From the IMG/VR virus record IMGVR_UViG_3300003690_002253: 64,000 nucleotides of DNA. One strand, written 5' to 3'. This document shows positions 1 to 64,000 of this stretch, piece after piece; positions within the stretch are counted from its first letter, which is position 1, and every line of letters begins with the position of its first letter. This DNA comes from an uncultured virus (IMG/VR IMGVR_UViG_3300003690_002253) (taxonomy: Duplodnaviria; Heunggongvirae; Uroviricota; Caudoviricetes). The notes below the pieces were generated by a model. The model did not search any database. It saw only the letters and a program-made list of their open reading frames with translations, and had not been told where the DNA came from. The position numbers and the translations under genes were made by a program.

Positions 1-1927
1 CCTCAAAAACAGCTTCAGCTACTTCACCATCGCTCGTAGTGGCCGTGGTATGTCCCGGAACAGTCGATCCAGCACTTACCAGAGGAATACTTGGAACGCC
101 AGCAAGGTTAAACCATGCAACGCGCCAGAGAGCCTCTGTAGCCGCAGACATGGCACCCACATGAGCCTGAAATAGGCTCAATACGGTAGCATCCCGCGTC
201 AAAGGCACCATACCGTAGACGTCATCACGAGACTGAGCCAACTCCAGAACTTCGTCCCAGTCATCTGCGTCAGTAGGATCGCAAACAGACGTGTAGAGCA
301 CAGGAGTTCCATTGCTGTTAGTTAGCGCCTTAAAAACACCCCACTTCAGAGGATTATCCGGCGTTAACGAACCGCTAATGTCATCAATGTCACCAACATC
401 AGTGATGCTGTTGATTTCATAGCACAATATGGAGAGCCAAGCACGATACTCAACATATGCTTTGCCGTAGCCAGCATCAGCCGAGCTGTGAACATCCAGA
501 GGCAAGAGAACGCCGTTATCGGTCCATGTGCTGTCGTAAGCAAGGATACCCGAATTAAGCGTAATCTCTGTCTCACTCTGATCCCAGTTCGTGAGAGGAG
601 CATACCCGGCACGATTCGAGGAAACCTCAAGAAGAGGATTACGAATATAAAGCTCGATCCCACACTCGTCACCAGCTGTAAGCGTGGTGGATAAGTTGTT
701 ACCCAGCTCCAAAGTCCGAGTTGGTCCAGAACCAACACCCGTGATAACAATGTAGTACTTGTCACTCAAGACAAGTCCACTACCACTAAATGAAACGGTG
801 ACCAAGTCACTACCGACGGACACAACATCAGAAGCAGCAGTCACCTCGGTAGGCCCACTCTGATCAACGCCATTCGTCGTGGTAATGCTGATCTGCGGCT
901 TAACCGTGTCCGCATACTCACCGCCACGAGTAACTTCGATGATGTAAGTGGTGCTGTTAACACTGCTGTAAGTACCGCCTTTTGTAGCGACTGGCTCAGT
1001 CCACGCCTGATTCGCCGTGGCAGTAAACACCTGCCCGGAAACCAAGTCGTTGTAACCGTAACCATCGTGGTCAGAAGACAAAGAACAAGCAGCCGTGTCC
1101 ACGTCTGTAAACGTGACAGTAAGACCACGAGTTCCAATAGAAGTTGCAGCACCATTAGCCGCAGGCGTCACAGCCCCAACGTCATCCGTACCACTGGCAG
1201 ACAAGATATTAAGGCTCGCCGTCGTCAAATCCCCGCCAACTGAGCTGTCGATCACGGTAATCGTATATGTCTCACTGATGTAGCCATCAGTGACACCGTC
1301 ATACGAAGCACCATCAGCACTTGACGTAATACAGTTGTCAGGCCCAGAAGTCTGAGAAATAGACTCAGTCTGAGATTGTGTACCGGCATTACCAGCATCA
1401 GCAGTCGCGGCAGCAACAACAGCCGCAACGTCATTAGCAATAATGTCCTTCACGTACGTCCACAGGACGACAGGATCACCACCACCTACGGGGACTCCCC
1501 GAACACGGATTACGTCACCGACTGCAACATCTCTGTCGTAGAGTGCCGCAGCTCGGGCATACACCCCGTTAGTGGTGAAGTTAGTGGCTGCTGCACTAAT
1601 GCGATTGTTGTAATCAGCAGTGACTGTGACGGGATCACCAGCACTGGCAGCATCCGTGTAATACTGGAGCAACGCGTTTTGAATCCAGAGCTTCGTATAA
1701 GGCTGGTCAACAATCGCGCCCGCCGTTCTGTTGGGCCACACATAAGATGTGGCAACAGATTCCTCGTAATATCCCAGCAAGCCAAGATCACGTTCATCTG
1801 CGTCGCTGTAACGGATTAATTGTGCGTGACCACCTGAAACATGCGCCGACATCGGATTAGCCGCTGCCGTGGTCGTGATAGTGAAGTCCTGAAATACAAG
1901 GACTTGGGGCAAAACATAAGTAGCCAT
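1..1927 (-). CDS. Tail sheath-like structural protein, truncated by window edge (absent from ORF track)
   Basis: Manually read open frame MATYVLPQVLVFQDFTITTT... from ATG at 1927 to window start; GGAG SD upstream; N-terminal Y-x-x-P-x-V-x-V pattern typical of sheath proteins; lies after neck genes. Confidence 0.65.
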   Translation of the reverse strand, partial: MATYVLPQVLVFQDFTITTTAAANPMSAHVSGGHAQLIRYSDADERDLGLLGYYEESVATSYVWPNRTAGAIVDQPYTKLWIQNALLQYYTDAASAGDPVTVTADYNNRISAAATNFTTNGVYARAAALYDRDVAVGDVIRVRGVPVGGGDPVVLWTYVKDIIANDVAAVVAAATADAGNAGTQSQTESISQTSGPDNCITSSADGASYDGVTDGYISETYTITVIDSSVGGDLTTASLNILSASGTDDVGAVTPAANGAATSIGTRGLTVTFTDVDTAACSLSSDHDGYGYNDLVSGQVFTATANQAWTEPVATKGGTYSSVNSTTYIIEVTRGGEYADTVKPQISITTTNGVDQSGPTEVTAASDVVSVGSDLVTVSFSGSGLVLSDKYYIVITGVGSGPTRTLELGNNLSTTLTAGDECGIELYIRNPLLEVSSNRAGYAPLTNWDQSETEITLNSGILAYDSTWTDNGVLLPLDVHSSADAGYGKAYVEYRAWLSILCYEINSITDVGDIDDISGSLTPDNPLKWGVFKALTNSNGTPVLYTSVCDPTDADDWDEVLELAQSRDDVYGMVPLTRDATVLSLFQAHVGAMSAATEALWRVAWFNLAGVPSIPLVSAGSTVPGHTTATTSDGEVAEAVFE

Positions 1928-1971
1928 AATAAATGGTCTCCATACCTGTGTTGTTGTGATTAACGTGCGGG

Positions 1972-2676
1972 CTAGCAGTCGTTAAAATTGATATTTTGAA
2001 CGACTCTACGAAGGGGAAGAGATTCCAATTTCAGTTGCCATGTCTTGTTGTAGACCCAACCAACTGTAACAGGGATCACATAGTTTTCCGTGGATTCCTC
2101 AAGCTCACTAATTTCCCCTACTTCCGTTACCTGAAAATCTTCAAGCAACAATTGTTGGCGAATAGCAGGAGTAAAGACTGTCAATTCATCTACTACTTCA
2201 CTCGCCAAAATTTCACAACTTGCACCCGTTCCGTGGATGCAGAAAATGGTATGACTTCCCACCCAGTTAACTGTGTACAGGGAATGCGCACCTCTTTCGT
2301 TTTCATATAGGGCATTGCTCGTACCCGCTCCCATCACCTCGTCTTTAATTCCAAGACGCTTCTGGCGATAAGCATTTCTCTTTATCAGTATTGCGGGTCT
2401 CTTTTCGACAAGATCACCACGCCACCGATAAACGCTTTCAATCAATATACCGGAGTCAGCCCCCTCCTTCCAGATGAATTGTCTTAAATCTTCTGAACGC
2501 AGTTCATTCGGGTCAGAAAAGTGCCGAATAAGCATATCCCGGAATAACCCAGTCAAAAGCAGGGGTTGCCAACCGTTTTCACACAGCGAATCCGGCTCAA
2601 AATACGGATTCTGCGTGTCACACGATTCTTTAGGTGTTGGAGGTGTCGTCTGACACCAATCCTCGGGTGTGCTCAT
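1972..2676 (-). CDS. Putative tail completion/terminator protein
   Basis: 234 aa; KRPAILIKR segment and position between neck genes and sheath; function from synteny. Confidence 0.45.
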   Translation of the reverse strand: MSTPEDWCQTTPPTPKESCDTQNPYFEPDSLCENGWQPLLLTGLFRDMLIRHFSDPNELRSEDLRQFIWKEGADSGILIESVYRWRGDLVEKRPAILIKRNAYRQKRLGIKDEVMGAGTSNALYENERGAHSLYTVNWVGSHTIFCIHGTGASCEILASEVVDELTVFTPAIRQQLLLEDFQVTEVGEISELEESTENYVIPVTVGWVYNKTWQLKLESLPLRRVVQNINFNDC

Positions 2677-2914
2677 CGGTACGTAACTTTAATTTGGGAT
2701 ACATGTACTTGATTAACCGGTCTGGGTCGTATTTCCAATGCATGGGATTAAGTCTGCCAATCAAACGCAGACCTTTACCCGGCTTTTTGATTGCAGGATC
2801 AGTTTCGCCGGGACTGCTTCCCAGATAGGGCATCGGAGGCTTTGGCATACCCAGCGGTTGGCGGGGTAATGATGTGCTATTCAATTTATTTTGCGGTATG
2901 TGTGGCATCAACAA
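2630..2914 (-). CDS. Hypothetical Pro-rich protein
   Basis: Fills the gap between two co-oriented genes and overlaps both. Confidence 0.35.
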   Translation of the reverse strand: MLMPHIPQNKLNSTSLPRQPLGMPKPPMPYLGSSPGETDPAIKKPGKGLRLIGRLNPMHWKYDPDRLIKYMYPKLKLRTDEHTRGLVSDDTSNT

Positions 2915-3801
2915 TTTCCAGTCAAAAATTCGTCCTGCTGTGGTATGGCAATCGTGTAAATGATATCAGTATAAGGAGCCGGACGTAATTCCACATTAGC
3001 AACAAGAGGAACTCCTCTTATTTCTGCAATGTCTTGAATTTTTTGAATGTAGTATCGATCATCAGTCTCGCGACTAACCCACACATCAGTTTCCTGCAAC
3101 AAAGGCATCATCAACATACGACCAGTGACAACAATATCATTTACTGTTCCCCGCATTCCCGCATCATCAATATGTTTTCGTCTCGTCTTCGGTGCCAAAT
3201 CTACCCATATGCAGCCCATGGGATAGAAATATCCACACTGAAGACCAGTACCATAGCATTCAGTGCAGTCCGGGTTTGTAACTTCATCTGTCTGAAGATC
3301 CAAACACTGCGTACATGGCACACCTGTTATACGTCGTTTCAACAGGTAACCGTCTTGGCTGGTGTACCGGAACCGTAATTTTTCTTTGCGGACAATTTCA
3401 CTGGCTAAACGCCAATCCCGTGGAGGAAGTATTCCGCCAGAAGAAACCGGGTCGGAATAATACGTTCCCAGACTGGTAGTCATCTTGACGCGGTAATGTG
3501 TGTACTGCGTCTTTCCATACACACGTTTCACACCATCTATGGCATAGAACGTATTCTCTATGGACGTTCCGACATCTGCCCAATCATCAGCATCAGGATT
3601 TCCGGACTGCCCTACCTGTAGCTGGAAGGTGTAGGGGAGAGGATCAGAAAACGTACTGAGCAGTTGCCAGCAGACACGCGTTCCACCGCGAATCAAGTAG
3701 CTGACGTGAACTACATCGAATACTGATTCACATTGAGAAGGACACTCGTCCTGACAAGTGGCATCCGGTAGCGGAGACTGTCCAATGATACGTTGTGGCA
3801 T
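2908..3801 (-). CDS. Putative head-closure/neck protein with Zn-finger
   Basis: CTQC...CTECYGTG motif; synteny after adaptor. Confidence 0.5.
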   Translation of the reverse strand: MPQRIIGQSPLPDATCQDECPSQCESVFDVVHVSYLIRGGTRVCWQLLSTFSDPLPYTFQLQVGQSGNPDADDWADVGTSIENTFYAIDGVKRVYGKTQYTHYRVKMTTSLGTYYSDPVSSGGILPPRDWRLASEIVRKEKLRFRYTSQDGYLLKRRITGVPCTQCLDLQTDEVTNPDCTECYGTGLQCGYFYPMGCIWVDLAPKTRRKHIDDAGMRGTVNDIVVTGRMLMMPLLQETDVWVSRETDDRYYIQKIQDIAEIRGVPLVANVELRPAPYTDIIYTIAIPQQDEFLTGNC

Positions 3802-3820
3802 AAATCAGCATCCTTGCTGC

Positions 3821-4780
3821 TTAATAAAAACTTCCGTACTGTGAGCTGATATTACCGGCAAATCCGGCAATATTGATTTCAACTTTCTTGGCCTGCACCA
3901 TATCTTGAAACTCTCGCAACATCCCCGATCCGGCAGCAGTATATTCCCGTTCCTTGTTTTTGTCGTCTATGGCCACGCCCCCTGCGTTGTACGCCAAGCT
4001 GTTGCGTCGATAAGTGTTGGCAGCCATCCTGTACAAATAAGCCTGAATCCCTTTCAACCATATCTCTTTGAACGGGAAGGTTTTTGTCGTCATAGCTGGT
4101 CTTAGCGGCGGCGGTATGTCATTCCAGTACTGAATAGGACGTAAAACAGCCTGAGCTATTTCTGCCCCGTCAAACTCTATGTTGTCCAGCAAAAGATTGT
4201 CTGCCGACGCACTGTCCCGCAAAGTGAGCCGAATTTCTTCAACACTTGGCGGTCCCATGCTGTACTGGCTTGTGTCCGAACTAACGCCGAACAAACCTCT
4301 ACGGACAAAACACAATGACTGGTTACTGAAGAGCATCCTGTTGTCTTCAGAAAATAATGCCCATTCCTCCAAGTATATGCCGGGTTCCCGCGAAATCTTG
4401 TCTGGGAGACTCTGAGCACGCACGTAACCTGTAGCTGCTGTGACAATATCTGCTGTGATGCAGGCAACAGGGTCTTGAGTAGGGTTCAAGCCGGTTAACT
4501 CCCGCATTCTCAACGAAATGCCGCAAGGAGGAGTTCCTAAAGCGTCATAATTCTCGTCAACCGCACTTGTGCTGGCACAAGAATCAGCACAATCAGTCAA
4601 GTTAACTGGGTCACCATTGGATGTACGCATAGTCCACTCCAGACGGGCATCTTGCCCCATCTGAATCTCGTGACACTGCAACTTCGGCAATACTGGGCAA
4701 CCATCAACATACGTGACCGGAGCTTCGATTTTATTTTGATCGTCGCAGTCCGTGCTGGTGGGAGGGTTGGATTGCGTCAT
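3821..4780 (-). CDS. Putative head-tail adaptor (neck) protein
   Basis: EEIRLTLRD...NLLLD.EF and YNAGGVAIDDK segments resemble large-phage adaptors; downstream of capsid gene. Confidence 0.55.
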   Translation of the reverse strand: MTQSNPPTSTDCDDQNKIEAPVTYVDGCPVLPKLQCHEIQMGQDARLEWTMRTSNGDPVNLTDCADSCASTSAVDENYDALGTPPCGISLRMRELTGLNPTQDPVACITADIVTAATGYVRAQSLPDKISREPGIYLEEWALFSEDNRMLFSNQSLCFVRRGLFGVSSDTSQYSMGPPSVEEIRLTLRDSASADNLLLDNIEFDGAEIAQAVLRPIQYWNDIPPPLRPAMTTKTFPFKEIWLKGIQAYLYRMAANTYRRNSLAYNAGGVAIDDKNKEREYTAAGSGMLREFQDMVQAKKVEINIAGFAGNISSQYGSFY

Positions 4781-4849
4781 GCTTTCTCCCTGCTGTGTGA
4801 AATGTACATCCTAGATGCATTATAACCTGTCCGGCAGAAGATCAGAATA

Positions 4850-6070
4850 TCATATGTGACACTCGCCGGGTTGCCTCTGACCTTTCAACGCGCATAAATG
4901 AAAACGCAAATACTTATACTCACGCTTTTCATGCCATTCCGATGGATATTCTTCATCCATGTGTACTTGCTGAAATCGACAAGTCACATTCCCATTCGCT
5001 TTTGCATAATTCGCATAGGTGTATGGCAACATGCTCAACGTGCTGTAATACGTCTTGTATGCGGGATCAGCGTAACCAATCTCATGCCGAGCATCCGGAA
5101 CAGATACCATTACATAACCGCCCGGAACTAATGCATCATACGCAGCATTCATAAATTCAACAACTTGATTTCCGTCAAGCCATTGCAGGAAGTCATGTGC
5201 CTCAATAATGCCATATTGTTCTTCCCCGAGTCCGTGTCGTAAATCACGTTCCCACTTCCAGCCTTCCTGCTGTAACTCTTGAATGTTCAATGTGGGATGA
5301 CCCCCACGAGAAGACCACTCTCGTATTAGATCTTCTGTATACTTTTCTTTGTAGGTTTTTGCCAATTCTTGAATCCTTATGTTGCGAGATTTGACAGTAT
5401 TCTGAGGGTACATTCGATAGAGGTAATGACAACCGCCAGTATGCTCAAAAGACGCGCCGGTCAGATATGTTTTGACCATTAACTCCTGATCGTCAGCCAC
5501 GGACAATTCGCGATTATGCCCTCCAGCGGCATAGTAGGCCTCACGACTCCAACAACGTACATGATCTGGAGCGTAATAGATCTCACAAAGCGAACGGGGA
5601 GATATATCAAAAGTCCTTGTCGCAAGGAATTTTCTGCCATAAACGCTGACTTCATAATTAGACCATCCATGAGACTCTGCATACTTGAACTTTCCATATT
5701 TTTTGTCGTCAGCGTAGTTGAAAACGGCCACATCTGAAAACACAAAACCCCCACCACGTTTGAAAGCAGAAGCAATAGCCCCTAAAGAATTGCCGGGAAA
5801 CAGCAAATCATCGTGATCAAGTTCGATAAACCCATATCCCGTAGCATTGTCACAAGCAAGCCGCTTCAAGGCTCCAATGTTGTAAAGCCTTTTCCCCCCT
5901 GAAACTACTTTCACGCGACTGTCAGCACGGATAACATCCGGAACGAATGCCTTGGAGCCATTCGGAACAATAACCCACTCCCAGTCGGTATAATCCTGCC
6001 GAAGAAGAGAGGTGTAGGCTTCAAAAAGATAGTCTGGTAAATGCGTAGGTGTGAAAATACTGAGCTTCAT
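4850..6070 (-). CDS. GT2 glycosyltransferase fused to a SAM-methyltransferase-like C-terminal domain
   Basis: MKLSIFTPTH start, WEWVIV, ELDHDD (DxD), ADDQEL; C-terminal AHDFLQWL...ALVPGG...VPD; start moved from 6238 to ATG 6070, just downstream of a terminator. Confidence 0.8.
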   Translation of the reverse strand: MKLSIFTPTHLPDYLFEAYTSLLRQDYTDWEWVIVPNGSKAFVPDVIRADSRVKVVSGGKRLYNIGALKRLACDNATGYGFIELDHDDLLFPGNSLGAIASAFKRGGGFVFSDVAVFNYADDKKYGKFKYAESHGWSNYEVSVYGRKFLATRTFDISPRSLCEIYYAPDHVRCWSREAYYAAGGHNRELSVADDQELMVKTYLTGASFEHTGGCHYLYRMYPQNTVKSRNIRIQELAKTYKEKYTEDLIREWSSRGGHPTLNIQELQQEGWKWERDLRHGLGEEQYGIIEAHDFLQWLDGNQVVEFMNAAYDALVPGGYVMVSVPDARHEIGYADPAYKTYYSTLSMLPYTYANYAKANGNVTCRFQQVHMDEEYPSEWHEKREYKYLRFHLCALKGQRQPGECHI

Positions 6071-6097
6071 ACCTGAAGTGTAACCGTTTATCCCCAT

Positions 6098-6136
6098 AAA
6101 AAAAGGCTCGACAGGCGTTACAACCTGCCGAGCCTT
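6098..6136 (-). terminator. Rho-independent terminator closing the capsid operon
   Basis: AAGGCTCGGCAGG-loop-CCTGTCGAGCCTT running into a T-run on the minus strand. Confidence 0.8.
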
Positions 6137-6179
6137 ACGGAGAGGAGGTCGTGGCAAACCTACTCCATAGTTCCACGTG

Positions 6180-6480
6180 TTAAGCAGTCGATTCCCAACA
6201 AGGGTCATCAACGCCCAGAGTTCCATTATCCAACACAATCATGAAGCTGTCAGCCAACGTGGCATCCGCCAAGATAGGAGCTGGAGGCGAGAACCGAACG
6301 ACGACTGGTAGCTCGATCAAAACCGTTGGCAACCGCGTCAAGGATATTACCAAACACGGTAAATTCCCCATCGTCAACTAACGAACGGCCATGCGGCGGT
6401 AAAAACCCGAACTTCAAAGTGCCGCCAGAGGTATTCTTGACGGTGCTATAAAGACAGGTAAGGTCATGTGTATAAGCCAT
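6180..6480 (-). CDS. Small head-associated protein, apparently split over two frames (76 aa ORF plus PAPILADA...PCWESTA tail)
   Basis: ATG 6480 with GGAGG SD; the second frame ends at 6180 just before the terminator. Confidence 0.5.
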
Positions 6481-6483
6481 TAT

Positions 6484-6903
6484 TTAGTTCCCTCCATATT
6501 GTTGTGCGAGAACTGCGGCTTCGTGAGCTTTCAGTGACAGTACGGAATTGTAAAACAAAGGCTCTTCGGCAAGTTGAGCAGCCGCAGCTTTAATAGCGTA
6601 AGCTTCCTCATCATGAGCCTGTGCAGCCTGAACATTCCCAATACCAGCCCCAGTCAAAATCCCGTCCAGAGCATTTGTAGCCCCTTCAAATCGACTTTGA
6701 TCAGCGCTCGCTACTTTCTCAGTTTCGTCGACGTGACGCAGTCTTCCGGCCAGTTGGAGTAAATCAGCTGCTTCCTTCTCAGATTGAGGCTGGAAACCAT
6801 GATTCGCCAACTTGCCAAAAAAGACATTTGCGTGCACGCCTTCAAACAGGTTGTCGTAAGCGTCTGCCGGATTTGGCAGGGTAGCTTGATTTTCGTTTGA
6901 CAT
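6484..6903 (-). CDS. Hypothetical head-associated protein
   Basis: 139 aa, GGAG SD, EKVASA motif, next to capsid gene. Confidence 0.7.
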   Translation of the reverse strand: MSNENQATLPNPADAYDNLFEGVHANVFFGKLANHGFQPQSEKEAADLLQLAGRLRHVDETEKVASADQSRFEGATNALDGILTGAGIGNVQAAQAHDEEAYAIKAAAAQLAEEPLFYNSVLSLKAHEAAVLAQQYGGN

Positions 6904-6937
6904 GGCGTGACTCCGCTTGTCTTAAATTTCGATATTT

Positions 6938-6964
6938 AAAAAGGATTGCCGCCCCGAAGGGCGG
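6938..6964 (-). terminator. Stem-loop with UUCG tetraloop after major capsid gene
   Basis: CCGCCC-TTCG-GGGCGG then CAATCCTTTTT on the minus strand. Confidence 0.6.
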
Positions 6965-6980
6965 GTCACCTTAACGGCTA

Positions 6981-7922
6981 CTAGATGAAGTCTGCGCGAG
7001 ACAAACCGCTGGTGTGGCCAATCGTCCCACCAAGCGTTTCGTAAGCGAAAAATTCAATCATGTACGCTTCACGACGAATGTACATGGTCGTGTCTTCAAG
7101 GATATAGCTCTTACCGATGAACTTAGGATCAGCGAAGTGGAACATCGAGTTAGTCGGCACAAGGGCCTTCTTAATCGTGATAATCCACTTCACGCCCATG
7201 AACTCAGCCAAAGCCCATCCGTTACGCATGACTTCCTCACTCAAGTCACCGCCCATCTCGTTGCGACTGAACTTAGCCACTTCCTTGATGGTGATGTTGT
7301 TGAGAAGCACAACGTGAACTTCAAGGTTCGACGGAGTGTTAGGCATGATCTTAAGACTGTCCCACAGGGTATCACGAGTGATACCACCGGCAATTTGCTC
7401 GTACTGAACAACACCGGAAGTAGGAACATTTGAGCCAGCACCAACAAGAGCGGTATTGATAGCGGAGATGAACTTGCCATCTTCCTCTGCCAACATGTCC
7501 TTGATAGCGTTATCGCTCAAAACCTGCCGAATATCCATGTACCAAGTACGCAGCTCATCAACGTCCTTCGTGAAGCGAGGCGTCACGATACGGTCGAAGG
7601 TGACCTTGTAGCGAGGACCACGGATATACAGATTCGTCGGCAAAGTCGCAAACGGGATCGAAACAGCCGCCGGGCTATCAGGTTCCTTGTCCACGATCTT
7701 GACCGGCTTATCCGTGTCAACCTGACGATCAAGCTCGTCATTACTGATTGGCAACGGCGGAATAATCCGACGGTAGAAGCCATCTTCCCGCATCTTTGTT
7801 CTGGTAAAGTCGTTGACCGCGTCAACAGCCTGTTTTTCCAGAAGCGGATCACGAGAGGCTAGCTTCTCGAAAATCGACTCGTTGAGGAGTTTTGATTCCT
7901 CTTGGGTCATTTGAGAAGTCAT
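6981..7922 (-). CDS. Major capsid protein (HK97-fold inferred)
   Basis: 313 aa; follows protease, scaffold and decoration genes; GAGG SD and downstream hairpin; AEEDGKFI helix and C-terminal FFAYETLGG strand pattern. Confidence 0.7.
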   Translation of the reverse strand: MTSQMTQEESKLLNESIFEKLASRDPLLEKQAVDAVNDFTRTKMREDGFYRRIIPPLPISNDELDRQVDTDKPVKIVDKEPDSPAAVSIPFATLPTNLYIRGPRYKVTFDRIVTPRFTKDVDELRTWYMDIRQVLSDNAIKDMLAEEDGKFISAINTALVGAGSNVPTSGVVQYEQIAGGITRDTLWDSLKIMPNTPSNLEVHVVLLNNITIKEVAKFSRNEMGGDLSEEVMRNGWALAEFMGVKWIITIKKALVPTNSMFHFADPKFIGKSYILEDTTMYIRREAYMIEFFAYETLGGTIGHTSGLSRADFI

Positions 7923-7968
7923 AGTTTATTACCTCTAAGGTTTACTTAAAATTTGATCCAGCTATCTA

Positions 7969-8526
7969 TTAAGCGTGGTTAATAGTAGCGGGGAAGAAAA
8001 CAGGCCAAAACGCGACAGAATCGTGTCCATAGCCATTATCAACAACACCTCGACTAACAACACCGACAACGGTTTTAGCGCCGCCCCATGTTGTATCGTC
8101 AAGTTTGCCAATGTTACCGCCAGCATCGTCCGACCACAAAGGAGTGTTCGGAACATCGATGTTACCGCCAGTGACAAACTGAGTCGAAGTCAGCTCGTAG
8201 GCCCCAACAGCTACAAGAGCCATTGCCTGACCTGTCGGAGCAACAGGAACCCAAACACCGGAAAGAGTGGAAGCATCGCCCCCATCATTCTCGACATCGG
8301 GATCATCGCTGTTGTTGAAAAGGAACAAGGGCATACGGTCAGCAGCGTCGATACCAAGTTCGAACTCGCCGTCGGCCCCTAAACACACAACTGAACCAGC
8401 CAAAATAGGCTCGTTGGCGGCCAAAATAGTCGCATCGAATTTCGAGTGGAAATCCACTGCGGACTGACTGGGCCATCCTTTCAGCGCGTTAAGAGTATTT
8501 GCGGTCATTTGCCGAGGTGCGGCCAT
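7969..8526 (-). CDS. Capsid decoration/cement protein
   Basis: 185 aa beta/Gly-rich, directly upstream of the capsid gene, GGAGG SD. Confidence 0.55.
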   Translation of the reverse strand: MAAPRQMTANTLNALKGWPSQSAVDFHSKFDATILAANEPILAGSVVCLGADGEFELGIDAADRMPLFLFNNSDDPDVENDGGDASTLSGVWVPVAPTGQAMALVAVGAYELTSTQFVTGGNIDVPNTPLWSDDAGGNIGKLDDTTWGGAKTVVGVVSRGVVDNGYGHDSVAFWPVFFPATINHA

Positions 8527-8552
8527 GATTTAGTCCTCCATTGACTATTTTT

Positions 8553-8572
8553 AAAAAACAGGTCTAACCTGC
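8553..8572 (-). terminator. Weak terminator-like hairpin
   Basis: GCAGG-TTAGA-CCTGT followed by a T-run. Confidence 0.4.
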
Positions 8573-8586
8573 TGTCAATTACGTAA

Positions 8587-9024
8587 TTAAAAGGCATTTC
8601 CATCAACAGCTGCCCAGATCGCAGCGTCAGAAGCCTTCTTTTCACTTGTTCGACGGCCCACATAGGGGTCATCAAGCGAGTTATAAGAAGGAACTGTCTG
8701 AACGCCAGACTGAGCAGGATCAATCGCTTGACCCATGTCATGTCCTGCCTTCTCCAGTCCTTTATGCGCTTCCGCCAATTTCTCAACAGAATTCCACAAA
8801 AGATCCATTGTGCCGGAATGCGAATCTAGAAGATCGGAAGCTGCTTGCTTCTGATGTTCCGCAACACACCCCTTCTCTACCATATGATCAACGAGACCAG
8901 CAGTTTTCTCTACCGCAGAACTCGATGATACTCGATGGTTATGAAGTTCATCTAAAGCTCGTTTTTGTAAAATCGAGCCAATTTGAATACTCTTCACGAA
9001 AAGATTCGCGAGTTTCCGATTCAT
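8587..9024 (-). CDS. Hypothetical scaffold-associated protein
   Basis: 145 aa helical; EKTA, KQAA, EKKAS motifs; GGAGG SD. Confidence 0.65.
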   Translation of the reverse strand: MNRKLANLFVKSIQIGSILQKRALDELHNHRVSSSSAVEKTAGLVDHMVEKGCVAEHQKQAASDLLDSHSGTMDLLWNSVEKLAEAHKGLEKAGHDMGQAIDPAQSGVQTVPSYNSLDDPYVGRRTSEKKASDAAIWAAVDGNAF

Positions 9025-9056
9025 GTGAAACTCCTCCTTGAGGCTAATATCAACCG

Positions 9057-10424
9057 TTAGCGAGTGCGCGAACGAGTAATAAGTTCTTGAATATAATCTC
9101 TAATTCCGGCCATGGCATTACCTCTTTTAGCAGCAGCACGCTTATCGCGAGCTTCTACTTCCAGTCCGGCAGCTTCTTCCTCCGGTGGTGCTCCTCCAAG
9201 AGCGCCAGCAAGAGCCTCAGGCGGAATACCGCCAGCACCCTCTAAGCCGCCACCGCCCTCTAAACCTTCTAAGCCGCCGCCGCCTTCTAAGCCGCCGCCG
9301 CCTTCAGCCGCCATAGCCGCTTCTAGTTCCTCAGGTGAAATACCCAATTCTTCCAGAATTGCGGCCAACTCATCCACATCACCGCCTTCGCCACCGCCCA
9401 TATCTGGGGGAACACCAGCATCGACAGGAGGACCAGCCTCTTCACCCAGCATTTGCTGGATAAGCTCGTCTTCACCGCCGCCGCCAAGTGCTGCCTCTTC
9501 CTCGGGAGGAGCTTCAGCCATGGGAGGAGCTAATGGCATTTCACCTTCAGCTTTTTTTGACAGTTGTTCTTGTACATAAGCCTGCTTCTGAACTTCATCA
9601 GAATAATTGGCAAGAAAAACTGTGACACGATCTGCATCGTCGGACGCGGTTTTAATAACGTCTTCCAGAGTGTCCTGAACGATACCGTCCACCGCACTCT
9701 TGTCCAACTCACCAGTCAGAAGACCGGCCAGCTCATAGCCAGCTTGAGAAGCTAAATCAACAGCCTCTTTGTCTTTGTCTTCTTCATCTTCATCATATTC
9801 ATCATCTTCATCATGCCCGGCTCCCTTGCGGAAGTCATGAACTGCCAGTTCAGCCAAAATAGCGTTGTTCAATTCTGAAGCAACCTTGGCCAACTGATCG
9901 ATGGGCATGTTTTCTAGATCAGCCTCCGCGTACTTCAAACCGTCCAAAGACGAATTGTCGGTACGAGCAGGATGGTCAGTCGAAGAATCTTCTTTCTCTT
10001 CTTTAACAGAAGACGTCTCGACAGAAGGATCATCACCAGTAGGCTCCTTAACGGTACCAATCTGGATTTGGTCCTCTGAGGCAGAACCGGGGCTTTGAAC
10101 TGGATCACCAGCTGCACCGCCCTCAGACTTCCCCTCAGCAGCCGACTTACTACTGCCCGCCAAATTGGGAGCTTCAGCAATTGGCTGATTGTCGACGCTC
10201 GGAGGACCTTCGTCCGCTTTCACGTCTTCATCATTTTCTTTCGAACGGAAGCCTTCGTCAGCATCTTCTGTACTGTCGTCAACGTCCTTCACGGGATGTT
10301 CGGTCGCGCCACCGACGCTGCCCGGCTCAGCATTAGCCTCAGCAGCTGTCTTCTCAGCAGCCCCGACCTCCCGAATAAACCTGTCGATAGTGTTCATCGA
10401 CTCTCTAGCGGATAGGGCGGTCAT
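9057..10424 (-). CDS. Putative prohead scaffold/core protein
   Basis: Very acidic, low complexity, GGGLE repeats, about ten K-x-A motifs; between protease and capsid genes; AAGGAG SD before ATG 10424. Confidence 0.6.
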   Translation of the reverse strand: MTALSARESMNTIDRFIREVGAAEKTAAEANAEPGSVGGATEHPVKDVDDSTEDADEGFRSKENDEDVKADEGPPSVDNQPIAEAPNLAGSSKSAAEGKSEGGAAGDPVQSPGSASEDQIQIGTVKEPTGDDPSVETSSVKEEKEDSSTDHPARTDNSSLDGLKYAEADLENMPIDQLAKVASELNNAILAELAVHDFRKGAGHDEDDEYDEDEEDKDKEAVDLASQAGYELAGLLTGELDKSAVDGIVQDTLEDVIKTASDDADRVTVFLANYSDEVQKQAYVQEQLSKKAEGEMPLAPPMAEAPPEEEAALGGGGEDELIQQMLGEEAGPPVDAGVPPDMGGGEGGDVDELAAILEELGISPEELEAAMAAEGGGGLEGGGGLEGLEGGGGLEGAGGIPPEALAGALGGAPPEEEAAGLEVEARDKRAAAKRGNAMAGIRDYIQELITRSRTR

Positions 10425-10479
10425 AAAGAGCACTCCTTGCAAAAATGGTTGCAGTTCCGTGCAACAAAATTCAGTGTCA

Positions 10480-11964
10480 CTAAGTCAACTGATTTTGCCT
10501 TACACTTAACGTTGCTGTCAACGGAAAATTACCATCAAATGACGCAATTTTCTGAAGAGCCGCAATTTTGTACAACGAGTATTTGATTGCAAGCTCCTCA
10601 GCCTCTTCGTTATTTGATCCAAACTTTTCAATCGTGGAATTTACCACAGGAGCCGGTTCACTACGAATTGCAGATAACATGCTCCGATTCTGAACAGCAG
10701 ACTTTTCCAACGAATGAGAGTCAACACATAGGTTAGCAAACGTACGTTGTTTTATCGATGCCACTTTATCAGAAAGTGGATAAGGATTCGACTCTATTTG
10801 CTGCTCAATATTACCATTATCCAACATTCGATTATAAATACTAGGCAGATATGCGGTTGCTTCCTTTATTAATCCTGATTTTCCGGATAATCGCGCCCAA
10901 TCAGAAAGTGCCAGAATGATCTTATTATTTGCCAACGCCGATAATCCTTCGGCACATTTAGTTGTTCCTAGATCACCCAAAATTTCAAGATCCAAAGGTT
11001 CTGCTTGTATCCCGCGATAAACCTCAGAAGAAGTCGTATTTCTTTGTCGCTCTAGTTTCGCCAAACCGTGGGCCACTTTTACTTGTGCGGAGACAGATTG
11101 ATCCCATTCACCGGGAAGCCCGTCCTGATACATAATAACTCGCAATGGCGCACTTTCCGACTCTGACATTTTTATGTAGTCCTGAAATTCAAAGACCCCA
11201 TTATCTGCGGCAGCTTTCGTCAACCAGTCAGCCTTAGCCCCATAAGCAATACGATCCGCAGGTCGAAATACACGACTAATGTCAAACCATGTGGGAGTAG
11301 GATTATCTACATGCAAATGATGCATGTCATCGCCTATTTTAATCAGGCGTGTGAGATTATCCTTACAACCTCCGGCAGCGCATTTCTCTTGGCCGCAATA
11401 CTCTGAGCGAGTTTTCGCCTTATTGCCACACCAAGAACACGAATCGTAAGGAACCCGACAAGCCATAGAAACAGCGATGTCAGTACCCTTGGCTAACTTC
11501 TCCAACTCCACATCTGCAACAAACCCTTTGTTTCTGTCAGCGGCACTCTTATCAGCATTTAACGCTACCAGAAGCTCTACGCGACGCATGGGTGCGTTGT
11601 ACGACGAAGACTTAATGATGCCAAAACTGGGATCACCCCGATCCGACTTATTTTTGTGGTTCCGAAAAAATTTGGCAAACTTGACAAACGTATCGTGATA
11701 TTCCTTGCAAGTAGCTTCCTTGAAACCATCTCCATTACGATTGGGCCCGTAAGCTTCACTAGCTCCCAGTGCAATCATATGAACTGGGACTTCATCATTT
11801 GCAAACTTTGTGCGGTCAACTTCGTCAATGAACATATGCCCGGCAAGCTTCATAAACTCACGACGATCGTTGCCAATAAGGCCACGGCTGGAAATAGGCA
11901 CAGGAACCATAACAGGGCGATCCCATTCCCATCCAGACGGCGATACGTACTTAATCATTGACAT
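10480..11964 (-). CDS. Prohead maturation protease with Zn-finger
   Basis: NRNGDGF, FRNH (candidate His), VSMAC (candidate Ser) followed by CSWCGN...YC; position upstream of scaffold. Confidence 0.7.
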   Translation of the reverse strand: MSMIKYVSPSGWEWDRPVMVPVPISSRGLIGNDRREFMKLAGHMFIDEVDRTKFANDEVPVHMIALGASEAYGPNRNGDGFKEATCKEYHDTFVKFAKFFRNHKNKSDRGDPSFGIIKSSSYNAPMRRVELLVALNADKSAADRNKGFVADVELEKLAKGTDIAVSMACRVPYDSCSWCGNKAKTRSEYCGQEKCAAGGCKDNLTRLIKIGDDMHHLHVDNPTPTWFDISRVFRPADRIAYGAKADWLTKAAADNGVFEFQDYIKMSESESAPLRVIMYQDGLPGEWDQSVSAQVKVAHGLAKLERQRNTTSSEVYRGIQAEPLDLEILGDLGTTKCAEGLSALANNKIILALSDWARLSGKSGLIKEATAYLPSIYNRMLDNGNIEQQIESNPYPLSDKVASIKQRTFANLCVDSHSLEKSAVQNRSMLSAIRSEPAPVVNSTIEKFGSNNEEAEELAIKYSLYKIAALQKIASFDGNFPLTATLSVRQNQLT

Positions 11965-11969
11965 TGTTG

Positions 11970-13478
11970 TTACTCTGGTTTTGCAAACGCTTCAAGCGTC
12001 TGCTTGTACACGTCCTCATTTTTCTGTGCTCCAGCGTCTTGGTTATAAAACGTATCCAAAGCTACTCCGCCACCGAGGAACGCTAGCCCTGCCAACGGGC
12101 CCTTGACTTTGCCCTTCCAACCTTTGCCGCCCCAGTATCTCGCGGTCAATGGCAGTCTTGGATTAAGAGGAGGATTGACACGAGTTAGTGGATTCATCCC
12201 ACCGAAACCTTTAACAAATGGAAGCTTACCCTGCTGCCATGCCCCAGCTATATGTCCCAACTGGCGGTCCGGGGTTAGAATATTACCAAAAGTAGTTGGA
12301 TCAGCCCCGACGGGTAAATTTTTTATATGCAATCGCTCCGCTTGTTTGACCGCCCGTAGGAAATCCGTAAGAGCTTTTTTACCCGCTTGGGACCCCGGAC
12401 TTGCGTCCGGCGTCTCTAAGAACATCCGGTTTAACAATGTTCGAGAATTCGCATCGCCACCGTGGAAACCTTCTCTAATAGTTGCTAACACTGTTGGATG
12501 GGCAGCGAGGGGTTTCGCTACGTGCGAATTAAATAACGCATTTAGCTGCTCAGCGGGTTGCTTGAGTTTACCCGGCTTTCCACCGTGAGGCTTCTTGTCC
12601 CAAGAAGTATCGCCAAACAAGCCTTCCCCGATCGCATCGATTCGACTATTTGTTATGTCAATACGATGAGCCTTGTCCTTACCATACATATTTCCGAGAA
12701 CACCAGCCGCATAACCACCACCACCGACCATGCCAGCAGGACCTCCAATGGATGACCCCAGTTCTGCGGCTCCCTCTGTATCGTCAGCAAGCCCCACGCC
12801 ACTCGCAATCTGCCCGCCGATCTGACCGCCGAAGCGGCCCCATCCCCGGCCAGCTATCGCCGGACTTGTACCTATCGTGCTGAGAAGTTTACTGTAATTG
12901 AAGGCATCACCTGTTCTTTCTTGGCCCTGTATCCACTCAGTAGCTGCGCCCAGTCCAGATCCCTCCGAGGTCTTCTCGGCCTCGGCAATGAGAGTTTCTA
13001 GCCGCTGTTGAAGAAGAGCGTCTATCTCATCAGGCTCCAGACCTTGTGCCTTAAGATTTTCTCTCCACGCAGCTTGTTCTTTGATAGTTGGACCCGGCAA
13101 ACCAATATTTTTCGGCGAGACCTCGTCACTGAATTGGCCCTGCAATGATCTGCTAGCCAAGGACAACCCCCCAAGCCCAATCCCGCCAGCAAGAGCACCA
13201 GTTAAAGCATCCCGCAGCAAGTTTCTACGTTCTTTTTTGCGGCGTAAACCAGCTAAAAGACCAATACCGCCTCCAATACCAGTCCCCCACAGTGCCGCTT
13301 GAACAGAAGGATCAGCTAACAACGCAGCAAAAGTTCCAGCAGTATCTCCTCCGCCCTCTTCTTCACCCTCAGCCACCTTCTCAAGAGAAGGGACACAAGA
13401 ATAACGTAAGCCCACCCGACGCCTTGCCAGAAAGTCTGCACCTTGTTCAACGGTTATATCAGTTGAGTATTGAGTCAT
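11970..13478 (-). CDS. Putative internal virion protein with glycine-zipper helices
   Basis: EKVAE followed by an acidic run; GTGIGGGIGLLAG and GALAGGIGLGG segments. Confidence 0.6.
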   Translation of the reverse strand: MTQYSTDITVEQGADFLARRRVGLRYSCVPSLEKVAEGEEEGGGDTAGTFAALLADPSVQAALWGTGIGGGIGLLAGLRRKKERRNLLRDALTGALAGGIGLGGLSLASRSLQGQFSDEVSPKNIGLPGPTIKEQAAWRENLKAQGLEPDEIDALLQQRLETLIAEAEKTSEGSGLGAATEWIQGQERTGDAFNYSKLLSTIGTSPAIAGRGWGRFGGQIGGQIASGVGLADDTEGAAELGSSIGGPAGMVGGGGYAAGVLGNMYGKDKAHRIDITNSRIDAIGEGLFGDTSWDKKPHGGKPGKLKQPAEQLNALFNSHVAKPLAAHPTVLATIREGFHGGDANSRTLLNRMFLETPDASPGSQAGKKALTDFLRAVKQAERLHIKNLPVGADPTTFGNILTPDRQLGHIAGAWQQGKLPFVKGFGGMNPLTRVNPPLNPRLPLTARYWGGKGWKGKVKGPLAGLAFLGGGVALDTFYNQDAGAQKNEDVYKQTLEAFAKPE

Positions 13479-14841
13479 GACTCTTCTTTAAAATATCAAT
13501 CCGAGGCTCTTCAGACGACTCTCTCATAACCTTCTCAATATCAGCGATCTCTTTGATTTCAAACGGTTCCGTCTGGCCCGCTAACCGTTTAGCCAACAAT
13601 GGCTGCATGGCCGCTGACTGCTCGGAAACACGCGGAGCCAACTGAGCAAGCTCGTTATAACGAGCCATAACCTCCTCTGGAGCATATTCACTAATGGGAT
13701 TATCAGGATCTCCCATCATCTCAGCCAACATTACTTGCGCTCTAATTGCCCGCAACTCATCATTATGATCAGGAGAATTTAACTTGTTTTCAAGAGAAGT
13801 AACCTCTCTCTCTTTCCACTCGTCACCTCCTGACGATCTACTCAACTTGTCCCCTACCAGAACTGCCGGAAGCAAACGAGCTTCTTTTTCCCCGTCACCG
13901 CCATCAATCAATGAGATTGAGAAAGTAGTGTCTTTCTCCGATTTCGGCTGGCTCGGGGCTGGTACAAAAGGGAGGAGTGCTCCCTTGGCTTCCTCCCGTG
14001 CTTGTTTGGCCATCTCTAAGACGCCAGACGCTTCATTGAGATCAGCAGCCGCTTTAATGGCATTATGTATGAACGTGAAAGGCTCGGCGTCCCGCGAAAG
14101 AGGTTTATCCCAGTATCGCTTGGTATCCGCAGCCCGCTTCTCGTCAGGAAACCTCTCTGCCAAGATATCCATGAGAGCGGTGCCCCGAGTTCCATAGTAA
14201 CTCTGAGCAGCCTTTTCAATTACATCAAAGGGCAGCCGGTCTCTCGCGAATTTTTGGAGGTAATTCGTCAAAAGAGCCAGCCGCATGGTCAATACATCTT
14301 TTGCCGCAGACTCCTTTACACGGGCATCCTCTTGAGCACGCTTGGCATGATCGTAAGAATTCCACACAGCGTGCACCTTCTTGGAGTTTTCATGATCCTG
14401 AATGTAATCAGGAATCTCCTCGTCCTCCGCAGCCTTCTCAAGGCCCAAGTCCATAGTTGCTAACTTTGACAAGTCATCTTCTTTAGCCCATTGAGGAGCT
14501 TTCTGATAATCAGAATGTATCTCATCCCCCAGAGACACATACTTATCATTAGCCTCTTTCTCTGTTCCACCCCATATGTCACGATGTATTTCATCGTAAT
14601 CCGCCAGCGGAAAAGCCGCCAACTTATCAAGCACTGAAGAATTGGCCCGCCACTGGGACACTTGTCGGCCATTATTAAAGGCACTCACTGCGGCCCGCAC
14701 AAAACCCGGAGTCAACGACATATCTTTAGCCATTTTCGTAAGGGCTTCATTTGGCGACATGCCATTCTCGTCCACATAATGGACAGCTTGTTTTACACCT
14801 TCGAGCAATTTATGCTCGTCGCTACTAGTCAAATTAGCCAT
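13459..14841 (-). CDS. Hypothetical helical virion/core protein
   Basis: 460 aa; EKEA, EKAA, EKRAA motifs. Confidence 0.65.
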   Translation of the reverse strand: MANLTSSDEHKLLEGVKQAVHYVDENGMSPNEALTKMAKDMSLTPGFVRAAVSAFNNGRQVSQWRANSSVLDKLAAFPLADYDEIHRDIWGGTEKEANDKYVSLGDEIHSDYQKAPQWAKEDDLSKLATMDLGLEKAAEDEEIPDYIQDHENSKKVHAVWNSYDHAKRAQEDARVKESAAKDVLTMRLALLTNYLQKFARDRLPFDVIEKAAQSYYGTRGTALMDILAERFPDEKRAADTKRYWDKPLSRDAEPFTFIHNAIKAAADLNEASGVLEMAKQAREEAKGALLPFVPAPSQPKSEKDTTFSISLIDGGDGEKEARLLPAVLVGDKLSRSSGGDEWKEREVTSLENKLNSPDHNDELRAIRAQVMLAEMMGDPDNPISEYAPEEVMARYNELAQLAPRVSEQSAAMQPLLAKRLAGQTEPFEIKEIADIEKVMRESSEEPRIDILKKSHDSILN

Positions 14842-15853
14842 TTTTCACCTCCGGCTCATTACGATCTGTGATAGAAATAGTAGGAAGCTCATCTAGATAA
14901 TCTGGAGTTTCCCCGGCTCCCATCAAAATCAGTTCTTCTGCATTAAGTTCAGCCGCTGTATCCTCATAAGCACTTACTGCCGAGTCCGCATAAAGTTGTT
15001 TTGCCTGCTTACCCACAGTCCACGGAAGTTCAGCCAACATTGCCTGAACGTGACTCTCAAACATAGAACGACGTTCATCACCGCTCTCCGATGTCCGCTG
15101 CAACTCGATGATACGAGTATGCGTAGCAAACAACTCCATTACATTGTATCTGTTCACTTCAAAAACACCGGCTGCCTGAGCACTGCGACGTTGTAAAGTC
15201 AATTGCCATTGATCATCCAACCACGCCGGTATGTCCTCTTTTGTATGTGCCGTCATTCCACGTCTAAAACCGCCTATCATAAATTCACACAAGAGAGGCC
15301 CACCAAAGTACGAAAAGAACTTCAATGTCATATCCAGATGAGGTCTTACGATAAGAGGTGTGCCCTGTGGCTGAGGAATATCATCGTCATCCTCATTTGC
15401 GTGAGCTACAAATCGATCCGATGACGGCAACAACACGTGCTTCACGATCCAGTCATGATGCTTAAGAAATGGCCGTATGTTAAAAAATAACCTCTCGTAC
15501 CAAGTAACAGTTTGCGGTAATGTTTTCAGCGCGTCAGCTATTTCTCCAGCAGGTTGTCCCGAAAGAAGACGTGCTTCCAGCATGAAACGTATTTCCGGGT
15601 CTGTATGTAAATTGTCATAAACCATGTACGCATAGTACAAACCCGGATTTTCCAGTAACAACTGCTCTCTGGCGTTTTCTCCCTTTCGCCAGCGAAGCAT
15701 GAATGAACGAGCTTTCTTGATATACTCGTCGTCAAGCTTCGTCGTGCGTCCCGGCGTGGGGACACGACCTACGAGCTTCAATACCCGTTCAAAACGCCAA
15801 TCTGGGCGTAGAAACGGGTTGTAGAGACGTACATCCGTGTAACTCGATTTCAT
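14834..15853 (-). CDS. Hypothetical protein
   Basis: 339 aa ORF overlapping the next gene by 8 nt. Confidence 0.7.
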   Translation of the reverse strand: MKSSYTDVRLYNPFLRPDWRFERVLKLVGRVPTPGRTTKLDDEYIKKARSFMLRWRKGENAREQLLLENPGLYYAYMVYDNLHTDPEIRFMLEARLLSGQPAGEIADALKTLPQTVTWYERLFFNIRPFLKHHDWIVKHVLLPSSDRFVAHANEDDDDIPQPQGTPLIVRPHLDMTLKFFSYFGGPLLCEFMIGGFRRGMTAHTKEDIPAWLDDQWQLTLQRRSAQAAGVFEVNRYNVMELFATHTRIIELQRTSESGDERRSMFESHVQAMLAELPWTVGKQAKQLYADSAVSAYEDTAAELNAEELILMGAGETPDYLDELPTISITDRNEPEVKNG

Positions 15854-15872
15854 TGTTTCTCGACATAATCCA

Positions 15873-16553
15873 TTAAAAGTCGTACTGAACGTCGGAAGTG
15901 TAAGCCACTTCGTATGTAATATCGGACTCTGCCCCAGCAGGCTGTATATCCAGCCACAACGCCGTAGTCAGTCGCCTCGCCGTTATGTCCTGATTATCAG
16001 CATTCTCGTAAGTCCGATCCATGTTGAAATTAGCTGATGCATTCCCGGCAGTTCCAGTTGTAGATGCGTTGACAATATGCATCGACGGATCGTTGCGACT
16101 GTACACCTGCGGGTCTGAATCCTGCCAAACACCGTCAGTAGTAATGACAGACGAATAAGTAATATCCGTCGTTACCTCTGTGGTGCTGTCAATTGACGCA
16201 ATTGTGTGAATAACGTTGTATGCAGCAACGTTTGTACCCTTGACATAAATCTTGTCACCCACCGCAAGTTCATATCCATACGGATATGTCTGAGTTGTCG
16301 TTAACGTCAATTTAGTATCGCCACTGTTGTTGGCAACAGCAGTAACAGCACCACCGTTAACATGAAGATCAATGCCCGTGGGACATGCACCCCTGCGATT
16401 GTAAATAACAAAATCAAAATCAACGTCTGTACCAGAGGTTTGCTTAACAATAACACGTTCCAAAGTACCCCTAGGAGGCACTGGAATCTCGATACAGTTA
16501 GAGACACCACCAGTGACTGTGGCTTCAAGTACTCGTGAATATGTACCGCCCAT
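15873..16553 (-). CDS. Hypothetical beta-rich structural protein
   Basis: 226 aa, T/V/G-rich, GAGG SD. Confidence 0.6.
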   Translation of the reverse strand: MGGTYSRVLEATVTGGVSNCIEIPVPPRGTLERVIVKQTSGTDVDFDFVIYNRRGACPTGIDLHVNGGAVTAVANNSGDTKLTLTTTQTYPYGYELAVGDKIYVKGTNVAAYNVIHTIASIDSTTEVTTDITYSSVITTDGVWQDSDPQVYSRNDPSMHIVNASTTGTAGNASANFNMDRTYENADNQDITARRLTTALWLDIQPAGAESDITYEVAYTSDVQYDF

Positions 16554-16556
16554 AGG

Positions 16557-19178
16557 TTAGTTCCTCGCAGATTCTTCAAGATTCAAGTCTGCATTCTCAG
16601 TGAACGGAGACTCAATAGTTTTCTCTTTAAGGAAGAGGGTCACGTCACCCAAGGCTTCAAACGCATTTCGAAGGCTATCTTCCAACTCCGGCATATCAGC
16701 TTTACCATAACGATCCTCGAACTCTTCCTGATGCCAGTAGAACAGGAATAGAATCCGGCCCAGACTGTTGATAGCTTTCATCAAATCACCAAGGTGTCGG
16801 TCCACCAAGGAGTCCTGACGAACTGACTTCAACAAAGTACCAATCATTGCCGTATCAAAAACTTCCTTCTGACCTTCACCAGCGGCCTGCTGAGCTGTGG
16901 ACATCACGCCTTGGAAATCTTCCGCAGTGTAATTCTGCCACGGGTCCCACACGCTTGGATCAGTACGTCCCGCTTCCATACCCGGAACAACTTGAACTGA
17001 CTCATCGTCATACTGAGTCTGAACCGGCGTACGTCCACCTATCATTTCCATGCCGTATTGCGGACCCATATCAGCATAAGGCGCATTAGGCCCTCCAGCT
17101 AATACGCTGTCATGTGGAGCTGCCGACTTAACCATATGTTTCTTATCGCCAAAGCCGGGAGCGTATATGACCCGGTATACGGAAGCTTCTTTTCTGGCAG
17201 ATTCCTTGATCATTTCACGGGCAGTTTTTTCAGAAAAACCATGCTCCCCGATAAGAGACAGCAACATTCCTTTTCCGCTAAGACGTTTTGTCCCGTCAGC
17301 GGATGTCGCAGAAATTTCATGCCCGTCGTTGTAAAGCTTAAGCCGCGCTGTCTTCTCGTAGAAGAGCGTTTGAATATCTTCAATGTTCCCAAATTGAATT
17401 GGCTCAGGTTTACTATGGTCTCCCTCTCCAGCGCCATCACCACAGCAAGGAATAAGAAAACTTCCTTTATCCTCGTTGTGGGGCTTCTTGAGCGTCAAAA
17501 ATTTAGCCGACCCGGGAACACGCAATTCACCAGAAATAGCGCGAAGACGCGTTCCCGCTTTGCCTTCAGCATTAACACGCAACAAAGCGCCATACGGACT
17601 CGGGGAACCGTCATAAGATCCCCGATAATCCCCGTTCTGAGCCCGTGGCTTCTGTACGATACGTGTTTCGTTGTAATGCGGCTTGTCTTCAAAATCTACC
17701 TTGTAAAGACCATCCCCGTAACTCTCTCTGACTACAAAAGGAGTCGTACTGCTATGTGTGGGAACTACAGCCATGTATGTCCCGCCCACAGAAAGACTAT
17801 CTGAGTCGGAAAGCCCGTCAAACCAGTCGTCCCACTCATCTCGCTCAGCTTCTTGGTCGACAAATACATTACCTGTGTAACTGTTCAGCCATGCTTTACC
17901 ACCATCATCTAATCGAACAGCAGTGGCCATGTCTTGCCCGCCCCTGTTGGACAGCGGATTAACCGCGACAAACATCTTGCTGAACGAACCGGGCTTCTCA
18001 AGCACCCGGTAGAGGTTTGTTTGGTCAGGATTAATTAGACGCATATCCATCTGAGTATTGTAAGCCGTACTGACTTCTTCACCTTTGCGGTGGTCTTTAA
18101 TGAGTACAGTATCTTTCATGAGCTTTTCACGCTCATTGTCGGTAAGCTCTGGTGCACCACGGACAGTCACATGTTCATACACGTACATACGCAGAGCACC
18201 TGACTTAACGGGGTGCTCGGGACGATTGTCTGTCTCGGGAATAAGAGACTTCGTTGTCGCGTAACGAGGAGCTTCTGGAAGTTTATTAGCCGGAAGAATA
18301 CTGTTTTGGATCTTGGCAGCAGCTTCTTTTAACTGGCCACTCCACCGCCCAAAGCAATCACTGCCGTAGAAACGAGTGAATCCGTCAGAAATAGCAGGGA
18401 ACTTCTGAGAGATATCAAAAGCTACTTTCAACATGTCAAAACTGGAAGGCATGATCCTGTTCAAATCCAGACTACCAGCAATCTCCGCCAGCGCCGCCTG
18501 ATAAGGAGCTTCCACAATAACGTCCAGTTCCAGCTTAGTGCTGGCTCCTGCACTCTTGTACAAACTTCTGGCCGATGCAGTTTTGGTCGCGGCATACACT
18601 GGCAGAAATGGGTGAGACCACTGATCAAACCCGCGCTTACCAAATCCCGTCGAGGGAGACTGCGACATCCCATAAATATCCGGCTGAAGACCACCCAGTT
18701 CAAACGTGTCTTTCTCGGACTGCTCACCAAGTACATGGGGCTTGCGAGAAATCAGGTAATTAACCCAATTCTCTTTCATGGGAACAAAGGCATCTTTGTT
18801 CTTGAGATAAAGAAGCTCATGCCCCTTGAGATCACCGTTCAGGAAAAATACAGGGGCATAAAGCCACTGGTCACCCACGCTGAACCCGAAAACACCCATG
18901 GCCTTGGTATTATCTTCATTACGATCAACAAGCTGAAAACCGACAAGATAATCGAGAAGACGAGGGGCTTTATCTTTCAAATAAGCATAAGCCAAGCTGG
19001 AAAAGGCCTGCTCAAATTCAGTCTCTCCGCCTGTGCCCACCTGCGCAGACTTGAAAAGACCATTATTTATTCGGTTACGTAAAATAGCCCTGAGCTGATT
19101 TTGGTTGGCAGACGAACGCCAAAAAGTACCTGCCCCGGAAACTTTTTCGTAATTTACCTGCGACATGGTTCCGTCCAT
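16557..19178 (-). CDS. Large hypothetical virion/core protein
   Basis: 873 aa; FKSA, KTAS, EKTA, VKSAA motifs; no family recognised. Confidence 0.7.
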   Translation of the reverse strand: MDGTMSQVNYEKVSGAGTFWRSSANQNQLRAILRNRINNGLFKSAQVGTGGETEFEQAFSSLAYAYLKDKAPRLLDYLVGFQLVDRNEDNTKAMGVFGFSVGDQWLYAPVFFLNGDLKGHELLYLKNKDAFVPMKENWVNYLISRKPHVLGEQSEKDTFELGGLQPDIYGMSQSPSTGFGKRGFDQWSHPFLPVYAATKTASARSLYKSAGASTKLELDVIVEAPYQAALAEIAGSLDLNRIMPSSFDMLKVAFDISQKFPAISDGFTRFYGSDCFGRWSGQLKEAAAKIQNSILPANKLPEAPRYATTKSLIPETDNRPEHPVKSGALRMYVYEHVTVRGAPELTDNEREKLMKDTVLIKDHRKGEEVSTAYNTQMDMRLINPDQTNLYRVLEKPGSFSKMFVAVNPLSNRGGQDMATAVRLDDGGKAWLNSYTGNVFVDQEAERDEWDDWFDGLSDSDSLSVGGTYMAVVPTHSSTTPFVVRESYGDGLYKVDFEDKPHYNETRIVQKPRAQNGDYRGSYDGSPSPYGALLRVNAEGKAGTRLRAISGELRVPGSAKFLTLKKPHNEDKGSFLIPCCGDGAGEGDHSKPEPIQFGNIEDIQTLFYEKTARLKLYNDGHEISATSADGTKRLSGKGMLLSLIGEHGFSEKTAREMIKESARKEASVYRVIYAPGFGDKKHMVKSAAPHDSVLAGGPNAPYADMGPQYGMEMIGGRTPVQTQYDDESVQVVPGMEAGRTDPSVWDPWQNYTAEDFQGVMSTAQQAAGEGQKEVFDTAMIGTLLKSVRQDSLVDRHLGDLMKAINSLGRILFLFYWHQEEFEDRYGKADMPELEDSLRNAFEALGDVTLFLKEKTIESPFTENADLNLEESARN

Positions 19179-19347
19179 GGAGCAATCCTCATCTCTAGTG
19201 ATTAAATGCCATCTGATTATACCGTGACTGACACCCGGCCAATCCTGAATTGTAACGTTTTTTTGGCGTAGAGGGAATTTGAAGTTTAGCCTTTTAGTGG
19301 GTCAAATCGCAATATCATCTACATTGTCTTCTGGTTTAGTTCCATCG

Positions 19348-22296
19348 TTATCTGTCACCGTGGCGTGGTCTCCCCTGTGAGTAACGCGAACTGCCCGGGT
19401 AAACGGTATTACTGGATGCGACCGGGGGGGTGCCCCGGAGGTGTTGACCAGCATCGTGCGTTGCTCGGCTATACGCAGCGCGGTCTCCACCGGCGAGGGC
19501 CTGTCGAGCTTCTAGATCGGCAGTGAACTGGTTCGCAGCCTGCCGATCCTTCAATGCGTCCCAGAATGCCCGTCTACCTTTATTTCTATTAATAGTTTGT
19601 AGAATGTCCGGTGTTTTATCCACCGAATTGTATTTTTCCAATCTATGAATTGCGGTGCCAGCACCACTTGCACCCACACGGAGTATCTGACGAACCTTCT
19701 CGTGGCCGCTCCGGGGTTCCGCTGAAAAACTACCAGTAATCGGGTTCTTCCAGTACGTCATGTTCTCTCGAAAAACAGTCTGAAAATTATTAGCTGCATC
19801 TATGATGCCCTTATTATGATAAAATTCCCGGTGCCACTCTTTTAGTTTTTCCGGATCTTGCGGTCGTTCTTCATTAAGTTCATGCATGCGTGCTATTGCT
19901 GTTGCTCTCTGCTCTCCGACCTGCTCATAACTACTCTCGTTATAAGTAATACCCGCCGTCACATCTCGTTTACTTTCTATCTGCGCTGGAAGATCTTTAA
20001 CCTCCTGACGTAACTGATGAAGTCGGCCCATCTGATTTATCTGATCCCTATCCAACATTTGTTTCCTAATAACATCAGGATGATAAGGACTCCTTCTCTC
20101 CTCTGGGGGGAGTTCAGATATTTTACTCTGTAACTCTTCCCTAATGACGTCGTGAGTAAGGCTCGGATGATCCTTAGCCCACTGCCCTAATCCCTCAGCA
20201 GCTTGTATGCGAGAAAACATGGTAGGATGACTTCCCTTTTCGGCTATCGCCAGCTCCCAAGCTTTGCTCGGAGATATCACATTTCTGCCCTTGTCAAGAA
20301 TCTCCTGCGCATAATCTTGAACTTGTGCCGCATACACTTTATTCTGCCTTATCCGCATAGCCTCAAGTCGGAAGTCCCTGTGACCGACGGGCCTGCCATC
20401 CACTGTCCAGCGTGATATGTCATCGTCGGTGTTCAGCTCGCCATCCTTGCCCGGCATCCGCTGGACTTCGTTAGGAAGTTCCGAAAGAGGCACGTTCTTA
20501 CCGTCCTCTCCAGTGAGAAACGCGTTTCTCGAAGAATCCTGTGTGTGATGCCCGTGTTGTTCTAACAGCCAACCATATACCTGTCTTCTCTGAACTTCCT
20601 CATCTTCCACCCGAATATCACCTTCCGGTGTGTATGCCTTTTCCTGTAGATCCTTAACAGCTCTAAGATATTTCTCTCGTGGCATTGTTTCTAGCATGCC
20701 GCGAACCTGTCTAACGCGATCAGGCATTGGTATTTCATTACCGTCACGATCTTTTTCCGAAGTAAAATGATCCACAAAAAAGTTGACCAGCTGTTCTCGG
20801 GGTAGATCCTGTTCAACCTCTTCCGCATTAGGGGCAGCAAAACGTTCTCCACCGCCCTGCCTCAGTTTTTCCTCCATAGCCTTAAGTCCTCGTTCTGCAT
20901 TTGGTAATCTCCCCTTAAGATTCTCATATGTGCCTTCCGTGTAGTAATCACTCAGTGGCTGACCCTCAGTCAAATCGTAGCCCCAACGCATGTCCCTATC
21001 GTAATCACTGAACTTTTTACCCCATTGCGGATTCTCCGCAAGACCGAGCTTCCTAGCGATTGACCCTAAGAAATCCGCTCCACCAGCAAACATTTCCTGC
21101 GTTGCATACTGACCAGACTCCATACCCAATAATGCCTGCTGCATGTATTTATTGAACGTAGGATTAACTTCTGTTCGGCCAGTCCAATCAAAACCGATCA
21201 TCTTTTTGCCGAGATTTGGATTGGGTATCTTCTCTCCAGCCTTGGGATGACCTTCTTCATATTTATCCCAGTAGCCGTCTTTATTCTTATCGACCCACCT
21301 GTTCATATCCGGTTGAATAAGACCCTTAGCACGCTTGTAATTTTCCGCCCATCGACCCTGAGACCCGGCCCGCATTATCTGGGCATCCTCTTCTGCATTC
21401 TCAGACTTCCAAAGCGCATATGCTTCTTCAGCTGGTTCTTGCAAAGCATATCGCAACCCTTCAAAGGCTCCCAGCACCCGACCAGCGGTACTAACACCGG
21501 CTTTAAGTTTCCCAAGGCCCGGGACACTTTTTTTCATCCAACGAAGTTTCGTGAACTTATTCGGGATCAATCCAGTACCGGGCACCTTGTTCGTGTACTT
21601 GGTAACCCCTCTTAATGCATTCAAGTTACGCTTTAGAGTGCTCACCCCCTGAATGGTTGCCCTCTCAGTTGCGCTTAAAGCAGACAAAGGCCTCAACTTC
21701 CCTGCTTCATCAACCAAATTCAATGCGTTTCCATAACCCATTCCTTGCATAGCTTGCACAAATGGGTTAACTCCACGAAATCCTCTGGACAATACCCACG
21801 CTTTCGGTCCCAGCGCAGCCAGACCGGCTGACTCTTGAGTAGCCTTATAAGTGTTGTAGGCCCCGCGTATATTCGCTGGGGCATTCATAAATTGCCCGGC
21901 ACGGGAAAACATATCCTTCCCGGTCTGCGCCGCACCTTGATTCCACATTTGGTAGCCAGTTTTTCCAGCTTGACCCAGAGCTTGGAAGGGAAGCTGGATT
22001 CCTTTACCCATGAAGTAACGGGGATCACCCCGTATGTGAGCGCCCAGACCGTAATTACCCCAGTTTTTACCTAGGCTAAAAAGGTCTATACCGAACTCTG
22101 CTGCTCGGTGTCCGGGTGTTGTCCCCAACCTCTCCATCGGAACTTCTTGGTATCGCTGTGGCCTCCAGCCCGGGATATAGTTATACGATCCGGGGACACC
22201 CTGTAAGTGAGCGTCTTGCCCCGCCATGAGACGATGACCAGCGTACGATCCGTAAGCCGGTTCCGTCTCCATCGGTGAGGCGAATCTGCCAGTCAA
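19348..22296 (-). CDS. Large putative ejection/internal protein, possibly the C-terminal part of a frameshifted gene with 22181..23752
   Basis: 982 aa; TTG start right after an in-frame TAG, no SD, overlaps upstream ORF by 116 nt. Confidence 0.65.
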   Translation of the reverse strand: MTGRFASPMETEPAYGSYAGHRLMAGQDAHLQGVPGSYNYIPGWRPQRYQEVPMERLGTTPGHRAAEFGIDLFSLGKNWGNYGLGAHIRGDPRYFMGKGIQLPFQALGQAGKTGYQMWNQGAAQTGKDMFSRAGQFMNAPANIRGAYNTYKATQESAGLAALGPKAWVLSRGFRGVNPFVQAMQGMGYGNALNLVDEAGKLRPLSALSATERATIQGVSTLKRNLNALRGVTKYTNKVPGTGLIPNKFTKLRWMKKSVPGLGKLKAGVSTAGRVLGAFEGLRYALQEPAEEAYALWKSENAEEDAQIMRAGSQGRWAENYKRAKGLIQPDMNRWVDKNKDGYWDKYEEGHPKAGEKIPNPNLGKKMIGFDWTGRTEVNPTFNKYMQQALLGMESGQYATQEMFAGGADFLGSIARKLGLAENPQWGKKFSDYDRDMRWGYDLTEGQPLSDYYTEGTYENLKGRLPNAERGLKAMEEKLRQGGGERFAAPNAEEVEQDLPREQLVNFFVDHFTSEKDRDGNEIPMPDRVRQVRGMLETMPREKYLRAVKDLQEKAYTPEGDIRVEDEEVQRRQVYGWLLEQHGHHTQDSSRNAFLTGEDGKNVPLSELPNEVQRMPGKDGELNTDDDISRWTVDGRPVGHRDFRLEAMRIRQNKVYAAQVQDYAQEILDKGRNVISPSKAWELAIAEKGSHPTMFSRIQAAEGLGQWAKDHPSLTHDVIREELQSKISELPPEERRSPYHPDVIRKQMLDRDQINQMGRLHQLRQEVKDLPAQIESKRDVTAGITYNESSYEQVGEQRATAIARMHELNEERPQDPEKLKEWHREFYHNKGIIDAANNFQTVFRENMTYWKNPITGSFSAEPRSGHEKVRQILRVGASGAGTAIHRLEKYNSVDKTPDILQTINRNKGRRAFWDALKDRQAANQFTADLEARQALAGGDRAAYSRATHDAGQHLRGTPPVASSNTVYPGSSRYSQGRPRHGDR

Positions 22297-23752
22297 CTAG
22301 ATCATCAAGATATGACTCGATAGGCCGCATTGTCGTCTGAGAACCGGGATTTCTGCCTCCCAGTATATTCAGAGCACCACCGGTACGAGGGTCCTGTGAT
22401 TCCCACCATTGCTTGTAATGTGGATATATTTCTCTTGCCCGTATTCTTGCCGTGACCATCGGGTCCACATCAACAGGAGATGTACCGTACCTTAAATTCG
22501 GCACCGTAAATCCCCCCTTTCCATCGCCTTTACCGGTGTCAAATTCACCTATACCTGCCGGTTGGTCTTGCCTAAAATCTGGAACATTAAACGTTAACCT
22601 CTGACGCTGGCCCAGTTCATTGAGGGAGTACTTGTAGCCCGTGTCCGACGGGTACTTAGTATATGGATTGTAGTCAGTACGAGCGTAATTGCCATGTTGT
22701 CGGTTTCCCTGCGCGTCGTAACGCGGCGCACCTCCTTCTAATGACCCACCCGCAAAAAACCAAGCCATTTGTTCTTCGGTAACAGGAGGACCGTCCTTTC
22801 GATCTCCACCTTCCAACATTCGATTACCGAACTGAGTAGGATTACCAAACCCTCGTTGCAGCATTTGCTGATTGAGCCCGAAAATGACGCTATTGGTGGT
22901 GGGGTGAGTAAAATCAGAAAGCTCAACCTGCTGAGCCGTTTCACCCGGCCCCGACCCGCTTGCGCCCATACCATGAACCCATACGGGATTGTTCTGATCA
23001 TCAAAGGCCCAGCCACCACCGAGGGGGATACGAGACAGATGGCGACGCACTGCTTCCTGCGTCTTCTCATCCGACGTGAAATACTTATCACCTAACTTCG
23101 GATCGAGGTTTGCATACGGGTCCTCAGACCCTCGTAACGTAATACCGGCAGAAGACTCCAGCGGGTTCGGTGTTCCTCCACTTGGAACGTCCTCAAACTT
23201 ACTAGGATCGTATAGGGGGGTTTTCTGCGGAGGAGGCAAATTTTGCGGTAAATTCGTTTCCGACATTTGTAATACGGGGTTTTCCGGTAGCTCTTGTCCA
23301 AACTTATACAGAAACGCCCCATACTTCGCTAACGGCGTTGCATTTTGACTTTCGTCAAACTTGTTAAGGCTGGAACGACTGAAACCACCTAGCCGAGTAC
23401 TTCCCGGTGTTGACTTGGACATCAAGGTTTTCCAGTCACTGGGGCCCATACCAGCAGCCATAATGCCAGCTCCAAATGGGTTTGGCATTTTTGCTACCAT
23501 AGGAAGCAAACCCTTACCTATAGGCGTTTCCCACAAGTTTCCATAATTACCGCCTGCCCCATAAGACTTGCCAAACAAATTAGACAAGAAGCCGCCTTTT
23601 TGCGACAGAATAGTTGATGCTGGAGTGGTTACTGCCGGAGTGGTTACTGCTGGAGTGGTTACTGCTGGAGTAGTTGCTGGGTAGGTAGTTGTTGGCTGCG
23701 CCTGCTTAAACATCTGCCGGACAGCAATTTGACCTAATTCAGAAGGTGTCAT
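22181..23752 (-). CDS. Putative internal virion protein with leader MTPSELGQIAVRQMFKQA
   Basis: 523 aa, GGAGG SD, TTPAV repeats, Gly/Pro-rich. Confidence 0.7.
   Translation of the reverse strand: MTPSELGQIAVRQMFKQAQPTTTYPATTPAVTTPAVTTPAVTTPASTILSQKGGFLSNLFGKSYGAGGNYGNLWETPIGKGLLPMVAKMPNPFGAGIMAAGMGPSDWKTLMSKSTPGSTRLGGFSRSSLNKFDESQNATPLAKYGAFLYKFGQELPENPVLQMSETNLPQNLPPPQKTPLYDPSKFEDVPSGGTPNPLESSAGITLRGSEDPYANLDPKLGDKYFTSDEKTQEAVRRHLSRIPLGGGWAFDDQNNPVWVHGMGASGSGPGETAQQVELSDFTHPTTNSVIFGLNQQMLQRGFGNPTQFGNRMLEGGDRKDGPPVTEEQMAWFFAGGSLEGGAPRYDAQGNRQHGNYARTDYNPYTKYPSDTGYKYSLNELGQRQRLTFNVPDFRQDQPAGIGEFDTGKGDGKGGFTVPNLRYGTSPVDVDPMVTARIRAREIYPHYKQWWESQDPRTGGALNILGGRNPGSQTTMRPIESYLDDLVDWQIRLTDGDGTGLRIVRWSSSHGGARRSLTGCPRIV
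22219..22290. repeat. Dispersed coding repeat, also at 44410-44459, 44477-44531 and (partial) 45161-45188
   Basis: ccatgagacgatgaccagc...ccgtaagccggttccgtctccatcg near-identical; ccatcggtgaggcgaatctgcc identical at 22269 and 45167. Confidence 0.9.
23619..23680. repeat. 15-bp tandem repeat encoding (TTPAV)n
   Basis: gctggagtggttact unit repeated about four times. Confidence 0.85.
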
Positions 23753-25634
23753 TCGACCCCTCCTCCGGAGATTTCACTAAACCTCCCGGAATCCTTCCAA
23801 AATCTACACTACGAGAAATGCTGGGAACAAAACTCGTGCCTCGCTCTTCACTGACGGCCCCACGTCTAGCACCCTCCAGCAAACTCTTCTTCAGCCCCGA
23901 ACCGTACATTCTAGTCATCCAGTCCGGGTCATGCTGAAGACTGTACATTCCACGTATCATCTCCGGCTCAAAAGGAGGCGGCTCATCGTGAACATCAACT
24001 TTATCTATTCCAAATTCTTTCAAATCGACCAGCATTGATGGTCGTACTTTGGTGCCAATAGTGTAGTGCAGCACAGGACGCTCTAGATATTTTCCGACTG
24101 CCTGCTTTGGTGTCACATTCCTAGCGCCAGAACGTGGTTTCCACGTATGCTCCAGCGTGGAATAAGGAATAATATCATCTGGAACATTATCTCCGTACTC
24201 CTCTGTCAGACGAACATGATTAATAAGCCCCCGAGACAACAACTCAATATTTCTTCGATGAGGGGAAAGACCAGCCCCCTGCATGGCATCCCGGTAAGCA
24301 CTAACAAAGTATCGACGTCCTTCTCCCACGCCCTTGTACTTGGTCACAATCGACGGGTTAGGGAAGCCTTCACTAATAATATCCCCAGCTTCAACCTTAT
24401 CGCCTTTTTTTACCTTCAAACCATACCCCGCACCAACATAGTGAGGAACATCATCGATTGTTACAAAATAACCCCCAGCTGGAGCCTCCTCAATACGCTG
24501 AACAGTTCCATCCATCGTGGTGTGTGCCGCACCACCCTTGAACTTCTTCGGAACCTGTATGAGTTGATTAATGTACTTGAACCCGCCTACGGCCTCTTCC
24601 TCACCCACAACACCGCCAGAGTGTTTGGCGGCTAACTGAGCTTGGCTAAGTGGTTCGCTTAAAGCCTGTGCAGCTTGAAGACCTACCTGCTCTCCACGTC
24701 CCGGCAACGTTCCTTTCTCACGAACTCCCACATCTCGGGCGTAAACACCACCCGCAGGTGATCCTCCAACCATGGGAGATCGCACCAAGATGCGTTTCTT
24801 GCCCAACCGCTTCAGATGCTTTCTGATCTTGGGCGTAATAACAGTGTTCCTCTTGTATGGCCCCGTGTCGGCAGCCAGCAACGCTCCTTCGTTATCGGAG
24901 TCATCCGTGTCCACGGGCACACCCCGTCTAATCTTTTGCTGCCCTTCTTCCTCGTAATCGTTGTCCGTCACAACGAGGCGATGTGCCACTTGGTTCAACT
25001 GCTTGGAAAGAAAACCGGCATCCTGTGTGGCAAATTTCGTTGCGATAATTCCTTTTCGTGCCCCATACGTCCCAGCCCAATATTCCTCGGGGGACAGCCC
25101 CTCTGAATAACTGCGAAGAACAGGAATGGGAAGCGGCTCATCACGGTGATCCGCATACAGCAGGTCACTTCCCAGCAAACTGGCGAGATTCATGGGGTTT
25201 CCGCGAGCACCCGCGATAACCTGCATAGCCAGCGGATTATCCGCAGCAAGCGCCTCTTCCATGATTGCTTCCTGCTGCGGCTTCATCTCGGAACCTACTG
25301 CCCGGACGATGGCTTCGTTCATCTTCGTGTCGTCCAGATCTGTCCTGCTTAAGATCTTTGTCAGACGATCTCGAATACGCTTCCTTGTTTTCTCTGCCGC
25401 TTTAGAAGTTTTTAGATGTCGCAACCCAAACGAAAAACTTCCGCTTTCCTGAGCGCCTTGTCTCCCTACCTCATTCAAAGCAAAAGATATATCTCTGTAT
25501 CTATCCGGATATTCCTGCGCAACTTCCCGAAGCAGGTCAGTCAAACCCCGCTTATCGAGCACACGTTCATAATCACGCAATTCCTCAGGAAGCGTTTCAT
25601 TTACGAGAAACTGTCCTACAGTGGCACTTCGCAT
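23739..25634 (-). CDS. rpoC: DNA-directed RNA polymerase beta' C-terminal half
   Basis: GARGN, bridge helix GLSPEEYW...GARKG...TQDAGFLSKQL, trigger loop AAQALSEPLSQ...KHSGG, jaw LKVKKGDKVEAGD, RRNIELL. Confidence 0.92.
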   Translation of the reverse strand: MRSATVGQFLVNETLPEELRDYERVLDKRGLTDLLREVAQEYPDRYRDISFALNEVGRQGAQESGSFSFGLRHLKTSKAAEKTRKRIRDRLTKILSRTDLDDTKMNEAIVRAVGSEMKPQQEAIMEEALAADNPLAMQVIAGARGNPMNLASLLGSDLLYADHRDEPLPIPVLRSYSEGLSPEEYWAGTYGARKGIIATKFATQDAGFLSKQLNQVAHRLVVTDNDYEEEGQQKIRRGVPVDTDDSDNEGALLAADTGPYKRNTVITPKIRKHLKRLGKKRILVRSPMVGGSPAGGVYARDVGVREKGTLPGRGEQVGLQAAQALSEPLSQAQLAAKHSGGVVGEEEAVGGFKYINQLIQVPKKFKGGAAHTTMDGTVQRIEEAPAGGYFVTIDDVPHYVGAGYGLKVKKGDKVEAGDIISEGFPNPSIVTKYKGVGEGRRYFVSAYRDAMQGAGLSPHRRNIELLSRGLINHVRLTEEYGDNVPDDIIPYSTLEHTWKPRSGARNVTPKQAVGKYLERPVLHYTIGTKVRPSMLVDLKEFGIDKVDVHDEPPPFEPEMIRGMYSLQHDPDWMTRMYGSGLKKSLLEGARRGAVSEERGTSFVPSISRSVDFGRIPGGLVKSPEEGSNDTF

Positions 25635-25660
25635 CCTGCTTGCCCGATAAATCCCAGAAT

Positions 25661-26380
25661 TTAATCATCACCGTCATCGTCGTCATCTGTTGCCCCGAAC
25701 AAACTAGCAATTGACGGAGTATCATCCTTGTTCGACGCGTCTAAAAGTTCTTCTGAAGTAGGTGCATCTTCCGCCACCTCTTCCTCCTCAAGAAGATCCT
25801 CAACCCCCTCTTCCTCCTCTTCGTCCTCTTCGTCCTCTTCGTCGTCAACATCTGTATCTACTTCATCGAGGTCATCAGGAATAACATTTTCCTGCGGCTC
25901 TTCCTCAACTTCCGGAGAAACCACAACCGGGTCAAGTAATACAAAATTAACGCTCGCAGCTTGATCGAATGTAAGTTCCTCGCGGCCTACTCGCAGCTCA
26001 AGGTTCGTCCTAGCTTTCTGCATTAAATCTGCCATGACAGGAATACGTACTGTCGTTGTCCCGGTGCGGAACAGAACAGACACGCTATCCAACACCCTAG
26101 GGATATCCGACACATCTGAAATAGACTCCGTTTCCCCAGTAACTTCGGGTAACGTAGAAGACTCATCGACGACAGTGAACCCCTCGTCATTGGCATAATA
26201 CTTATCTGTTGAATCAACGCCACCGTGTGTCGGCTTTCGCCCTTTACCTTGCGAAGTTACTTTGGTGCTAACGTCACTACCGGGTTGCGTAGTTGACGTC
26301 TGACTTGACGCATAGTATTTCTTATCGGCAGATAGATTTTGGTCCATGGTTATATTTCCTTCTACTTCAACGTCTTGCAA
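25661..26380 (-). CDS. Hypothetical acidic protein
   Basis: 239 aa with D/E-rich C-terminus. Confidence 0.65.
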   Translation of the reverse strand: MQDVEVEGNITMDQNLSADKKYYASSQTSTTQPGSDVSTKVTSQGKGRKPTHGGVDSTDKYYANDEGFTVVDESSTLPEVTGETESISDVSDIPRVLDSVSVLFRTGTTTVRIPVMADLMQKARTNLELRVGREELTFDQAASVNFVLLDPVVVSPEVEEEPQENVIPDDLDEVDTDVDDEEDEEDEEEEEGVEDLLEEEEVAEDAPTSEELLDASNKDDTPSIASLFGATDDDDDGDD

Positions 26381-26622
26381 ATTACGGTAATGTCATACCC
26401 TATTTGCTTCAACGAATCGTTAAAATCATCAGCATAAACATTTGACAGCAATAAAACCCCGGGAACACCCTGTTCTGCTGCAAGCTGAACTGGTTCCCCG
26501 TTGTCCCCTTTAATTACAACTTGTGTGGCCTCCAAAATAATTGGAGTACTGCCAATCCCATTTGGAAGTATTTCAAGTCGCACGGTTAACTCCTCTTTGC
26601 TGCCGCCTGCATACTCAACCAA
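26362..26622 (-). CDS. Hypothetical protein
   Basis: 86 aa, co-oriented gap filler; start uncertain. Confidence 0.5.
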   Translation of the reverse strand: MVEYAGGSKEELTVRLEILPNGIGSTPIILEATQVVIKGDNGEPVQLAAEQGVPGVLLLSNVYADDFNDSLKQIGYDITVICKTLK

Positions 26623-27314
26623 GCAGATGCAACATCGGCAGTAGATTGAAAATCGTCTACTACAGTGTGGCTCGGAACTGCCCTGTCAGCACGTCCGTTC
26701 TCCCATGCAGCCTGCTTTGGCGGAGCGCCACCCATTGGTGCGGCTGCGCCCATCGGCTCGATAGGAGCGGGGGGACTAATGGCACTTCCGCCCCCGCCAC
26801 CTTCTAAAGCACCAGCTCCGGCAGACCCACCCTGCGCCATAGCAGTTAAATCCTCTGGAGTAGCAACCATATCGGCAGCAGGTATTTGAATCCCTAAAGC
26901 ATCAGAAATCTTGGCTAAAATCTTCTTGATCTGCATGATCTCAATATTAACGTCAATCTTTGGCTTAATCATGCCACCGTCACCGCCGCCAACACCGCCC
27001 ATAGCGGCCTGCACGGCTTGCTGAATCATAGGCTGAAGTCCGGCCATGGGGTCCATAGGAGGAGCACCACCGCCCATCATTGGGTCCATCATTGGGTCCA
27101 TGGGGGGACCGCCGGGCATGGGAGGACCACCACCACCGGCCATTGGGTCCATGGGAGGACCGCCGGGCGGAGGAGGACCACCACCACCAGCCATCGGGTC
27201 CATCATGGGATCGCCTGCTTGTACAAATGCCGACTTCTCAGCACCAGCGGCCTCGGCGAGGTTCTGTTTTGCTAAACCCAATAGTTCCGGGTTGATAGTT
27301 CCGTAAGAAGACAT
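26586..27314 (-). CDS. Pro/Gly/Met-rich low-complexity protein
   Basis: PMDPMAGGGG repeats; EKSA and KQAA motifs; AGGAG SD. Confidence 0.7.
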   Translation of the reverse strand: MSSYGTINPELLGLAKQNLAEAAGAEKSAFVQAGDPMMDPMAGGGGPPPPGGPPMDPMAGGGGPPMPGGPPMDPMMDPMMGGGAPPMDPMAGLQPMIQQAVQAAMGGVGGGDGGMIKPKIDVNIEIMQIKKILAKISDALGIQIPAADMVATPEDLTAMAQGGSAGAGALEGGGGGSAISPPAPIEPMGAAAPMGGAPPKQAAWENGRADRAVPSHTVVDDFQSTADVASAWLSMQAAAKRS

Positions 27315-27340
27315 CTTTTATTTCTCCTAAATGCGATTAC

Positions 27341-28642
27341 CTAATAACTAAATTGTTGGGCAGCAGCACGACCTAGATCACTCGCCGTCTTTGCATCATC
27401 ACCACCCCCGCCGAAACGGTTGGAAAGGTAATACCCGAGAGCACCACCACCAGTCGTCGCGACTAGATTGTAAATACGTTGCAACCTCTCTCGTCGTTCT
27501 CGCTCACTCGGAGTCTCGTCCTGTTTGACTCCCGGACCCAAGAGCGAGGACAATATGTAACCACCCAAAGCACCAGCGCCTACCGGAGCAGCCTTGTTTA
27601 TTGCTGTACCAACCCCTTCACGCCATTTTCCTGCTTCTTCCGCTTGACTCTTCATACCCGCAGACACGTCAGCAGCGGCTCCCGGTAATGGGTCTAGAAC
27701 CCGAGAGATCTGCGGTAAAACCTCTCCAGTAAACTCAGCGGCATCACTTGTCACCTCCTGAAATTCACCTGCCGCATCCGCGACCGCCCGGATGATCCCC
27801 GGTTTTTCCTCGAATGTCCAGCTTCGTTTGGCTGCTGGCAGGACCAGTTGCTTCCCAACATAAGGCCCCCACTTCTTCTTGAACTTATCGTACTCGACAT
27901 CCTGCCCCTCCGCGATTGGATCTGGGGCATCGGGCGAAACTTCGGATACCAGCTTGTTGAAATCGCTCAGCGGCACGGTTACCTCGACACCGTTAGGGGC
28001 TTTAATGGTCGTCATTGTAGGGGCCGCAGTCTGTTTTTCTACATTTTCCGCTGCGCCAGCCCCAGCTTCCGTATAACGTTCAATGTTCTGAACTATTCCC
28101 GGGGCTGCTGTGAGAGCAGCGCCGCCACCAACAATAAGGCCTTTACCCGCCAAACCTTTCAGGAACTCATTCGTCCACATAGTACTCCTGTGTTGTTGAG
28201 GGGTAAGCTCTGTTAATCCCGTATCATAAGCTTGCTGAGGCGTCATACCCTTTGGCCAGCCACCCCTCTTCCTCGCCCGACCCAAGGCGGCCTCCTGCAT
28301 AGCTCTCAAGACACGAGGGTTCATAAGCCCCCAAGTACCGAGGCCAGTCAATCCACCAACTGTCAGCGGATCACCAACTCCGGACTCGTAACCCCCATAA
28401 CCGGCAGCACCGCCAGCCAATAGCGGCGCAATGTTCCCCTTGATGTTGTGTGGCGCAGCTGAAGGGCCAATCCATTTACCACTCTCCTCACCTATGCTTT
28501 TCAGCCACTTGCTAACAGCTCGCTGGCCAGTCTTTTCCATAGCCCTTCTGCCCAGACAGGAAGCTTCCTTTGCCGTACCGCCTTCAGTAACTGCGCGCTT
28601 TTTGAAGGAACGACAAAGCTCGTTGAAATAATTGTAGGTCAT
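27341..28642 (-). CDS. Putative internal virion protein with glycine zippers and C-terminal tag KTASDLGRAAA
   Basis: 433 aa; KKRA near N-terminus; several GxxxG helices. Confidence 0.7.
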   Translation of the reverse strand: MTYNYFNELCRSFKKRAVTEGGTAKEASCLGRRAMEKTGQRAVSKWLKSIGEESGKWIGPSAAPHNIKGNIAPLLAGGAAGYGGYESGVGDPLTVGGLTGLGTWGLMNPRVLRAMQEAALGRARKRGGWPKGMTPQQAYDTGLTELTPQQHRSTMWTNEFLKGLAGKGLIVGGGAALTAAPGIVQNIERYTEAGAGAAENVEKQTAAPTMTTIKAPNGVEVTVPLSDFNKLVSEVSPDAPDPIAEGQDVEYDKFKKKWGPYVGKQLVLPAAKRSWTFEEKPGIIRAVADAAGEFQEVTSDAAEFTGEVLPQISRVLDPLPGAAADVSAGMKSQAEEAGKWREGVGTAINKAAPVGAGALGGYILSSLLGPGVKQDETPSERERRERLQRIYNLVATTGGGALGYYLSNRFGGGGDDAKTASDLGRAAAQQFSY

Positions 28643-28695
28643 GTGTGATCCTTCACTCCCGATTTATCTACACTTATTGGTTAGTTGTAACCAAT

Positions 28696-31600
28696 TTATG
28701 TTTCTTCTAACACCTGAACTCTGTCATCCAGTGAAATATCACCGTTTGCATAGGCGGCTCGCATATCCGCCATGGTATTAAAAACCTTTTTCGGTCGCTT
28801 ACTCTTTGCCTTCGTGGCGTGCCACAGGCCCCCAACGTACTCATTACTGGGTGCATGTACTGGACGCTTAAAATCAGCCGGGCTCAGTAAGTTCCTGCTT
28901 GGAAGTAACCTCTCAAATGCTTCCTTCCTCGCCCCCTCCGTAGTGGGAACGTGATAGTTCATCGCGTCCCCGTCAAAATCGGCATTAAAGCCACTTACAA
29001 TCAAAGGAGACACCTGCAAAGTATCTCCCTTTGTGAGTATAGGTTTGAACGCCATAATACCAAATTTGTGCAACACAGGCGCACGATTAATGATAACGGG
29101 ACGATGCTCCATTTCCGATAGCAAAGTCTCCCTCGCAAGGTCTGATCTGTCACGAATATGCTGCATCGCATGGCGAATTGACATCCCCTTCCGCTTCAAA
29201 CGACGAACAATAAACTTCTGGTAGACGTCAAATGCCTTATCCTCAGGTAGTCCCACGCTATCCATGTCTAAATTCGGGTTTGGTATGATGACGGCGCGGC
29301 CCACATTATCTACCGTGGTTGATATGAGTTTACGCTGCACAGTGCCAAACTTAGGACTTGTGCCGAATACGTCCTTCAGGATGCCTCGAACGCCCCGCTC
29401 CTGCGACTTCTGGCTGATAGGGTCCCCAAGACCCGTCACAGCTTTGAATGCGTTATAGACAGCTAGACGCTCCTCTCCTGTCTCATCCCCGAGAAGGTCT
29501 TTCATACCGGATAAATTCTTGTTCGCCTCAAACAGCTCCTTGTACAGATAATTAGCATCATTAATGAGCGGTATATCATTGCTCATCATATTGACAGGCC
29601 TGAAAGCCGGAGGAAGCACAGGCGCTCGTTTCAATATCCAGTCCTTGGGTTCAATGCCCAGCTTCTTGGCACTCTTTAGGTACCCTAATTTCCTGATGGC
29701 CTGATCTCTCTCTGTGCGTTTACCCATGCGGATAACTGCACGCGTCTTTGCAAGTTCCTTATCCAAATCAATCGCGGAAAGTGCTTTGTGGATAGCCTTA
29801 GGGCCTGACCCAAAACCGGGAAGGTCTTTTGCCCCGCCAATGACATTCTGAAAATCCTTTTGCGTCAGCCCCAGTAAACGACGAATAGGCTCTTCCATCA
29901 CAGGATTCGGCATCGGCTCAGCAAATTTAATTGCCGACCAGCGGTTACCATTGTGTCCGCCTGTCATAGCTGTATCAAATAAGCCGCCGCGAATAGGCTG
30001 AAGACCTTTGTTCCAGTCTACGCCATCCGCACTCGCCAAGTTTCTACTTCCAGCTAACTTGTCAACGTCCTTGTTCGTCAGGGCCATGATGTGGGTTTGA
30101 GTACCCTCTCTCTTGACATTGACACCAGCTGCGCGAAGTTGATTCACAAACTTGGTGTAAACCATGGGAATCTTGGGGTCCCGAGGATTAACCCCGGACA
30201 TGAACTGAAGCCAGTAATCCTCGTTACGCTGTCCGCGAACAGTTCCCACATCCTGCAAAGTCTCAGTAGCGCCATGAGACAGAAGCGCATTGGTATCCAT
30301 CAACGCCATACGCTTAGAACCTGACTCACCGCCCTTGGCAGGAGCACCCTCCGCAGAATAAGCACCAGCACCACGCGCCTGTCCTTTAGTCTCCGCTGTG
30401 TGGTGCAGCTTCATAAAGAAGCGGTTCCCCGTGGCAATGCTGGTTATCTTCTTGTCTCGGGTAGGATCATAGATATCCTCCAGATCAGATAGCCCCTCAC
30501 GGCGCAGTTGGTCATAAACCCACTGAGACATGTCTTTCGACGTGTCGAAATCCTGCACCTTTATGGGTTTACCACGCTTCGCAGCGATCTTACCCAGATA
30601 GAGTTCCGCTTGTTGTGCGGGATTGGTGCGTGTAATTATTCCAAGGGGACTGAGGAGAACTTCAAAGGGCTTACCGTCTTTATCGTGCGGCATCTGGTCA
30701 TCTGGGATGATGTCAGCAATGACACCTTTGTCCCCGTAACGACCGGAAAGTTTATCTCCCACTTGCATGTCGCTGTAGCTTTTAACAACGACAACCGGCC
30801 CCTTCTTCCCCAGTTCAACGTCGGTAACAACCCCGGGATCGTGATGATTCCATATGATACTCGCATCTGCATGACCGGCCTGTCCTTTCTTATGGACTTT
30901 ATTATACGCCGTTTCTCGCTGGCTGGTTGCCAATACGAGAGGATCTCCATATTCGACGGCAGTTCCGGGTTTTATAACCCCATTTTCGTCCAACCTAGAC
31001 AACGCGGCCTTATCATACTTGCCGGGAAACAAGCTGATGTAACTCTTCTTACCAATCTTAGTCTTGTCATCAACATCCAGATCATGTTGATACATATGCT
31101 CGGATTTGAGTCGCTTGGCAAAGCTCTCCGAAATAACCGAAGCATCCTCAAAGTTCTTACCTTGCCAAGAAACATAAGCTACACGTGCGTTCTTACCTAA
31201 AGCAGTAGTTCCAGCCGGGTCAGTGAAGTTAGATCTAACTAACAACTGTCCCTTCTTGAACAAATCTCCATGAGAGATAACAGGAGTCTGATGAATGAAT
31301 GTTTTTCTATTGAATGGAAAGTTATTATACAACTCAAGTGTTTCTGTTTCACCATCAGTATACTTAACAGTCACACCATCTTCATCTATCTTCGATACTT
31401 TTCCAGACATTGAAGCATAACGACTCCCCATGTACTTACTGTATTCTTCCTCGTAACTTCGTTTTCCATCCGTTCCGGGAATTGCAGATTGAACTAAAGG
31501 AGCCTCCGCATCAACTAAAGGAAGGGCTTGTGTTGTCATACGACTTGCCATAACAAGTCGTTGTCCTTTCACCATGCTCTTAAGAGGAATCATGTTAGCA

Positions 31601-33126
31601 AGAGGACTCAAAGCGCTCTCAAAATCAGGAAGAACAAGATCAATATTCTTCTTCTTAGTCCATATCATCTTACCGCCCGACATGGCGACAACTCGCGGAC
31701 TTTTATGTGACATCGAATCCGGGAAACCTACAGTTAAATCAGCAACGTCCTGCGGAGAACGCCAGACCTTACTACCCGTCTTCGGGTTAATAAACTGAGC
31801 GTAGATTTTCCCGTCACGACCTTTGCGGGCATTGCGAGCCATGTATAAATCAACACCTACCTTCTCCGATTCAGGCGTGCGAAGAGGATCAATGAACCCA
31901 AAATGACTGGGTTGAACGTTACGTGCTTCTTCAGGAACCGCCTCCAGACTGGGAATACCTCCTGCGCCTAGCCGACTAATAGAATAAGCCTTGTCATAAA
32001 TCTCAGCCGGGTTGATTTCTTCCAAAGCCTGCCCAAGCCCCGACCCCAACAGCGCCGCCTCCATCTGCGATTTCAGAGCCGACGAAGGAAGCTTAGACAA
32101 ATCACCTTGATTAGTGGCTTTCCATAACAAGTTCCGCCTTACTCCACCTGAATCACGCCTAACTCTCTCAGAAAATAAATCCTCGGGACCCAATACCCGC
32201 TGATACGGCAAAGCATCTCTGTCATCTACAGAATCTTTGCCTTGAGACACGTTAATGAGTTTCTTAGTGATATCTAAGACAGCATCAAGACTCAGCCCCT
32301 CGTAGGGAGTGCCAAGTGTGCGCTTAGTCACTTCCGGATCAAGCGCCATACTTTCAAACTTTTCTACGAGCTTTTCCCGCGTTGACTGTTCATCACCTTC
32401 TAGGTCTTTGTCATTCAGGAACTTATCTTTAAGCTTCTTGTATGCAGACGCTTCGTCCGTTGGATAATTCGCGGCGTAAATCTCCGGACCCCACGCATCT
32501 TGTAATTGTTTCGGGGTGACGCCCATCGTCTTAAGCAACGGCATGAGAGGAATTTTAGCTTGCCCGGCTCGTATGTAGAAAACACCTTTCTCTGGGTCGA
32601 GAAAATAGCGATGTGACAGGCCTTTACCGGGCATGATATTAGCATGCGCTTCAATTTCTCCATTGTCTTTGATGCGTGTAAATACTCCCGAACGTAACCT
32701 CTGTTGGTTTCGCAATGTGTACTCGTTGCCCTGATGAATATATGTGCCACGACCTGTCAAGTGAGGCACCGTCATCAAAACAGACTTCTTACGATCAATA
32801 ACATCTCCTGTTTCATTATCCGTCAACTCCCACGTCCCGCGTAAACGACGCCCACGCGTCTCACCAGCTAGAATAGCTTTCTTCTGGTCTTTTATCGTGA
32901 CGTAGTCGGGGTCCAGATAATGAATATCCCGCAGACTCAGCGTGTGCTGTGTATTAGAAACAGGCTCAACACTTCCCGCCGCCTCCAACACATGACTGTA
33001 TATGTTGCGGCGAGTAGCCGTGACATCCCCAAATGAACGGGGATCTTCCTTCTCCGGCTCGACGGCAGGAAGCGGCTTAGAAGTCAATAAAGAAGTCGGT
33101 AAGCCGCTAAGAATATTGATATTCAT
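28696..33126 (-). CDS. rpoB: DNA-directed RNA polymerase beta / beta'-N-terminal fusion
   Basis: Beta motifs TPESEKVG, KNFEDASVISE, GDKLSGRYGDKGV, FMKLHH followed in frame by beta' motifs PVLPPAFRP, NRAPVLH and catalytic NADFDGD. Confidence 0.95.
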   Translation of the reverse strand: MNINILSGLPTSLLTSKPLPAVEPEKEDPRSFGDVTATRRNIYSHVLEAAGSVEPVSNTQHTLSLRDIHYLDPDYVTIKDQKKAILAGETRGRRLRGTWELTDNETGDVIDRKKSVLMTVPHLTGRGTYIHQGNEYTLRNQQRLRSGVFTRIKDNGEIEAHANIMPGKGLSHRYFLDPEKGVFYIRAGQAKIPLMPLLKTMGVTPKQLQDAWGPEIYAANYPTDEASAYKKLKDKFLNDKDLEGDEQSTREKLVEKFESMALDPEVTKRTLGTPYEGLSLDAVLDITKKLINVSQGKDSVDDRDALPYQRVLGPEDLFSERVRRDSGGVRRNLLWKATNQGDLSKLPSSALKSQMEAALLGSGLGQALEEINPAEIYDKAYSISRLGAGGIPSLEAVPEEARNVQPSHFGFIDPLRTPESEKVGVDLYMARNARKGRDGKIYAQFINPKTGSKVWRSPQDVADLTVGFPDSMSHKSPRVVAMSGGKMIWTKKKNIDLVLPDFESALSPLANMIPLKSMVKGQRLVMASRMTTQALPLVDAEAPLVQSAIPGTDGKRSYEEEYSKYMGSRYASMSGKVSKIDEDGVTVKYTDGETETLELYNNFPFNRKTFIHQTPVISHGDLFKKGQLLVRSNFTDPAGTTALGKNARVAYVSWQGKNFEDASVISESFAKRLKSEHMYQHDLDVDDKTKIGKKSYISLFPGKYDKAALSRLDENGVIKPGTAVEYGDPLVLATSQRETAYNKVHKKGQAGHADASIIWNHHDPGVVTDVELGKKGPVVVVKSYSDMQVGDKLSGRYGDKGVIADIIPDDQMPHDKDGKPFEVLLSPLGIITRTNPAQQAELYLGKIAAKRGKPIKVQDFDTSKDMSQWVYDQLRREGLSDLEDIYDPTRDKKITSIATGNRFFMKLHHTAETKGQARGAGAYSAEGAPAKGGESGSKRMALMDTNALLSHGATETLQDVGTVRGQRNEDYWLQFMSGVNPRDPKIPMVYTKFVNQLRAAGVNVKREGTQTHIMALTNKDVDKLAGSRNLASADGVDWNKGLQPIRGGLFDTAMTGGHNGNRWSAIKFAEPMPNPVMEEPIRRLLGLTQKDFQNVIGGAKDLPGFGSGPKAIHKALSAIDLDKELAKTRAVIRMGKRTERDQAIRKLGYLKSAKKLGIEPKDWILKRAPVLPPAFRPVNMMSNDIPLINDANYLYKELFEANKNLSGMKDLLGDETGEERLAVYNAFKAVTGLGDPISQKSQERGVRGILKDVFGTSPKFGTVQRKLISTTVDNVGRAVIIPNPNLDMDSVGLPEDKAFDVYQKFIVRRLKRKGMSIRHAMQHIRDRSDLARETLLSEMEHRPVIINRAPVLHKFGIMAFKPILTKGDTLQVSPLIVSGFNADFDGDAMNYHVPTTEGARKEAFERLLPSRNLLSPADFKRPVHAPSNEYVGGLWHATKAKSKRPKKVFNTMADMRAAYANGDISLDDRVQVLEET

Positions 33127-33135
33127 AGTCGGGTC

Positions 33136-34749
33136 TCACTCTTCTTCATCCTCGTCAGGTTCAACATACACCTGCGGGTCAGGAACAGCGTAAAGCTCCG
33201 AAGGACGCTTAGCATAATTCTTAGCGGCTCGACGCTGCACAGCTTTCTCTAGTATCTTTCTCTGGCTATACTTATCCGACAGATGCTTAGCTGCCAGATA
33301 TCCAAGCAGAAGTGTGGGAATCGCGTACAGACCGTAAGCACCCATGGCCTTTTGCTTGAATTGAGGAGAAGTCACGGTCTCCACCACCTTGCCCGGAGCT
33401 TGCACTAGATCAGTCGCAGTACCAATCGCCGAAGATATGGGATCACCATTCGCGACTTTTTCCAAACTGGTTGCCCGCTCAATACGCAGGAAAAGATCGT
33501 CTAATTCCTCGCCTAATTTCTGAGCTGCGGTCTTTTCTGCGGCCATCTTACTTTTCGGAGAAGGGTAATGAGAAGTAAGCGCTTCTTGAAACTCTTCTTT
33601 AGCCGACTCTAGTTCGTCCTCAACCTCTTCCTGTCTGCGATCATCAAAGAAAGAGTCTGTTAACTTCCACCCACCGTAAGTACCGCCCATGGCAGCAGCC
33701 AAAAGACCGGGCCAATACCACTTCGCGTAATCGTGAGGGCTCGTTTTTATGTGGTTATCCTGAGCCTCTTTATCGTCTTCCTCTTCTTCATCTTTGTCCC
33801 TGTTGAGATATCTATATAACCCGTAACCACCCGCTCCCAACGCAGCACCACCGAGAGCCCCATACCCCAATTGCCGTGCTGAGATGCCCGTCCCGAGAAT
33901 ATTTTCAGATGACCAATTTGGCTCATCAAGTGCCATCTCTTCAACATCGTCACGGAGTTCTTGATTGTCACGGTGTTCTTGGTCTTGGGTGAGCTTGAGT
34001 TCGCGGGTCATTTCCTCCGGCGTGGGCGGTTCATCCGCGACGTCAGGAATGGACTTTTTCCCGTGTAAAATGTACTGTTGAATCTCGGGAGAAAGAGCTT
34101 CAAACTGGTCCGGATTACGCTTCCAATCTGCCCGTCGTGCCTCGTTATTCCAATCCTGAGGAGTAAATTGTTGTTGCTGGGCGAGATCCTCGTCGTAATA
34201 ATGGCCCCGCTCAGTTGAATAACGATTTGTCCAATCCCAGCCGTCGCGAAAGGTGCCATCGTCGTCATGCTTGCGCCAGCGGGACTTACCGCCCGGGTCC
34301 CAGCCAGCCATGCGGACCTGTTGTTTTTCTTCGTCCGTGCCTTCCCAGAGGCTCTTGGGAGATCGCCAGTTCAGCTCTGGAACCCCTCGCGGGCGGTCGT
34401 GCATCAGGTCCTTCGGCATAGACATCGTTTGAGCCACTTTTCTTAGCTCTTCTTCTTCTTCCTCTTCCACGGGATAAGGGACAGGCAACGGAGAGACACC
34501 AGCGCGAGACATCGAAGGTTTGCCCGCACGCGTCAGCAAATTCCAAAGACCTTGAGCACTGCGAAAACCCACAGCACCTCCAGCCCCTATCACACCCACC
34601 TGTAAGATATTCTTTATGGCCTCACGCTTCGCGTCTCCCTCAATGCCAGCAATCTGCTGAGGGGTGAGTACCGTTGCCGCTATTGAACCATTAGCGCTTT
34701 TAACCTCTGCAATCTTATCCAGCAGTTGGTGGGAGGTTTGAATGTCCAT
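33136..34749 (-). CDS. Putative internal virion polyprotein with glycine-zipper helices
   Basis: 537 aa; KSA, RKVA, DKEA, KMAAEKTAA, EKVA between hydrophobic Gly-rich segments. Confidence 0.7.
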   Translation of the reverse strand: MDIQTSHQLLDKIAEVKSANGSIAATVLTPQQIAGIEGDAKREAIKNILQVGVIGAGGAVGFRSAQGLWNLLTRAGKPSMSRAGVSPLPVPYPVEEEEEEELRKVAQTMSMPKDLMHDRPRGVPELNWRSPKSLWEGTDEEKQQVRMAGWDPGGKSRWRKHDDDGTFRDGWDWTNRYSTERGHYYDEDLAQQQQFTPQDWNNEARRADWKRNPDQFEALSPEIQQYILHGKKSIPDVADEPPTPEEMTRELKLTQDQEHRDNQELRDDVEEMALDEPNWSSENILGTGISARQLGYGALGGAALGAGGYGLYRYLNRDKDEEEEDDKEAQDNHIKTSPHDYAKWYWPGLLAAAMGGTYGGWKLTDSFFDDRRQEEVEDELESAKEEFQEALTSHYPSPKSKMAAEKTAAQKLGEELDDLFLRIERATSLEKVANGDPISSAIGTATDLVQAPGKVVETVTSPQFKQKAMGAYGLYAIPTLLLGYLAAKHLSDKYSQRKILEKAVQRRAAKNYAKRPSELYAVPDPQVYVEPDEDEEE

Positions 34750-35122
34750 AGTTAGCTCCTAGCGTTATGGCTTTGGTTGGCTGCCCGTCTTCCAGAAAAT
34801 ACTCAAGCCATTCCAAATATACGTGGTGGTATTTGTCGTCTTCTTCTCTCCAGCGATCAACGAACATGACATGGAACCACCCGTTAGCAGCACCGTCCAT
34901 GACCTCTAGATATTTCTTATTCTGTTCTTCATCTCCCGTGTAAAATGTACCGTTCTTGGGGTCAGCTACACGAACAAGACGATCGTCAAATTCCTCTTCC
35001 CTCAAGAGTGGCGCTTCGGGACCTCTGAAAGGTAATCCGTCGACGTCAGCCCTACCCCAGTACAAGTTTCCTCGCCCATTTCCGTCAGTTCGATTGATGA
35101 ATTTGATTAAATTATTTGGCAT
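34715..35122 (-). CDS. Hypothetical protein
   Basis: 135 aa co-oriented ORF. Confidence 0.7.
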   Translation of the reverse strand: MPNNLIKFINRTDGNGRGNLYWGRADVDGLPFRGPEAPLLREEEFDDRLVRVADPKNGTFYTGDEEQNKKYLEVMDGAANGWFHVMFVDRWREEDDKYHHVYLEWLEYFLEDGQPTKAITLGANYGHSNLPPTAG

Positions 35123-35132
35123 TTATCTGCGA

Positions 35133-35561
35133 TCATAAGTAGATGCCGCTAGACTTGCTTTTTTTAGATTCTCGGTAATCTCTCATCCTTGCAGATTGCC
35201 TGAGTCTTTGTGCTTGTCGTCGATATTCGTCCGCAAGTTCACGCTTCTTGATATCATCAACATCCTCGTCATCAACATCGGACAGACGAGAATGTAGAAT
35301 ACCAGCAGTTGCACCCACAGCAGGAGGAGCTAAAGCAAGCCCCCACATGCCAGTACCGACAATACTTTTGACAATATCGCCTGCGTCATCCATGATAGCG
35401 CCACGCTCAGGTGCGAACCAATCGAAGGCGGCTCTCTTACTGACATCATCAAGCTGGTCGGAAGCTTTCTTTACTTCCTCACGCATCTGCTCGATAGAAA
35501 GACCCTTCTCGACACAATTCGAAAGAAAACCGAGTTTGAAGGCTTCTTGTGGTGAAAGCAT
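35133..35561 (-). CDS. Hypothetical virion protein with one hydrophobic helix
   Basis: 142 aa; KKAS and KRAA motifs. Confidence 0.65.
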   Translation of the reverse strand: MLSPQEAFKLGFLSNCVEKGLSIEQMREEVKKASDQLDDVSKRAAFDWFAPERGAIMDDAGDIVKSIVGTGMWGLALAPPAVGATAGILHSRLSDVDDEDVDDIKKRELADEYRRQAQRLRQSARMRDYRESKKSKSSGIYL

Positions 35562-35573
35562 CCTTGCTGTCTC

Positions 35574-35957
35574 CTAAAACATTCGCTTGTCTGGCATGAT
35601 AATAGTAACCGGACGCCGTGATTTGGCAGATTTCACAGCGTCCGGGTTACTGGGTTCTCCCTGTTCTTTTGCACGTTTCACAAGTTCTACCGCTTCTTCG
35701 ATAAATCGTTGCTGCCGTTCGATCTCGTCTTGATGTGCAAAACCTTCACTGGCCATTGTCGCCTTACTATTGCCCACCATATCGTTGATGGCATTCAACC
35801 TGTGGAGGAATTCACGAACACCTAAAGTATCATAAGTGTTATCCCGAGAATCTTCCATATGAATCAAACCATGGTCAGCCCACCATCGTTGACATTTCGG
35901 ATTACTCCGAGGGCCAAAAAATACAACGTTATGCTGCCCGCCAATAAGTACCGACAT
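35574..35957 (-). CDS. Hypothetical protein
   Basis: 127 aa co-oriented ORF. Confidence 0.65.
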   Translation of the reverse strand: MSVLIGGQHNVVFFGPRSNPKCQRWWADHGLIHMEDSRDNTYDTLGVREFLHRLNAINDMVGNSKATMASEGFAHQDEIERQQRFIEEAVELVKRAKEQGEPSNPDAVKSAKSRRPVTIIMPDKRMF

Positions 35958-35981
35958 TGACTATCTCTTAAATTCTAAAAT

Positions 35982-36377
35982 TTACTCAGTATCGTCTGAG
36001 GCATCATCTGAAGTACTGGGCCACCCACTCTCATTGTAGAGAGACACAATGCCGTCAACGATTCCTTCACTGATAGCGAGAAGCAACGCCTTTATACCCT
36101 TATCAACGATAGGTTCGATAAAGTTAGGAATCTTCTGGATATCAATAGGGGCAATTACTTCGTCATAAAGCGTGCCGACCGCCCCCACAACAGCAGCCTT
36201 CTTTTCCTCACCTGAAATCGATGAAAAACTTTCAGCTATTGCAACCAAAGAACCAATTGACTTACCTACAATCGCTACAACTTCGTTGAAGGATATCTTG
36301 TCGTCGTCCGCTTTCGCCTCTTTGTACGCATCAATAACGCCTCGAATACCTTCTTCCATTGTGTCATACAGAGCCAT
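35982..36377 (-). CDS. Hypothetical protein
   Basis: 131 aa, GGAGG SD. Confidence 0.7.
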   Translation of the reverse strand: MALYDTMEEGIRGVIDAYKEAKADDDKISFNEVVAIVGKSIGSLVAIAESFSSISGEEKKAAVVGAVGTLYDEVIAPIDIQKIPNFIEPIVDKGIKALLLAISEGIVDGIVSLYNESGWPSTSDDASDDTE

Positions 36378-36388
36378 CGAATTTCCTC

Positions 36389-37495
36389 CTACCTAAACAT
36401 GCGAGGCATTAGACTGTTTATAACTCCCAACGTAGCCCCAGCACGATTGAGAGTTTTACGAGTACCTGTGGGCATTCCGGTAATAACACCTAGTGCTTTA
36501 CCAACTCCCCACCCTACCGCATAACCTTGTAAACCACCACCAGCTGCCCCCATCATTGTACCCAACAAGCCCGTTTGCTGTGGCGTCACATATCCGGGAC
36601 CTACACCGCCGGGAAGCTGATGAGCCGCATATACGGACGACATTGTAGCAGCTGCCGTCTCGGGAGACGCGCCCACTTCCCACAAAGTCTGTCCCAGTTT
36701 GTTTATGTTCACAGGAGGAATACCGACTGCACCTGTCATACTCGCAAAAGCCTTCTTCACGAAATTATCCGATGCTTGTGAGTATTTACTGTCAACCAGC
36801 AACCTGCCTCTCGTATCCCCCTCTAACTTCGGCTCGTCCTGCCAGATAGAACTATTCAAAGGTTGATCTGACATGTGATTAGCCAGCATATAACCAGCAC
36901 CGGGAGCAGCACCAACTAGACCACCCAAAATAGCCAAGGTTTTTCTAAGTCGACCTTTTTCCCACTCCTTCGGCATAATCTTCTCGCCAAGCCAGCCCAG
37001 ACCATATCCCAGACCCGATCCCAGTAATCCACTGGTTAACATGCCCGCCAACGGACTAGGCTGGATACCCATCCACGTTGATCCCTCCGTGTGACCGCTC
37101 GCCGCTGGGTCACTTGGATCTTCGCTAAAGCCCGGAAAGAAGTTCAAAGCCTCACCAACGCGACGCAAGGCAGCACTAGCAGCAACCTTTATCCAAGCAC
37201 CCGAAGTAACTTCCTCTAGAGAAAGAGGTTCTGTACGAACATGGTCAGAGCCAACTGCTCGATCGAGAGCAGCCTTACACCAGCCGCCCTCCTCAATATC
37301 GAACACGGGCCGGAAGTAAACTGCTGCTTTCTCTTGCTCTGGATTCCAGTAGTAACCCACGTCGTTCTTGGTGTAGACGCAGGCTATCGCCGGTCTGATG
37401 TCCCACGCAGGTGCAGCACACTTCTCCACCAGCGTATCGATCTTCCCCGGCACCGTACCCCAAAGATATGCATCAATTTCTGACAAGCTAGACAT
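36389..37495 (-). CDS. Putative internal virion protein with glycine zippers
   Basis: 368 aa; EKCAA, KVAA, KKAFA; GLLGSGLGYGLGWLG. Confidence 0.7.
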   Translation of the reverse strand: MSSLSEIDAYLWGTVPGKIDTLVEKCAAPAWDIRPAIACVYTKNDVGYYWNPEQEKAAVYFRPVFDIEEGGWCKAALDRAVGSDHVRTEPLSLEEVTSGAWIKVAASAALRRVGEALNFFPGFSEDPSDPAASGHTEGSTWMGIQPSPLAGMLTSGLLGSGLGYGLGWLGEKIMPKEWEKGRLRKTLAILGGLVGAAPGAGYMLANHMSDQPLNSSIWQDEPKLEGDTRGRLLVDSKYSQASDNFVKKAFASMTGAVGIPPVNINKLGQTLWEVGASPETAAATMSSVYAAHQLPGGVGPGYVTPQQTGLLGTMMGAAGGGLQGYAVGWGVGKALGVITGMPTGTRKTLNRAGATLGVINSLMPRMFR

Positions 37496-37496
37496 C

Positions 37497-37778
37497 CTAG
37501 CCTCCGAAGAAGTATTTCTTCACAATAATAGCCCCGCCAATCGCGACACCTATAAGAAAAACAAGCCATTTACGCTTTTTAGCGACTGCCGCCGCCTTGC
37601 GCGCTTGAGCATCAATTTTGTCGGTCTTAGCCCCTATCTTATCCAATTGATGCTCTTGCTTATCGTCACGCTTGTCATCTCGCTTATTTTCGCGATCTTC
37701 TCGCTTGTTGTCTCGTTCAGTTTCCGCAGCTACCTCATCTCGATGTTTTCGCACCATACCACACTCATTTATCTCCAT
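37497..37778 (-). CDS. Small membrane protein with charged repeats
   Basis: DNKREDRENKRDDKRDDK then a C-terminal TM helix. Confidence 0.6.
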   Translation of the reverse strand: MEINECGMVRKHRDEVAAETERDNKREDRENKRDDKRDDKQEHQLDKIGAKTDKIDAQARKAAAVAKKRKWLVFLIGVAIGGAIIVKKYFFGG

Positions 37779-37917
37779 TACTTAGATTATCGTTCAAAGA
37801 ATTCTTGTCTTTTTCCCATTTCTCTTGAGCTTTTGAAAGCTGCTCCATTCTCGCCTTAGCATCATGATCCAAGGGAGTTGTCTGCTTTTTCGCCGAAGAC
37901 GGTTTATTATCGCTCAT
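37765..37917 (-). CDS. Small hypothetical protein (50 aa, not in ORF track)
   Basis: MSDNKPSSAKKQ...NGDK fills the gap after nrdJ; GGAGG upstream but rather distant. Confidence 0.45.
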   Translation of the reverse strand: MSDNKPSSAKKQTTPLDHDAKARMEQLSKAQEKWEKDKNSLNDNLSNGDK

Positions 37918-37939
37918 CTTACCAACAATGCCTCCCTGA

Positions 37940-39877
37940 CTAAATGGAGCATTTGTCTCCAGTACACGCGTACTGACGCACTTGCTCCGTCATATCCTCC
38001 TTTTCATACTTCATAAGATCAGCCCAATTAATTTCAGGGAAGCTGGCTGACCTGCGATCGTACTCCTCTTTCTCCATCGCCTCATAAGGTGCAAGAGGGT
38101 ACGCACCACCAAAATAAGGCAAAAAACTCAGACCACCTACTTCATCCCAATGAGAATAAACCCAATTTCCAACATCAGCCCATTCCGTTTCCTTGACATA
38201 TATGGTTACAGCTGGGTTGTGTTCTGTCCAGTTTTTCTTAAAGAGGAGCCACTTAGCTAACTGCTCCAAAGCAGATTGCTCTCCCAGAAGAACACCCCCT
38301 TCAGGAGCACGCATAGGAAACTCCAACACGAGCAAACCACTGTCATCATAGTCCTCAAAAGTAGGAACACCGGCATCACGCAGCATCTTCGCAACCGGGT
38401 TGGTACTACTGGCTCGCACACGGCGAATGTAATACTGACCATGATGGCCTTTGAACCCGGCGGCTGTATCAAAGAATACACTACTATCCCCTGATGGTTT
38501 AATACATGTTAGTGCCGCTGATGGTCGAATACCCAATTTCTCAGACCAGTAAAGATTTGTGTCACGAACGTGACGTCTAATAGTAAGCAAGTTTTGTGCG
38601 GCGTCTTCTCCTTGAAACAACGGGCTGTCTAGAAAACCCAACAAATCTACTCCAAGGAGACGTTCATCCTCACTATTCTTTTTCCATTCATCAGACAAGT
38701 AACTGAAATTCGTCATTGTCGCCTGAAGGGTGCCCCAGATAGTAGCGCAGCGTGCTTTATCAATTACCTCTGTAAGCGTATCCTCAGGACGCACAACTGC
38801 AATAGACAAGTTACAGAACTGCTTGTCTCTCAGAACAATCTCCCCACACGGATTAGTGCCGAACAGGTAACCATCCGTTTCACGACGAGCAGGAAATTGT
38901 TTCTTCAAGCTGCCCCTGTTGAAAATACCCCGCTCACCACTCTGGCTGTGCGAAAGAGCATCCCATTCTTCCTTCCACTCTTCCGGGGAAGGCTTATCAG
39001 AATACACAGCGGAATTGTTGGCCTGATTCCGTTGAGGATCAGTATTCCAAAACTCCCCGTCCTTGCACTTGCGCATCTGCGTGTCACACAAATCAGACAA
39101 AGAAAGCCCACTAGCGCGACGCACACCACCCATCTGCACAATGCGATGGGCGTAGCAGTTGATATCGTGCAGGTCTAAGCTCGTAAGGCGTGTACCCTGA
39201 CGAACCAAAACTCTCTCACGAGTAAACCGAAGCAAATCCCGGAGAGGCCCCGGCCCCGAGGAACGACCGCCCTTGATCTTAAGCGGTGTTCCCTCTTTGC
39301 GTATCTTACTGAAGTCAAACTCAATATCACGACCATCAAGCCAAGTTTCCAAGCCTAACTTGTAAGCATCACACCAGCCTTCTGTCGTATCATCAATAAC
39401 ATGATGAGCTACAGCATCTTCCTGTTGCCTTTTGACAATAGGCCAAAACTTGACGCTGTGAGCATACTCAACCGAGAACCCAACACCGGTTCCCTGCATG
39501 AGAATATAAAGCTCCTCTGCCATATCGCGAGGGCTTTTCAGGAATTGGAAGGCACAATTGTAAACACCCACCTGACAACGCTCCAGAGCAGGACCAGCCA
39601 TCTGGATGCAGCGCATCGAAGGGCTAGCACGTAGCGTAAGAAGATCACTCCGAAGACGATTCCACACTTCAACACCCACTATGTCGGAATCATACTCTTC
39701 CTCGACATGCCCTTTAAAATAAGAAATGACCCGATCCACTGTCTCGGGCCATACCTCTCGTCTGTTGTCTTCGGGTCGAAAGCGAGCAAATTTGTCGAAA
39801 GCCTGAAAGAGTTGAGCGTGTTGATTTATGCCATTGAAATACTTGTGTACGTCCGCAAATTTAGATACCGCATCCAT
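37940..39877 (-). CDS. nrdJ: Class II (adenosylcobalamin-dependent) ribonucleotide reductase
   Basis: YNC, GTGVG, GGVRRAS, TNPCGEI, FCNL, TCIKPSG, C-terminal CTGDKC; start set at ATG 39877 with AGGAG SD. Confidence 0.93.
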   Translation of the reverse strand: MDAVSKFADVHKYFNGINQHAQLFQAFDKFARFRPEDNRREVWPETVDRVISYFKGHVEEEYDSDIVGVEVWNRLRSDLLTLRASPSMRCIQMAGPALERCQVGVYNCAFQFLKSPRDMAEELYILMQGTGVGFSVEYAHSVKFWPIVKRQQEDAVAHHVIDDTTEGWCDAYKLGLETWLDGRDIEFDFSKIRKEGTPLKIKGGRSSGPGPLRDLLRFTRERVLVRQGTRLTSLDLHDINCYAHRIVQMGGVRRASGLSLSDLCDTQMRKCKDGEFWNTDPQRNQANNSAVYSDKPSPEEWKEEWDALSHSQSGERGIFNRGSLKKQFPARRETDGYLFGTNPCGEIVLRDKQFCNLSIAVVRPEDTLTEVIDKARCATIWGTLQATMTNFSYLSDEWKKNSEDERLLGVDLLGFLDSPLFQGEDAAQNLLTIRRHVRDTNLYWSEKLGIRPSAALTCIKPSGDSSVFFDTAAGFKGHHGQYYIRRVRASSTNPVAKMLRDAGVPTFEDYDDSGLLVLEFPMRAPEGGVLLGEQSALEQLAKWLLFKKNWTEHNPAVTIYVKETEWADVGNWVYSHWDEVGGLSFLPYFGGAYPLAPYEAMEKEEYDRRSASFPEINWADLMKYEKEDMTEQVRQYACTGDKCSI

Positions 39878-39912
39878 GCCACACACGTCTCCTACGTTAA
39901 ACACACCAGAAT

Positions 39913-39936
39913 AAAAAAGGACGGTTCAACCGTCCC
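39913..39936 (-). terminator. Rho-independent terminator
   Basis: GGACGGT-TGA-ACCGTCC followed by T6. Confidence 0.7.
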
Positions 39937-40405
39937 GAGCCTGCTTCTGCCACCAGTTACCACTTGCCATATCGATAACTAATGAAGCATCCTCATCTGT
40001 AGGGGCCACAGCGAATATTTGAAGTCGAAGTCTGTGATCACTGTAGGTTCCCTCAATGCAGAATCGAGGACCTTCCAAGCCGCCATTATAAGCTGTCGGA
40101 TGAATCCACGCCATATTTTCTATCGAAGAAAACCCGGAAAGGAACGGAGAAATATCCAGACGGAATCCCGGGTTGATCATCGTGCCATCTTTCGGTCCGC
40201 CACGAAGCTCGTTGGCGCACGGGTACACCCCCAAAACCCACACGCCCGACTCGTTCACAGAATTTTCAGGCGAAAGCCACCGGTATCCAAGTTGTCCCAT
40301 CAGAGTGATAGGTTCGATGTACTCGTGAACCTTGTTGACAAGATCCAGCAACCACGGAGGAGGTGGAGAAACTTCATTTACGTGTAAACTCATGTGCTCC
40401 TCCAC
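39926..40405 (-). CDS. Hypothetical protein
   Basis: 159 aa, protein-like composition. Confidence 0.65.
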   Translation of the reverse strand: MEEHMSLHVNEVSPPPPWLLDLVNKVHEYIEPITLMGQLGYRWLSPENSVNESGVWVLGVYPCANELRGGPKDGTMINPGFRLDISPFLSGFSSIENMAWIHPTAYNGGLEGPRFCIEGTYSDHRLRLQIFAVAPTDEDASLVIDMASGNWWQKQARDG

Positions 40406-40962
40406 ACAGGTCCCCCCAAGTAATGGGAACCTCTCGCAGGGTCACAGTAAGAGGGCACGCCATCCACCGCCAAAAGAAGGTGAGGTGCTGCCCCGGCAAG
40501 GTACCGATCAACCTGCGCCAAACACTTACTGCGAAACCGACCCATAATCAAGACGCAGTTGAAGTAATCAGCCGGTACATAAGGAGGAGAACAGTACTGT
40601 GACTCATTTTTCTCCAACCACACAGTCGCAGCAGTCTGGGCCTGCGTCCAAGACATGTCTTCTTCGTTATCTACCACTGCATGTATTTCATGCTCAAAAG
40701 AAAACTGCTCTAGAAACTTTTGAATGTGTACCACGTCACCCGCACGGCCCCACATCAAACATCTAAGACCATCTTTTACAGCGAAACGAACAAAACCAGA
40801 CAACTGGTCATGCAGCTGTCGAATAACGATGCCGGGATGTGTTGGATAAAACCGGAAGTACTCAGAAGAGCAGCTATCCAAGTAAGACTGCGTCTGCAAC
40901 CGCAAATCTTCAAATGTACGTCTGGGAAACTGACCAAGATTAATAATCGAATCGTCGTTCAT
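40390..40962 (-). CDS. Hypothetical protein
   Basis: 190 aa co-oriented ORF. Confidence 0.6.
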   Translation of the reverse strand: MNDDSIINLGQFPRRTFEDLRLQTQSYLDSCSSEYFRFYPTHPGIVIRQLHDQLSGFVRFAVKDGLRCLMWGRAGDVVHIQKFLEQFSFEHEIHAVVDNEEDMSWTQAQTAATVWLEKNESQYCSPPYVPADYFNCVLIMGRFRSKCLAQVDRYLAGAAPHLLLAVDGVPSYCDPARGSHYLGGPVWRST

Positions 40963-41421
40963 CTATTCCATATCCGCTGACCACTGGTTTATTTCTTCTG
41001 GAGTCACAATTCTCTGGGGTTCTCCCTTATATGTCAGCTGAGTGCCGGGCCCCATAGCGTCTGATCCCTGAAAATAATCCAATAGAATCTCATCTCCGCT
41101 CCCAATAAAAGAAGAAGCCACCATCGTCAAGTTATTTTCATCAGAAGTGACGACAGCATTAGGTTTGGAAGAATGGTTCGTGTAACGAGCTACCTCGGAA
41201 ATTTCCCAACTGTGGTACAGGTCAATTCCCGGGATGCCGGGCACAAATGCAGCAAAATGAGTTATGACACTATCGGACTCAATGTCTTCAGTAGCAAACA
41301 AACCTTTACCGTGAATACTACTCGTCTCAATACGACACCCTAATTTCTCCTCTGGCTCTATCTTATCCTCAAATCCCAGCTTTTGAAGAATATCAATCTT
41401 TGTTTGACGGTTATCTACCAT
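40963..41421 (-). CDS. SET-domain protein lysine methyltransferase
   Basis: SSIHGKGLFATEDI, ARYTNHSSKPN, GDEILLDY. Confidence 0.9.
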   Translation of the reverse strand: MVDNRQTKIDILQKLGFEDKIEPEEKLGCRIETSSIHGKGLFATEDIESDSVITHFAAFVPGIPGIDLYHSWEISEVARYTNHSSKPNAVVTSDENNLTMVASSFIGSGDEILLDYFQGSDAMGPGTQLTYKGEPQRIVTPEEINQWSADME

Positions 41422-42835
41422 AGTCCATAGCCCATTTACTCAGTTCACCAGCGTCCACTTCACGCATCGGTTTTCTTTTATGTGTCAGACGAGTACCGGG
41501 AGCCATAGCCCCGGTGACTTGAAAATAACTCACCTTGATCTCGTCACCCTTCTTGATAGGCGCAGCCGCCACCATTGTCATCTTCTGCTTGTCGGAAGTA
41601 ACAATGGTGTTGGGATCAGGGGAATGGTTCGTGTAACGGGCAGCCTCAGAAAGCTCCCAATCATCCATTCCCATCTCGCCGGGGATGAAGTCAGCAGAAT
41701 GAGCTACACGGCCACCCGCAGGGATGTCACGCGTGGCAAACATACCTTTCCCGTGGATATCACTCTTCTCGATACGCCACGGTTCCTCCTCAGCCTGCTT
41801 GTCCCATTTGTACTCGGGAACGTCGTCATAACCTCGAATGTTAACATTGCGTTTGCGCAGTTCCTTCAGCACGTTCTTAACTTCTCTCACATACGTTGGT
41901 GTGACGGGGTCATAACTGATTCGCTCATCTCGTGTTAACTCGGGATGAACTCCTTCTTGACTAAACGTGCCGCCGGGAAGGCCATACAAATATGCGGGTT
42001 TATTCAGTAGCGACAACTTGCCGGGCTGTAACTCATCAATGTAGAAATCACGCTTCCCGGTGTCCGTATCCTCTTCGTAACCCATTGCCAACTCTTCGTC
42101 AGATGCTGGAAGTGCCATCGAAAGAGCAAGATTTTCGTCCGGTGTTCCGAAAACAACTGGCTTGTTAACCAATTCATGTGATCGCGGTTCGAGCCGATGA
42201 ATCCCGCCGACGGGTGAACCGTGATAGATTGTCTTCTCCCGCTCTACCTGCGCCCACGCGTCATCCTTTGACATACCTCCCTCAATAAGCTCCCAAGCCT
42301 TGTGAATGTCATCAAGCTTACTTGTCGGATATACGCTAAAGTCCTCGTCCGGGCTTGTAGCGGTCAAAAACCCGCCGGGACGATCCCGTCGTTCATAACC
42401 TCCACCAGCAATCAGCTGCTCCAACTGCTTTTTGTACTGCTCCTGCTCTTTCGGATCATCCGTAAGAAGCATCCGATCATAGTCACGACCTTCAGGCTCT
42501 GGTCGACCGTACTTGCGAGCACGCCCACGGGAACCTGTTAATTGTGATTTTTCTCGCAGGTTAGTAAGCAGTACCAGTTCCGGCGGTACTGCCGACTTGG
42601 GGATATGAATCTCGAAGCCTGATGAGATATGCGTAATCCCGTAGATACCGCCCTCTTCTGAGTCAATCTTGAACTCACTGGGGCTTTTCTTAATCAGCTT
42701 ACGCAAAATGTCATGCTTAGCCGCATAGTTCTTCCGATCCGATTCTTCTTTAGCTTTCAACAACTCTGCTACACGAGCAGTCTTAACTAGCGCTATCAGG
42801 CTTTTCCGTAATTCCGCTTCCCTGTCCATCGACAA
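41411..42835 (-). CDS. Polyvalent protein: unknown domain + nucleotidyltransferase-like + ADP-ribosyltransferase-like + SET domain
   Basis: LTGSR...DYD; IYHGS...VFGT...AYLY...ERIS; HGKGMFAT...ARYTNHSPDPN...GDEIKVSY. Confidence 0.8.
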   Translation of the reverse strand: MSMDREAELRKSLIALVKTARVAELLKAKEESDRKNYAAKHDILRKLIKKSPSEFKIDSEEGGIYGITHISSGFEIHIPKSAVPPELVLLTNLREKSQLTGSRGRARKYGRPEPEGRDYDRMLLTDDPKEQEQYKKQLEQLIAGGGYERRDRPGGFLTATSPDEDFSVYPTSKLDDIHKAWELIEGGMSKDDAWAQVEREKTIYHGSPVGGIHRLEPRSHELVNKPVVFGTPDENLALSMALPASDEELAMGYEEDTDTGKRDFYIDELQPGKLSLLNKPAYLYGLPGGTFSQEGVHPELTRDERISYDPVTPTYVREVKNVLKELRKRNVNIRGYDDVPEYKWDKQAEEEPWRIEKSDIHGKGMFATRDIPAGGRVAHSADFIPGEMGMDDWELSEAARYTNHSPDPNTIVTSDKQKMTMVAAAPIKKGDEIKVSYFQVTGAMAPGTRLTHKRKPMREVDAGELSKWAMDYGR

Positions 42836-42967
42836 ATATCCCTCCCTGTATCCGCTTGCGGAAAATCCGTCCCCGACCAGCCATCATAACGTCTTGCGTA
42901 GTAAATCGGGATATCCAACCGCGATAAATCCAGTTCGAAAAGTCACGATTTTTCCCCTTTTTCAGTA

Positions 42968-42997
42968 TTGACCATGTCCCCCAAAGGAGACTACCAT
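42968..42997 (+). promoter_or_regulatory. Sigma70-like promoter for csrA
   Basis: TTGACC-N18-TACCAT. Confidence 0.55.
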
Positions 42998-43041
42998 ACC
43001 CTTACTTGACCCGGAGGGATTTTTACAAGGAAGGAATCCAA

Positions 43042-43233
43042 ATGTTAGTCCTCTCTCGAAAGAAGAACGAGTCAATTGTCATTAACGATAACATCCACAT
43101 CACTGTCGTGGAAGTGCGAGGTGACAAGGTGAGGCTCGGAGTTACTGCCCCAAAAAGCGTGCCAGTACATCGCAAAGAGATTGCGGATAAGATAGAGGCA
43201 AAGGAAGCCTCTACTGTCACAACCAGTGAGTGA
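43042..43233 (+). CDS. csrA: Carbon storage regulator CsrA (translational repressor)
   Basis: MLVLSRKKNESIVINDNIHITVVEVRGDKVRLGVTAPKSVPVHRKEI; AAGGA SD. Confidence 0.95.
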   Translation: MLVLSRKKNESIVINDNIHITVVEVRGDKVRLGVTAPKSVPVHRKEIADKIEAKEASTVTTSE

Positions 43234-43240
43234 CGTCTCA

Positions 43241-43627
43241 CTACCTCAGCGCAGCGATCAAGCCGATAACGCTGAAAAAAGCAGTAAGCAGCATGACAAC
43301 TGCCCCGGCGATCACTTGACTGCGTGTAAGTGCTTTAGCAGCGGTTAGAGAATTACAGCTCTCGTGTATTTCTTTGATGACTTCGTCCTGTTGATTAAGT
43401 GCGTCCTCAGCTCTGGTAAGACGCTGCGCAAGAGGTGGCTGTCCATTACCGTCACGTACGATATGACAGAGGACTTGCACGTCCTCTTTCATATCAAGCG
43501 TACGCTGGTCTAAAGAAGCAAGACGTTCAAGAATCTGAGTATTAGACTCACTCAACTTCGTGTAATCACCACGAATGTCAGCTATTAACTCTACGACTTG
43601 CGAAAGTTCACTATTATCTTTTGGCAT
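43241..43627 (-). CDS. Coiled-coil protein with C-terminal TM helix
   Basis: 128 aa. Confidence 0.65.
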   Translation of the reverse strand: MPKDNSELSQVVELIADIRGDYTKLSESNTQILERLASLDQRTLDMKEDVQVLCHIVRDGNGQPPLAQRLTRAEDALNQQDEVIKEIHESCNSLTAAKALTRSQVIAGAVVMLLTAFFSVIGLIAALR

Positions 43628-43652
43628 GCGTCAACATCCTTGTCTTAGCGCC

Positions 43653-44219
43653 TTACCCGCTAAACGGGTTAAACCTTTTCATATTTTCCCATATATTTCC
43701 CGGAATATCTGACAAGCCCTGTGTTTGCCGGGGAGGGAGTCCCGCTTGCGCGCGGGCACGTGTATCGTTTCGTTTCCAGTTATACCCGCCGTACCCACTG
43801 CCAGCATTCAGCCGTTTGAACAAATCCATCGGATTATTCGGAAAATCCAATGGTGTTCGTGGCGTTGTCCCATCGCTGGCCTCGATCTGCGCTAGGGTGG
43901 GCGCACCACCAGTAAAGTTGTTGGGATTAACTGCCGTGTCACGTGTCGTACGCAGGTCCCGTCCACGTGCAGCGACAAAGCTTGGGGGATATGGGAATTG
44001 GCGCTGCGGCTGATCAGGAGGTAGTTGAGTTAATTCGTGACCATACGGTCGGCTTCGAGGTAGGTTCTGTGGAGAATCAGCATCTCGATTCTTGGACAGG
44101 TACTCAGGAGCATTCTTCGGTGAATACGCGCTTCTCGCCTCATTCCCTTGCAGCGGTGGAGCCGCACTCTTCATCATCTGTCGAGCAGCAATTCGACCTA
44201 ATTGAGCAATTGTGTTCAT
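43653..44219 (-). CDS. Leader-tagged Pro-rich protein, paralogue 3
   Basis: Starts MNTIAQLGRIAARQMMKSA. Confidence 0.75.
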   Translation of the reverse strand: MNTIAQLGRIAARQMMKSAAPPLQGNEARSAYSPKNAPEYLSKNRDADSPQNLPRSRPYGHELTQLPPDQPQRQFPYPPSFVAARGRDLRTTRDTAVNPNNFTGGAPTLAQIEASDGTTPRTPLDFPNNPMDLFKRLNAGSGYGGYNWKRNDTRARAQAGLPPRQTQGLSDIPGNIWENMKRFNPFSG

Positions 44220-44241
44220 CCTTAGCTTCCCCCTGTTTTCG

Positions 44242-44685
44242 TTAAGGATTTCGGCCAATCAGATTGGGGACTGGTCTGGGAATCAAAGGACCGGTTGCAC
44301 GTCCGGCGGTGGGGGTGCTAGGGGTTGGAGCAGGAGCAGGAGTAGGAGTAGGTCGGTTAATCAGACTGGGGGCTGGTCTGGAAATCTTAGGACCGGTTGC
44401 ACGTCCACCCATGAGACGATGACCAGCAGCCGAGCCGTAAGCCGGTTCCGTCTCCATCGGTGCCATCCGGGCTGACCCCGCCATGAGACGATGACCAGCA
44501 GCCGAGCCGTAAGCCGGTTCCGTCTCCATCGAGGATAGGCCTCGCTGCTGTTGGTTGAGGGAACGGTTCATCGGCGAGTTCATCGCCGCATTGGACGGAG
44601 CCGTACCGCCACGACGTGAGAGGTCAGCAGCATGCTTCATCATCTGTCGAGCAGCTACTCGGCCTAGTTGTGCAATTGTGTTCAT
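44242..44685 (-). CDS. Leader-tagged Pro-rich protein, paralogue 2
   Basis: Starts MNTIAQLGRVAARQMMKHA; internal repeats. Confidence 0.75.
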   Translation of the reverse strand: MNTIAQLGRVAARQMMKHAADLSRRGGTAPSNAAMNSPMNRSLNQQQRGLSSMETEPAYGSAAGHRLMAGSARMAPMETEPAYGSAAGHRLMGGRATGPKISRPAPSLINRPTPTPAPAPTPSTPTAGRATGPLIPRPVPNLIGRNP

Positions 44686-44732
44686 TTTAATTCTTCCGCA
44701 GAGAAGTCTCGTCCCTGCTGTCGTAGCCAACA

Positions 44733-45269
44733 TTATGGTCGGACATTGAACACACCGCCAAAGCCCCTACTAACGGCCTCAGACCAATTGGGGCCTGAAG
44801 CTTTGTTTGGTGGCGACCCGCGTGGTGTCCGTGGTGCTTCATAACTATCAGGAGTGCCTTCATCATCTAGATGCCCCGGAAATTGTGGGGTGAAAGGGAG
44901 ATTCTCCCGGCCCTGTGGATAGCTATTCATCAGATATTCATGCAGCTGATTGATGGTATCCCGCCCCGGCGAGCCGAGAGCGGCGTGAGTTAATTCGTGG
45001 GAAGGTGTTGGCGGCTGCTGATAACGTGGATTTCCCAATCCCTCAGGCGGACTTACGCGAGGGATATTCGGCTCATTGTATAATGGCGGCACTTCCGTAG
45101 TCCTTGGTGGAGGCGGCGGAGGGGCTTTTGGAATCCGTGATCCGGATTGCGGTGCACCGGCCCCCGCCATCGGTGAGGCGAATCTGCCCTCCGGCGCTGC
45201 AAACCCGTTCTGCGCCCGCTTAATCATCTCACGAGCAGCAATACGACCAAGCTGTGCTATTGTGTTCAT
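44733..45269 (-). CDS. Leader-tagged Pro-rich protein, paralogue 1
   Basis: Starts MNTIAQLGRIAAREMIKRA. Confidence 0.75.
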   Translation of the reverse strand: MNTIAQLGRIAAREMIKRAQNGFAAPEGRFASPMAGAGAPQSGSRIPKAPPPPPPRTTEVPPLYNEPNIPRVSPPEGLGNPRYQQPPTPSHELTHAALGSPGRDTINQLHEYLMNSYPQGRENLPFTPQFPGHLDDEGTPDSYEAPRTPRGSPPNKASGPNWSEAVSRGFGGVFNVRP

Positions 45270-45508
45270 AATTTTTACCTTGGCCAATAAAAATGACTTC
45301 CTGAGATCCCCTTCCTCAGGCCCGGCATCTCATACCGCTAAGTATAAAACTCATAGAGGGCTAAAGGTACTCCCCCTATTCCGCCTGTTATCGGGCCTTT
45401 TCGCCATGATAACATGCCCGTCTCGAACCAGCCTCCTGTGCGAGTTCTCAACTCCTAACCTGCCGGTACCTGCGACAAAGCCATTCACAGCATAATAACA
45501 AGTAGAAG

Positions 45509-45784
45509 TCACTTACGTCGAGGCGATTTATTTATCCTCTTCCCCACATATTCAAAAGCACGATGAAACTTAGCCCCGCACTCACATTCAGATGTAAGCT
45601 CAGCAAGTGCCCTCCTCACAGAACTCTCTGAATGTCCCCATGTTGGTCCGACCATCGTTCCCACCATTTGACATTCAGCATAAACACACAACTGACGATT
45701 TTCATCATCATTTTTTGCAGATGTGAAATGTACAACAGCTGGCGCTTTGCTTCCTCGTCGTCGTCGCGAACCAAAACGTGGCAT
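45509..45784 (-). CDS. Small basic Cys/His-containing protein
   Basis: 91 aa, CECGAKFH. Confidence 0.6.
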   Translation of the reverse strand: MPRFGSRRRRGSKAPAVVHFTSAKNDDENRQLCVYAECQMVGTMVGPTWGHSESSVRRALAELTSECECGAKFHRAFEYVGKRINKSPRRK

Positions 45785-45785
45785 A

Positions 45786-46301
45786 TTACTCGGCTTGAGG
45801 CCCCTTGTCGTTAGAATTGAATCGATCTTTGACTAATTGTTTAACCGCTTCTATATCGTGAGCATGTTTGTCCTCTACGAGATCCAGCATGGTGCCCAAA
45901 AGTTCTTCAAAACGACCTTCTTTCGTGACACCCACTGAGATCAACTCGTGAACCACCGTAAGCATCAAAGCTACCATGTGCCTGTTCCATAAACCCTCCT
46001 GCGACGTGACAGGAAGAGCCCCACTCGGAACCCACGACTCGTTTACGTCGTCATCCCCCTCTATTACAACCACACCGCCTGCGGCTTCCAACAACAATTC
46101 AACATCTTCGGGGTACACAAACAGGCAAACAACAGATGTCTCCACCCATACTGCGGATACCAGACAAGGGTACGACATAGGCGCAGAAGACTGAGTCCAA
46201 GCAATTTCCCGATCAGTGGTGCGGTACTTGGTGCTTATGTCACCTTGAAACTCTTCCCAGCACTCTGGAGAGATTAACAATACAAGAGGAGTACCAGACA
46301 T
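45786..46301 (-). CDS. Hypothetical protein
   Basis: 171 aa co-oriented ORF. Confidence 0.6.
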   Translation of the reverse strand: MSGTPLVLLISPECWEEFQGDISTKYRTTDREIAWTQSSAPMSYPCLVSAVWVETSVVCLFVYPEDVELLLEAAGGVVVIEGDDDVNESWVPSGALPVTSQEGLWNRHMVALMLTVVHELISVGVTKEGRFEELLGTMLDLVEDKHAHDIEAVKQLVKDRFNSNDKGPQAE

Positions 46302-46307
46302 GGTTGT

Positions 46308-46514
46308 TTACTCGATTCCATTCCTAATGGCCCACATTGCAACTTCGGTTTTAGAGCTGACATCCAGCTTCTTACGTATCCTACCAACATACGTCTTCAC
46401 CGTCTCATAACTAAGACCTAAAGACGTTGCTATTTCCTTGTATCGTAACCCCTTCACAATGAGTTTAACCACCTCAAGCTCACGAACTGTCAACTTTGCT
46501 TCAGGCATTACCAT
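46308..46514 (-). CDS. Stand-alone LuxR/GerE-type HTH regulator
   Basis: LTVRELEVVKLIVKGLRYKEIATSLGLSYETVKTYVGRIRKKL. Confidence 0.92.
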   Translation of the reverse strand: MVMPEAKLTVRELEVVKLIVKGLRYKEIATSLGLSYETVKTYVGRIRKKLDVSSKTEVAMWAIRNGIE

Positions 46515-46529
46515 CGGATATTACTCTTT

Positions 46530-47468
46530 TCAATTTTTAACTGCGGATTTCGCCTCGTTCCACTCAGGAGTATCGGGAAGTCTGCGATCCCAATCCGCCG
46601 GAGGTAACTCAGAGAGAAACCAGTTAGGCCAACTTTCAATGTTTTCGCTGATAACGCAAGCAGCTGCATCCTTGCCGGACACATCAATCTTTGTCCGGTT
46701 AGAAAACCTGTAACCTGCCAGCAATTTCTCTATAAGTTTTGTCTCTGCAAGTATTTCTTCCCGACACCACGTGGCTGGCAAATCACTCCCCTGCCGACGA
46801 TGAAAATGCTGCCCGCGAAAATTGTCTCCATTAGAGCACTGCATAAACAGCAAACACAGATCAACGTCTTGAACGTGAGTATATTGCTGCTCTGGGAAAG
46901 AAGATGCGAACACAGACACCATACGATCATTCCACAAGATGCGCCCCGCATGACGTCCCACATCCAGAGGAGGAAACATTCTCCTATGGAACATTAAACT
47001 GCTAGTACAACAACGTTCAGCAGCATCACCACCCGGTTGGGAATAATCTGTGACGTATAACTCGTCACTGTCGTAGAAGTAATAAAACGACTTGGAAAAA
47101 ACAGAAGGATACTCACGAGAGTACTCCAGCTGCGCGGCTAAACGAGTAGGATGTGACAAGTTATCGTCATCCCAGACGACAATGTAATCCCCCGAGCACA
47201 AGGAGACCCCGTAAGTGGCCATCGACGTAAGTCCAACACCCTCTATCTTGCGCAAGCACACTTTCGACTTGAGTTGCTCCAGAACCTGTGAAGAATGCCG
47301 TTTATCCCTTAACCATCCCAACAACAAGGCGTGGTAGTTATTGTCATCCACTAGGATAACAAGCTCGGCATTCTCGTACGTCTGCTCCAAGAAATTATAA
47401 ACAGATCGCTGAAGTAGACCATAACGCGATGAGTGCGATATGCACAGTGCAGATATTTTGTCAGTCAT
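46530..47468 (-). CDS. GT2 family glycosyltransferase
   Basis: FLEQTYENAELVIL, GDYIVVWDDDNLSHPTRLAAQ. Confidence 0.85.
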   Translation of the reverse strand: MTDKISALCISHSSRYGLLQRSVYNFLEQTYENAELVILVDDNNYHALLLGWLRDKRHSSQVLEQLKSKVCLRKIEGVGLTSMATYGVSLCSGDYIVVWDDDNLSHPTRLAAQLEYSREYPSVFSKSFYYFYDSDELYVTDYSQPGGDAAERCCTSSLMFHRRMFPPLDVGRHAGRILWNDRMVSVFASSFPEQQYTHVQDVDLCLLFMQCSNGDNFRGQHFHRRQGSDLPATWCREEILAETKLIEKLLAGYRFSNRTKIDVSGKDAAACVISENIESWPNWFLSELPPADWDRRLPDTPEWNEAKSAVKN

Positions 47469-47476
47469 ATGCCTAC

Positions 47477-48262
47477 CTATACAAATTCTGCGGGATCAAA
47501 ATACTGCTGGACGTCTGACGGTACTCGGCTTTGTAAATATTCCCAGTGTGCTGGTCTGTTCTCAAAATCACCTTGCGTACTCGAAACGTCTCTCTTTCGG
47601 ACTCTTCGACCTCCGGGTAGATTCAAAAAACTAAAAATCTCCGATATGACCATCGAGTAGTTCGAGACAATCTCAGAATAACCTATCTCCAAGCGATCGT
47701 CACAAATACGAGATACTTTTTCATCTGTAGCTACCTGCATACGAACAAAAGAGACAAGTGCATCAATATCTATCTGCAACGGAGAATAAGCCGGATAAGC
47801 TCCAGAAAGATCACCGGGAGACTGTAAAGCCTCGCGGCGTTCCTGTTCCAAGGCCACAAAACAGGCAATTGGATTTCTTTTGATATGAACCATGCAGAAA
47901 TCACCCCGCCCACACCAGTTAGCAAAGTAATCCCACAGGTCATGTGCATGCAGATGAGGGTAAAGAACCGTTACACCAACTACCCGCTCCCCGTATCGCG
48001 GGTTATCAAATATCTTATTTGTGAGATATTGCTCACCAGATATATTACCGTCTACAAGCCAGTCCGGAGTAGTACCACTAGGTCCGAAATACCTTTCATG
48101 GTACTCTCGCCGCTCCGAATCGTGCTCAGTCAAAAGAGGAGCATGACACGTGATTAAGGGATGCCTGATTAAAGCAGCTTGAATAGCCGAAGCGCCACAC
48201 CTTACCGGCCCTGTTATGACAAAGTTAAGCACTTCGGGGGCATTTGATTTTGACAGCCCCAT
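47477..48262 (-). CDS. Sulfotransferase (Stf0/NodH-like)
   Basis: FVITGPVRCGAS 5'-PSB-like loop, HIKRNPIACFV, LEIGYSEI. Confidence 0.7.
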   Translation of the reverse strand: MGLSKSNAPEVLNFVITGPVRCGASAIQAALIRHPLITCHAPLLTEHDSERREYHERYFGPSGTTPDWLVDGNISGEQYLTNKIFDNPRYGERVVGVTVLYPHLHAHDLWDYFANWCGRGDFCMVHIKRNPIACFVALEQERREALQSPGDLSGAYPAYSPLQIDIDALVSFVRMQVATDEKVSRICDDRLEIGYSEIVSNYSMVISEIFSFLNLPGGRRVRKRDVSSTQGDFENRPAHWEYLQSRVPSDVQQYFDPAEFV

Positions 48263-48279
48263 ACAAAAGTCCTCAACTA

Positions 48280-49107
48280 TTAGCTTGTGGCTCCGACAGG
48301 TCCCATGGTTTTAATACTCGCTGTGAGTCCGGCGCGTTCCATGACATCTTTGATGTAATCAAGATAGTCTGAAGGAATGTTACCGCAAACACGCCCATCA
48401 TATTGAGACTTGGCAAATTCCCCGAAAAAACGTTCCCTCGAAGACTTGTTGCGTGTGTGGTAATAGGCAATCGTTAAACAAGGCCCCGGAAACCAATCCA
48501 GTGCGTTATCCAGAATAATCTTGTTGCTGCCAAAGACCCGAGTAATAAACTCGTCATCCTCACCCGCCTCTACCATGTCAGCATCATACAGGTGGGGAGA
48601 ACCATTGGAAGCCAACCGAGGAAACAAAACAGTATTCGGAATACCGGATGAATCTTCATAAATGCACAGTGTATGTCGATCAATGTCTACACGGACTTGT
48701 TGGTTTGCCATAACGCAAGAACCATCCCGCCGCACAGCCATCTGCATAAACATCCGATGAAGATGACTATGATCGTCATCGTCGAACGGCATCACCCATT
48801 CTCCGTCCGCCTCCTCGATACCCCTGTTCCGAAGCGAACCAATCGTCGGATATTCAATTGGATCAACGCGGTACTCTCGAAGCGTGGGCCATTGCTGATC
48901 AAGCACGGCTTTATTCGGAGCTGCATTAATAATAACGACTTCTTTGTTCGGATAAGTCTGTCGCAAAAACGAAGACACAGAGGAACGAGCAAGATTAATG
49001 CGCTCGTCATCACCCACGACGAGGATACCGGAAACAAGGGGTATCCCCATTTCAGCACCATTACGACCCGACGCAGTCGGGGCATCAACAGGATCAACCA
49101 TCGACAT
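48280..49107 (-). CDS. GT2 family glycosyltransferase
   Basis: LRQTYPNKEVVII, LRNRGIEEADGEWVMPFDDDD, GEDDEF. Confidence 0.88.
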   Translation of the reverse strand: MSMVDPVDAPTASGRNGAEMGIPLVSGILVVGDDERINLARSSVSSFLRQTYPNKEVVIINAAPNKAVLDQQWPTLREYRVDPIEYPTIGSLRNRGIEEADGEWVMPFDDDDHSHLHRMFMQMAVRRDGSCVMANQQVRVDIDRHTLCIYEDSSGIPNTVLFPRLASNGSPHLYDADMVEAGEDDEFITRVFGSNKIILDNALDWFPGPCLTIAYYHTRNKSSRERFFGEFAKSQYDGRVCGNIPSDYLDYIKDVMERAGLTASIKTMGPVGATS

Positions 49108-49199
49108 AATAAACTCCTTTTTGTGCGGTGGAACTACAAATTAGCTGCCCAGACCATGAACGAAGTGTAACCCAAAGGGGAACGTCTGACAAGGAATAA

Positions 49200-49481
49200 C
49201 TAAGACAACAGTTCTACCTCAAAACCATCTTCAGGAACAATTGCTTCCTCGGGGAACAAGACGAAGTCAATCTCGTACACCCACATAGACCCCGCATTAT
49301 CTCGATCAATTATACGCATAAAAACGAAAGAACCCATGCCCATGGAAATGTCGTAATATTCCTTGCTTACAAGGATATTACGATTGGAGGAACGTCCATC
49401 TACAGAAACCAAGAAATTACGGCTCTTGGTTGCCGAATCGGCGACAGGCAATGTGATTCTAAAGAGGTTTTTACTGTACAT
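49200..49481 (-). CDS. Hypothetical protein
   Basis: 93 aa ORF. Confidence 0.5.
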   Translation of the reverse strand: MYSKNLFRITLPVADSATKSRNFLVSVDGRSSNRNILVSKEYYDISMGMGSFVFMRIIDRDNAGSMWVYEIDFVLFPEEAIVPEDGFEVELLS

Positions 49482-49849
49482 GCCCCAAGAGTAACATCAA
49501 TTGCCCAAAGCCACAAAAAAATTAGGCGTCACGGAGGGATTTTCACCCGTCACGATTGTGGACACAACCATAACTAGCCATATGTGTTAAAAAACTCACG
49601 CAGAGTTCGGAGGGAGTTTCAACACGACTATCATCTTCGGCAAACACCAAACGCAACTCGTCACCTCCCAATGGGACTCTTCAGTTGTGAGACCAAACGA
49701 GCTTACCGAGGTGAATCGGGAAATTGCACCCGGTACCATTGAAAAATGTCCGCGTTGCTGCCTGTCTCGGAGCCTGATGTCCATACCAATCCTCCAAGAG
49801 CCCACCAACGTCTTCATTAGACCACGCAACACCTTTATAGCTAGCACGC

Positions 49850-49878
49850 AAGTTATCAGACTAGAAATTAAGTGTCAA
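49850..49878 (-). promoter_or_regulatory. Sigma70-like promoter
   Basis: Minus strand TTGACA-N17-TAACTT with TG extension. Confidence 0.5.
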
Positions 49879-49895
49879 GCAACTCCCGGTACAAA

Positions 49896-51119
49896 TCAGC
49901 CCTTCTTGCCCCAACCATTCCTGAGAAGGCGAATAGCATTTCCGCCAAGTATATTCCGAATATCGTCATCAGAATACTTTGGGCTATCGGGAGAACGCCA
50001 AACAGATGCCAATTCTCTTGTAAGACGTGGCATCTGTGACATATCGGTAAGCTCATCAGGCGGATCGGTCATCCCGTCAAAATCAGAACCGATCGCAGCT
50101 GTCTTCACGCCACCAAATTGCGTAATTCGGTCGATGGTCTGCATGATGTACTTCATGCCCATCTTCGTATCCACAGGCGACAACCAGTAGTTCATGAAAA
50201 TAACACCAACCACACACCCATGATTCCCCATCCAGCTAAGTTCCCAATCCTGAAGAGTGTAAGGATCAGGGTTAATAGCGTGAGCACCCGTATGCGTCGC
50301 TACTAGGCACTCTTCCTTTTTATGATGCTCCACAAGCTGGTAAACGCGTGCGCGAGCTGGGGGAGTCATATGAGTGATATCTATCAGCATGCCCAATTCC
50401 AGCATGCGCTCCACGACTACTTCACCTATCGGCGTAAGTCCTTTTGTGTGATCCCACTTATCCAGCAATCCCTTCCAGCGGGATAACCTGAGGCCATATT
50501 CAGGGTATGGAAACACAGGAGACTCAATACAGGCATTCGGATAGAAGTGACCAAGCGTAAGGTATACGACGCCCCGGTCATAAAGAGTCTGTAAGTTACT
50601 AAGAACTTCATTCTCATGTTGCAAAGTCTGTCCGTCAAAGTCCGCTATCTCTTTACCACACTCATCGCCGTGAAGACTGTGTGCTCCCTCTACCGAATGA
50701 ATCACACCCATATAGCCATCAGCTATTGTCGCATCCAGCTCGCGCACATTTGTGATATGTCGAACACGGCGAACACAAGGAGATGTACCGGCATCAACCT
50801 TGCGGTTATGACGATCTATCTGCCCTTCGATATCATCTAAAGACTGTATCGTAAGATCAAAATACGGCTGCTTGAACAGGCGGCGGTAAGCAACAGGCTT
50901 CAACCAGCTCAGCCACTTGATAATAGGGATATCCGTTAGCCACCCCATTTCCGGGGCATAGATGGTGGACAATATGATATCCACCCCGCCCGCTTCCATC
51001 TTAGGAAAGTCTGTCCGTGTGGTAGCGGGCCAAGCCGACTTACCGAACAACTTCATAAGGAACTTACGCTTGTTGTCGGTAGATAGATCCAGTTTTCGCC
51101 AGCTTTCCATTCTTCTCAC
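49896..51119 (-). CDS. Membrane dipeptidase family (peptidase M19) protein
   Basis: SVEGAH, YLTLGH, GLTPIG, MLIDITH, VATH, AIGSDFDG, ILGGNAIRL. Confidence 0.88.
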   Translation of the reverse strand: MRRMESWRKLDLSTDNKRKFLMKLFGKSAWPATTRTDFPKMEAGGVDIILSTIYAPEMGWLTDIPIIKWLSWLKPVAYRRLFKQPYFDLTIQSLDDIEGQIDRHNRKVDAGTSPCVRRVRHITNVRELDATIADGYMGVIHSVEGAHSLHGDECGKEIADFDGQTLQHENEVLSNLQTLYDRGVVYLTLGHFYPNACIESPVFPYPEYGLRLSRWKGLLDKWDHTKGLTPIGEVVVERMLELGMLIDITHMTPPARARVYQLVEHHKKEECLVATHTGAHAINPDPYTLQDWELSWMGNHGCVVGVIFMNYWLSPVDTKMGMKYIMQTIDRITQFGGVKTAAIGSDFDGMTDPPDELTDMSQMPRLTRELASVWRSPDSPKYSDDDIRNILGGNAIRLLRNGWGKKG

Positions 51120-51475
51120 TTATCCTCGTCAGTAAAAACACGCCACACTTTCGCGTAGGCGGCTCCCCAACTATCTCGGTGTGCGTCTTCATCATCGGCA
51201 TGGCCGTTCTCCGTCATGTCTACGGCATGTGCCCACTCATGTAACAGTGTATCAATTGCTATCTCTACCTCCAAACCCCTCACTATATCAATAACAAATC
51301 GGGTGATCCTTTTTCTGGTGTTAAAATGGGCCATACATTGCCCAAACAGGTCTTCTCCGGTGTCGTCACACACAAGATTAACCTTGGTGCGGACCACCAC
51401 AGGCACAGAAATAGGCAACTTATCTCGCAGCAGGCGTAAAGCTTTGTCGAATTGTTCCCCATATTTGCTACTCAT
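51116..51475 (-). CDS. Small HExxH zinc metallopeptidase-like protein
   Basis: DTLLHEWAHA...AHRDSW. Confidence 0.75.
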   Translation of the reverse strand: MSSKYGEQFDKALRLLRDKLPISVPVVVRTKVNLVCDDTGEDLFGQCMAHFNTRKRITRFVIDIVRGLEVEIAIDTLLHEWAHAVDMTENGHADDEDAHRDSWGAAYAKVWRVFTDEDK

Positions 51476-51481
51476 AAGTTA

Positions 51482-52231
51482 CTATCTCTTTCGCTTTCGA
51501 TGCTTGTGTAACTTACCATGATAGACATACTCGTAATCGGTCACACAAACCTGTTCCACGTGAAATATATCCCCGTGAAACCACACCACAGACCACCCAT
51601 TCTGCCAATCCGGGCATGTTACATATTCCGGGTCCAAAGTGCAGAGACAACCATTCTCCCAAGCACCCAACATCGTGTCATAGGTACGGTGATAGTGTGC
51701 TCCCAGACGATGTGTATGTCCGTGAATGACGTTACAACCGAACTTATCCATGTGGCCCTTGGCCGAAGCACCACTAGCGCGGCGAACCAGCTCACCGTGG
51801 ATGAACAAGAGCTTCCCTATGCGATAGGGCTTACTCGCATCAACCCATTCAATCCTGTACTTATCAAGCCCTAACAGCTCCTCAAAAGTAAGGCTGCGTA
51901 AGTCACTGAGGGCCTGCGCTTGACTCCACAAATACCGCCGCAGACGGTTCTCGTGGTTGCCCTCGGAATAGATAATGCGGGCCTTAGGGCACACACTGCG
52001 CAGACGCTCAAAATACCGCGCTGCGTCATCTAACTCATCCTGCAAACTCTCTCGACGTGCAGGATTTTTGTCAAAGCGAGACAGACTGTAAAAATCAAGG
52101 ACATCGCCTAAAAGGTGAATGACCTTAGGTTTATGTTCCCTTAGGAACTCGATTGTCAGATCTTCAATTACCGGATCGTGGAAAGGAATATGTTGATCCG
52201 ACAGCACGACGTGCATCTGAGTGGTAGGCAT
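51482..52231 (-). CDS. Calcineurin-like metallophosphoesterase
   Basis: SDQH, GDVLD, GNHE, HG, GHTH. Confidence 0.9.
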   Translation of the reverse strand: MPTTQMHVVLSDQHIPFHDPVIEDLTIEFLREHKPKVIHLLGDVLDFYSLSRFDKNPARRESLQDELDDAARYFERLRSVCPKARIIYSEGNHENRLRRYLWSQAQALSDLRSLTFEELLGLDKYRIEWVDASKPYRIGKLLFIHGELVRRASGASAKGHMDKFGCNVIHGHTHRLGAHYHRTYDTMLGAWENGCLCTLDPEYVTCPDWQNGWSVVWFHGDIFHVEQVCVTDYEYVYHGKLHKHRKRKR

Positions 52232-52315
52232 TCACTGTTCCCTCCTTGGTTCGTGAATAGTCCAAGCCTACCAAAAGGTTAGCAGCTTAACCCCATTGGT
52301 TGGAAGAGATGTTTG

Positions 52316-53383
52316 CTATGAATCCCATAACCACTCCGGGTGTAAGTTGTACCACCTAATGATACGCTCCAATGTGTCGTCAAACGTAAAAGGCGCTTTG
52401 AAACCCTCCGCTTTTAAATTGTTGTCAATTAGTGCATAACGACGATCATAACCGGGACGCACATCGTCCCCCCGTACCAGAGAATACTTCAGCGGTTTAT
52501 CTAACTTAGCAGCCAGTTTCTTCGCCAAAGCCAGAACGTCAAGTTCCGTATCTCCGATAACGTGAAAACGCTTAGGACGCGTATCCAGTTCACATACTGA
52601 CGGCTCCACGTTCTTACAAATGTAAGTCAATGCTGCCGCCATGTTCTTCGCATCTATCCATACTCGCTTGGCTATCCTGTCAGGCCCATCCCCGTGAATA
52701 GTCATTTCCTCGTCCGCCGTAATTTTCACCAAGGCCTTGGGAAGAAACTTTTCCGGGTCCTGCATCTCACCAATAACGTTCATGGTGTTGGTGATCATTA
52801 TAGGCAATAAGTACGTGCGCCAGTAAGAGATAGTTAAAGCTTCTTGAGCTGCTTTGCTAGCAGAATAAGGATTACTCGGTAAAATCGTATCCCATTCTGC
52901 GTGACCCGGACCATCCCACCCCGCATCTCCATATACCTCGTCAGTACTTACCTGAATAAACTTTTTGAGACCCGGACTTGCCCATCTTGCTAATTCCAGC
53001 ATGTTGTATATAAGCTTGCAGTTATTCAGCCAGCAGGTACCCGGATCAGAAATACTCCGGGTAACATGGCTATCGCTCGCCATGTTGATGATGTAATCAA
53101 TCGAATTATCGCCCAGATCCCGCTCCAGTTTCCCCTTGAAGCTCTCGCTAAACTCCTCAGCGAGGTCCCACGTGTACACGGATAGGCGTTCCCCCATCTC
53201 AGGGTCCAAATCACCAAGAACCTGCGTTAGACGCTGCCTGTCGGCCTTGTGTGATGCTTTCCAGCTGTCAATCCCTATCAGATGCCAGTCTGTATTCTTC
53301 AAGATCCATCCAGTAGTGTGTGAGCCTATGAAGCCCCCAATGCCCGTCAAAAGAACATGCGTCATGACCAGTCTCCTATACAA
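52316..53383 (-). CDS. rmlB: dTDP-glucose 4,6-dehydratase-like NAD-dependent enzyme
   Basis: TGIGGFIGS, SHVTRSI, STDEVYG, PYSASK, RPGYDRRY. Confidence 0.88.
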   Translation of the reverse strand: MYRRLVMTHVLLTGIGGFIGSHTTGWILKNTDWHLIGIDSWKASHKADRQRLTQVLGDLDPEMGERLSVYTWDLAEEFSESFKGKLERDLGDNSIDYIINMASDSHVTRSISDPGTCWLNNCKLIYNMLELARWASPGLKKFIQVSTDEVYGDAGWDGPGHAEWDTILPSNPYSASKAAQEALTISYWRTYLLPIMITNTMNVIGEMQDPEKFLPKALVKITADEEMTIHGDGPDRIAKRVWIDAKNMAAALTYICKNVEPSVCELDTRPKRFHVIGDTELDVLALAKKLAAKLDKPLKYSLVRGDDVRPGYDRRYALIDNNLKAEGFKAPFTFDDTLERIIRWYNLHPEWLWDS

Positions 53384-53407
53384 TCCTTCTTAAATTTCAC
53401 AATTTAC

Positions 53408-53650
53408 CTATCGCGGAGGGTCGACTGACGGACCAAGATCAACGTTTCTAACAGCATGAGAGGAATTCCTCACACTCCTGTCTTTCTGTTTGCGACCATA
53501 CATCTTTGTAAGTCTAATGTCAGCGTAGCAATCTTCACACCAATCATTATAAACCGGATGTGAATCTCGCATACGACAACAACGACACTTCTCCTTGCTA
53601 GGCTCTTCCATGAATTCTACTCGAATACAGCATATTGTTCCGGGTTCCAC
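53408..53650 (-). CDS. Small Cys-rich hypothetical protein
   Basis: CRCC...CEDC; start uncertain. Confidence 0.45.
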   Translation of the reverse strand: MEPGTICCIRVEFMEEPSKEKCRCCRMRDSHPVYNDWCEDCYADIRLTKMYGRKQKDRSVRNSSHAVRNVDLGPSVDPPR

Positions 53651-54543
53651 CCCGCCAAAGTTCCAACAAATTCGGCAGGGTTACTCATCAACTCCTTAGT
53701 GTTTTGCTCCCACGGGTAATCGGGATCAATATAATCAGTGGCGTAATGATGTCTACCGTAGCGCAATGTATCCCACGGTTGTCCCGTTTCACTGCGTGGC
53801 GGCATCGCCCTGCCTTCAAACCCCGGCTCCTTGTTGAATATCTTTGACGCTAATCCAAAGCCACTAGAGTTCGTGAACTTACTGTGCCTGCACGCGCCAA
53901 ATGTGTGGTGATAGAACATGTCATAGTAAACACCGTAAGCCACAGGATGAATGTTGACTTTGTTAGTGCGAATGAGCGGCCACACCAAATTTCTTAATTG
54001 TCCCTGAAAAGCTCCTATTCCAACATCCAGCTCATCATGATTCATAAAGTCAGAAGCAGGTAGTAAATCCAGCCCGAAGTGCAAAGAATCCAAACTGTCT
54101 TGCGTTGCAAACAAGACAGAAGCATGCCACCGGTATTCCAAGTTCTCGGGGCGCACAACTACTGCAATTTGCCTACCGTGCATATCCATTTTAAACACGA
54201 GAGATCGTAACCACTCTTTGCGAATAGGAAAAGCATCATTGTCCAAAAACAAGAAGCAAGTGTAAGTGTGCCTGTGCTCCTTGAAGTAAGACAATAACCC
54301 GTTCAAACCGTTAATGTGTTGCTGACTTGTAACCGTAAGAGCAGTACTAGTGTCCGACACACTGTCGTTGACAAACGTCGTGCCTAATCCCTCTAACAAG
54401 TCGTGCTTTGGGGAATTTACATACGAAACATGGTCAAAGCTGGGAGTCGTTGCCCTGAGAAACTTGAGCTGCAACTCAAGCCACTCGGCCTGATCGGGAC
54501 CTCCGTCCCTGAAGATTGAACCTACTAGTAACTGCTTTTTCAC
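53617..54543 (-). CDS. Putative GT-A glycosyltransferase
   Basis: FLFLDNDAFP DxD motif, DVG, FYHH. Confidence 0.6.
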   Translation of the reverse strand: MKKQLLVGSIFRDGGPDQAEWLELQLKFLRATTPSFDHVSYVNSPKHDLLEGLGTTFVNDSVSDTSTALTVTSQQHINGLNGLLSYFKEHRHTYTCFLFLDNDAFPIRKEWLRSLVFKMDMHGRQIAVVVRPENLEYRWHASVLFATQDSLDSLHFGLDLLPASDFMNHDELDVGIGAFQGQLRNLVWPLIRTNKVNIHPVAYGVYYDMFYHHTFGACRHSKFTNSSGFGLASKIFNKEPGFEGRAMPPRSETGQPWDTLRYGRHHYATDYIDPDYPWEQNTKELMSNPAEFVGTLAGWNPEQYAVFE

Positions 54544-54545
54544 GT

Positions 54546-55526
54546 TTACTTTCCTAACGGCAAAGCACTAATCACGTCCCCCAGACGAGAATCACCACGA
54601 GCCACTCTTACACAAATCTCACGAAACTCTGACGCCCATGACACTTCTTCACAACCATCCAAAAGTAACGATCTGCTCTCGCGCACACGCTCTTCGCACT
54701 CACTAAGATTGTCCAAAACGTATGAAATAATAGCAGGCAACTCCTCAAATGTAGCATCGCAATGCCAAACACACAATTTTGTTGGATCGTAGATATCCGG
54801 CAACGAGTAAACATTGGAACACTCCGGCTTTATTACCACGCACCCACTCAAGAAAGCACAAAAGTCCAGAGGAGAGGGCAATCCTCCGCTGACAAATATC
54901 TTTGAGTCCCCAAGCCACGACATAAAGTTCTTCTGAGGTGGAAAACCCTTAACCCAACGCTTAGCACCACCCGGTAATCCTTCCCATTGGTCCCGTAACG
55001 CATTTATCTGGTCACTTTCACATGACTTATCAGGCAACTCGTCACACACAGGCAAACTTACACGTATTTTACGAACTATATTGCCGAGAGGATCATCGTC
55101 ATGAATAGAAAAATGATCCGGTGCAGTGTCATAGCGGACAGCCCGTCGATGAACCTCCTCGTAATATTCGCTGCAACGAAAATATGCTTGCGGATCACGA
55201 AACCCGTACTTTCGGAAACACAAGCGAACCTCCGGACGCCGCAGTAAACGAAATAGTTCGGTGGATATGCCCGGAGAATCCCCTTCATCCACAACAATTA
55301 CAGGAGTTCCACGATTATCAAGCTCATGAAAAGGCGGAGAAGAGCCGAAAGAATAGACGATGACATCCGCAGCTTTTGGTGATGACAAAACCTGCAAACC
55401 CCACCATTCTCGGCATGGTTGAAAAACGTCACTAATGAATTTTCCAATGAGTCCTATGGAAATACTCGACTTAAGTATCCCAGAGCGAGGACTTTGAAAA
55501 CTTACTACCTTGTTCATTCCCATCAA
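54546..55526 (-). CDS. Putative glycosyltransferase (GT-B-like C-terminus)
   Basis: DSKIFVS...DFCAFLSGCVVIKP; island context. Confidence 0.5.
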   Translation of the reverse strand: MMGMNKVVSFQSPRSGILKSSISIGLIGKFISDVFQPCREWWGLQVLSSPKAADVIVYSFGSSPPFHELDNRGTPVIVVDEGDSPGISTELFRLLRRPEVRLCFRKYGFRDPQAYFRCSEYYEEVHRRAVRYDTAPDHFSIHDDDPLGNIVRKIRVSLPVCDELPDKSCESDQINALRDQWEGLPGGAKRWVKGFPPQKNFMSWLGDSKIFVSGGLPSPLDFCAFLSGCVVIKPECSNVYSLPDIYDPTKLCVWHCDATFEELPAIISYVLDNLSECEERVRESRSLLLDGCEEVSWASEFREICVRVARGDSRLGDVISALPLGK

Positions 55527-56151
55527 GAATGTACCCCTGAACCATTGCTGCCTCTCTGAATCTATCAGAAATAGACAGCTTCTTAATAGATTCTCCCGTT
55601 GCCTGATGTCGGCACGCAGAAGAATTACATCGAAAATTGTTGTAAACGATTCCTGTCTTGTTTTCTAAGCCAGCAGCTTCTAGAAGCGACTCGACTCCCT
55701 CTTCCGCGTGTGTTTCATGACCCGCATGACGAAGGAACTTATACCATTCACACAAGTAGTACATGGCTGCTTGTCCGGGTCTACCCCTATACCACCCATC
55801 AAGTTCAGGCACAAATCTGGTAGCAAAATGATACCAGTCCTGCGCCAAGTCATTACGGCCCGGCTGAAACATACCAAGCCAGCCAATGCTGTTTAAGGTA
55901 GCTAAAGGGTCTCTACACAATCTAACCAGTCGAATACCGGAAACTGCTGGATGCGTAAGAAAAGGAGCAGAAAACCAGCTCACTTCAACATCATGCTCAG
56001 CATGAGCAATTGACGAATGAATGTTGTGAGGGGAGCTATGCTCATTAAAAACAGAGCAGAAACCAACATCGTGGCCTGCCTGCTTAATGGACTCGTAAGC
56101 CCACCGAGTAGCTCCCCTCGCACATCCAGAGATTATTACCTCTAAAGCCAC
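55471..56151 (-). CDS. Sulfotransferase-like protein
   Basis: IISGCARGATRW, RDPLATLNS. Confidence 0.6.
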   Translation of the reverse strand: MALEVIISGCARGATRWAYESIKQAGHDVGFCSVFNEHSSPHNIHSSIAHAEHDVEVSWFSAPFLTHPAVSGIRLVRLCRDPLATLNSIGWLGMFQPGRNDLAQDWYHFATRFVPELDGWYRGRPGQAAMYYLCEWYKFLRHAGHETHAEEGVESLLEAAGLENKTGIVYNNFRCNSSACRHQATGESIKKLSISDRFREAAMVQGYILDGNEQGSKFSKSSLWDT

Positions 56152-56161
56152 AAACTCTCGC

Positions 56162-56287
56162 TTAAAATAGGAATCTTTCCCACCAGCCCATCTTAGCGCC
56201 TAAAAAATAAACACCAATCAAAGCACCACCAAGCATCATCAAACGTCGAGCAGAGTGCTTACCCAAAAAATCACGAAGTAACGCCAT
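56162..56287 (-). CDS. Small membrane peptide (41 aa, not in ORF track)
   Basis: MALLRDFLGKHSARRLMMLGGALIGVYFLGAKMGWWERFLF; GGAGG SD. Confidence 0.65.
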   Translation of the reverse strand: MALLRDFLGKHSARRLMMLGGALIGVYFLGAKMGWWERFLF

Positions 56288-56328
56288 AGTAACTTTCCTC
56301 CCTGAAAGCTAAAAAAACAAACAAACGA

Positions 56329-56781
56329 CTAACACACTGATTCACTGTCCCACTCCTCCTCAAGATGATTGATATGGCATCCAGATCGTGGTGGCCACAT
56401 CAACATCAAAAGTTCCTCCCATTCAACGACATTCAATCTCTCTTGAACCGTCAACTTCCCCCTCACCTCTAAAGCCGACAAATGCTTAAGCAACTCAACA
56501 TAGTCATTATCGCAGCGAAGCGTATATTCTTGTGCTCCCCGAAGCGGAGAAGTAGTACCTTCTTTACCTTGCGTGTAAAACCTCACCCCGGACAAAATTA
56601 CGCGAACCAGAATCGTTCCATTCCAGTAACTCGTACGCCACAGGTGCCGCCGCCGGTAGACATCCTGATAAAACTCTATCGAAATACATCCGATTCCATC
56701 TACTCGGCTGTCCGTACGATGAAACACGTATGTTTTGTCATACGGGAACATGCGTGACAACCATTTCCACAATCGTTTCAT
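56329..56781 (-). CDS. Hypothetical protein
   Basis: 150 aa, AAGGAGG SD. Confidence 0.65.
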   Translation of the reverse strand: MKRLWKWLSRMFPYDKTYVFHRTDSRVDGIGCISIEFYQDVYRRRHLWRTSYWNGTILVRVILSGVRFYTQGKEGTTSPLRGAQEYTLRCDNDYVELLKHLSALEVRGKLTVQERLNVVEWEELLMLMWPPRSGCHINHLEEEWDSESVC

Positions 56782-56811
56782 ACGAACCTCCTTGTTCGTT
56801 ACGAACGACGA

Positions 56812-57345
56812 TCAGTCGAAAAGAGCCTCCTCAGGTAACTCCGACAACAAAGGAGCGTTCCTGTCCTTCTCGCTGATAGTGTATTCCCCCCGCATCTCCG
56901 GCCATTCGATCGCTACTTCTGCGTCGTTCCACCGCAACGCTCGATCACTCTCCTGATTGAAAGCCTTCGACTGCACGTAAATTACATCTGCCACAGGGGA
57001 GGTGACCAAAAACCCATGAGCAAATCCTTCCGGCACCCACAAAGCCTGCCCCTCCTCCGCGTCAATTTTATAACCTTTCCACTCTTTGAATGTCGGACTG
57101 GATCTCCTGATGTCCACCACGACATCCAGTATATGTCCACGCAAACAAGTAATGTATTTTCCCACCGGGTTAGGCTTCTGCCAGTGCATGCCCCGTAAAA
57201 CACCCTTCTTGCTGTGAGAGTGATTTACCTGTGTCATTTCCTCTGGAAGAGGGTGGCCAATCCTCAGGCCATTGAACAGCTCTTGGAAAAAGCCCCTCTC
57301 ATCGTAGAACCGGTGAGGAGTTTCGTAGTAAACAGGGCCTTCCAT
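56812..57345 (-). CDS. rmlC: dTDP-4-dehydrorhamnose 3,5-epimerase
   Basis: DERGFF, GVLRGMH, DVVVDIRRSSPTF, GFAHGF, ISEKD. Confidence 0.93.
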   Translation of the reverse strand: MEGPVYYETPHRFYDERGFFQELFNGLRIGHPLPEEMTQVNHSHSKKGVLRGMHWQKPNPVGKYITCLRGHILDVVVDIRRSSPTFKEWKGYKIDAEEGQALWVPEGFAHGFLVTSPVADVIYVQSKAFNQESDRALRWNDAEVAIEWPEMRGEYTISEKDRNAPLLSELPEEALFD

Positions 57346-57356
57346 TCACCGCTCCT

Positions 57357-57704
57357 TTACTGAGGACAATGCATAATGCCCTTGCCCCAGATCCCGTCCT
57401 TAACCGTCTCAGTCAGCCAACCGTCGAGGTTAGCTCCCGTGGAGCCCGACAGATTGAGTCGGATGTCACAACCGTTAAGGTCAAAATTGACTACAGCATC
57501 TGCTGTCACTGTGGCATCACCACCGATAGCAACCCACGTTGTACCGTCATCAGGTGACATTTGAAGTTTAACGGTGCCGCTACCGAAAGTACCTTCAACC
57601 ACCATTTGCCCGACACCGCCGGGCCAATCAAGGGCAGTAGAGTTGCCGTCAGAATCAACACCATTAAAAACTTTCGTAAGGCTAGAATTAGCCATATCAA
57701 TCAA
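57357..57704 (-). CDS. Hypothetical beta-rich (possibly structural) protein
   Basis: GTFGSGTVKLQMSPDDGTTW. Confidence 0.65.
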   Translation of the reverse strand: MIDMANSSLTKVFNGVDSDGNSTALDWPGGVGQMVVEGTFGSGTVKLQMSPDDGTTWVAIGGDATVTADAVVNFDLNGCDIRLNLSGSTGANLDGWLTETVKDGIWGKGIMHCPQ

Positions 57705-57709
57705 TCTCC

Positions 57710-58273
57710 TTATCTAATTCTCTGAGTAGTACCATAAGCAGCACCAGAAGCTGCCGATCTTGCGGGAGAATAGGCAATCCCAGCTATACCAGTGGGAACT
57801 GGCGCGTCTCCACATTCGAAAAAGGTCTGATAAATTGTAGTAGTTGGCGTCATCATCCCCATTTGATCAGTGGCGACAAACACCAAACTTAAAGCACCAT
57901 AATTAGTAATGCTGTTAGCCTCCGCAGACGACAAAGTGAATGTATAGTCTGTTGCTGACCCTGTCATAGCGTCAAAAGTGTCGCTTGCAATTGTAGTTGC
58001 TCCCTGCTTAAGAGTAACAACCAAATTAACGTAAGAAGATCCACTGTCCTCAGAGGCTCTAACGGTCACTACGTGCAAGTCACTCGCCACAGGATCTGTC
58101 ACGCTGCCCAAACCAACTTGAAACGTCTCCGGAGTGTCATCGGCATGAGTAACTGACACATAGTCATCGTCGTCGTGACTTACCTCGTCTATCATAGCCC
58201 AAAGATCAGAACCCGACGATGGACTCCAGTTCCCCTCACTGACGTCAGAATTTGGGCGTGCAAATTGTGTCAT
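57710..58273 (-). CDS. Hypothetical beta-rich (possibly structural) protein
   Basis: 187 aa, S/T/D-rich. Confidence 0.65.
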   Translation of the reverse strand: MTQFARPNSDVSEGNWSPSSGSDLWAMIDEVSHDDDDYVSVTHADDTPETFQVGLGSVTDPVASDLHVVTVRASEDSGSSYVNLVVTLKQGATTIASDTFDAMTGSATDYTFTLSSAEANSITNYGALSLVFVATDQMGMMTPTTTIYQTFFECGDAPVPTGIAGIAYSPARSAASGAAYGTTQRIR

Positions 58274-58316
58274 AACGTTTTGTCCTTAAACAAACTCCAC
58301 TCCACCATTCTACACA

Positions 58317-58661
58317 TCATATCTGACTACCTCCATAATACAGGTACCAAATGACAAACAACTGGAAAGCAGTGACGCCGAGTGTTGCACCCCACCCCCA
58401 ACCTGATCGTACCTTACGCAGCCACTGACACAAGCGAATAACTAGATATGTATTCAGCACCTTGAGCGCACACAAGAGCCCAATACCGTTTATGTTGTGA
58501 GAATTTCCCAATTTGATAATAAAAACAGCGAGAGGATTCTTCTCAAACTCTAACAGTGTTGGACCCATGTGTACTGACCAAAACACATCTACCGCCGTCA
58601 CCATGAAAATAATGAATAAGCAGCATTCAAACATCATGTTGGCTTTCCGCAGCTTACGCAT
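58317..58661 (-). CDS. Three-TM membrane protein
   Basis: D...EKNP motif between hydrophobic helices. Confidence 0.65.
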   Translation of the reverse strand: MRKLRKANMMFECCLFIIFMVTAVDVFWSVHMGPTLLEFEKNPLAVFIIKLGNSHNINGIGLLCALKVLNTYLVIRLCQWLRKVRSGWGWGATLGVTAFQLFVIWYLYYGGSQI

Positions 58662-58732
58662 ATGCCGCCCTCCGTGGCTTGCATGTTCGACTGTACTTAA
58701 CTCCTAAGGCAGAATAGAAACCCCCAAATGTT

Positions 58733-59311
58733 CTACCCTTCAGTCATATAGCTATCACGGGCATATCCAAATGTTTCAAAATCCTCACGATAGATGTCCC
58801 ATATCCTATCCGCCACGCTCTGGTCAGCGTAATACTCTTTGGGAGACAAGTGATAAGAACTTTGAAAAGTATTTTCTCGAAACTTGAAATCCTTCGGAAA
58901 AGAAGGGATCTTTTTCAAATCCTTTTCCAAACATTCTAAATGAATAAAGTAGTCCACGTCTTCAATCCGTGGACCCAGCACAAAAGTGACCGGGAAAATG
59001 TGTCCCGGAACACCGTCTTTTCTGGTCACCGGAAACGGATGATGCACAAAATCCGGAAACGAATCAGGATGATAAGCAGACTCGCTAATCAAGTTCATCC
59101 ACTTCCACACCGACAACGCACGAAGATAAGGATTTCTAACAGAGCATACCACCTCATACTCGGCATACTTGGGATCACAGCCAATATCATGTGTCATGCG
59201 AAAATCAAACGAGTACGCCTGCTTCAAACACTCAAACACGTACCTAGAGCCGGTCCTCGGTAAACCCCAGTAGACAAGTTTTTCGCTGTGGATGTAATTC
59301 ACATTCGCCAC
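58733..59311 (-). CDS. Carbohydrate sulfotransferase (Sulfotransfer_2-like)
   Basis: LPRTGSRYV, VRNPYLRALS, IHLECLEKDL, YREDFETFGY. Confidence 0.85.
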   Translation of the reverse strand: MANVNYIHSEKLVYWGLPRTGSRYVFECLKQAYSFDFRMTHDIGCDPKYAEYEVVCSVRNPYLRALSVWKWMNLISESAYHPDSFPDFVHHPFPVTRKDGVPGHIFPVTFVLGPRIEDVDYFIHLECLEKDLKKIPSFPKDFKFRENTFQSSYHLSPKEYYADQSVADRIWDIYREDFETFGYARDSYMTEG

Positions 59312-59313
59312 CT

Positions 59314-59348
59314 AAAAGGGGCCGAGAACATTGTCCCCGGCCCCTTTT
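59314..59348. terminator. Bidirectional terminator-like hairpin
   Basis: AAAAGGGGCCG...CGGCCCCTTTT. Confidence 0.7.
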
Positions 59349-59476
59349 GTTGCACGCGTGCAATTAACTCTGAACTTATTTAGTAAGCCCCCAGAGAGTG
59401 TTTGGGGCTCTATTAGAAACAGCTTAATGCTGTGTTACTACAATCTAACAGATGCGAATACATAAACCAATATTTA

Positions 59477-60076
59477 TTAGTAACGCAACAACCCCCACAC
59501 TTGACTGTCGACATAGTGACTACCAGAGGCCGGAGTACGGTTGTTTTTGTCGTACTCTTTCCTGACATACACAGCCTCTCGCTTGAGTCCTTCCATAATG
59601 AAACCCGCAGCCGAAGCACACTTCTGAGACGCGATGTTTGACACCAGTATCTCCGCCGTTAATCTTCGTAGGTTGAGAAAATTGAAGGAAAAGGACGCAC
59701 CACCTTTAACAATAATCTTCCCTATCCCCATGCCCCTGTAATCCGGCATGAGGTCCCACCCTGCATCAGCACAACGATTGATGTAGTCAATGTTAGCAAG
59801 CTTGAAAAATCCTACGACGTCCTTTTCTTTGCCCTCTCGCTGCACCAGCGTAAGAAACAGCTTGTCGGGCTGGTTAACATCTGTTTGCATGCTGTCAAAC
59901 CAGCGCTCTTGATCCTCTTCGTTAACAATGGTGCCGGTGTGCGTGTTCCCCCACGTTTCCGCTTTCAGCTCTGACAACAGCCGTAGGTCTCCTCTCGCTA
60001 GCTTGCGGAAACCAAAGTTCTCGTCACACACATAAAGGGTTGGTATGTTCATCGAGCCTCCACCAATCAAAGTCAT
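59477..60076 (-). CDS. GNAT N-acetyltransferase (RimJ/PseH-like)
   Basis: YRGMGIG, NLRRLTAEILVSNIASQK...GFIMEG. Confidence 0.88.
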   Translation of the reverse strand: MTLIGGGSMNIPTLYVCDENFGFRKLARGDLRLLSELKAETWGNTHTGTIVNEEDQERWFDSMQTDVNQPDKLFLTLVQREGKEKDVVGFFKLANIDYINRCADAGWDLMPDYRGMGIGKIIVKGGASFSFNFLNLRRLTAEILVSNIASQKCASAAGFIMEGLKREAVYVRKEYDKNNRTPASGSHYVDSQVWGLLRY

Positions 60077-60876
60077 TCAACATTTCTGATAGCTCCCTCA
60101 TAGGAGATGGGACGCAATAAGGTCTCACCCTCCGTAGTGAAGGAGACCGCGTCTGATACGTGACGCCCCGGAAAAGGACCTCCATAGGGAATGTCCTTCT
60201 TCGTAGCCATACAGAAAAACGGAAAAACATAGTCTACGGACATGTCGATTATCTTGAATCCCTGATCTGTAAATTTGCGTAAAAACAAACGTTGGCAGGC
60301 ATCCCCGTGCTTGTAAATGTGCCAACGACTATCAATTCCCGGCAGTGAAAACGTGTTACGTGTCCTGAATGCCGCCAAGTTAATAATACCATTGGAATTA
60401 GATGACAAGTTGTATTTCCAACAACAGGAACAATAAACAACCCGGTCTCGATTCTCCTTGTCCGTAAAGTATCTCATTACCATCTCGGTGTCAAAACCCA
60501 CCTTACACGGTATGTAGTCATCTTCTATCAGGAAGGAGAAATCCAAGCCATCCGCATGATTGATCAATGCGTGTTCCCATGCCCCATATGAGAAGGCGTA
60601 ATTCGGTCGTGAACAAATAACCCACTCACGATCATCTTCAGAGTTCTTAGCTTCAATGATGGAAACAGCTTCCTTGTAAACTTCATCATCAGAGCCATCT
60701 TCACGCAGGTTACAGACGAAAATCACACGCTCTATGTGTGTGGCACACTCCGTAAGAACCTTCACGTGCTCACGAAGACAATAAAGAGGGTCAACATCTC
60801 CCCAGTGTTCTGTCCACGAACGACGAGGGCCGAAGTATACCGCACAAACGTATCCCGTTCTCATGGTCTCAGGCAT
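60073..60876 (-). CDS. Putative glycosyltransferase, paralogue of next gene
   Basis: RPNYAFSYGAW, FLIEDDY. Confidence 0.6.
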   Translation of the reverse strand: MPETMRTGYVCAVYFGPRRSWTEHWGDVDPLYCLREHVKVLTECATHIERVIFVCNLREDGSDDEVYKEAVSIIEAKNSEDDREWVICSRPNYAFSYGAWEHALINHADGLDFSFLIEDDYIPCKVGFDTEMVMRYFTDKENRDRVVYCSCCWKYNLSSNSNGIINLAAFRTRNTFSLPGIDSRWHIYKHGDACQRLFLRKFTDQGFKIIDMSVDYVFPFFCMATKKDIPYGGPFPGRHVSDAVSFTTEGETLLRPISYEGAIRNVE

Positions 60877-61732
60877 CTACAGTAGCTCCTCCCGACAACA
60901 CAGAGAAACCCGCCATGTCTTCCACATGCAAATCTTCTGGAAAGATATGAACCTTCCGTTGCTGCGATTCAACAGAAGACATCCCGTGCTTATGAGCATC
61001 TTTTACCACCAGCTGGATGGGAACAAAGACAACAGAGCCGTTACAGTTACCGAAATAAGACATTTTACGTGCGCGGTAATGCATGAAAGGCATGTAGTAC
61101 TCCGCCGCCATATTTCGAATGCTTAATCCCTTGTCCTCGAATGTTGTCAAAAACTGTGCTTGAGCATGAGGCCCATTACTCTTACCAACATCATCCAAGT
61201 AGAACGTATTTCCATTGTCACGAAACACTTTAACGTTGATGAGCCCGTTAGAGATGGCAGCATGCCCCGGATCGTGTTTACCTGCGGAGACAAACCACGA
61301 AGCACAGAAAAGAACGTTCTCCCTGTCCTCTTCCGTAGAGTAGTACCGAGAGAGTATCTCCGCATCAAACCCGTGTTTACAAACCACGTAGTCGTCTTCT
61401 ACCAAGAAAGCAAAGTCAATGTCGTCACAGTTCCCTTGAAGCGAGGCGTTCCATGCGCCATAAGAAAAATGCTTATTGGGACGACGAAAAAGAGTAATAG
61501 GGATGTCAGTCGTCTTCTGATACTCAGCTACCTTCTTTTCCATCTCCTCAAAGTGTGCAAGATGATGATCGTCCGCATTGCAGGGAATTATTATGCTGTC
61601 AATACACGTAGCATTTTTGAAAAGCCACGGGAGATAGTCGTCCACATAGAAGTTGAGAGTGCCCCTCTTCTGGCCGCACCTCGGTCCGAGAAAAGTAGCG
61701 CTGATGTAAGCTATTTTATGTCCATTCCACAT
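60869..61732 (-). CDS. Putative glycosyltransferase
   Basis: RPNKHFSYGAW, FLVEDDY. Confidence 0.6.
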   Translation of the reverse strand: MWNGHKIAYISATFLGPRCGQKRGTLNFYVDDYLPWLFKNATCIDSIIIPCNADDHHLAHFEEMEKKVAEYQKTTDIPITLFRRPNKHFSYGAWNASLQGNCDDIDFAFLVEDDYVVCKHGFDAEILSRYYSTEEDRENVLFCASWFVSAGKHDPGHAAISNGLINVKVFRDNGNTFYLDDVGKSNGPHAQAQFLTTFEDKGLSIRNMAAEYYMPFMHYRARKMSYFGNCNGSVVFVPIQLVVKDAHKHGMSSVESQQRKVHIFPEDLHVEDMAGFSVLSGGATVDA

Positions 61733-61733
61733 A

Positions 61734-62855
61734 CTACCACCCAGACCTGATCACACTCACAATGTGGTCTATATCTTTAGCCTCGACCCACCAACCACAC
61801 GGAATACAAATCATGTCTGAGCACACCTCGTCTGTGCCGGGGAGGGGAACTCGGTACTTGGCAAGACAGGTATGCTTGTCGTTACGGTCATGTACTCGAC
61901 TACACGCAATCCCTTCCCCCTGCAACTTCTTCACAAAGTCATCTCTTCGCTCTACTCGCAATGTGTAAATCCAGTACGAGGAACGACATCTCTCAGGCAT
62001 GTGATCCAGCAATGTAATGCCATCTACGTCACCCAAGGCAGCATCATAAAGCATCCCGTTGGTTCTATGAGCATGGACGATTTCTTTGATTGATGCGAAG
62101 TTCTGGATGCCGATGACGGCATTAATGTCATTCATGTGGAACTTGTATCCCCATTCTGACACGTTCTGCTCGCACCGCATGTCAGGACTCTTCTCCCGAT
62201 CCAATCCAAACCACCTGAGCAGCTTGGCCCTTCGATGCGACTCGTAATCAGGAGAGATGAGCACACCACCGTCACCTGTTGTAAGGTGTTTGATGGCCTG
62301 AAAGCTGTGTGCCACGAAATTACCGTGGTTCCCAAGCACCTTTCCGTCCCATTCTGCCCCGAAAGCATGGGCAGCATCCTCGATAATGGGCGGTCTGTAG
62401 CCATAAAGGTGCTCAGATTCGTCCTGAACGGCCCTCAGAGCGTCCAGATCGCACGGAGTGCCTCCCCAGTGGACAACCATGATCCCAGCGACGTCTGGCC
62501 CCAGCTTACGCCGTAGATCCTGCATATCTACATTGCAGGTGGCCGGGTCGGTATCTACCCAGCGAATGTCGTATCCATTCGCCAGTATGGGGAAGTTGGT
62601 AGCTGTGCAGGTGAGAGGGATCGTGAGTATCGTGTTACGATCGCCTGCATGCTTTCGAATAAGGTGCAATGCCAGATGAAGAGCAGACGTACCAGCATTC
62701 ACAGCAGCACACAAAGAAGTACTCGTGTACTCCTTCAGTAGCTCCTCGAACTCGTCAACCTTCGGACCTTGTGCAATGTATCCGGATTGAAGAACGTCAC
62801 TGAGAGGGGATGTCACGCCCTCGGCGACAAAGACTTTGAACAACGGGATGTTCAC
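61734..62855 (-). CDS. DegT/DnrJ/EryC1/StrS nucleotide-sugar aminotransferase
   Basis: GTSALHLAL, IEDAAHAFG, SFQAIKHLTTGDGG. Confidence 0.93.
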   Translation of the reverse strand: MNIPLFKVFVAEGVTSPLSDVLQSGYIAQGPKVDEFEELLKEYTSTSLCAAVNAGTSALHLALHLIRKHAGDRNTILTIPLTCTATNFPILANGYDIRWVDTDPATCNVDMQDLRRKLGPDVAGIMVVHWGGTPCDLDALRAVQDESEHLYGYRPPIIEDAAHAFGAEWDGKVLGNHGNFVAHSFQAIKHLTTGDGGVLISPDYESHRRAKLLRWFGLDREKSPDMRCEQNVSEWGYKFHMNDINAVIGIQNFASIKEIVHAHRTNGMLYDAALGDVDGITLLDHMPERCRSSYWIYTLRVERRDDFVKKLQGEGIACSRVHDRNDKHTCLAKYRVPLPGTDEVCSDMICIPCGWWVEAKDIDHIVSVIRSGW

Positions 62856-62858
62856 TTG

Positions 62859-63224
62859 TTACTCCTTGGATTTAAATGGAATCGCCTCCCCGTTTCTTCG
62901 TAGTATATCAAAACATTCGGTACAACCCATGTGTGTCCCCTCATGTGATGAAATATAATGATAGGCTCTAACCTGCATGTTTGAAGTGAGCCTCCATCGA
63001 GAAGCCATCCCAGTCAGCAGTTGATACGTGGACTTGACGTCCTCTCGTGCCTCTGCCTCTCGCAACTTTGCCGCCTCTTCAGAATCCTCTATCTGCTGCC
63101 GCAACTCAGATATTCGCGTTTCAAGAGCACCAACATGCTGAAGCGAAACCATGCTGAATACTACCGAGGATGTTAGAAGAAGACAAAACAACAAGTTAAG
63201 TCCGATTTCACGTCGCATAACCAT
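62859..63224 (-). CDS. N-terminally anchored coiled-coil protein
   Basis: TM helix then coiled coil. Confidence 0.6.
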   Translation of the reverse strand: MVMRREIGLNLLFCLLLTSSVVFSMVSLQHVGALETRISELRQQIEDSEEAAKLREAEAREDVKSTYQLLTGMASRWRLTSNMQVRAYHYISSHEGTHMGCTECFDILRRNGEAIPFKSKE

Positions 63225-63543
63225 TTCCTCCTAGGGTTATCTTCCCTTCTGTACTTCGTGGCGGTGCTTGGGGTCTCGCCGGAACCGGGAATGGAATAGG
63301 GATGACTGGCTGTATCTGAATGAATATTGGTTTACTCATCATCTCCAGCTGCCCCTTTTCCAGCGCCTCAAGCCGCTGGTTAACACTCTGACCATCTCCA
63401 TGGTCAACTTCGTACCTACGAACTTCTCTTCCTGTTAAGCCTCCCAAAAGAAGCAGAGATATAACAGATAAAAAAGAAGCAATCCTACTCTTTCGCCGAA
63501 CTTTGACTTTTGATCCAACAAGATCAACAGATTGATGAGACAT
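63208..63543 (-). CDS. Hypothetical membrane protein
   Basis: One TM helix, Pro-rich tail, GGAGG SD. Confidence 0.6.
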   Translation of the reverse strand: MSHQSVDLVGSKVKVRRKSRIASFLSVISLLLLGGLTGREVRRYEVDHGDGQSVNQRLEALEKGQLEMMSKPIFIQIQPVIPIPFPVPARPQAPPRSTEGKITLGGNGYAT

Positions 63544-63573
63544 TTTCGCCCTCCTTGGCTTAAATCTCGAAAT

Positions 63574-63801
63574 TTACAGGTTCCTCGCATACACTTGCCA
63601 AAACACATGGCCACACAAAAAGCCTGCCATAAAAGATATGACAGGCCACTGTCTTGCCGACTCGTATAACACAACACTAACCGTAGCATCTTCGTTCCCG
63701 GTGCAAAGAAGATAGGCGTCCCAACTTCCCATCGCGAGAACAATAAATACGATTAACATCCGTGTTATAACTACATGATCCATCTGAGCCTCCTTGCTCA
63801 T
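63574..63801 (-). CDS. Small two-TM protein
   Basis: 75 aa, two hydrophobic helices. Confidence 0.6.
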   Translation of the reverse strand: MSKEAQMDHVVITRMLIVFIVLAMGSWDAYLLCTGNEDATVSVVLYESARQWPVISFMAGFLCGHVFWQVYARNL

Positions 63802-63874
63802 CAGAGTCGCTACATATATTTTCCTTTTTTAGACTGCCTGAGTCTAGGTCATCCCTGTTAATTAACGCTGGTAA

Positions 63875-64000
63875 TTACAGCAACGCAGCTAGACGTCCGA
63901 GTTGTGCTGTCTTACCAAACTGATTAGGACTACCTGTGCGTACCAGCCCGGGCATCTTCTCCGCCCGGTGCTTAAACCAGTTTTCCCTCGCTGCCCTTGC
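63875..64000 (-). CDS. 3' end of a gene ending GKTAQLGRLAALL (partial)
   Basis: Open frame of 41 codons plus TAA read manually; carries the terminal tag motif. Confidence 0.6.
   Translation of the reverse strand, partial: ARAARENWFKHRAEKMPGLVRTGSPNQFGKTAQLGRLAALL

Follow-up and report, generated by a model that had tools for sequence, protein, structure and literature searches.

The protein encoded at positions 41411..42835 on the minus strand is a phage polyvalent protein that we consider, with a probability of about 60%, to be a host-takeover or counter-defence effector acting early in infection. Its gene lies in a 64,000-nucleotide stretch of DNA (the window) from an uncultured large phage; the window has phage-like content, with RNAP beta-like genes, an RNR gene and PHROG hits. 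From the N-terminus, the chain is predicted to comprise a helical motif (N0), an accessory domain (N1) and three transferases with intact catalytic signatures: a Pol-beta-type nucleotidyltransferase (NTase; module A), an ADP-ribosyltransferase (ART; module B) and a SET lysine methyltransferase. An initial annotation of this DNA had proposed these catalytic domains, the label "polyvalent" and proteolytic processing at K-x-A sites. Its observations were confirmed, and its interpretation held for the domains and the label but not for K-x-A processing.

The annotated open reading frame is real and encodes 474 amino acids (aa) from TTG 42835, with the Shine-Dalgarno-like sequence GGGAGG upstream. 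ATG 42829, which gives a 472-aa form recorded as P0002, appears the likelier start because the N-termini of homologs match it; residue numbers used here are nonetheless counted from TTG 42835, not from ATG 42829. The motifs quoted in the initial annotation lie where it placed them, with GSRGRA at aa 101 (nt ~42535) and YHGS at aa 204 (nt ~42226). Other motifs are found at DYD 118, DFSV 165, VVFGT 227, YLY 282, ERIS 304 and KQA 346, followed within SET by GKG 362, NHS 403 and VSYF 435. Conservation among homologs and a Pfam SET score above the gathering threshold indicate that the quoted enzyme motifs are beyond chance. As a whole, the protein had no match at E<=1e-3 in a tblastn search of 50,697 phage records, nor was anything found by a single-protein scan of IMG/VR or a match returned by NCBIfam and PADLOC searches. 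Sequence searches of the PDB gave only SET, a non-significant echo of ARR-2 (E 2.4) and SNF2, the last by way of other domains of homologs.

Module A (aa 88-200; 42236..42574, minus strand) adopts a minimal Pol-beta-type NTase fold in the structure model, with block-mean pLDDT of 88-96 over residues 91-200. G101-S102, invariant in aligned homologs, sits between strand 98-100 and helix 101-108. Strand 119-124 carries D118-x-D120 and strand 164-169 carries D165; at least 90% of sequences retain each of these acidic residues. Across 28 aligned module A segments, G-S-R-G-R-A, R-D-x-D and D-x-S-x-Y show little or no variation. Neighbours retrieved with Foldseek, VIA and BFVD are NTases; thus fold prediction, fold search and homolog motifs agree with the NTase originally claimed from motifs. 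Against Pfam and NCBIfam, module A matched no NTase family, NTP_transf_2 and RlaP included, at E<=1. ESM Atlas's own model of the module was unusable (pLDDT 0.58), and a wide VIA search with a model spanning the N-terminus and module A mostly returned unspecific matches of helical hairpins to residues 1-55.

Module B (aa 201-345; 41801..42235, minus strand) is predicted with high confidence to fold as a minimal ART, its marked residues being H205-G206-S207, F229, E268, Y284, F291 and E304. Among 52 module B sequences His205, on strand 203-207, is invariant, and at least 90% retain Gly206, Ser207, Phe229, Tyr284 and Glu304. ARTs on the H-Y-[EDQ] side of the superfamily have a strand-2 Tyr that stacks on nicotinamide. 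In module B, strand 2 reads V-V-F-G-T and carries Phe229, and Tyr284 sits on another strand. Glu304 directly precedes strand 305-307 and is probably the catalytic Glu equivalent, an assignment made by position. An Arr-like ART had been claimed here. The ART fold, recovered by model and fold search, the invariant His and the conserved Glu all agree with an ART. Structure searches found both the NTase and the ART folds. Family assignment is less direct. DUF6886 scores 16.0-19.9 bits on the target against a cut-off of 27, and ART-PolyVal does not match the target protein; at E<=0.01, eight of 52 module B relatives match DUF6886 and one matches ART-PolyVal. By these profile scores, module B is a predicted but undescribed ART family bordering DUF6886 and ART-PolyVal. 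No literature was found under the name DUF6886.

The C-terminal domain (aa 346-474; 41414..41800, minus strand) is a minimal SET lysine-methyltransferase domain. SET domains are recognized by G-x-G, N-H-[SC] and a catalytic Tyr, and all three are intact (GKG 362, NHS 403 and Tyr437). With a Pfam SET E-value of 2.7e-9 and 37.8 bits against a gathering cut-off of 22.4, the claim of a complete domain is upheld. Its N-terminal half also matches MLL1 SET chains in the PDB sequence search (E 1.3e-3). Among the matches listed in a literature search on phage SET domains, none was relevant.

These modules are shuffled extensively. Outside the target, 45 proteins contain module A, where its fusion partners are SNF2, NUDIX, HAD-PNKP with LigD_N and ligase, InPase, P-loop kinase, 2H with GNAT, or SET. 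The target's modules recur in other metagenomic phage proteins, where partners also include PNKP-phosphatase/LigD-PE/ligase. For module B, 149 relatives were found; counting the query, 75 of 150 stand alone and 75 form part of longer chains, the largest of 2637 aa. Three proteins tried as module B carriers (P0004, P0010 and P0011) were rejected, with the A1 profile matching 0 of 13 homologs tested; their middle domain, where present, is a different one ("module C", which starts with DVYVQSAVP). NTase and SET are paired in 13 other proteins. Because each module recurs in other phage proteins with other fusions, the target is polyvalent in the published sense. In that sense the term covers phage or conjugative-element polypeptides with at least two unrelated effector-type domains that recombine across architectures. 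The label given in the initial annotation thus suits a protein with three catalytic domains whose modules appear across many architectures, and the three-transferase chain is a variant of already described polyvalent proteins.

The fusion partners of the NTase point to nucleic-acid ends or nucleotides at least as much as to host proteins. We weighed whether the target is a nucleic-acid (RNA) end-repair or modifying enzyme that counters host anticodon nucleases or similar defences, its NTase restoring or capping 3' ends and its ART acting on phosphates or bases in the manner of KptA, DarT or Scabin. Tpt1/KptA chemistry needs an Arg-His-Arg-Arg tetrad, but the 52-sequence alignment of module B holds no conserved Arg. 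Moreover, the fold match to KptA is confined to the NAD+ lobe (76 aa, chain 91-180), and module B has no RNA lobe. Neither the target chain nor its operon contains a ligase, kinase or phosphatase, SET is a protein methyltransferase, and module A gave no Pfam match to RlaP or another NTase. Among the related proteins found, NTase and ART are joined in one chain only in the target. With this evidence, an end-repair role seems rather improbable.

Another question is how a polyvalent effector would reach the host. N0 (E-L-R-K-S-L-I-A-L-V-K; aa 1-20; 42776..42835, minus strand) is part of a helix predicted over residues 2-33. Among 198 related proteins, its core LR[KQE]SL falls within the first 30 residues in eight of nine occurrences and precedes differing downstream modules. 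N1 (aa 21-86; 42578..42775, minus strand) is an accessory domain of ~65 aa, modeled as two helices and a beta-hairpin at pLDDT 52-85, with the signature G-I-T-H-x-P-[ST]-G-F-x-I-H. It corresponds to the unknown domain of ~70 aa in the initial annotation, belongs to no Pfam family and recurs in 17 of the 198 proteins, usually directly before module A or B. N1 is ruled out as an N-terminal leader because it also occurs internally and C-terminally, as it does in 7 of 17 carriers.

The initial annotation had read the target as a packaged polyprotein, whose N-terminus loads the chain into the prohead, whose linkers are cut by a head protease and whose pieces are injected with the DNA as for T4 Alt. 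This scheme drew on K-x-A as a mark of boundaries and processing. The target has five such sites against 2.7 +/- 1.5 in 5000 shuffles, 12.7% of which reach at least five, and K-x-A is rejected as a cleavage motif because its frequency is at chance level. The helical leader said to end in VKTA is predicted as a helix, but the helix runs unbroken through VKTA. Nor is the proposed site conserved: in N0-bearing homologs KTA is replaced by K-E-S or K-E-A in two of five and by K-V-A in two of five. Despite this, comparison with homologs indicates that residue ~20 is a genuine module junction. The N0-bearing proteins may be orthologous 5' ends retained by descent, and N1, as noted, is no leader. Within the window, neither a protease homolog nor a recognizable virion gene is linked to the target, and no packaging signal was found to go with its gene. 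Synteny with Salmonella phage Arash, in which the portal lies upstream of the RNAP gene, was tried and rejected, as BLAST did not link the 537-aa ORF of the window to that portal. By term search, the text of the A4 paper describes no ART. We regard the packaged polyprotein as doubtful and virion packaging of the target as similarly unlikely, and give ordinary early expression an even chance.

The target is the first gene of a four-gene operon whose genes overlap or abut. It is followed on the minus strand by a second, free-standing SET protein (40963..41421; 152 aa; Pfam SET E 4.5e-10), whose start overlaps the target stop by 11 nt and which is 53% identical to the fused SET. Genes 3 (40390..40962, minus strand; 190 aa) and 4 (39926..40405, minus strand; 159 aa) encode uncharacterized proteins without a family match in the Pfam, PHROGs, NCBIfam and PADLOC searches; for gene 3, ESM Atlas gave only a sub-threshold class-I methyltransferase lead (score 0.89). 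A terminator-like hairpin (39918..39936, minus strand; 8 pairs, 5 G-C, then a T-run) closes the unit ahead of the RNR gene. Upstream, 170 bp (42836..43005) separate the target from a divergent CsrA-like gene (43006..43233, plus strand). This is a probable promoter region; we infer that use because only a weak plus-strand sigma-70-like match was seen in it.

Two small uncharacterized proteins in the same operon would also suit a toxin or superinfection-exclusion module, in which the ART and/or the NTase arrests growth, as do DarT, ParT and MenT, and is restrained by an operon partner. Structural neighbours fit as well, those of module B including the toxin ARTs TreX, ParT and DarT and those of module A the NTase toxin MenT1. 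However, no PADLOC or toxin-antitoxin family matches anywhere in the operon, and antitoxin-like domains, macro/DarG-like ones included, were absent from the Pfam and NCBIfam results. Large multi-enzyme fusions of the kind that carry these modules are characteristic of offensive phage proteins, and a pattern scan of 185,579 species-representative prokaryote genomes gave, within its sensitivity, no instance of module A. A toxin module is accordingly the identity to which we give least credence, and we rate it very improbable.

As a takeover or counter-defence effector, the target would be co-produced from one operon with a second, free SET protein and two further proteins. Each domain would act on its own target in the infected cell. 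The NTase would transfer a nucleotide from NTP to a hydroxyl, be it of a protein, a small molecule or the 3' end of a nucleic acid, the His/Glu-type ART would take NAD+ as substrate, and SET would use SAM to methylate protein lysines. A bolder proposal is that modules A and N1 and the SET clade form an undescribed combinatorial toolkit of uncultured large phages, in which NTase-SET proteins nucleotidylate and lysine-methylate one bacterial target and N0 serves as a capsid-targeting tag for co-injection. We hold this to be speculative and rather unlikely; if true, these would be the first SET effectors of phages directed against a protein of a prokaryotic host. To our knowledge, the role of SET against bacterial hosts is essentially unexplored.

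Provided that all three domains are active, NAD+-, NTP- and SAM-dependent modification chemistries would be united in a single small phage protein. The target belongs to a network of more than 190 related multi-enzyme proteins that current family libraries do not reveal: Pfam has no model for module A or N1, and module B scores under the thresholds of DUF6886 and ART-PolyVal. With 474 aa and clean domain borders, the target offers a convenient start for assays and target finding. The polyvalent concept is extended in two respects, with a Pol-beta NTase as hub of phage-type proteins and SET methyltransferases added to the repertoire.

The closest published parallel is the polyvalent proteins of phages and conjugative elements described by Iyer et al. 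2017 (PMC5512222), among them the Pfam family ART-PolyVal, which likewise carry several unrelated catalytic domains per phage polypeptide. As far as the available portions of that article go, the partner repertoire is shared (SNF2, NUDIX, InPase, 2H, GNAT and ART), and domains recombine freely. In the same portions, however, Pol-beta NTases are given only for polyvalent proteins of conjugative elements and SET is mentioned nowhere, whereas here a Pol-beta NTase is the hub of phage-type proteins and SET a frequent partner. The ART described in those portions has an H-Y-D site, in contrast to the His...Glu of module B, which is below the ART-PolyVal threshold. Compared with the polyvalent proteins they describe, the target is small and lacks a peptidase domain. 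T4 Alt resembles the target as a phage-encoded ART proposed to reprogram the host, and is placed by the available text of PMC5512222 in the R-S-E clade. The R-S-E site of T4 Alt and Mod is absent from module B, where strand 1 carries His, not Arg. Packaging and injection of Alt have been demonstrated experimentally, whereas those of the target are hypothetical. Minimal ARTs (Arr, the Rhs toxin TreX and the NAD+ lobe of KptA/Tpt1) are 12-20% identical to module B, with no significant sequence match. Module A has the same ~110-aa core, with G-S, D-x-D and D, as minimal Pol-beta NTases such as GrpB, MNT/MenT-type proteins, phage "poly(A) polymerase head domain" proteins and RlaP; its fusions with ligase and phosphatase resemble the association of RlaP in RNA-repair systems. 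Chlorovirus vSET is an example of a minimal viral SET protein. The SET of the target shares with such viral and bacterial proteins a core of ~120-130 aa, without pre- or post-SET zinc modules and with G-x-G, N-H-S and Tyr intact. Unlike vSET-type proteins, it comes from a phage of prokaryotes, shares its chain with an NTase and an ART, and has a free copy adjacent.

The 474-codon open reading frame at 41411..42835 (minus strand, counted from a TTG at 42835) encodes a compact phage polyvalent protein whose combination of nucleotidyltransferase (NTase, module A), ADP-ribosyltransferase (ART, module B) and SET domains is so far unique. By sequence, the protein is assembled from at least three candidate module families, A, B and an accessory domain termed N1, that are missed by current libraries. 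An ATG at 42829, two codons into the frame, gives a 472-aa form present (100% identical) as P0002 among the 198 proteins we collected, and GGGAGG lies just upstream of the start region. This ATG is probably the true start, because five residues then precede E-L-R-K-S-L, much like in homologs; all residues are nevertheless numbered here from the TTG. The stop codon is overlapped by 11 nt by the start of a free-standing SET gene (40963..41421, minus strand; 152 aa, 53% identical to the fused SET), which is abutted by a 190-aa gene that a 159-aa gene overlaps by 16 nt. The unit closes with a hairpin resembling a terminator (39936..39918, minus strand), ahead of a ribonucleotide reductase gene (37940..39904). 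Neither the 190-aa nor the 159-aa product matched a family in family-library searches, and the only lead for either was a sub-threshold one linking the 190-aa protein to class-I methyltransferases. Upstream of the target, a 170-bp gap precedes a divergent gene for a CsrA-like global regulator (43006..43233, plus strand; Pfam CsrA E 5.2e-26; phrog_9500), the only clear plus-strand gene near the operon.

Judged by its sequence, the window is phage-like. All long reading frames lie on one strand, most lack any match, and split multisubunit RNA polymerase beta/beta'-like genes occupy 28696..33126 and 23739..25634. The nearest cultured phages are ~180-kb genomes such as Salmonella phage Arash and Vibrio phage D181, with only ~31% identity in the large polymerase protein. 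A 537-aa reading frame (33136..34749, minus strand) sits immediately upstream of the large beta-like gene, a position equivalent to that of the portal gene in Arash, to which it showed no similarity by BLAST. Beyond the operon, a 128-aa protein (43241..43627, minus strand) combines a coiled coil with a hydrophobic C-terminal segment and has weak holin/XhlA-like matches only. Three tandem paralogs of 201, 163 and 184 aa (43653..45287, minus strand), without family matches in library searches, share a near-identical N-terminal M-N-T-I-A-Q-L-G-R-[IV]-A-A-R, after which their low-complexity, proline-rich tails diverge. A large sugar-modification cluster (46530..63543, minus strand) encodes three family-2 glycosyltransferases, an NAD-dependent epimerase/dehydratase, a dTDP-4-dehydrorhamnose 3,5-epimerase, a DegT-type aminotransferase, a GNAT protein, a sulfotransferase-like protein and an M19 dipeptidase.

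Used whole in a word-index search, the protein drew 29 hits; by BLAST mapping, 26 of them share its residues ~88-200 (33-87% identity over aligned spans) and are dissimilar elsewhere. Two shorter and 17 longer (898-1961 aa) proteins bring the module A carriers besides the query to 45. Partner domains include SNF2 helicases, SET, NUDIX, InPase, P-loop kinases and 2H with GNAT, and another set comprises HAD-PNKP phosphatase with LigD 3'-phosphoesterase and ATP-dependent ligase. The motifs G-S-R-G-R-A, Y-G-R-P-E-P, R-D-x-D, D-R-P-G-G-x-L-T and D-x-S-x-Y-P vary little or not at all across the alignment. A structural model of residues 1-215 (block-mean pLDDT 88-96 across 91-200) places G101-S102 where a strand passes into a helix, D118/D120 on the strand that follows and D165 on one further along, which, as modeled, is the Pol-beta NTase arrangement. 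Foldseek gave nothing at E<=0.001; its rows were almost purely NTases, led by an archaeal CCA-adding enzyme (E 2.2e-3, probability 0.99) and including Cid1, TUT4, MenT1, OAS3, ANT(2'')/ANT(6), GrpB, GLD-2 and the NTase-like folds of RsfS/MALSU1. Named near matches in a viral structure library (best E 1.4e-3) were mostly phage proteins annotated as nucleotidyltransferase or poly(A) polymerase head domain. Structure scores are modest and Pfam and NCBIfam hold no NTase family matching the query; the assignment follows from the consistent fold neighborhood and the correctly placed invariant catalytic residues. Module A was not found in cultured phage records (tblastn, whole protein) or in 185,579 species-representative genomes (pattern scan), but was found in three IMG/VR contigs. 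One of these (89.6 kb; 12..2702, plus strand) encodes an 896-aa protein that joins HAD-PNKP phosphatase to module A, LigD 3'-phosphoesterase and ATP-dependent ligase, apparently a full enzyme for healing and sealing nucleic-acid ends.

Module B spans residues ~201-345. A complete phmmer search of 1.84 billion representative proteins, run with 195-350 at E<=1e-3, recovered 149 relatives, 42 of them at E<=1e-10. Among the 150 proteins matched by the module B profile, the query's two records included, half (75) are no longer than 200 aa; in the other 75, which reach 2637 aa, the module is internal (49), N-terminal (20) or C-terminal (6) and is joined by NUDIX, P-loop kinase, InPase, 2H, ligase or SNF2 domains. 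His205 is invariant in an alignment of 52 sequences, of which at least 90% keep each of Gly206, Ser207, Phe229, Glu268, Tyr284 and Glu304. An AlphaFold model derived from this alignment is very confident (pLDDT 92.3, pTM 0.86). Its first strand bears the His, and a conserved Glu lies just ahead of a later strand; the classical strand-2 Tyr is not evident, strand 2 reading V-V-F-G-T. With Foldseek no match reached E<=0.001, and the best rows were Arr (E 0.094, probability 0.90), mosquitocidal toxin, TreX, KptA and PARP-2. Fold-comparison values were 8.2, 2.4 and 76 for KptA, 8.1, 3.4 and 98 for TreX, 6.9, 3.9 and 98 for Scabin, 6.8, 4.6 and 107 for pertussis toxin S1, and 6.4, 4.5 and 104 for Arr. 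By title, ~40 of the best 50 fold neighbors listed are ARTs, PARPs, Tpt1/KptA or diphtheria/cholera-type toxins. A Tpt1/KptA identity was rejected because the match covers the NAD+ lobe alone and no arginine is conserved. Pfam DUF6886, on which we found no literature, matches 8 of the 52 family members (best E 3.2e-9) and scores under its threshold on the query; ART-PolyVal matches one (E 3.6e-4). Against PDB sequences the profile gave a non-significant ARR-2 echo at Y-H-G and G-Y-x-Y (E 2.4) and nothing else. From the model, we conclude that module B is a predicted ART-fold domain of a family outside current models.

The SET domain is recognized directly by Pfam (residues 390-437; E 2.7e-9, 37.8 bits against a cut-off of 22.4), and PDB chains of MLL1 SET match its N-terminal half (345-384; E 1.3e-3). 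G-K-G, N-H-S and Tyr437, which we take to be SET-domain motifs, are all present. The N-terminus comprises N0 (residues 1-20) and N1 (21-86), and a fold search with an N-terminal model was filled by helical-hairpin matches. Of nine copies of the N0 core, L-R-[KQE]-S-L, across the 198 proteins, eight lie in the first 30 residues. What comes next varies: N1 in the query and P0003, module A directly in P0004, P0005, P0010 and P0011, and other sequence in P0032. N1 recurs in 17 of the 198. Because it is internal or C-terminal in seven carriers, N1 is not a leader; it typically stands immediately before module A (query, P0009, P0017/18, P0192) or module B (P0032, P0069, P0083, P0143), and looks like an accessory domain of catalytic modules. 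The initial annotation had read the motifs of this frame, all of which lie where it placed them, as a Pol-beta-type NTase, an Arr-like ART and a SET domain, and these calls agree with the fold neighbors and placed invariant residues of module A, the confident fold, ART neighbors and conserved His/Glu of module B, and the Pfam, MLL1 and motif evidence for SET; its ~70-aa unknown domain is the recurring N1.

Within the 198 proteins, the query alone unites modules A and B, or module B and this SET clade, in one chain, and module A with SET occurs in 13 others, in both orders. The whole-protein search favored proteins sharing two modules; in searches that used only module A, SET was present in 2 of the 19 matches. 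The closest full-length relatives carry a different domain, module C, in the slot between A and SET, and the module B profile matched none of 13 homologs tested and did not hit module C. Module C (~190 aa, beginning D-V-Y-V-Q-S-A-V-P...K-H-G-L-L-S) was seen in P0004-P0008, P0011, P0015 and P0019, where the query has its ART, and is absent from the window.

It had also been proposed that the protein is packaged, cleaved at K-x-A sites and injected. The domains and protein class in that interpretation stand; the K-x-A mark does not. Five sites occur against 2.7 +/- 1.5 in shuffled sequences, a count reached by 12.7% of 5000 shuffles, and KTA lies within a predicted helix (2-33) and does not read K-x-A in P0004 or P0005. 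DKQA is part of an acidic [DE]-K-[QK]-A-E-[ED]-E stretch ahead of SET that is shared with homologs, and thus reads as a conserved linker, not a cleavage site. Confinement of N0 to the N-terminus and the delivery proposed for polyvalent proteins in the available text of PMC5512222 are the only hints at delivery, but nothing in the window connects the gene to head assembly, and a packaged, processed and injected polyprotein seems to us rather unlikely. Of three related loci, two have a conserved gene for a trypsin-like serine protease just upstream of module A-SNF2 (2146..2970 in L002 and 6544..7401 in L003; 54% identical between loci). The window contains no homolog of this gene, and its overlap with these loci is limited to module A plus a small SprT-like protein.

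A 2021 jumbo-phage survey describes, in its available text, RNA-repair sets that combine KptA ARTs with RlaP NTases; this supports a role for module A on nucleic-acid ends, which we regard as improbable. The same text makes no mention of "protein methyl", and that available from PMC5512222 none of "SET domain", a paper whose separate domain catalogues could list related families. The architecture of the query fits the polyvalent-protein concept: in the accessible portion of PMC5512222, Pol-beta NTases are listed among the domains exclusive to conjugative-element polyvalents, and ARTs (Tox-ART-HYD2 type, H-Y-D) are the commonest protein-modifying domain of polyvalent proteins.

What the first reader, a model, noticed from the sequence alone, without database searches (positions are those of the whole stretch)
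43653..45269. Candidate removable capsid-targeting tag used at either protein terminus, always bordered by K-x-A
Seen: four proteins begin with a near-identical amphipathic leader followed by KxA: MNTIAQLGRIAARQMM-KSA (44219), MNTIAQLGRVAARQMM-KHA (44685), MNTIAQLGRIAAREMI-KRA (45269) and MTPSELGQIAVRQMF-KQA (23752). Two other proteins END with the same motif preceded by KxA: KTA-SDLGRAAAQQFSY* (27341) and KTA-QLGRLAALL* (63875). KxA is on the cargo side in all six, so cleavage there would remove the tag from either end. The bodies are largely unrelated. Known precedent: the N-terminal capsid-targeting sequence of T4 internal proteins, removed by the gp21 protease. Inference: a packaging signal that works at both termini and loads cargo into the head.
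Basis: partly seen in the sequence, partly recalled or inferred. Interest (0 to 1): 0.88.

Follow-up and report, generated by a model that had tools for sequence, protein, structure and literature searches.

The report
Cleavable terminal tags on phage proteins
An uncultured large phage puts the same short helix-forming peptide at the start or the end of several otherwise different proteins, always joined through a Lys-x-Ala motif that is probably the cutting site of the phage's head-maturation protease, so the peptide is most likely a removable address label for loading proteins into the phage head.

Summary
A 9-14 residue motif (LG[RQ]-h-A-[AVL], h = I, V, L or A) occurs six times in the window. 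All six lie at protein termini: four N-terminal, two C-terminal. Shuffles give 0.06.

The window is part of a ~200 kb environmental phage with a fused beta/beta' RNA polymerase. The polymerase of its distant cultured relative Arash is the most abundant virion protein.

My main addition concerns K-x-A. It is by far the most over-represented conserved residue pair in head-module proteins of this clade (30 observed, 4.0 expected). It clusters in the scaffold-like protein and its neighbours, at residue ~30 of the major capsid protein, and in Arash's matching genes. A protein with the T4 gp21 / herpes assemblin protease fold sits beside the scaffold gene. K-x-A is therefore probably the maturation cleavage motif, which makes the tags removable.

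The C-terminal tag is conserved in homologues down to 34% identity, and the N-terminal tag recurs on one homologue from another metagenome. Head targeting itself is inferred by analogy with T4 and SPN3US leaders, not shown. Close relatives lack the tag.

The "unrelated bodies" are partly mosaic pieces of one gene family.

Verdict: new variant of a known kind. Confidence 0.45, interest 0.62.

The parts
43653..44219 (-). pA, 188 aa. Tag plus KSA occupies 44163-44219; the body is Pro-rich and low-complexity.
   Evidence: The only database relative is a 99% identical copy.
44242..44685 (-). pB, 147 aa. Tag plus KHA occupies 44629-44685. The body holds two copies of METEPAYGSAAGHRLM.
44733..45269 (-). 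pC, 178 aa. Tag plus KRA occupies 45213-45269. The body shares GRFASPM (22 identical nt) with the start of the 982-aa ORF.
   Evidence: family D12
22181..23752 (-). p523. The N-terminal tag MTPSELGQIAVRQMF plus KQA occupies 23699-23752, followed by a Pro/Thr-rich linker. It is the 5' part of a gene that is split here.
   Evidence: Homologue P0011 (1478 aa) starts with the same tag and is unsplit.
19348..22296 (-). p982, the 3' part of the same gene. It overlaps p523 by 116 nt in another frame.
   Evidence: It has 1 K-x-A against 5.2 expected.
27341..28642 (-). p433, a Gly-rich protein inserted between the RNAP gene and the p242 gene. The C-terminal KTA-SDLGRAAAQQFSY occupies 27344-27391. A weak N-proximal copy, KEA-SCLGRRAMEKTG, occupies 28523-28573.
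63875..64000 (-). 3' end of an ORF cut by the window edge. The C-terminal KTA-QLGRLAALL occupies 63878-63913.
10480..11964 (-). p494, a prohead protease. Residues ~17-234 have the T4 gp21 / herpes assemblin fold; the C-terminal half is helical.
   Evidence: It is a homologue of Arash gp222.
9057..10442 (-). Acidic, low-complexity scaffold-like protein with 7 conserved K-x-A sites.
6981..7922 (-). Major capsid protein. It has a conserved EKQA at residues 29-32.
   Evidence: Arash gp226 has KEA at residues 27-29.
28696..33126 (-). RNA polymerase: beta fused to the N-terminal part of beta' (1476 aa).
   Evidence: The Arash counterpart is the most abundant virion protein.
23739..25634 (-). RNA polymerase beta' C-terminal part (631 aa). 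In the closest relatives it carries a 290-830 aa C-terminal extension.

Best explanation
The peptide is a short amphipathic-helix propeptide that this phage lineage attaches to either end of proteins destined for the inside of the head. It is joined to the body through K-x-A, the inferred cleavage motif of the phage's gp21-like prohead protease.

Proposed sequence of events:
1. The tagged precursor binds, through the helix, to a component of the prohead core (scaffold, protease or inner shell surface).
2. It is enclosed as the shell assembles.
3. The protease then cuts after the Ala of K-x-A. That frees an N-terminal tag together with its K-x-A, or frees a C-terminal tag and leaves K-x-A on the body.

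Shown:
- The motif, its terminal position and selection on the peptide.
- Conservation of the C-terminal copy in distant homologues.
- Clade-wide conservation and head-module concentration of K-x-A.
- A gp21/assemblin-fold protease next to the scaffold gene.

Inferred:
- That K-x-A is the scissile motif.
- That the helix, rather than K-x-A alone, mediates head targeting.
For: The tag is specific and terminal. There are 6 of 6 terminal matches against 0.061 expected, and the profile separates them from all background. Synonymous changes outnumber non-synonymous ones in the three tandem leaders.

The tag is conserved outside this phage.
- Homologues of p433 at 70, 41, 37, 35 and 34% identity end in KTA-SALGRAAAQQFSY, KTA-SELGRAAAQQFSY, KTG...TIARLGRVSAH or KTA...DIIANLGRVAARDGLH. 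One of six homologues lacks it.
- P0011, a 1478-aa homologue of p523+p982, begins with MTPSELGQIAVRQMFKQA.

K-x-A behaves like a maturation motif.
- Over 17 ortholog alignments, conserved K(i)/A(i+2) occurs 30 times against 4.0 expected. The next best pair is 14 against 5.9.
- At offsets 1, 3, 4 and 5 the counts are 2, 7, 5 and 2. R-x-A gives 3 and A-x-K gives 2.
- The sites are: scaffold-like protein 7, p145 4, p139 3, protease 10, MCP residue 30 in 22 of 22 sequences, and p242 residue 27 in 11 of 12. The wider consensus is [ED]-h-[ED]-K-x-A-[AS]-[DE].
- Within the window the virion module has 108 against 57.6 expected (P = 2e-9). The tail-side genes have 1 against 4.3.
- 15 of 26 virion-module proteins, against 8 of 42 others, have K-x-A in the first 45 residues (P = 0.0016).
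- In Arash, of 260 ORFs only three are enriched at P < 0.02, and all three lie just upstream of the MCP gene. Arash MCP has KEA at residues 27-29.

The context fits packaged cargo.
- In 13 of 69 relatives the beta' C-terminal subunit carries a 290-830 aa extension.
- In 11 of the 12 extensions printed, a K-x-A followed by a Pro/Ser/Thr-rich linker lies within about 80 residues of the polymerase domain.
- The window has a stop at that point, and p523 starts there with tag + KQA + linker.
- Arash polymerase subunits are the 1st and 5th most detected virion proteins (passages).

Precedent. T4 internal proteins share only a capsid-targeting sequence (passages). SPN3US paralogues gp53 and gp54 share an identical 15-residue leader that carries the cleavage motif (passages).
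Against: - No virion proteomics or expression data exist for this phage.
- Two near-complete relatives (MCP 84-86% identical) and Arash have neither the tag nor another leader shared by unrelated proteins. The head can therefore be built without it.
- P0010, P0012 and P0013, homologues of p523+p982, start without the tag.
- The polymerase subunits, the best candidates for packaged cargo, carry no tag.
- The three small tagged genes lie 20 kb from the head module, beside CsrA and LuxR-type regulator genes. They encode Pro-rich, probably disordered proteins.
- In p433, cutting at KEA would expose the N-proximal tag-like helix rather than remove it.
- In SPN3US every cargo propeptide found is N-terminal; only the protease itself loses a C-terminal piece (passages).
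- All studied gp21-type proteases cut after Glu (passages), so K-x-A would be a new specificity and is unproven.
Confidence: 0.45

Rival explanations
1. The helix is an assembly or docking element. Through it the tagged proteins bind one another or a hub such as p433, forming a complex. Head packaging is incidental or absent.
For: - The core is G-x-x-A-A on one face of an amphipathic helix (muH 0.36-0.53).
- p433 carries a tag-like copy near the N-terminus and one at the C-terminus.
- Tags and p433 are both absent from the relatives G1 and G2, which fits partners that come and go together.
Against: - Nothing shows self-association. The p433 model is unreliable (pLDDT 40.8).
- The model does not explain why K-x-A always separates tag from body.
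- Whether P0011's or P0003's phage has both partners could not be checked.
Confidence: 0.18
2. The helix is a membrane-binding amphipathic helix. It places these proteins at the host membrane, during infection or after ejection.
For: - Mean hydrophobicity near 0 with muH around 0.5, and a basic face.
- Membrane-targeting helices are known at either terminus (recalled: MinD, FtsA).
- p433 and neighbours p537 and p502 have Gly-zipper-like hydrophobic segments.
Against: - The strict LGR-x-AA sequence is kept from 100% down to 34% identity. That is more than membrane helices usually need.
- The adjacency to the head-module K-x-A motif is left unexplained.
Confidence: 0.12
3. The helix only helps the protease recognise its substrate, as an exosite-binding element next to the scissile K-x-A. 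It does not direct packaging.
For: - In relatives L055 and L056 an amphipathic helix followed by KAA lies internally, between the polymerase domain and its extension. There no targeting is needed.
- K-x-A is the conserved part; the residues before it vary between relatives.
Against: - About 30 conserved K-x-A sites in other proteins have no such helix, so the protease does not need it.
- A C-terminal tag lies after the scissile bond and an N-terminal one before it, which is odd for a single exosite geometry.
Confidence: 0.1
4. The shared peptides are leftovers of duplication and recombination of the 5' end of the p523/p982 gene and have no function of their own.
For: - pB and pC carry DNA-level pieces of the p523/p982 junction: 56-nt copies at 88-93% identity and 22 identical nt.
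- The trio is a lineage-specific insertion.
- The small proteins have no homologues beyond a 99% identical copy.
Against: - The tags differ mostly at synonymous sites.
- The same motif sits at the C-terminus of the unrelated p433 family and is conserved to 34% identity.
- Its position is terminal in 6 of 6 cases.
Confidence: 0.1

Closest known systems
Capsid targeting sequence (CTS) of phage T4 internal proteins IPI-III, removed by the gp21 protease
   Same: A short leader is shared by otherwise diverse proteins encoded in a variable locus. The leader ends in the head protease's motif. A gp21-fold protease is encoded beside the scaffold and capsid genes.
   Different: - The motif is K-x-A rather than L/I-x-E.
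- The tag is about 16 residues and helical.
- It is also used at C-termini.
- Packaging is not demonstrated here.
N-terminal propeptides of giant-phage ejection proteins (SPN3US gp53/gp54, phiKZ gp93), cut at A/S/G-x-E
   Same: Paralogues that have otherwise diverged keep an identical short leader with the cleavage motif. A virion RNA polymerase is packaged in the same head.
   Different: - Those proteases cut after Glu.
- All cargo propeptides found there are N-terminal.
- The polymerase here is a two-gene fused beta/beta' type, not the five-subunit phiKZ type.
Encapsulin cargo-loading peptides and microcompartment encapsulation peptides (recalled, not tested)
   Same: Short terminal peptides that can sit at either end of unrelated cargo and dock it inside a protein shell. 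Encapsulin shells share the HK97 fold with phage capsids.
   Different: Those peptides are not removed by a protease. No sequence similarity was tested or claimed, and no binding was shown here.
Herpesvirus assemblin cleavage sites, cut between Ala and Ser (recalled)
   Same: P1 would be Ala and P1' Ala or Ser, matching the inferred K-x-A-[AS] consensus. The enzyme fold is shared.
   Different: The position of the cut within K-x-A-[AS] is not determined here, and the enzyme is closer in fold to T4 gp21.

Membership tests
T4-type capsid targeting sequence (cleavable head-targeting propeptide) | Short terminal leader shared by proteins whose bodies differ | tested here: met
   Six copies on five ORFs. 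The bodies cannot be aligned except for short mosaic motifs.
T4-type capsid targeting sequence (cleavable head-targeting propeptide) | Leader bounded by the cleavage motif of the phage's own prohead protease | tested here: inconclusive
   K-x-A bounds all six copies. It is the top conserved pair in head-core proteins (30 against 4.0), but cleavage itself is inferred.
T4-type capsid targeting sequence (cleavable head-targeting propeptide) | Cleavage motif L/I-x-E (cut after Glu) | tested here: not met
   The motif here is K-x-A. Studied gp21-type enzymes cut after Glu.
T4-type capsid targeting sequence (cleavable head-targeting propeptide) | Leader sufficient to bring a protein into the prohead; mature protein in the virion lacks it | not testable with these tools
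   This needs virion proteomics or a reporter fusion.
gp21 / assemblin-fold prohead protease (for p494) | Fold of the protease domain | tested here: met
- Foldseek probability 0.82.
- BFVD: 29 hits at E <= 0.001, including named prohead proteases.
gp21 / assemblin-fold prohead protease (for p494) | Catalytic His and Ser conserved | tested here: inconclusive
   H62, H90, H103, S166 and S177 are invariant in 16 sequences. They were not mapped onto the gp21 catalytic residues.
gp21 / assemblin-fold prohead protease (for p494) | Gene placed with scaffold and major capsid genes | tested here: met
   The gene order is p494, scaffold-like p461, p145, p185, MCP.
Encapsulin-type cargo-loading peptide | Terminal peptide binds the inner face of the HK97-fold shell protein and is retained | not tested
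   No binding test was possible. The adjacent cleavage motif argues against retention.

The most novel reading that the evidence does not exclude
This phage clade, which includes cultured Salmonella phage Arash, matures its head with a gp21-fold protease that has switched to a herpesvirus-like specificity: it cuts after Ala in K-x-A-[A/S]. One lineage has also evolved a portable 14-residue helix that works as a head-loading signal from either end of a protein. That would be the first natural two-ended, self-removing capsid-targeting tag in a tailed phage.
Probability: 0.3. Interest if true: 0.8.

Novelty: new variant of a known kind. Interest (0 to 1): 0.62.

Why it matters
If correct, three things follow.

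1. A new cleavage specificity for the T4 gp21 / herpes assemblin protease family. It predicts the mature ends of the capsid, scaffold and internal proteins across a large, almost unannotated clade of ~160-230 kb environmental phages. It can be tested at once in the cultured member, Arash.

2. A head-loading signal that works at either terminus. Studied phages use N-terminal leaders only. A two-ended tag would widen the design space for packaging foreign proteins in phage capsids, and it would let cargo genes be recognised in metagenomes by their ends.

3. A view of how cargo evolves. The slot after the polymerase beta' subunit is hypervariable. It is fused in some phages, and split and tagged in this one.

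Tried and rejected
- **Complex prediction.** No binding test was made.
- **p433 model.** pLDDT was 40.8. Its helices at 4-15, 28-53 and 416-430 are not reliable evidence.
- **Tag searches.**
  - A degenerate DNA pattern for IAQLGR[IV]AAR gave 0 hits in IMG/VR.
  - It gave 38 hits in metagenome contigs. All were internal or in frames with no nearby start, and I judged them chance.
- **Protein searches with pA.** The whole protein gave 1 hit among 50 candidates. Residues 1-40 gave 1 hit among 2 candidates. Both are the same 99-100% identical protein.
- **p433 family.** It was not found in IMG/VR or in GTDB genomes.
- **tblastn.** p433, p523, p982, pA, pB and pC gave 0 hits each against 76 relatives' loci. 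phmmer and blastp against the 12 beta' extensions gave nothing below E 0.4.
- **Profile of p494 against PDB sequences.** 0 hits.
- **Pfam and PHROGs on the tagged proteins.** 0 families.
- **'MNTI...KTA' at the scaffold N-terminus.** I rejected it as a tag copy. Relatives read SM[RN][ST]IDRF with an earlier start, and the profile does not score it.
- **An RNA-level role for the leader, for example CsrA binding.** I rejected it because of the synonymous variation and the C-terminal copies.
- **pA C-terminus against the p523 N-domain.** The resemblance is weak (E 1.9) and is not claimed.
- **Earlier notes of this scan.** None for this genome.
- **Literature.** A search for 'prohead protease' with 'K-X-A' found 0 papers. 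The library is open-access only.
- **Arash supplement.** It holds only the feature table and no peptides. The docx supplement could not be read.

Full report
**What the window is.** All long ORFs lie on the - strand.

- Pfam and PHROGs identify a 1476-aa protein that fuses RNA polymerase beta with the N-terminal part of beta' (28696-33126). They also identify a 631-aa beta' C-terminal part (23739-25634), a ribonucleotide reductase and two SET-domain proteins. Almost nothing else is named.
- The fused polymerase is 31% identical over 98% of its length to gp206 of Salmonella phage Arash.
- IMG/VR holds 76 loci with 40-67% identical polymerases, on contigs of up to 235 kb.
- In the Arash paper (passages read), gp206 is the most detected virion protein and the beta' part gp216 is the fifth.
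- tblastn against Arash makes 6981-7922 the major capsid protein (30% identity to gp226) and 10480-11964 a homologue of gp222.
- The window is not in IMG/VR, the JGI metagenome set or the phage collection.

**The observation.** The six peptides are exactly as described.

- The pattern LG[RQ][IVAL]A[AVL] matches these six places only. Shuffles give a mean of 0.061 and a maximum of 2 in 2000.
- All six are terminal (P about 5e-5).
- A profile of the six scores them at 14.4-22.0 bits. The best background over the window plus two near-complete relatives is 9.3.
- The three tandem leaders differ by 4-7 synonymous and 2-4 non-synonymous codons of 19. Each ATG is preceded by a purine-rich stretch.
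- The peptides are amphipathic if helical (muH 0.36-0.53).

**K-x-A.** I aligned 17 ortholog groups of virion-module proteins from the window and the IMG/VR relatives. I then counted residue pairs conserved in at least 60% of sequences.

| Measure | Result |
|---|---|
| K at i, A at i+2 | 30 observed, 4.0 expected |
| Next best pair (G-x-P) | 14 observed, 5.9 expected |
| K/A at offsets 1, 3, 4, 5 | 2, 7, 5, 2 |
| R-x-A / K-x-G / A-x-K | 3 / 2 / 2 |

- The conserved sites fall as follows: 7 in the acidic scaffold-like protein, 4 in p145, 3 in p139, 10 in p494 and 2 in p460. One lies at residue 30 of the capsid protein (22 of 22 sequences) and one at residue 27 of p242 (11 of 12).
- The wider consensus is [ED]-h-[ED]-K-x-A-[AS]-[DE].
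- In the window alone, the virion module has 108 K-x-A against 57.6 expected. The tail-side genes have 1 against 4.3, the polymerase 9 against 9.3 and p982 1 against 5.2.
- 15 of 26 virion-module proteins, against 8 of 42 others, have K-x-A in their first 45 residues.
- In Arash, of 260 ORFs only three are enriched at P < 0.02. They are gp220, gp223 and gp225, all just upstream of the capsid gene. The Arash capsid protein has KEA at residues 27-29.

This is the pattern that cleavage motifs show in T4 and in phiKZ-like phages. There, scaffold and core proteins are cut many times and the capsid protein loses a short N-terminal piece (passages).

**The protease.**

- A model of p494 built from 16 sequences (pLDDT 77.4) matches T4 gp21 (5jbl) with Foldseek probability 0.82.
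- BFVD gives 29 matches at E <= 0.001, several named prohead protease.
- The gene order, protease then scaffold-like protein then two small proteins then capsid protein, is that of T4 genes 21-22-23. That order is recalled, not taken from a call.

I conclude that K-x-A is probably this enzyme's motif. The studied relatives all cut after Glu, so this would be a new specificity. It resembles the Ala|Ser sites of herpesvirus assemblin (recalled).

**The tagged proteins.**

*p433.* It is an insertion. In the closest relatives the p242 gene follows the polymerase gene directly.

- Its homologues, found only in the large protein collection, keep an invariant N-terminus, MTYNYFNEL..SF.K.A.
- They also keep the KEA-SYLGRRAMEK element.
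- Five of the six keep a C-terminal K-T-A/G followed by 1-10 residues and then LGR-[AV]-[AS]-A. One reads DIIANLGRVAAR, close to the N-terminal TIAQLGRVAAR.

*p523 and p982.* They are one gene in P0010-P0013 (1335-1478 aa).

- P0011 begins with the same tag and Pro/Thr linker. P0010, P0012 and P0013 do not.
- In the window the two ORFs overlap in different frames, at a point where P0010 has 13 more residues.

*The slot after the polymerase.* In 13 of 69 relatives the beta' C-terminal subunit continues into a hypervariable 290-830 aa extension.

- In 11 of the 12 extensions printed there is a K-x-A within about 80 residues, followed by a Pro/Ser/Thr-rich linker.
- In L055 and L056 a helix precedes it.

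The window's p523 therefore sits where relatives have a covalently attached passenger. It begins with tag + KQA + linker.

*The three small genes.* They are an insertion between orthologues of the 171-aa and 128-aa genes. pB holds two 56-nt copies (88-93% identical) of the p523/p982 junction. pC holds 22 identical nucleotides of it.

**Reading.** K-x-A alone appears to suffice as a processing site, since about 30 conserved sites have no helix. The extra, strictly conserved, strictly terminal helix should therefore do something else.

- The simplest role, by analogy with the T4 capsid-targeting sequence and the shared leaders of SPN3US gp53 and gp54, is recruitment to the prohead core before cleavage.
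- This step is inferred.
- Against it, close relatives and Arash lack any such tag, and three homologues of the large cargo lack it.
- The polymerase is untagged, and the small proteins are disordered and encoded beside regulator genes.
- Studied phages show no C-terminal cargo propeptides.
- Rivals are a docking helix among the tagged proteins, a membrane-binding helix, a protease exosite, and recombination debris. The last is disfavoured by the synonymous pattern and by conservation in the p433 family.

**Limits.** The p433 model is unreliable. Only 64 kb of the genome could be seen. The contexts of the protein-only homologues could not be fetched.

Noticed in passing
window 43042-43230 (+): The only clear + strand gene is a CsrA homologue (Pfam E 3e-26). 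It lies right beside the three tagged genes and faces them. A phage-borne CsrA next to a LuxR-type HTH gene (46311-46514) suggests post-transcriptional control of this region.
   Followed up: partly
window 22219-22274, 44404-44459, 44476-44531; also 22269-22290 = 45167-45188: A 56-nt element is present three times at 88-93% identity. It is read as (S)PMETEPAYGSxAGHRLMAG each time and has GAGACG...CGTCTC at its ends. pC has the flanks without the inner 45 nt, as if it were an empty site. The peptide is conserved in the p982 family (P0010, P0012, P0013), so it may be a protein motif that spread by recombination.
   Followed up: partly
window 22181-22296: p523 and p982 overlap by 116 nt in different frames, while homologues are single 1335-1478 aa proteins. 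This could be a frameshift, reinitiation at a TTG that aligns with a Met of P0010, or an assembly error.
   Followed up: partly
loci L001, L004, L011-L013, L015, L016, L028, L054-L056, L061, L062: In the nearest relatives the RNA polymerase beta' C-terminal subunit carries a 290-830 aa hypervariable C-terminal extension rich in Pro/Ser/Thr linkers and Gly/Ala hydrophobic stretches. In 56 of 69 loci the tail is 37 residues or shorter.
   Followed up: partly
window 46530-62855 (-): A run of sugar-modification genes: three family-2 glycosyltransferases, an NAD epimerase/dehydratase, a dTDP-4-dehydrorhamnose 3,5-epimerase, a DegT-type aminotransferase, a GNAT, a sulfotransferase-like protein and an M19 dipeptidase. 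They may modify DNA, the virion or the host surface.
   Followed up: no
window 40963-42835 (-): Two adjacent SET-domain proteins of 152 and 474 aa, which is unusual in a phage. Relatives G1 and G2 keep one.
   Followed up: no
window 26586-27314, 11970-13478, 33136-34749 (-): p242 has Pro/Met/Gly repeats (GGPPMDPMAGGG). p502 and p537, like p433, have Gly-zipper-like hydrophobic segments. Arash gp221 and gp224 look similar. They are possible membrane-inserting ejection proteins.
   Followed up: no
Arash record 67023-67808, 79928-80704, 134702-135487, 34005-34937: Four Arash ORFs share a ~40-residue N-terminal domain (IEFYGD.L.VV...ARRLVENLGL). This is a paralogue family, not a cleavable leader.
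   Followed up: no
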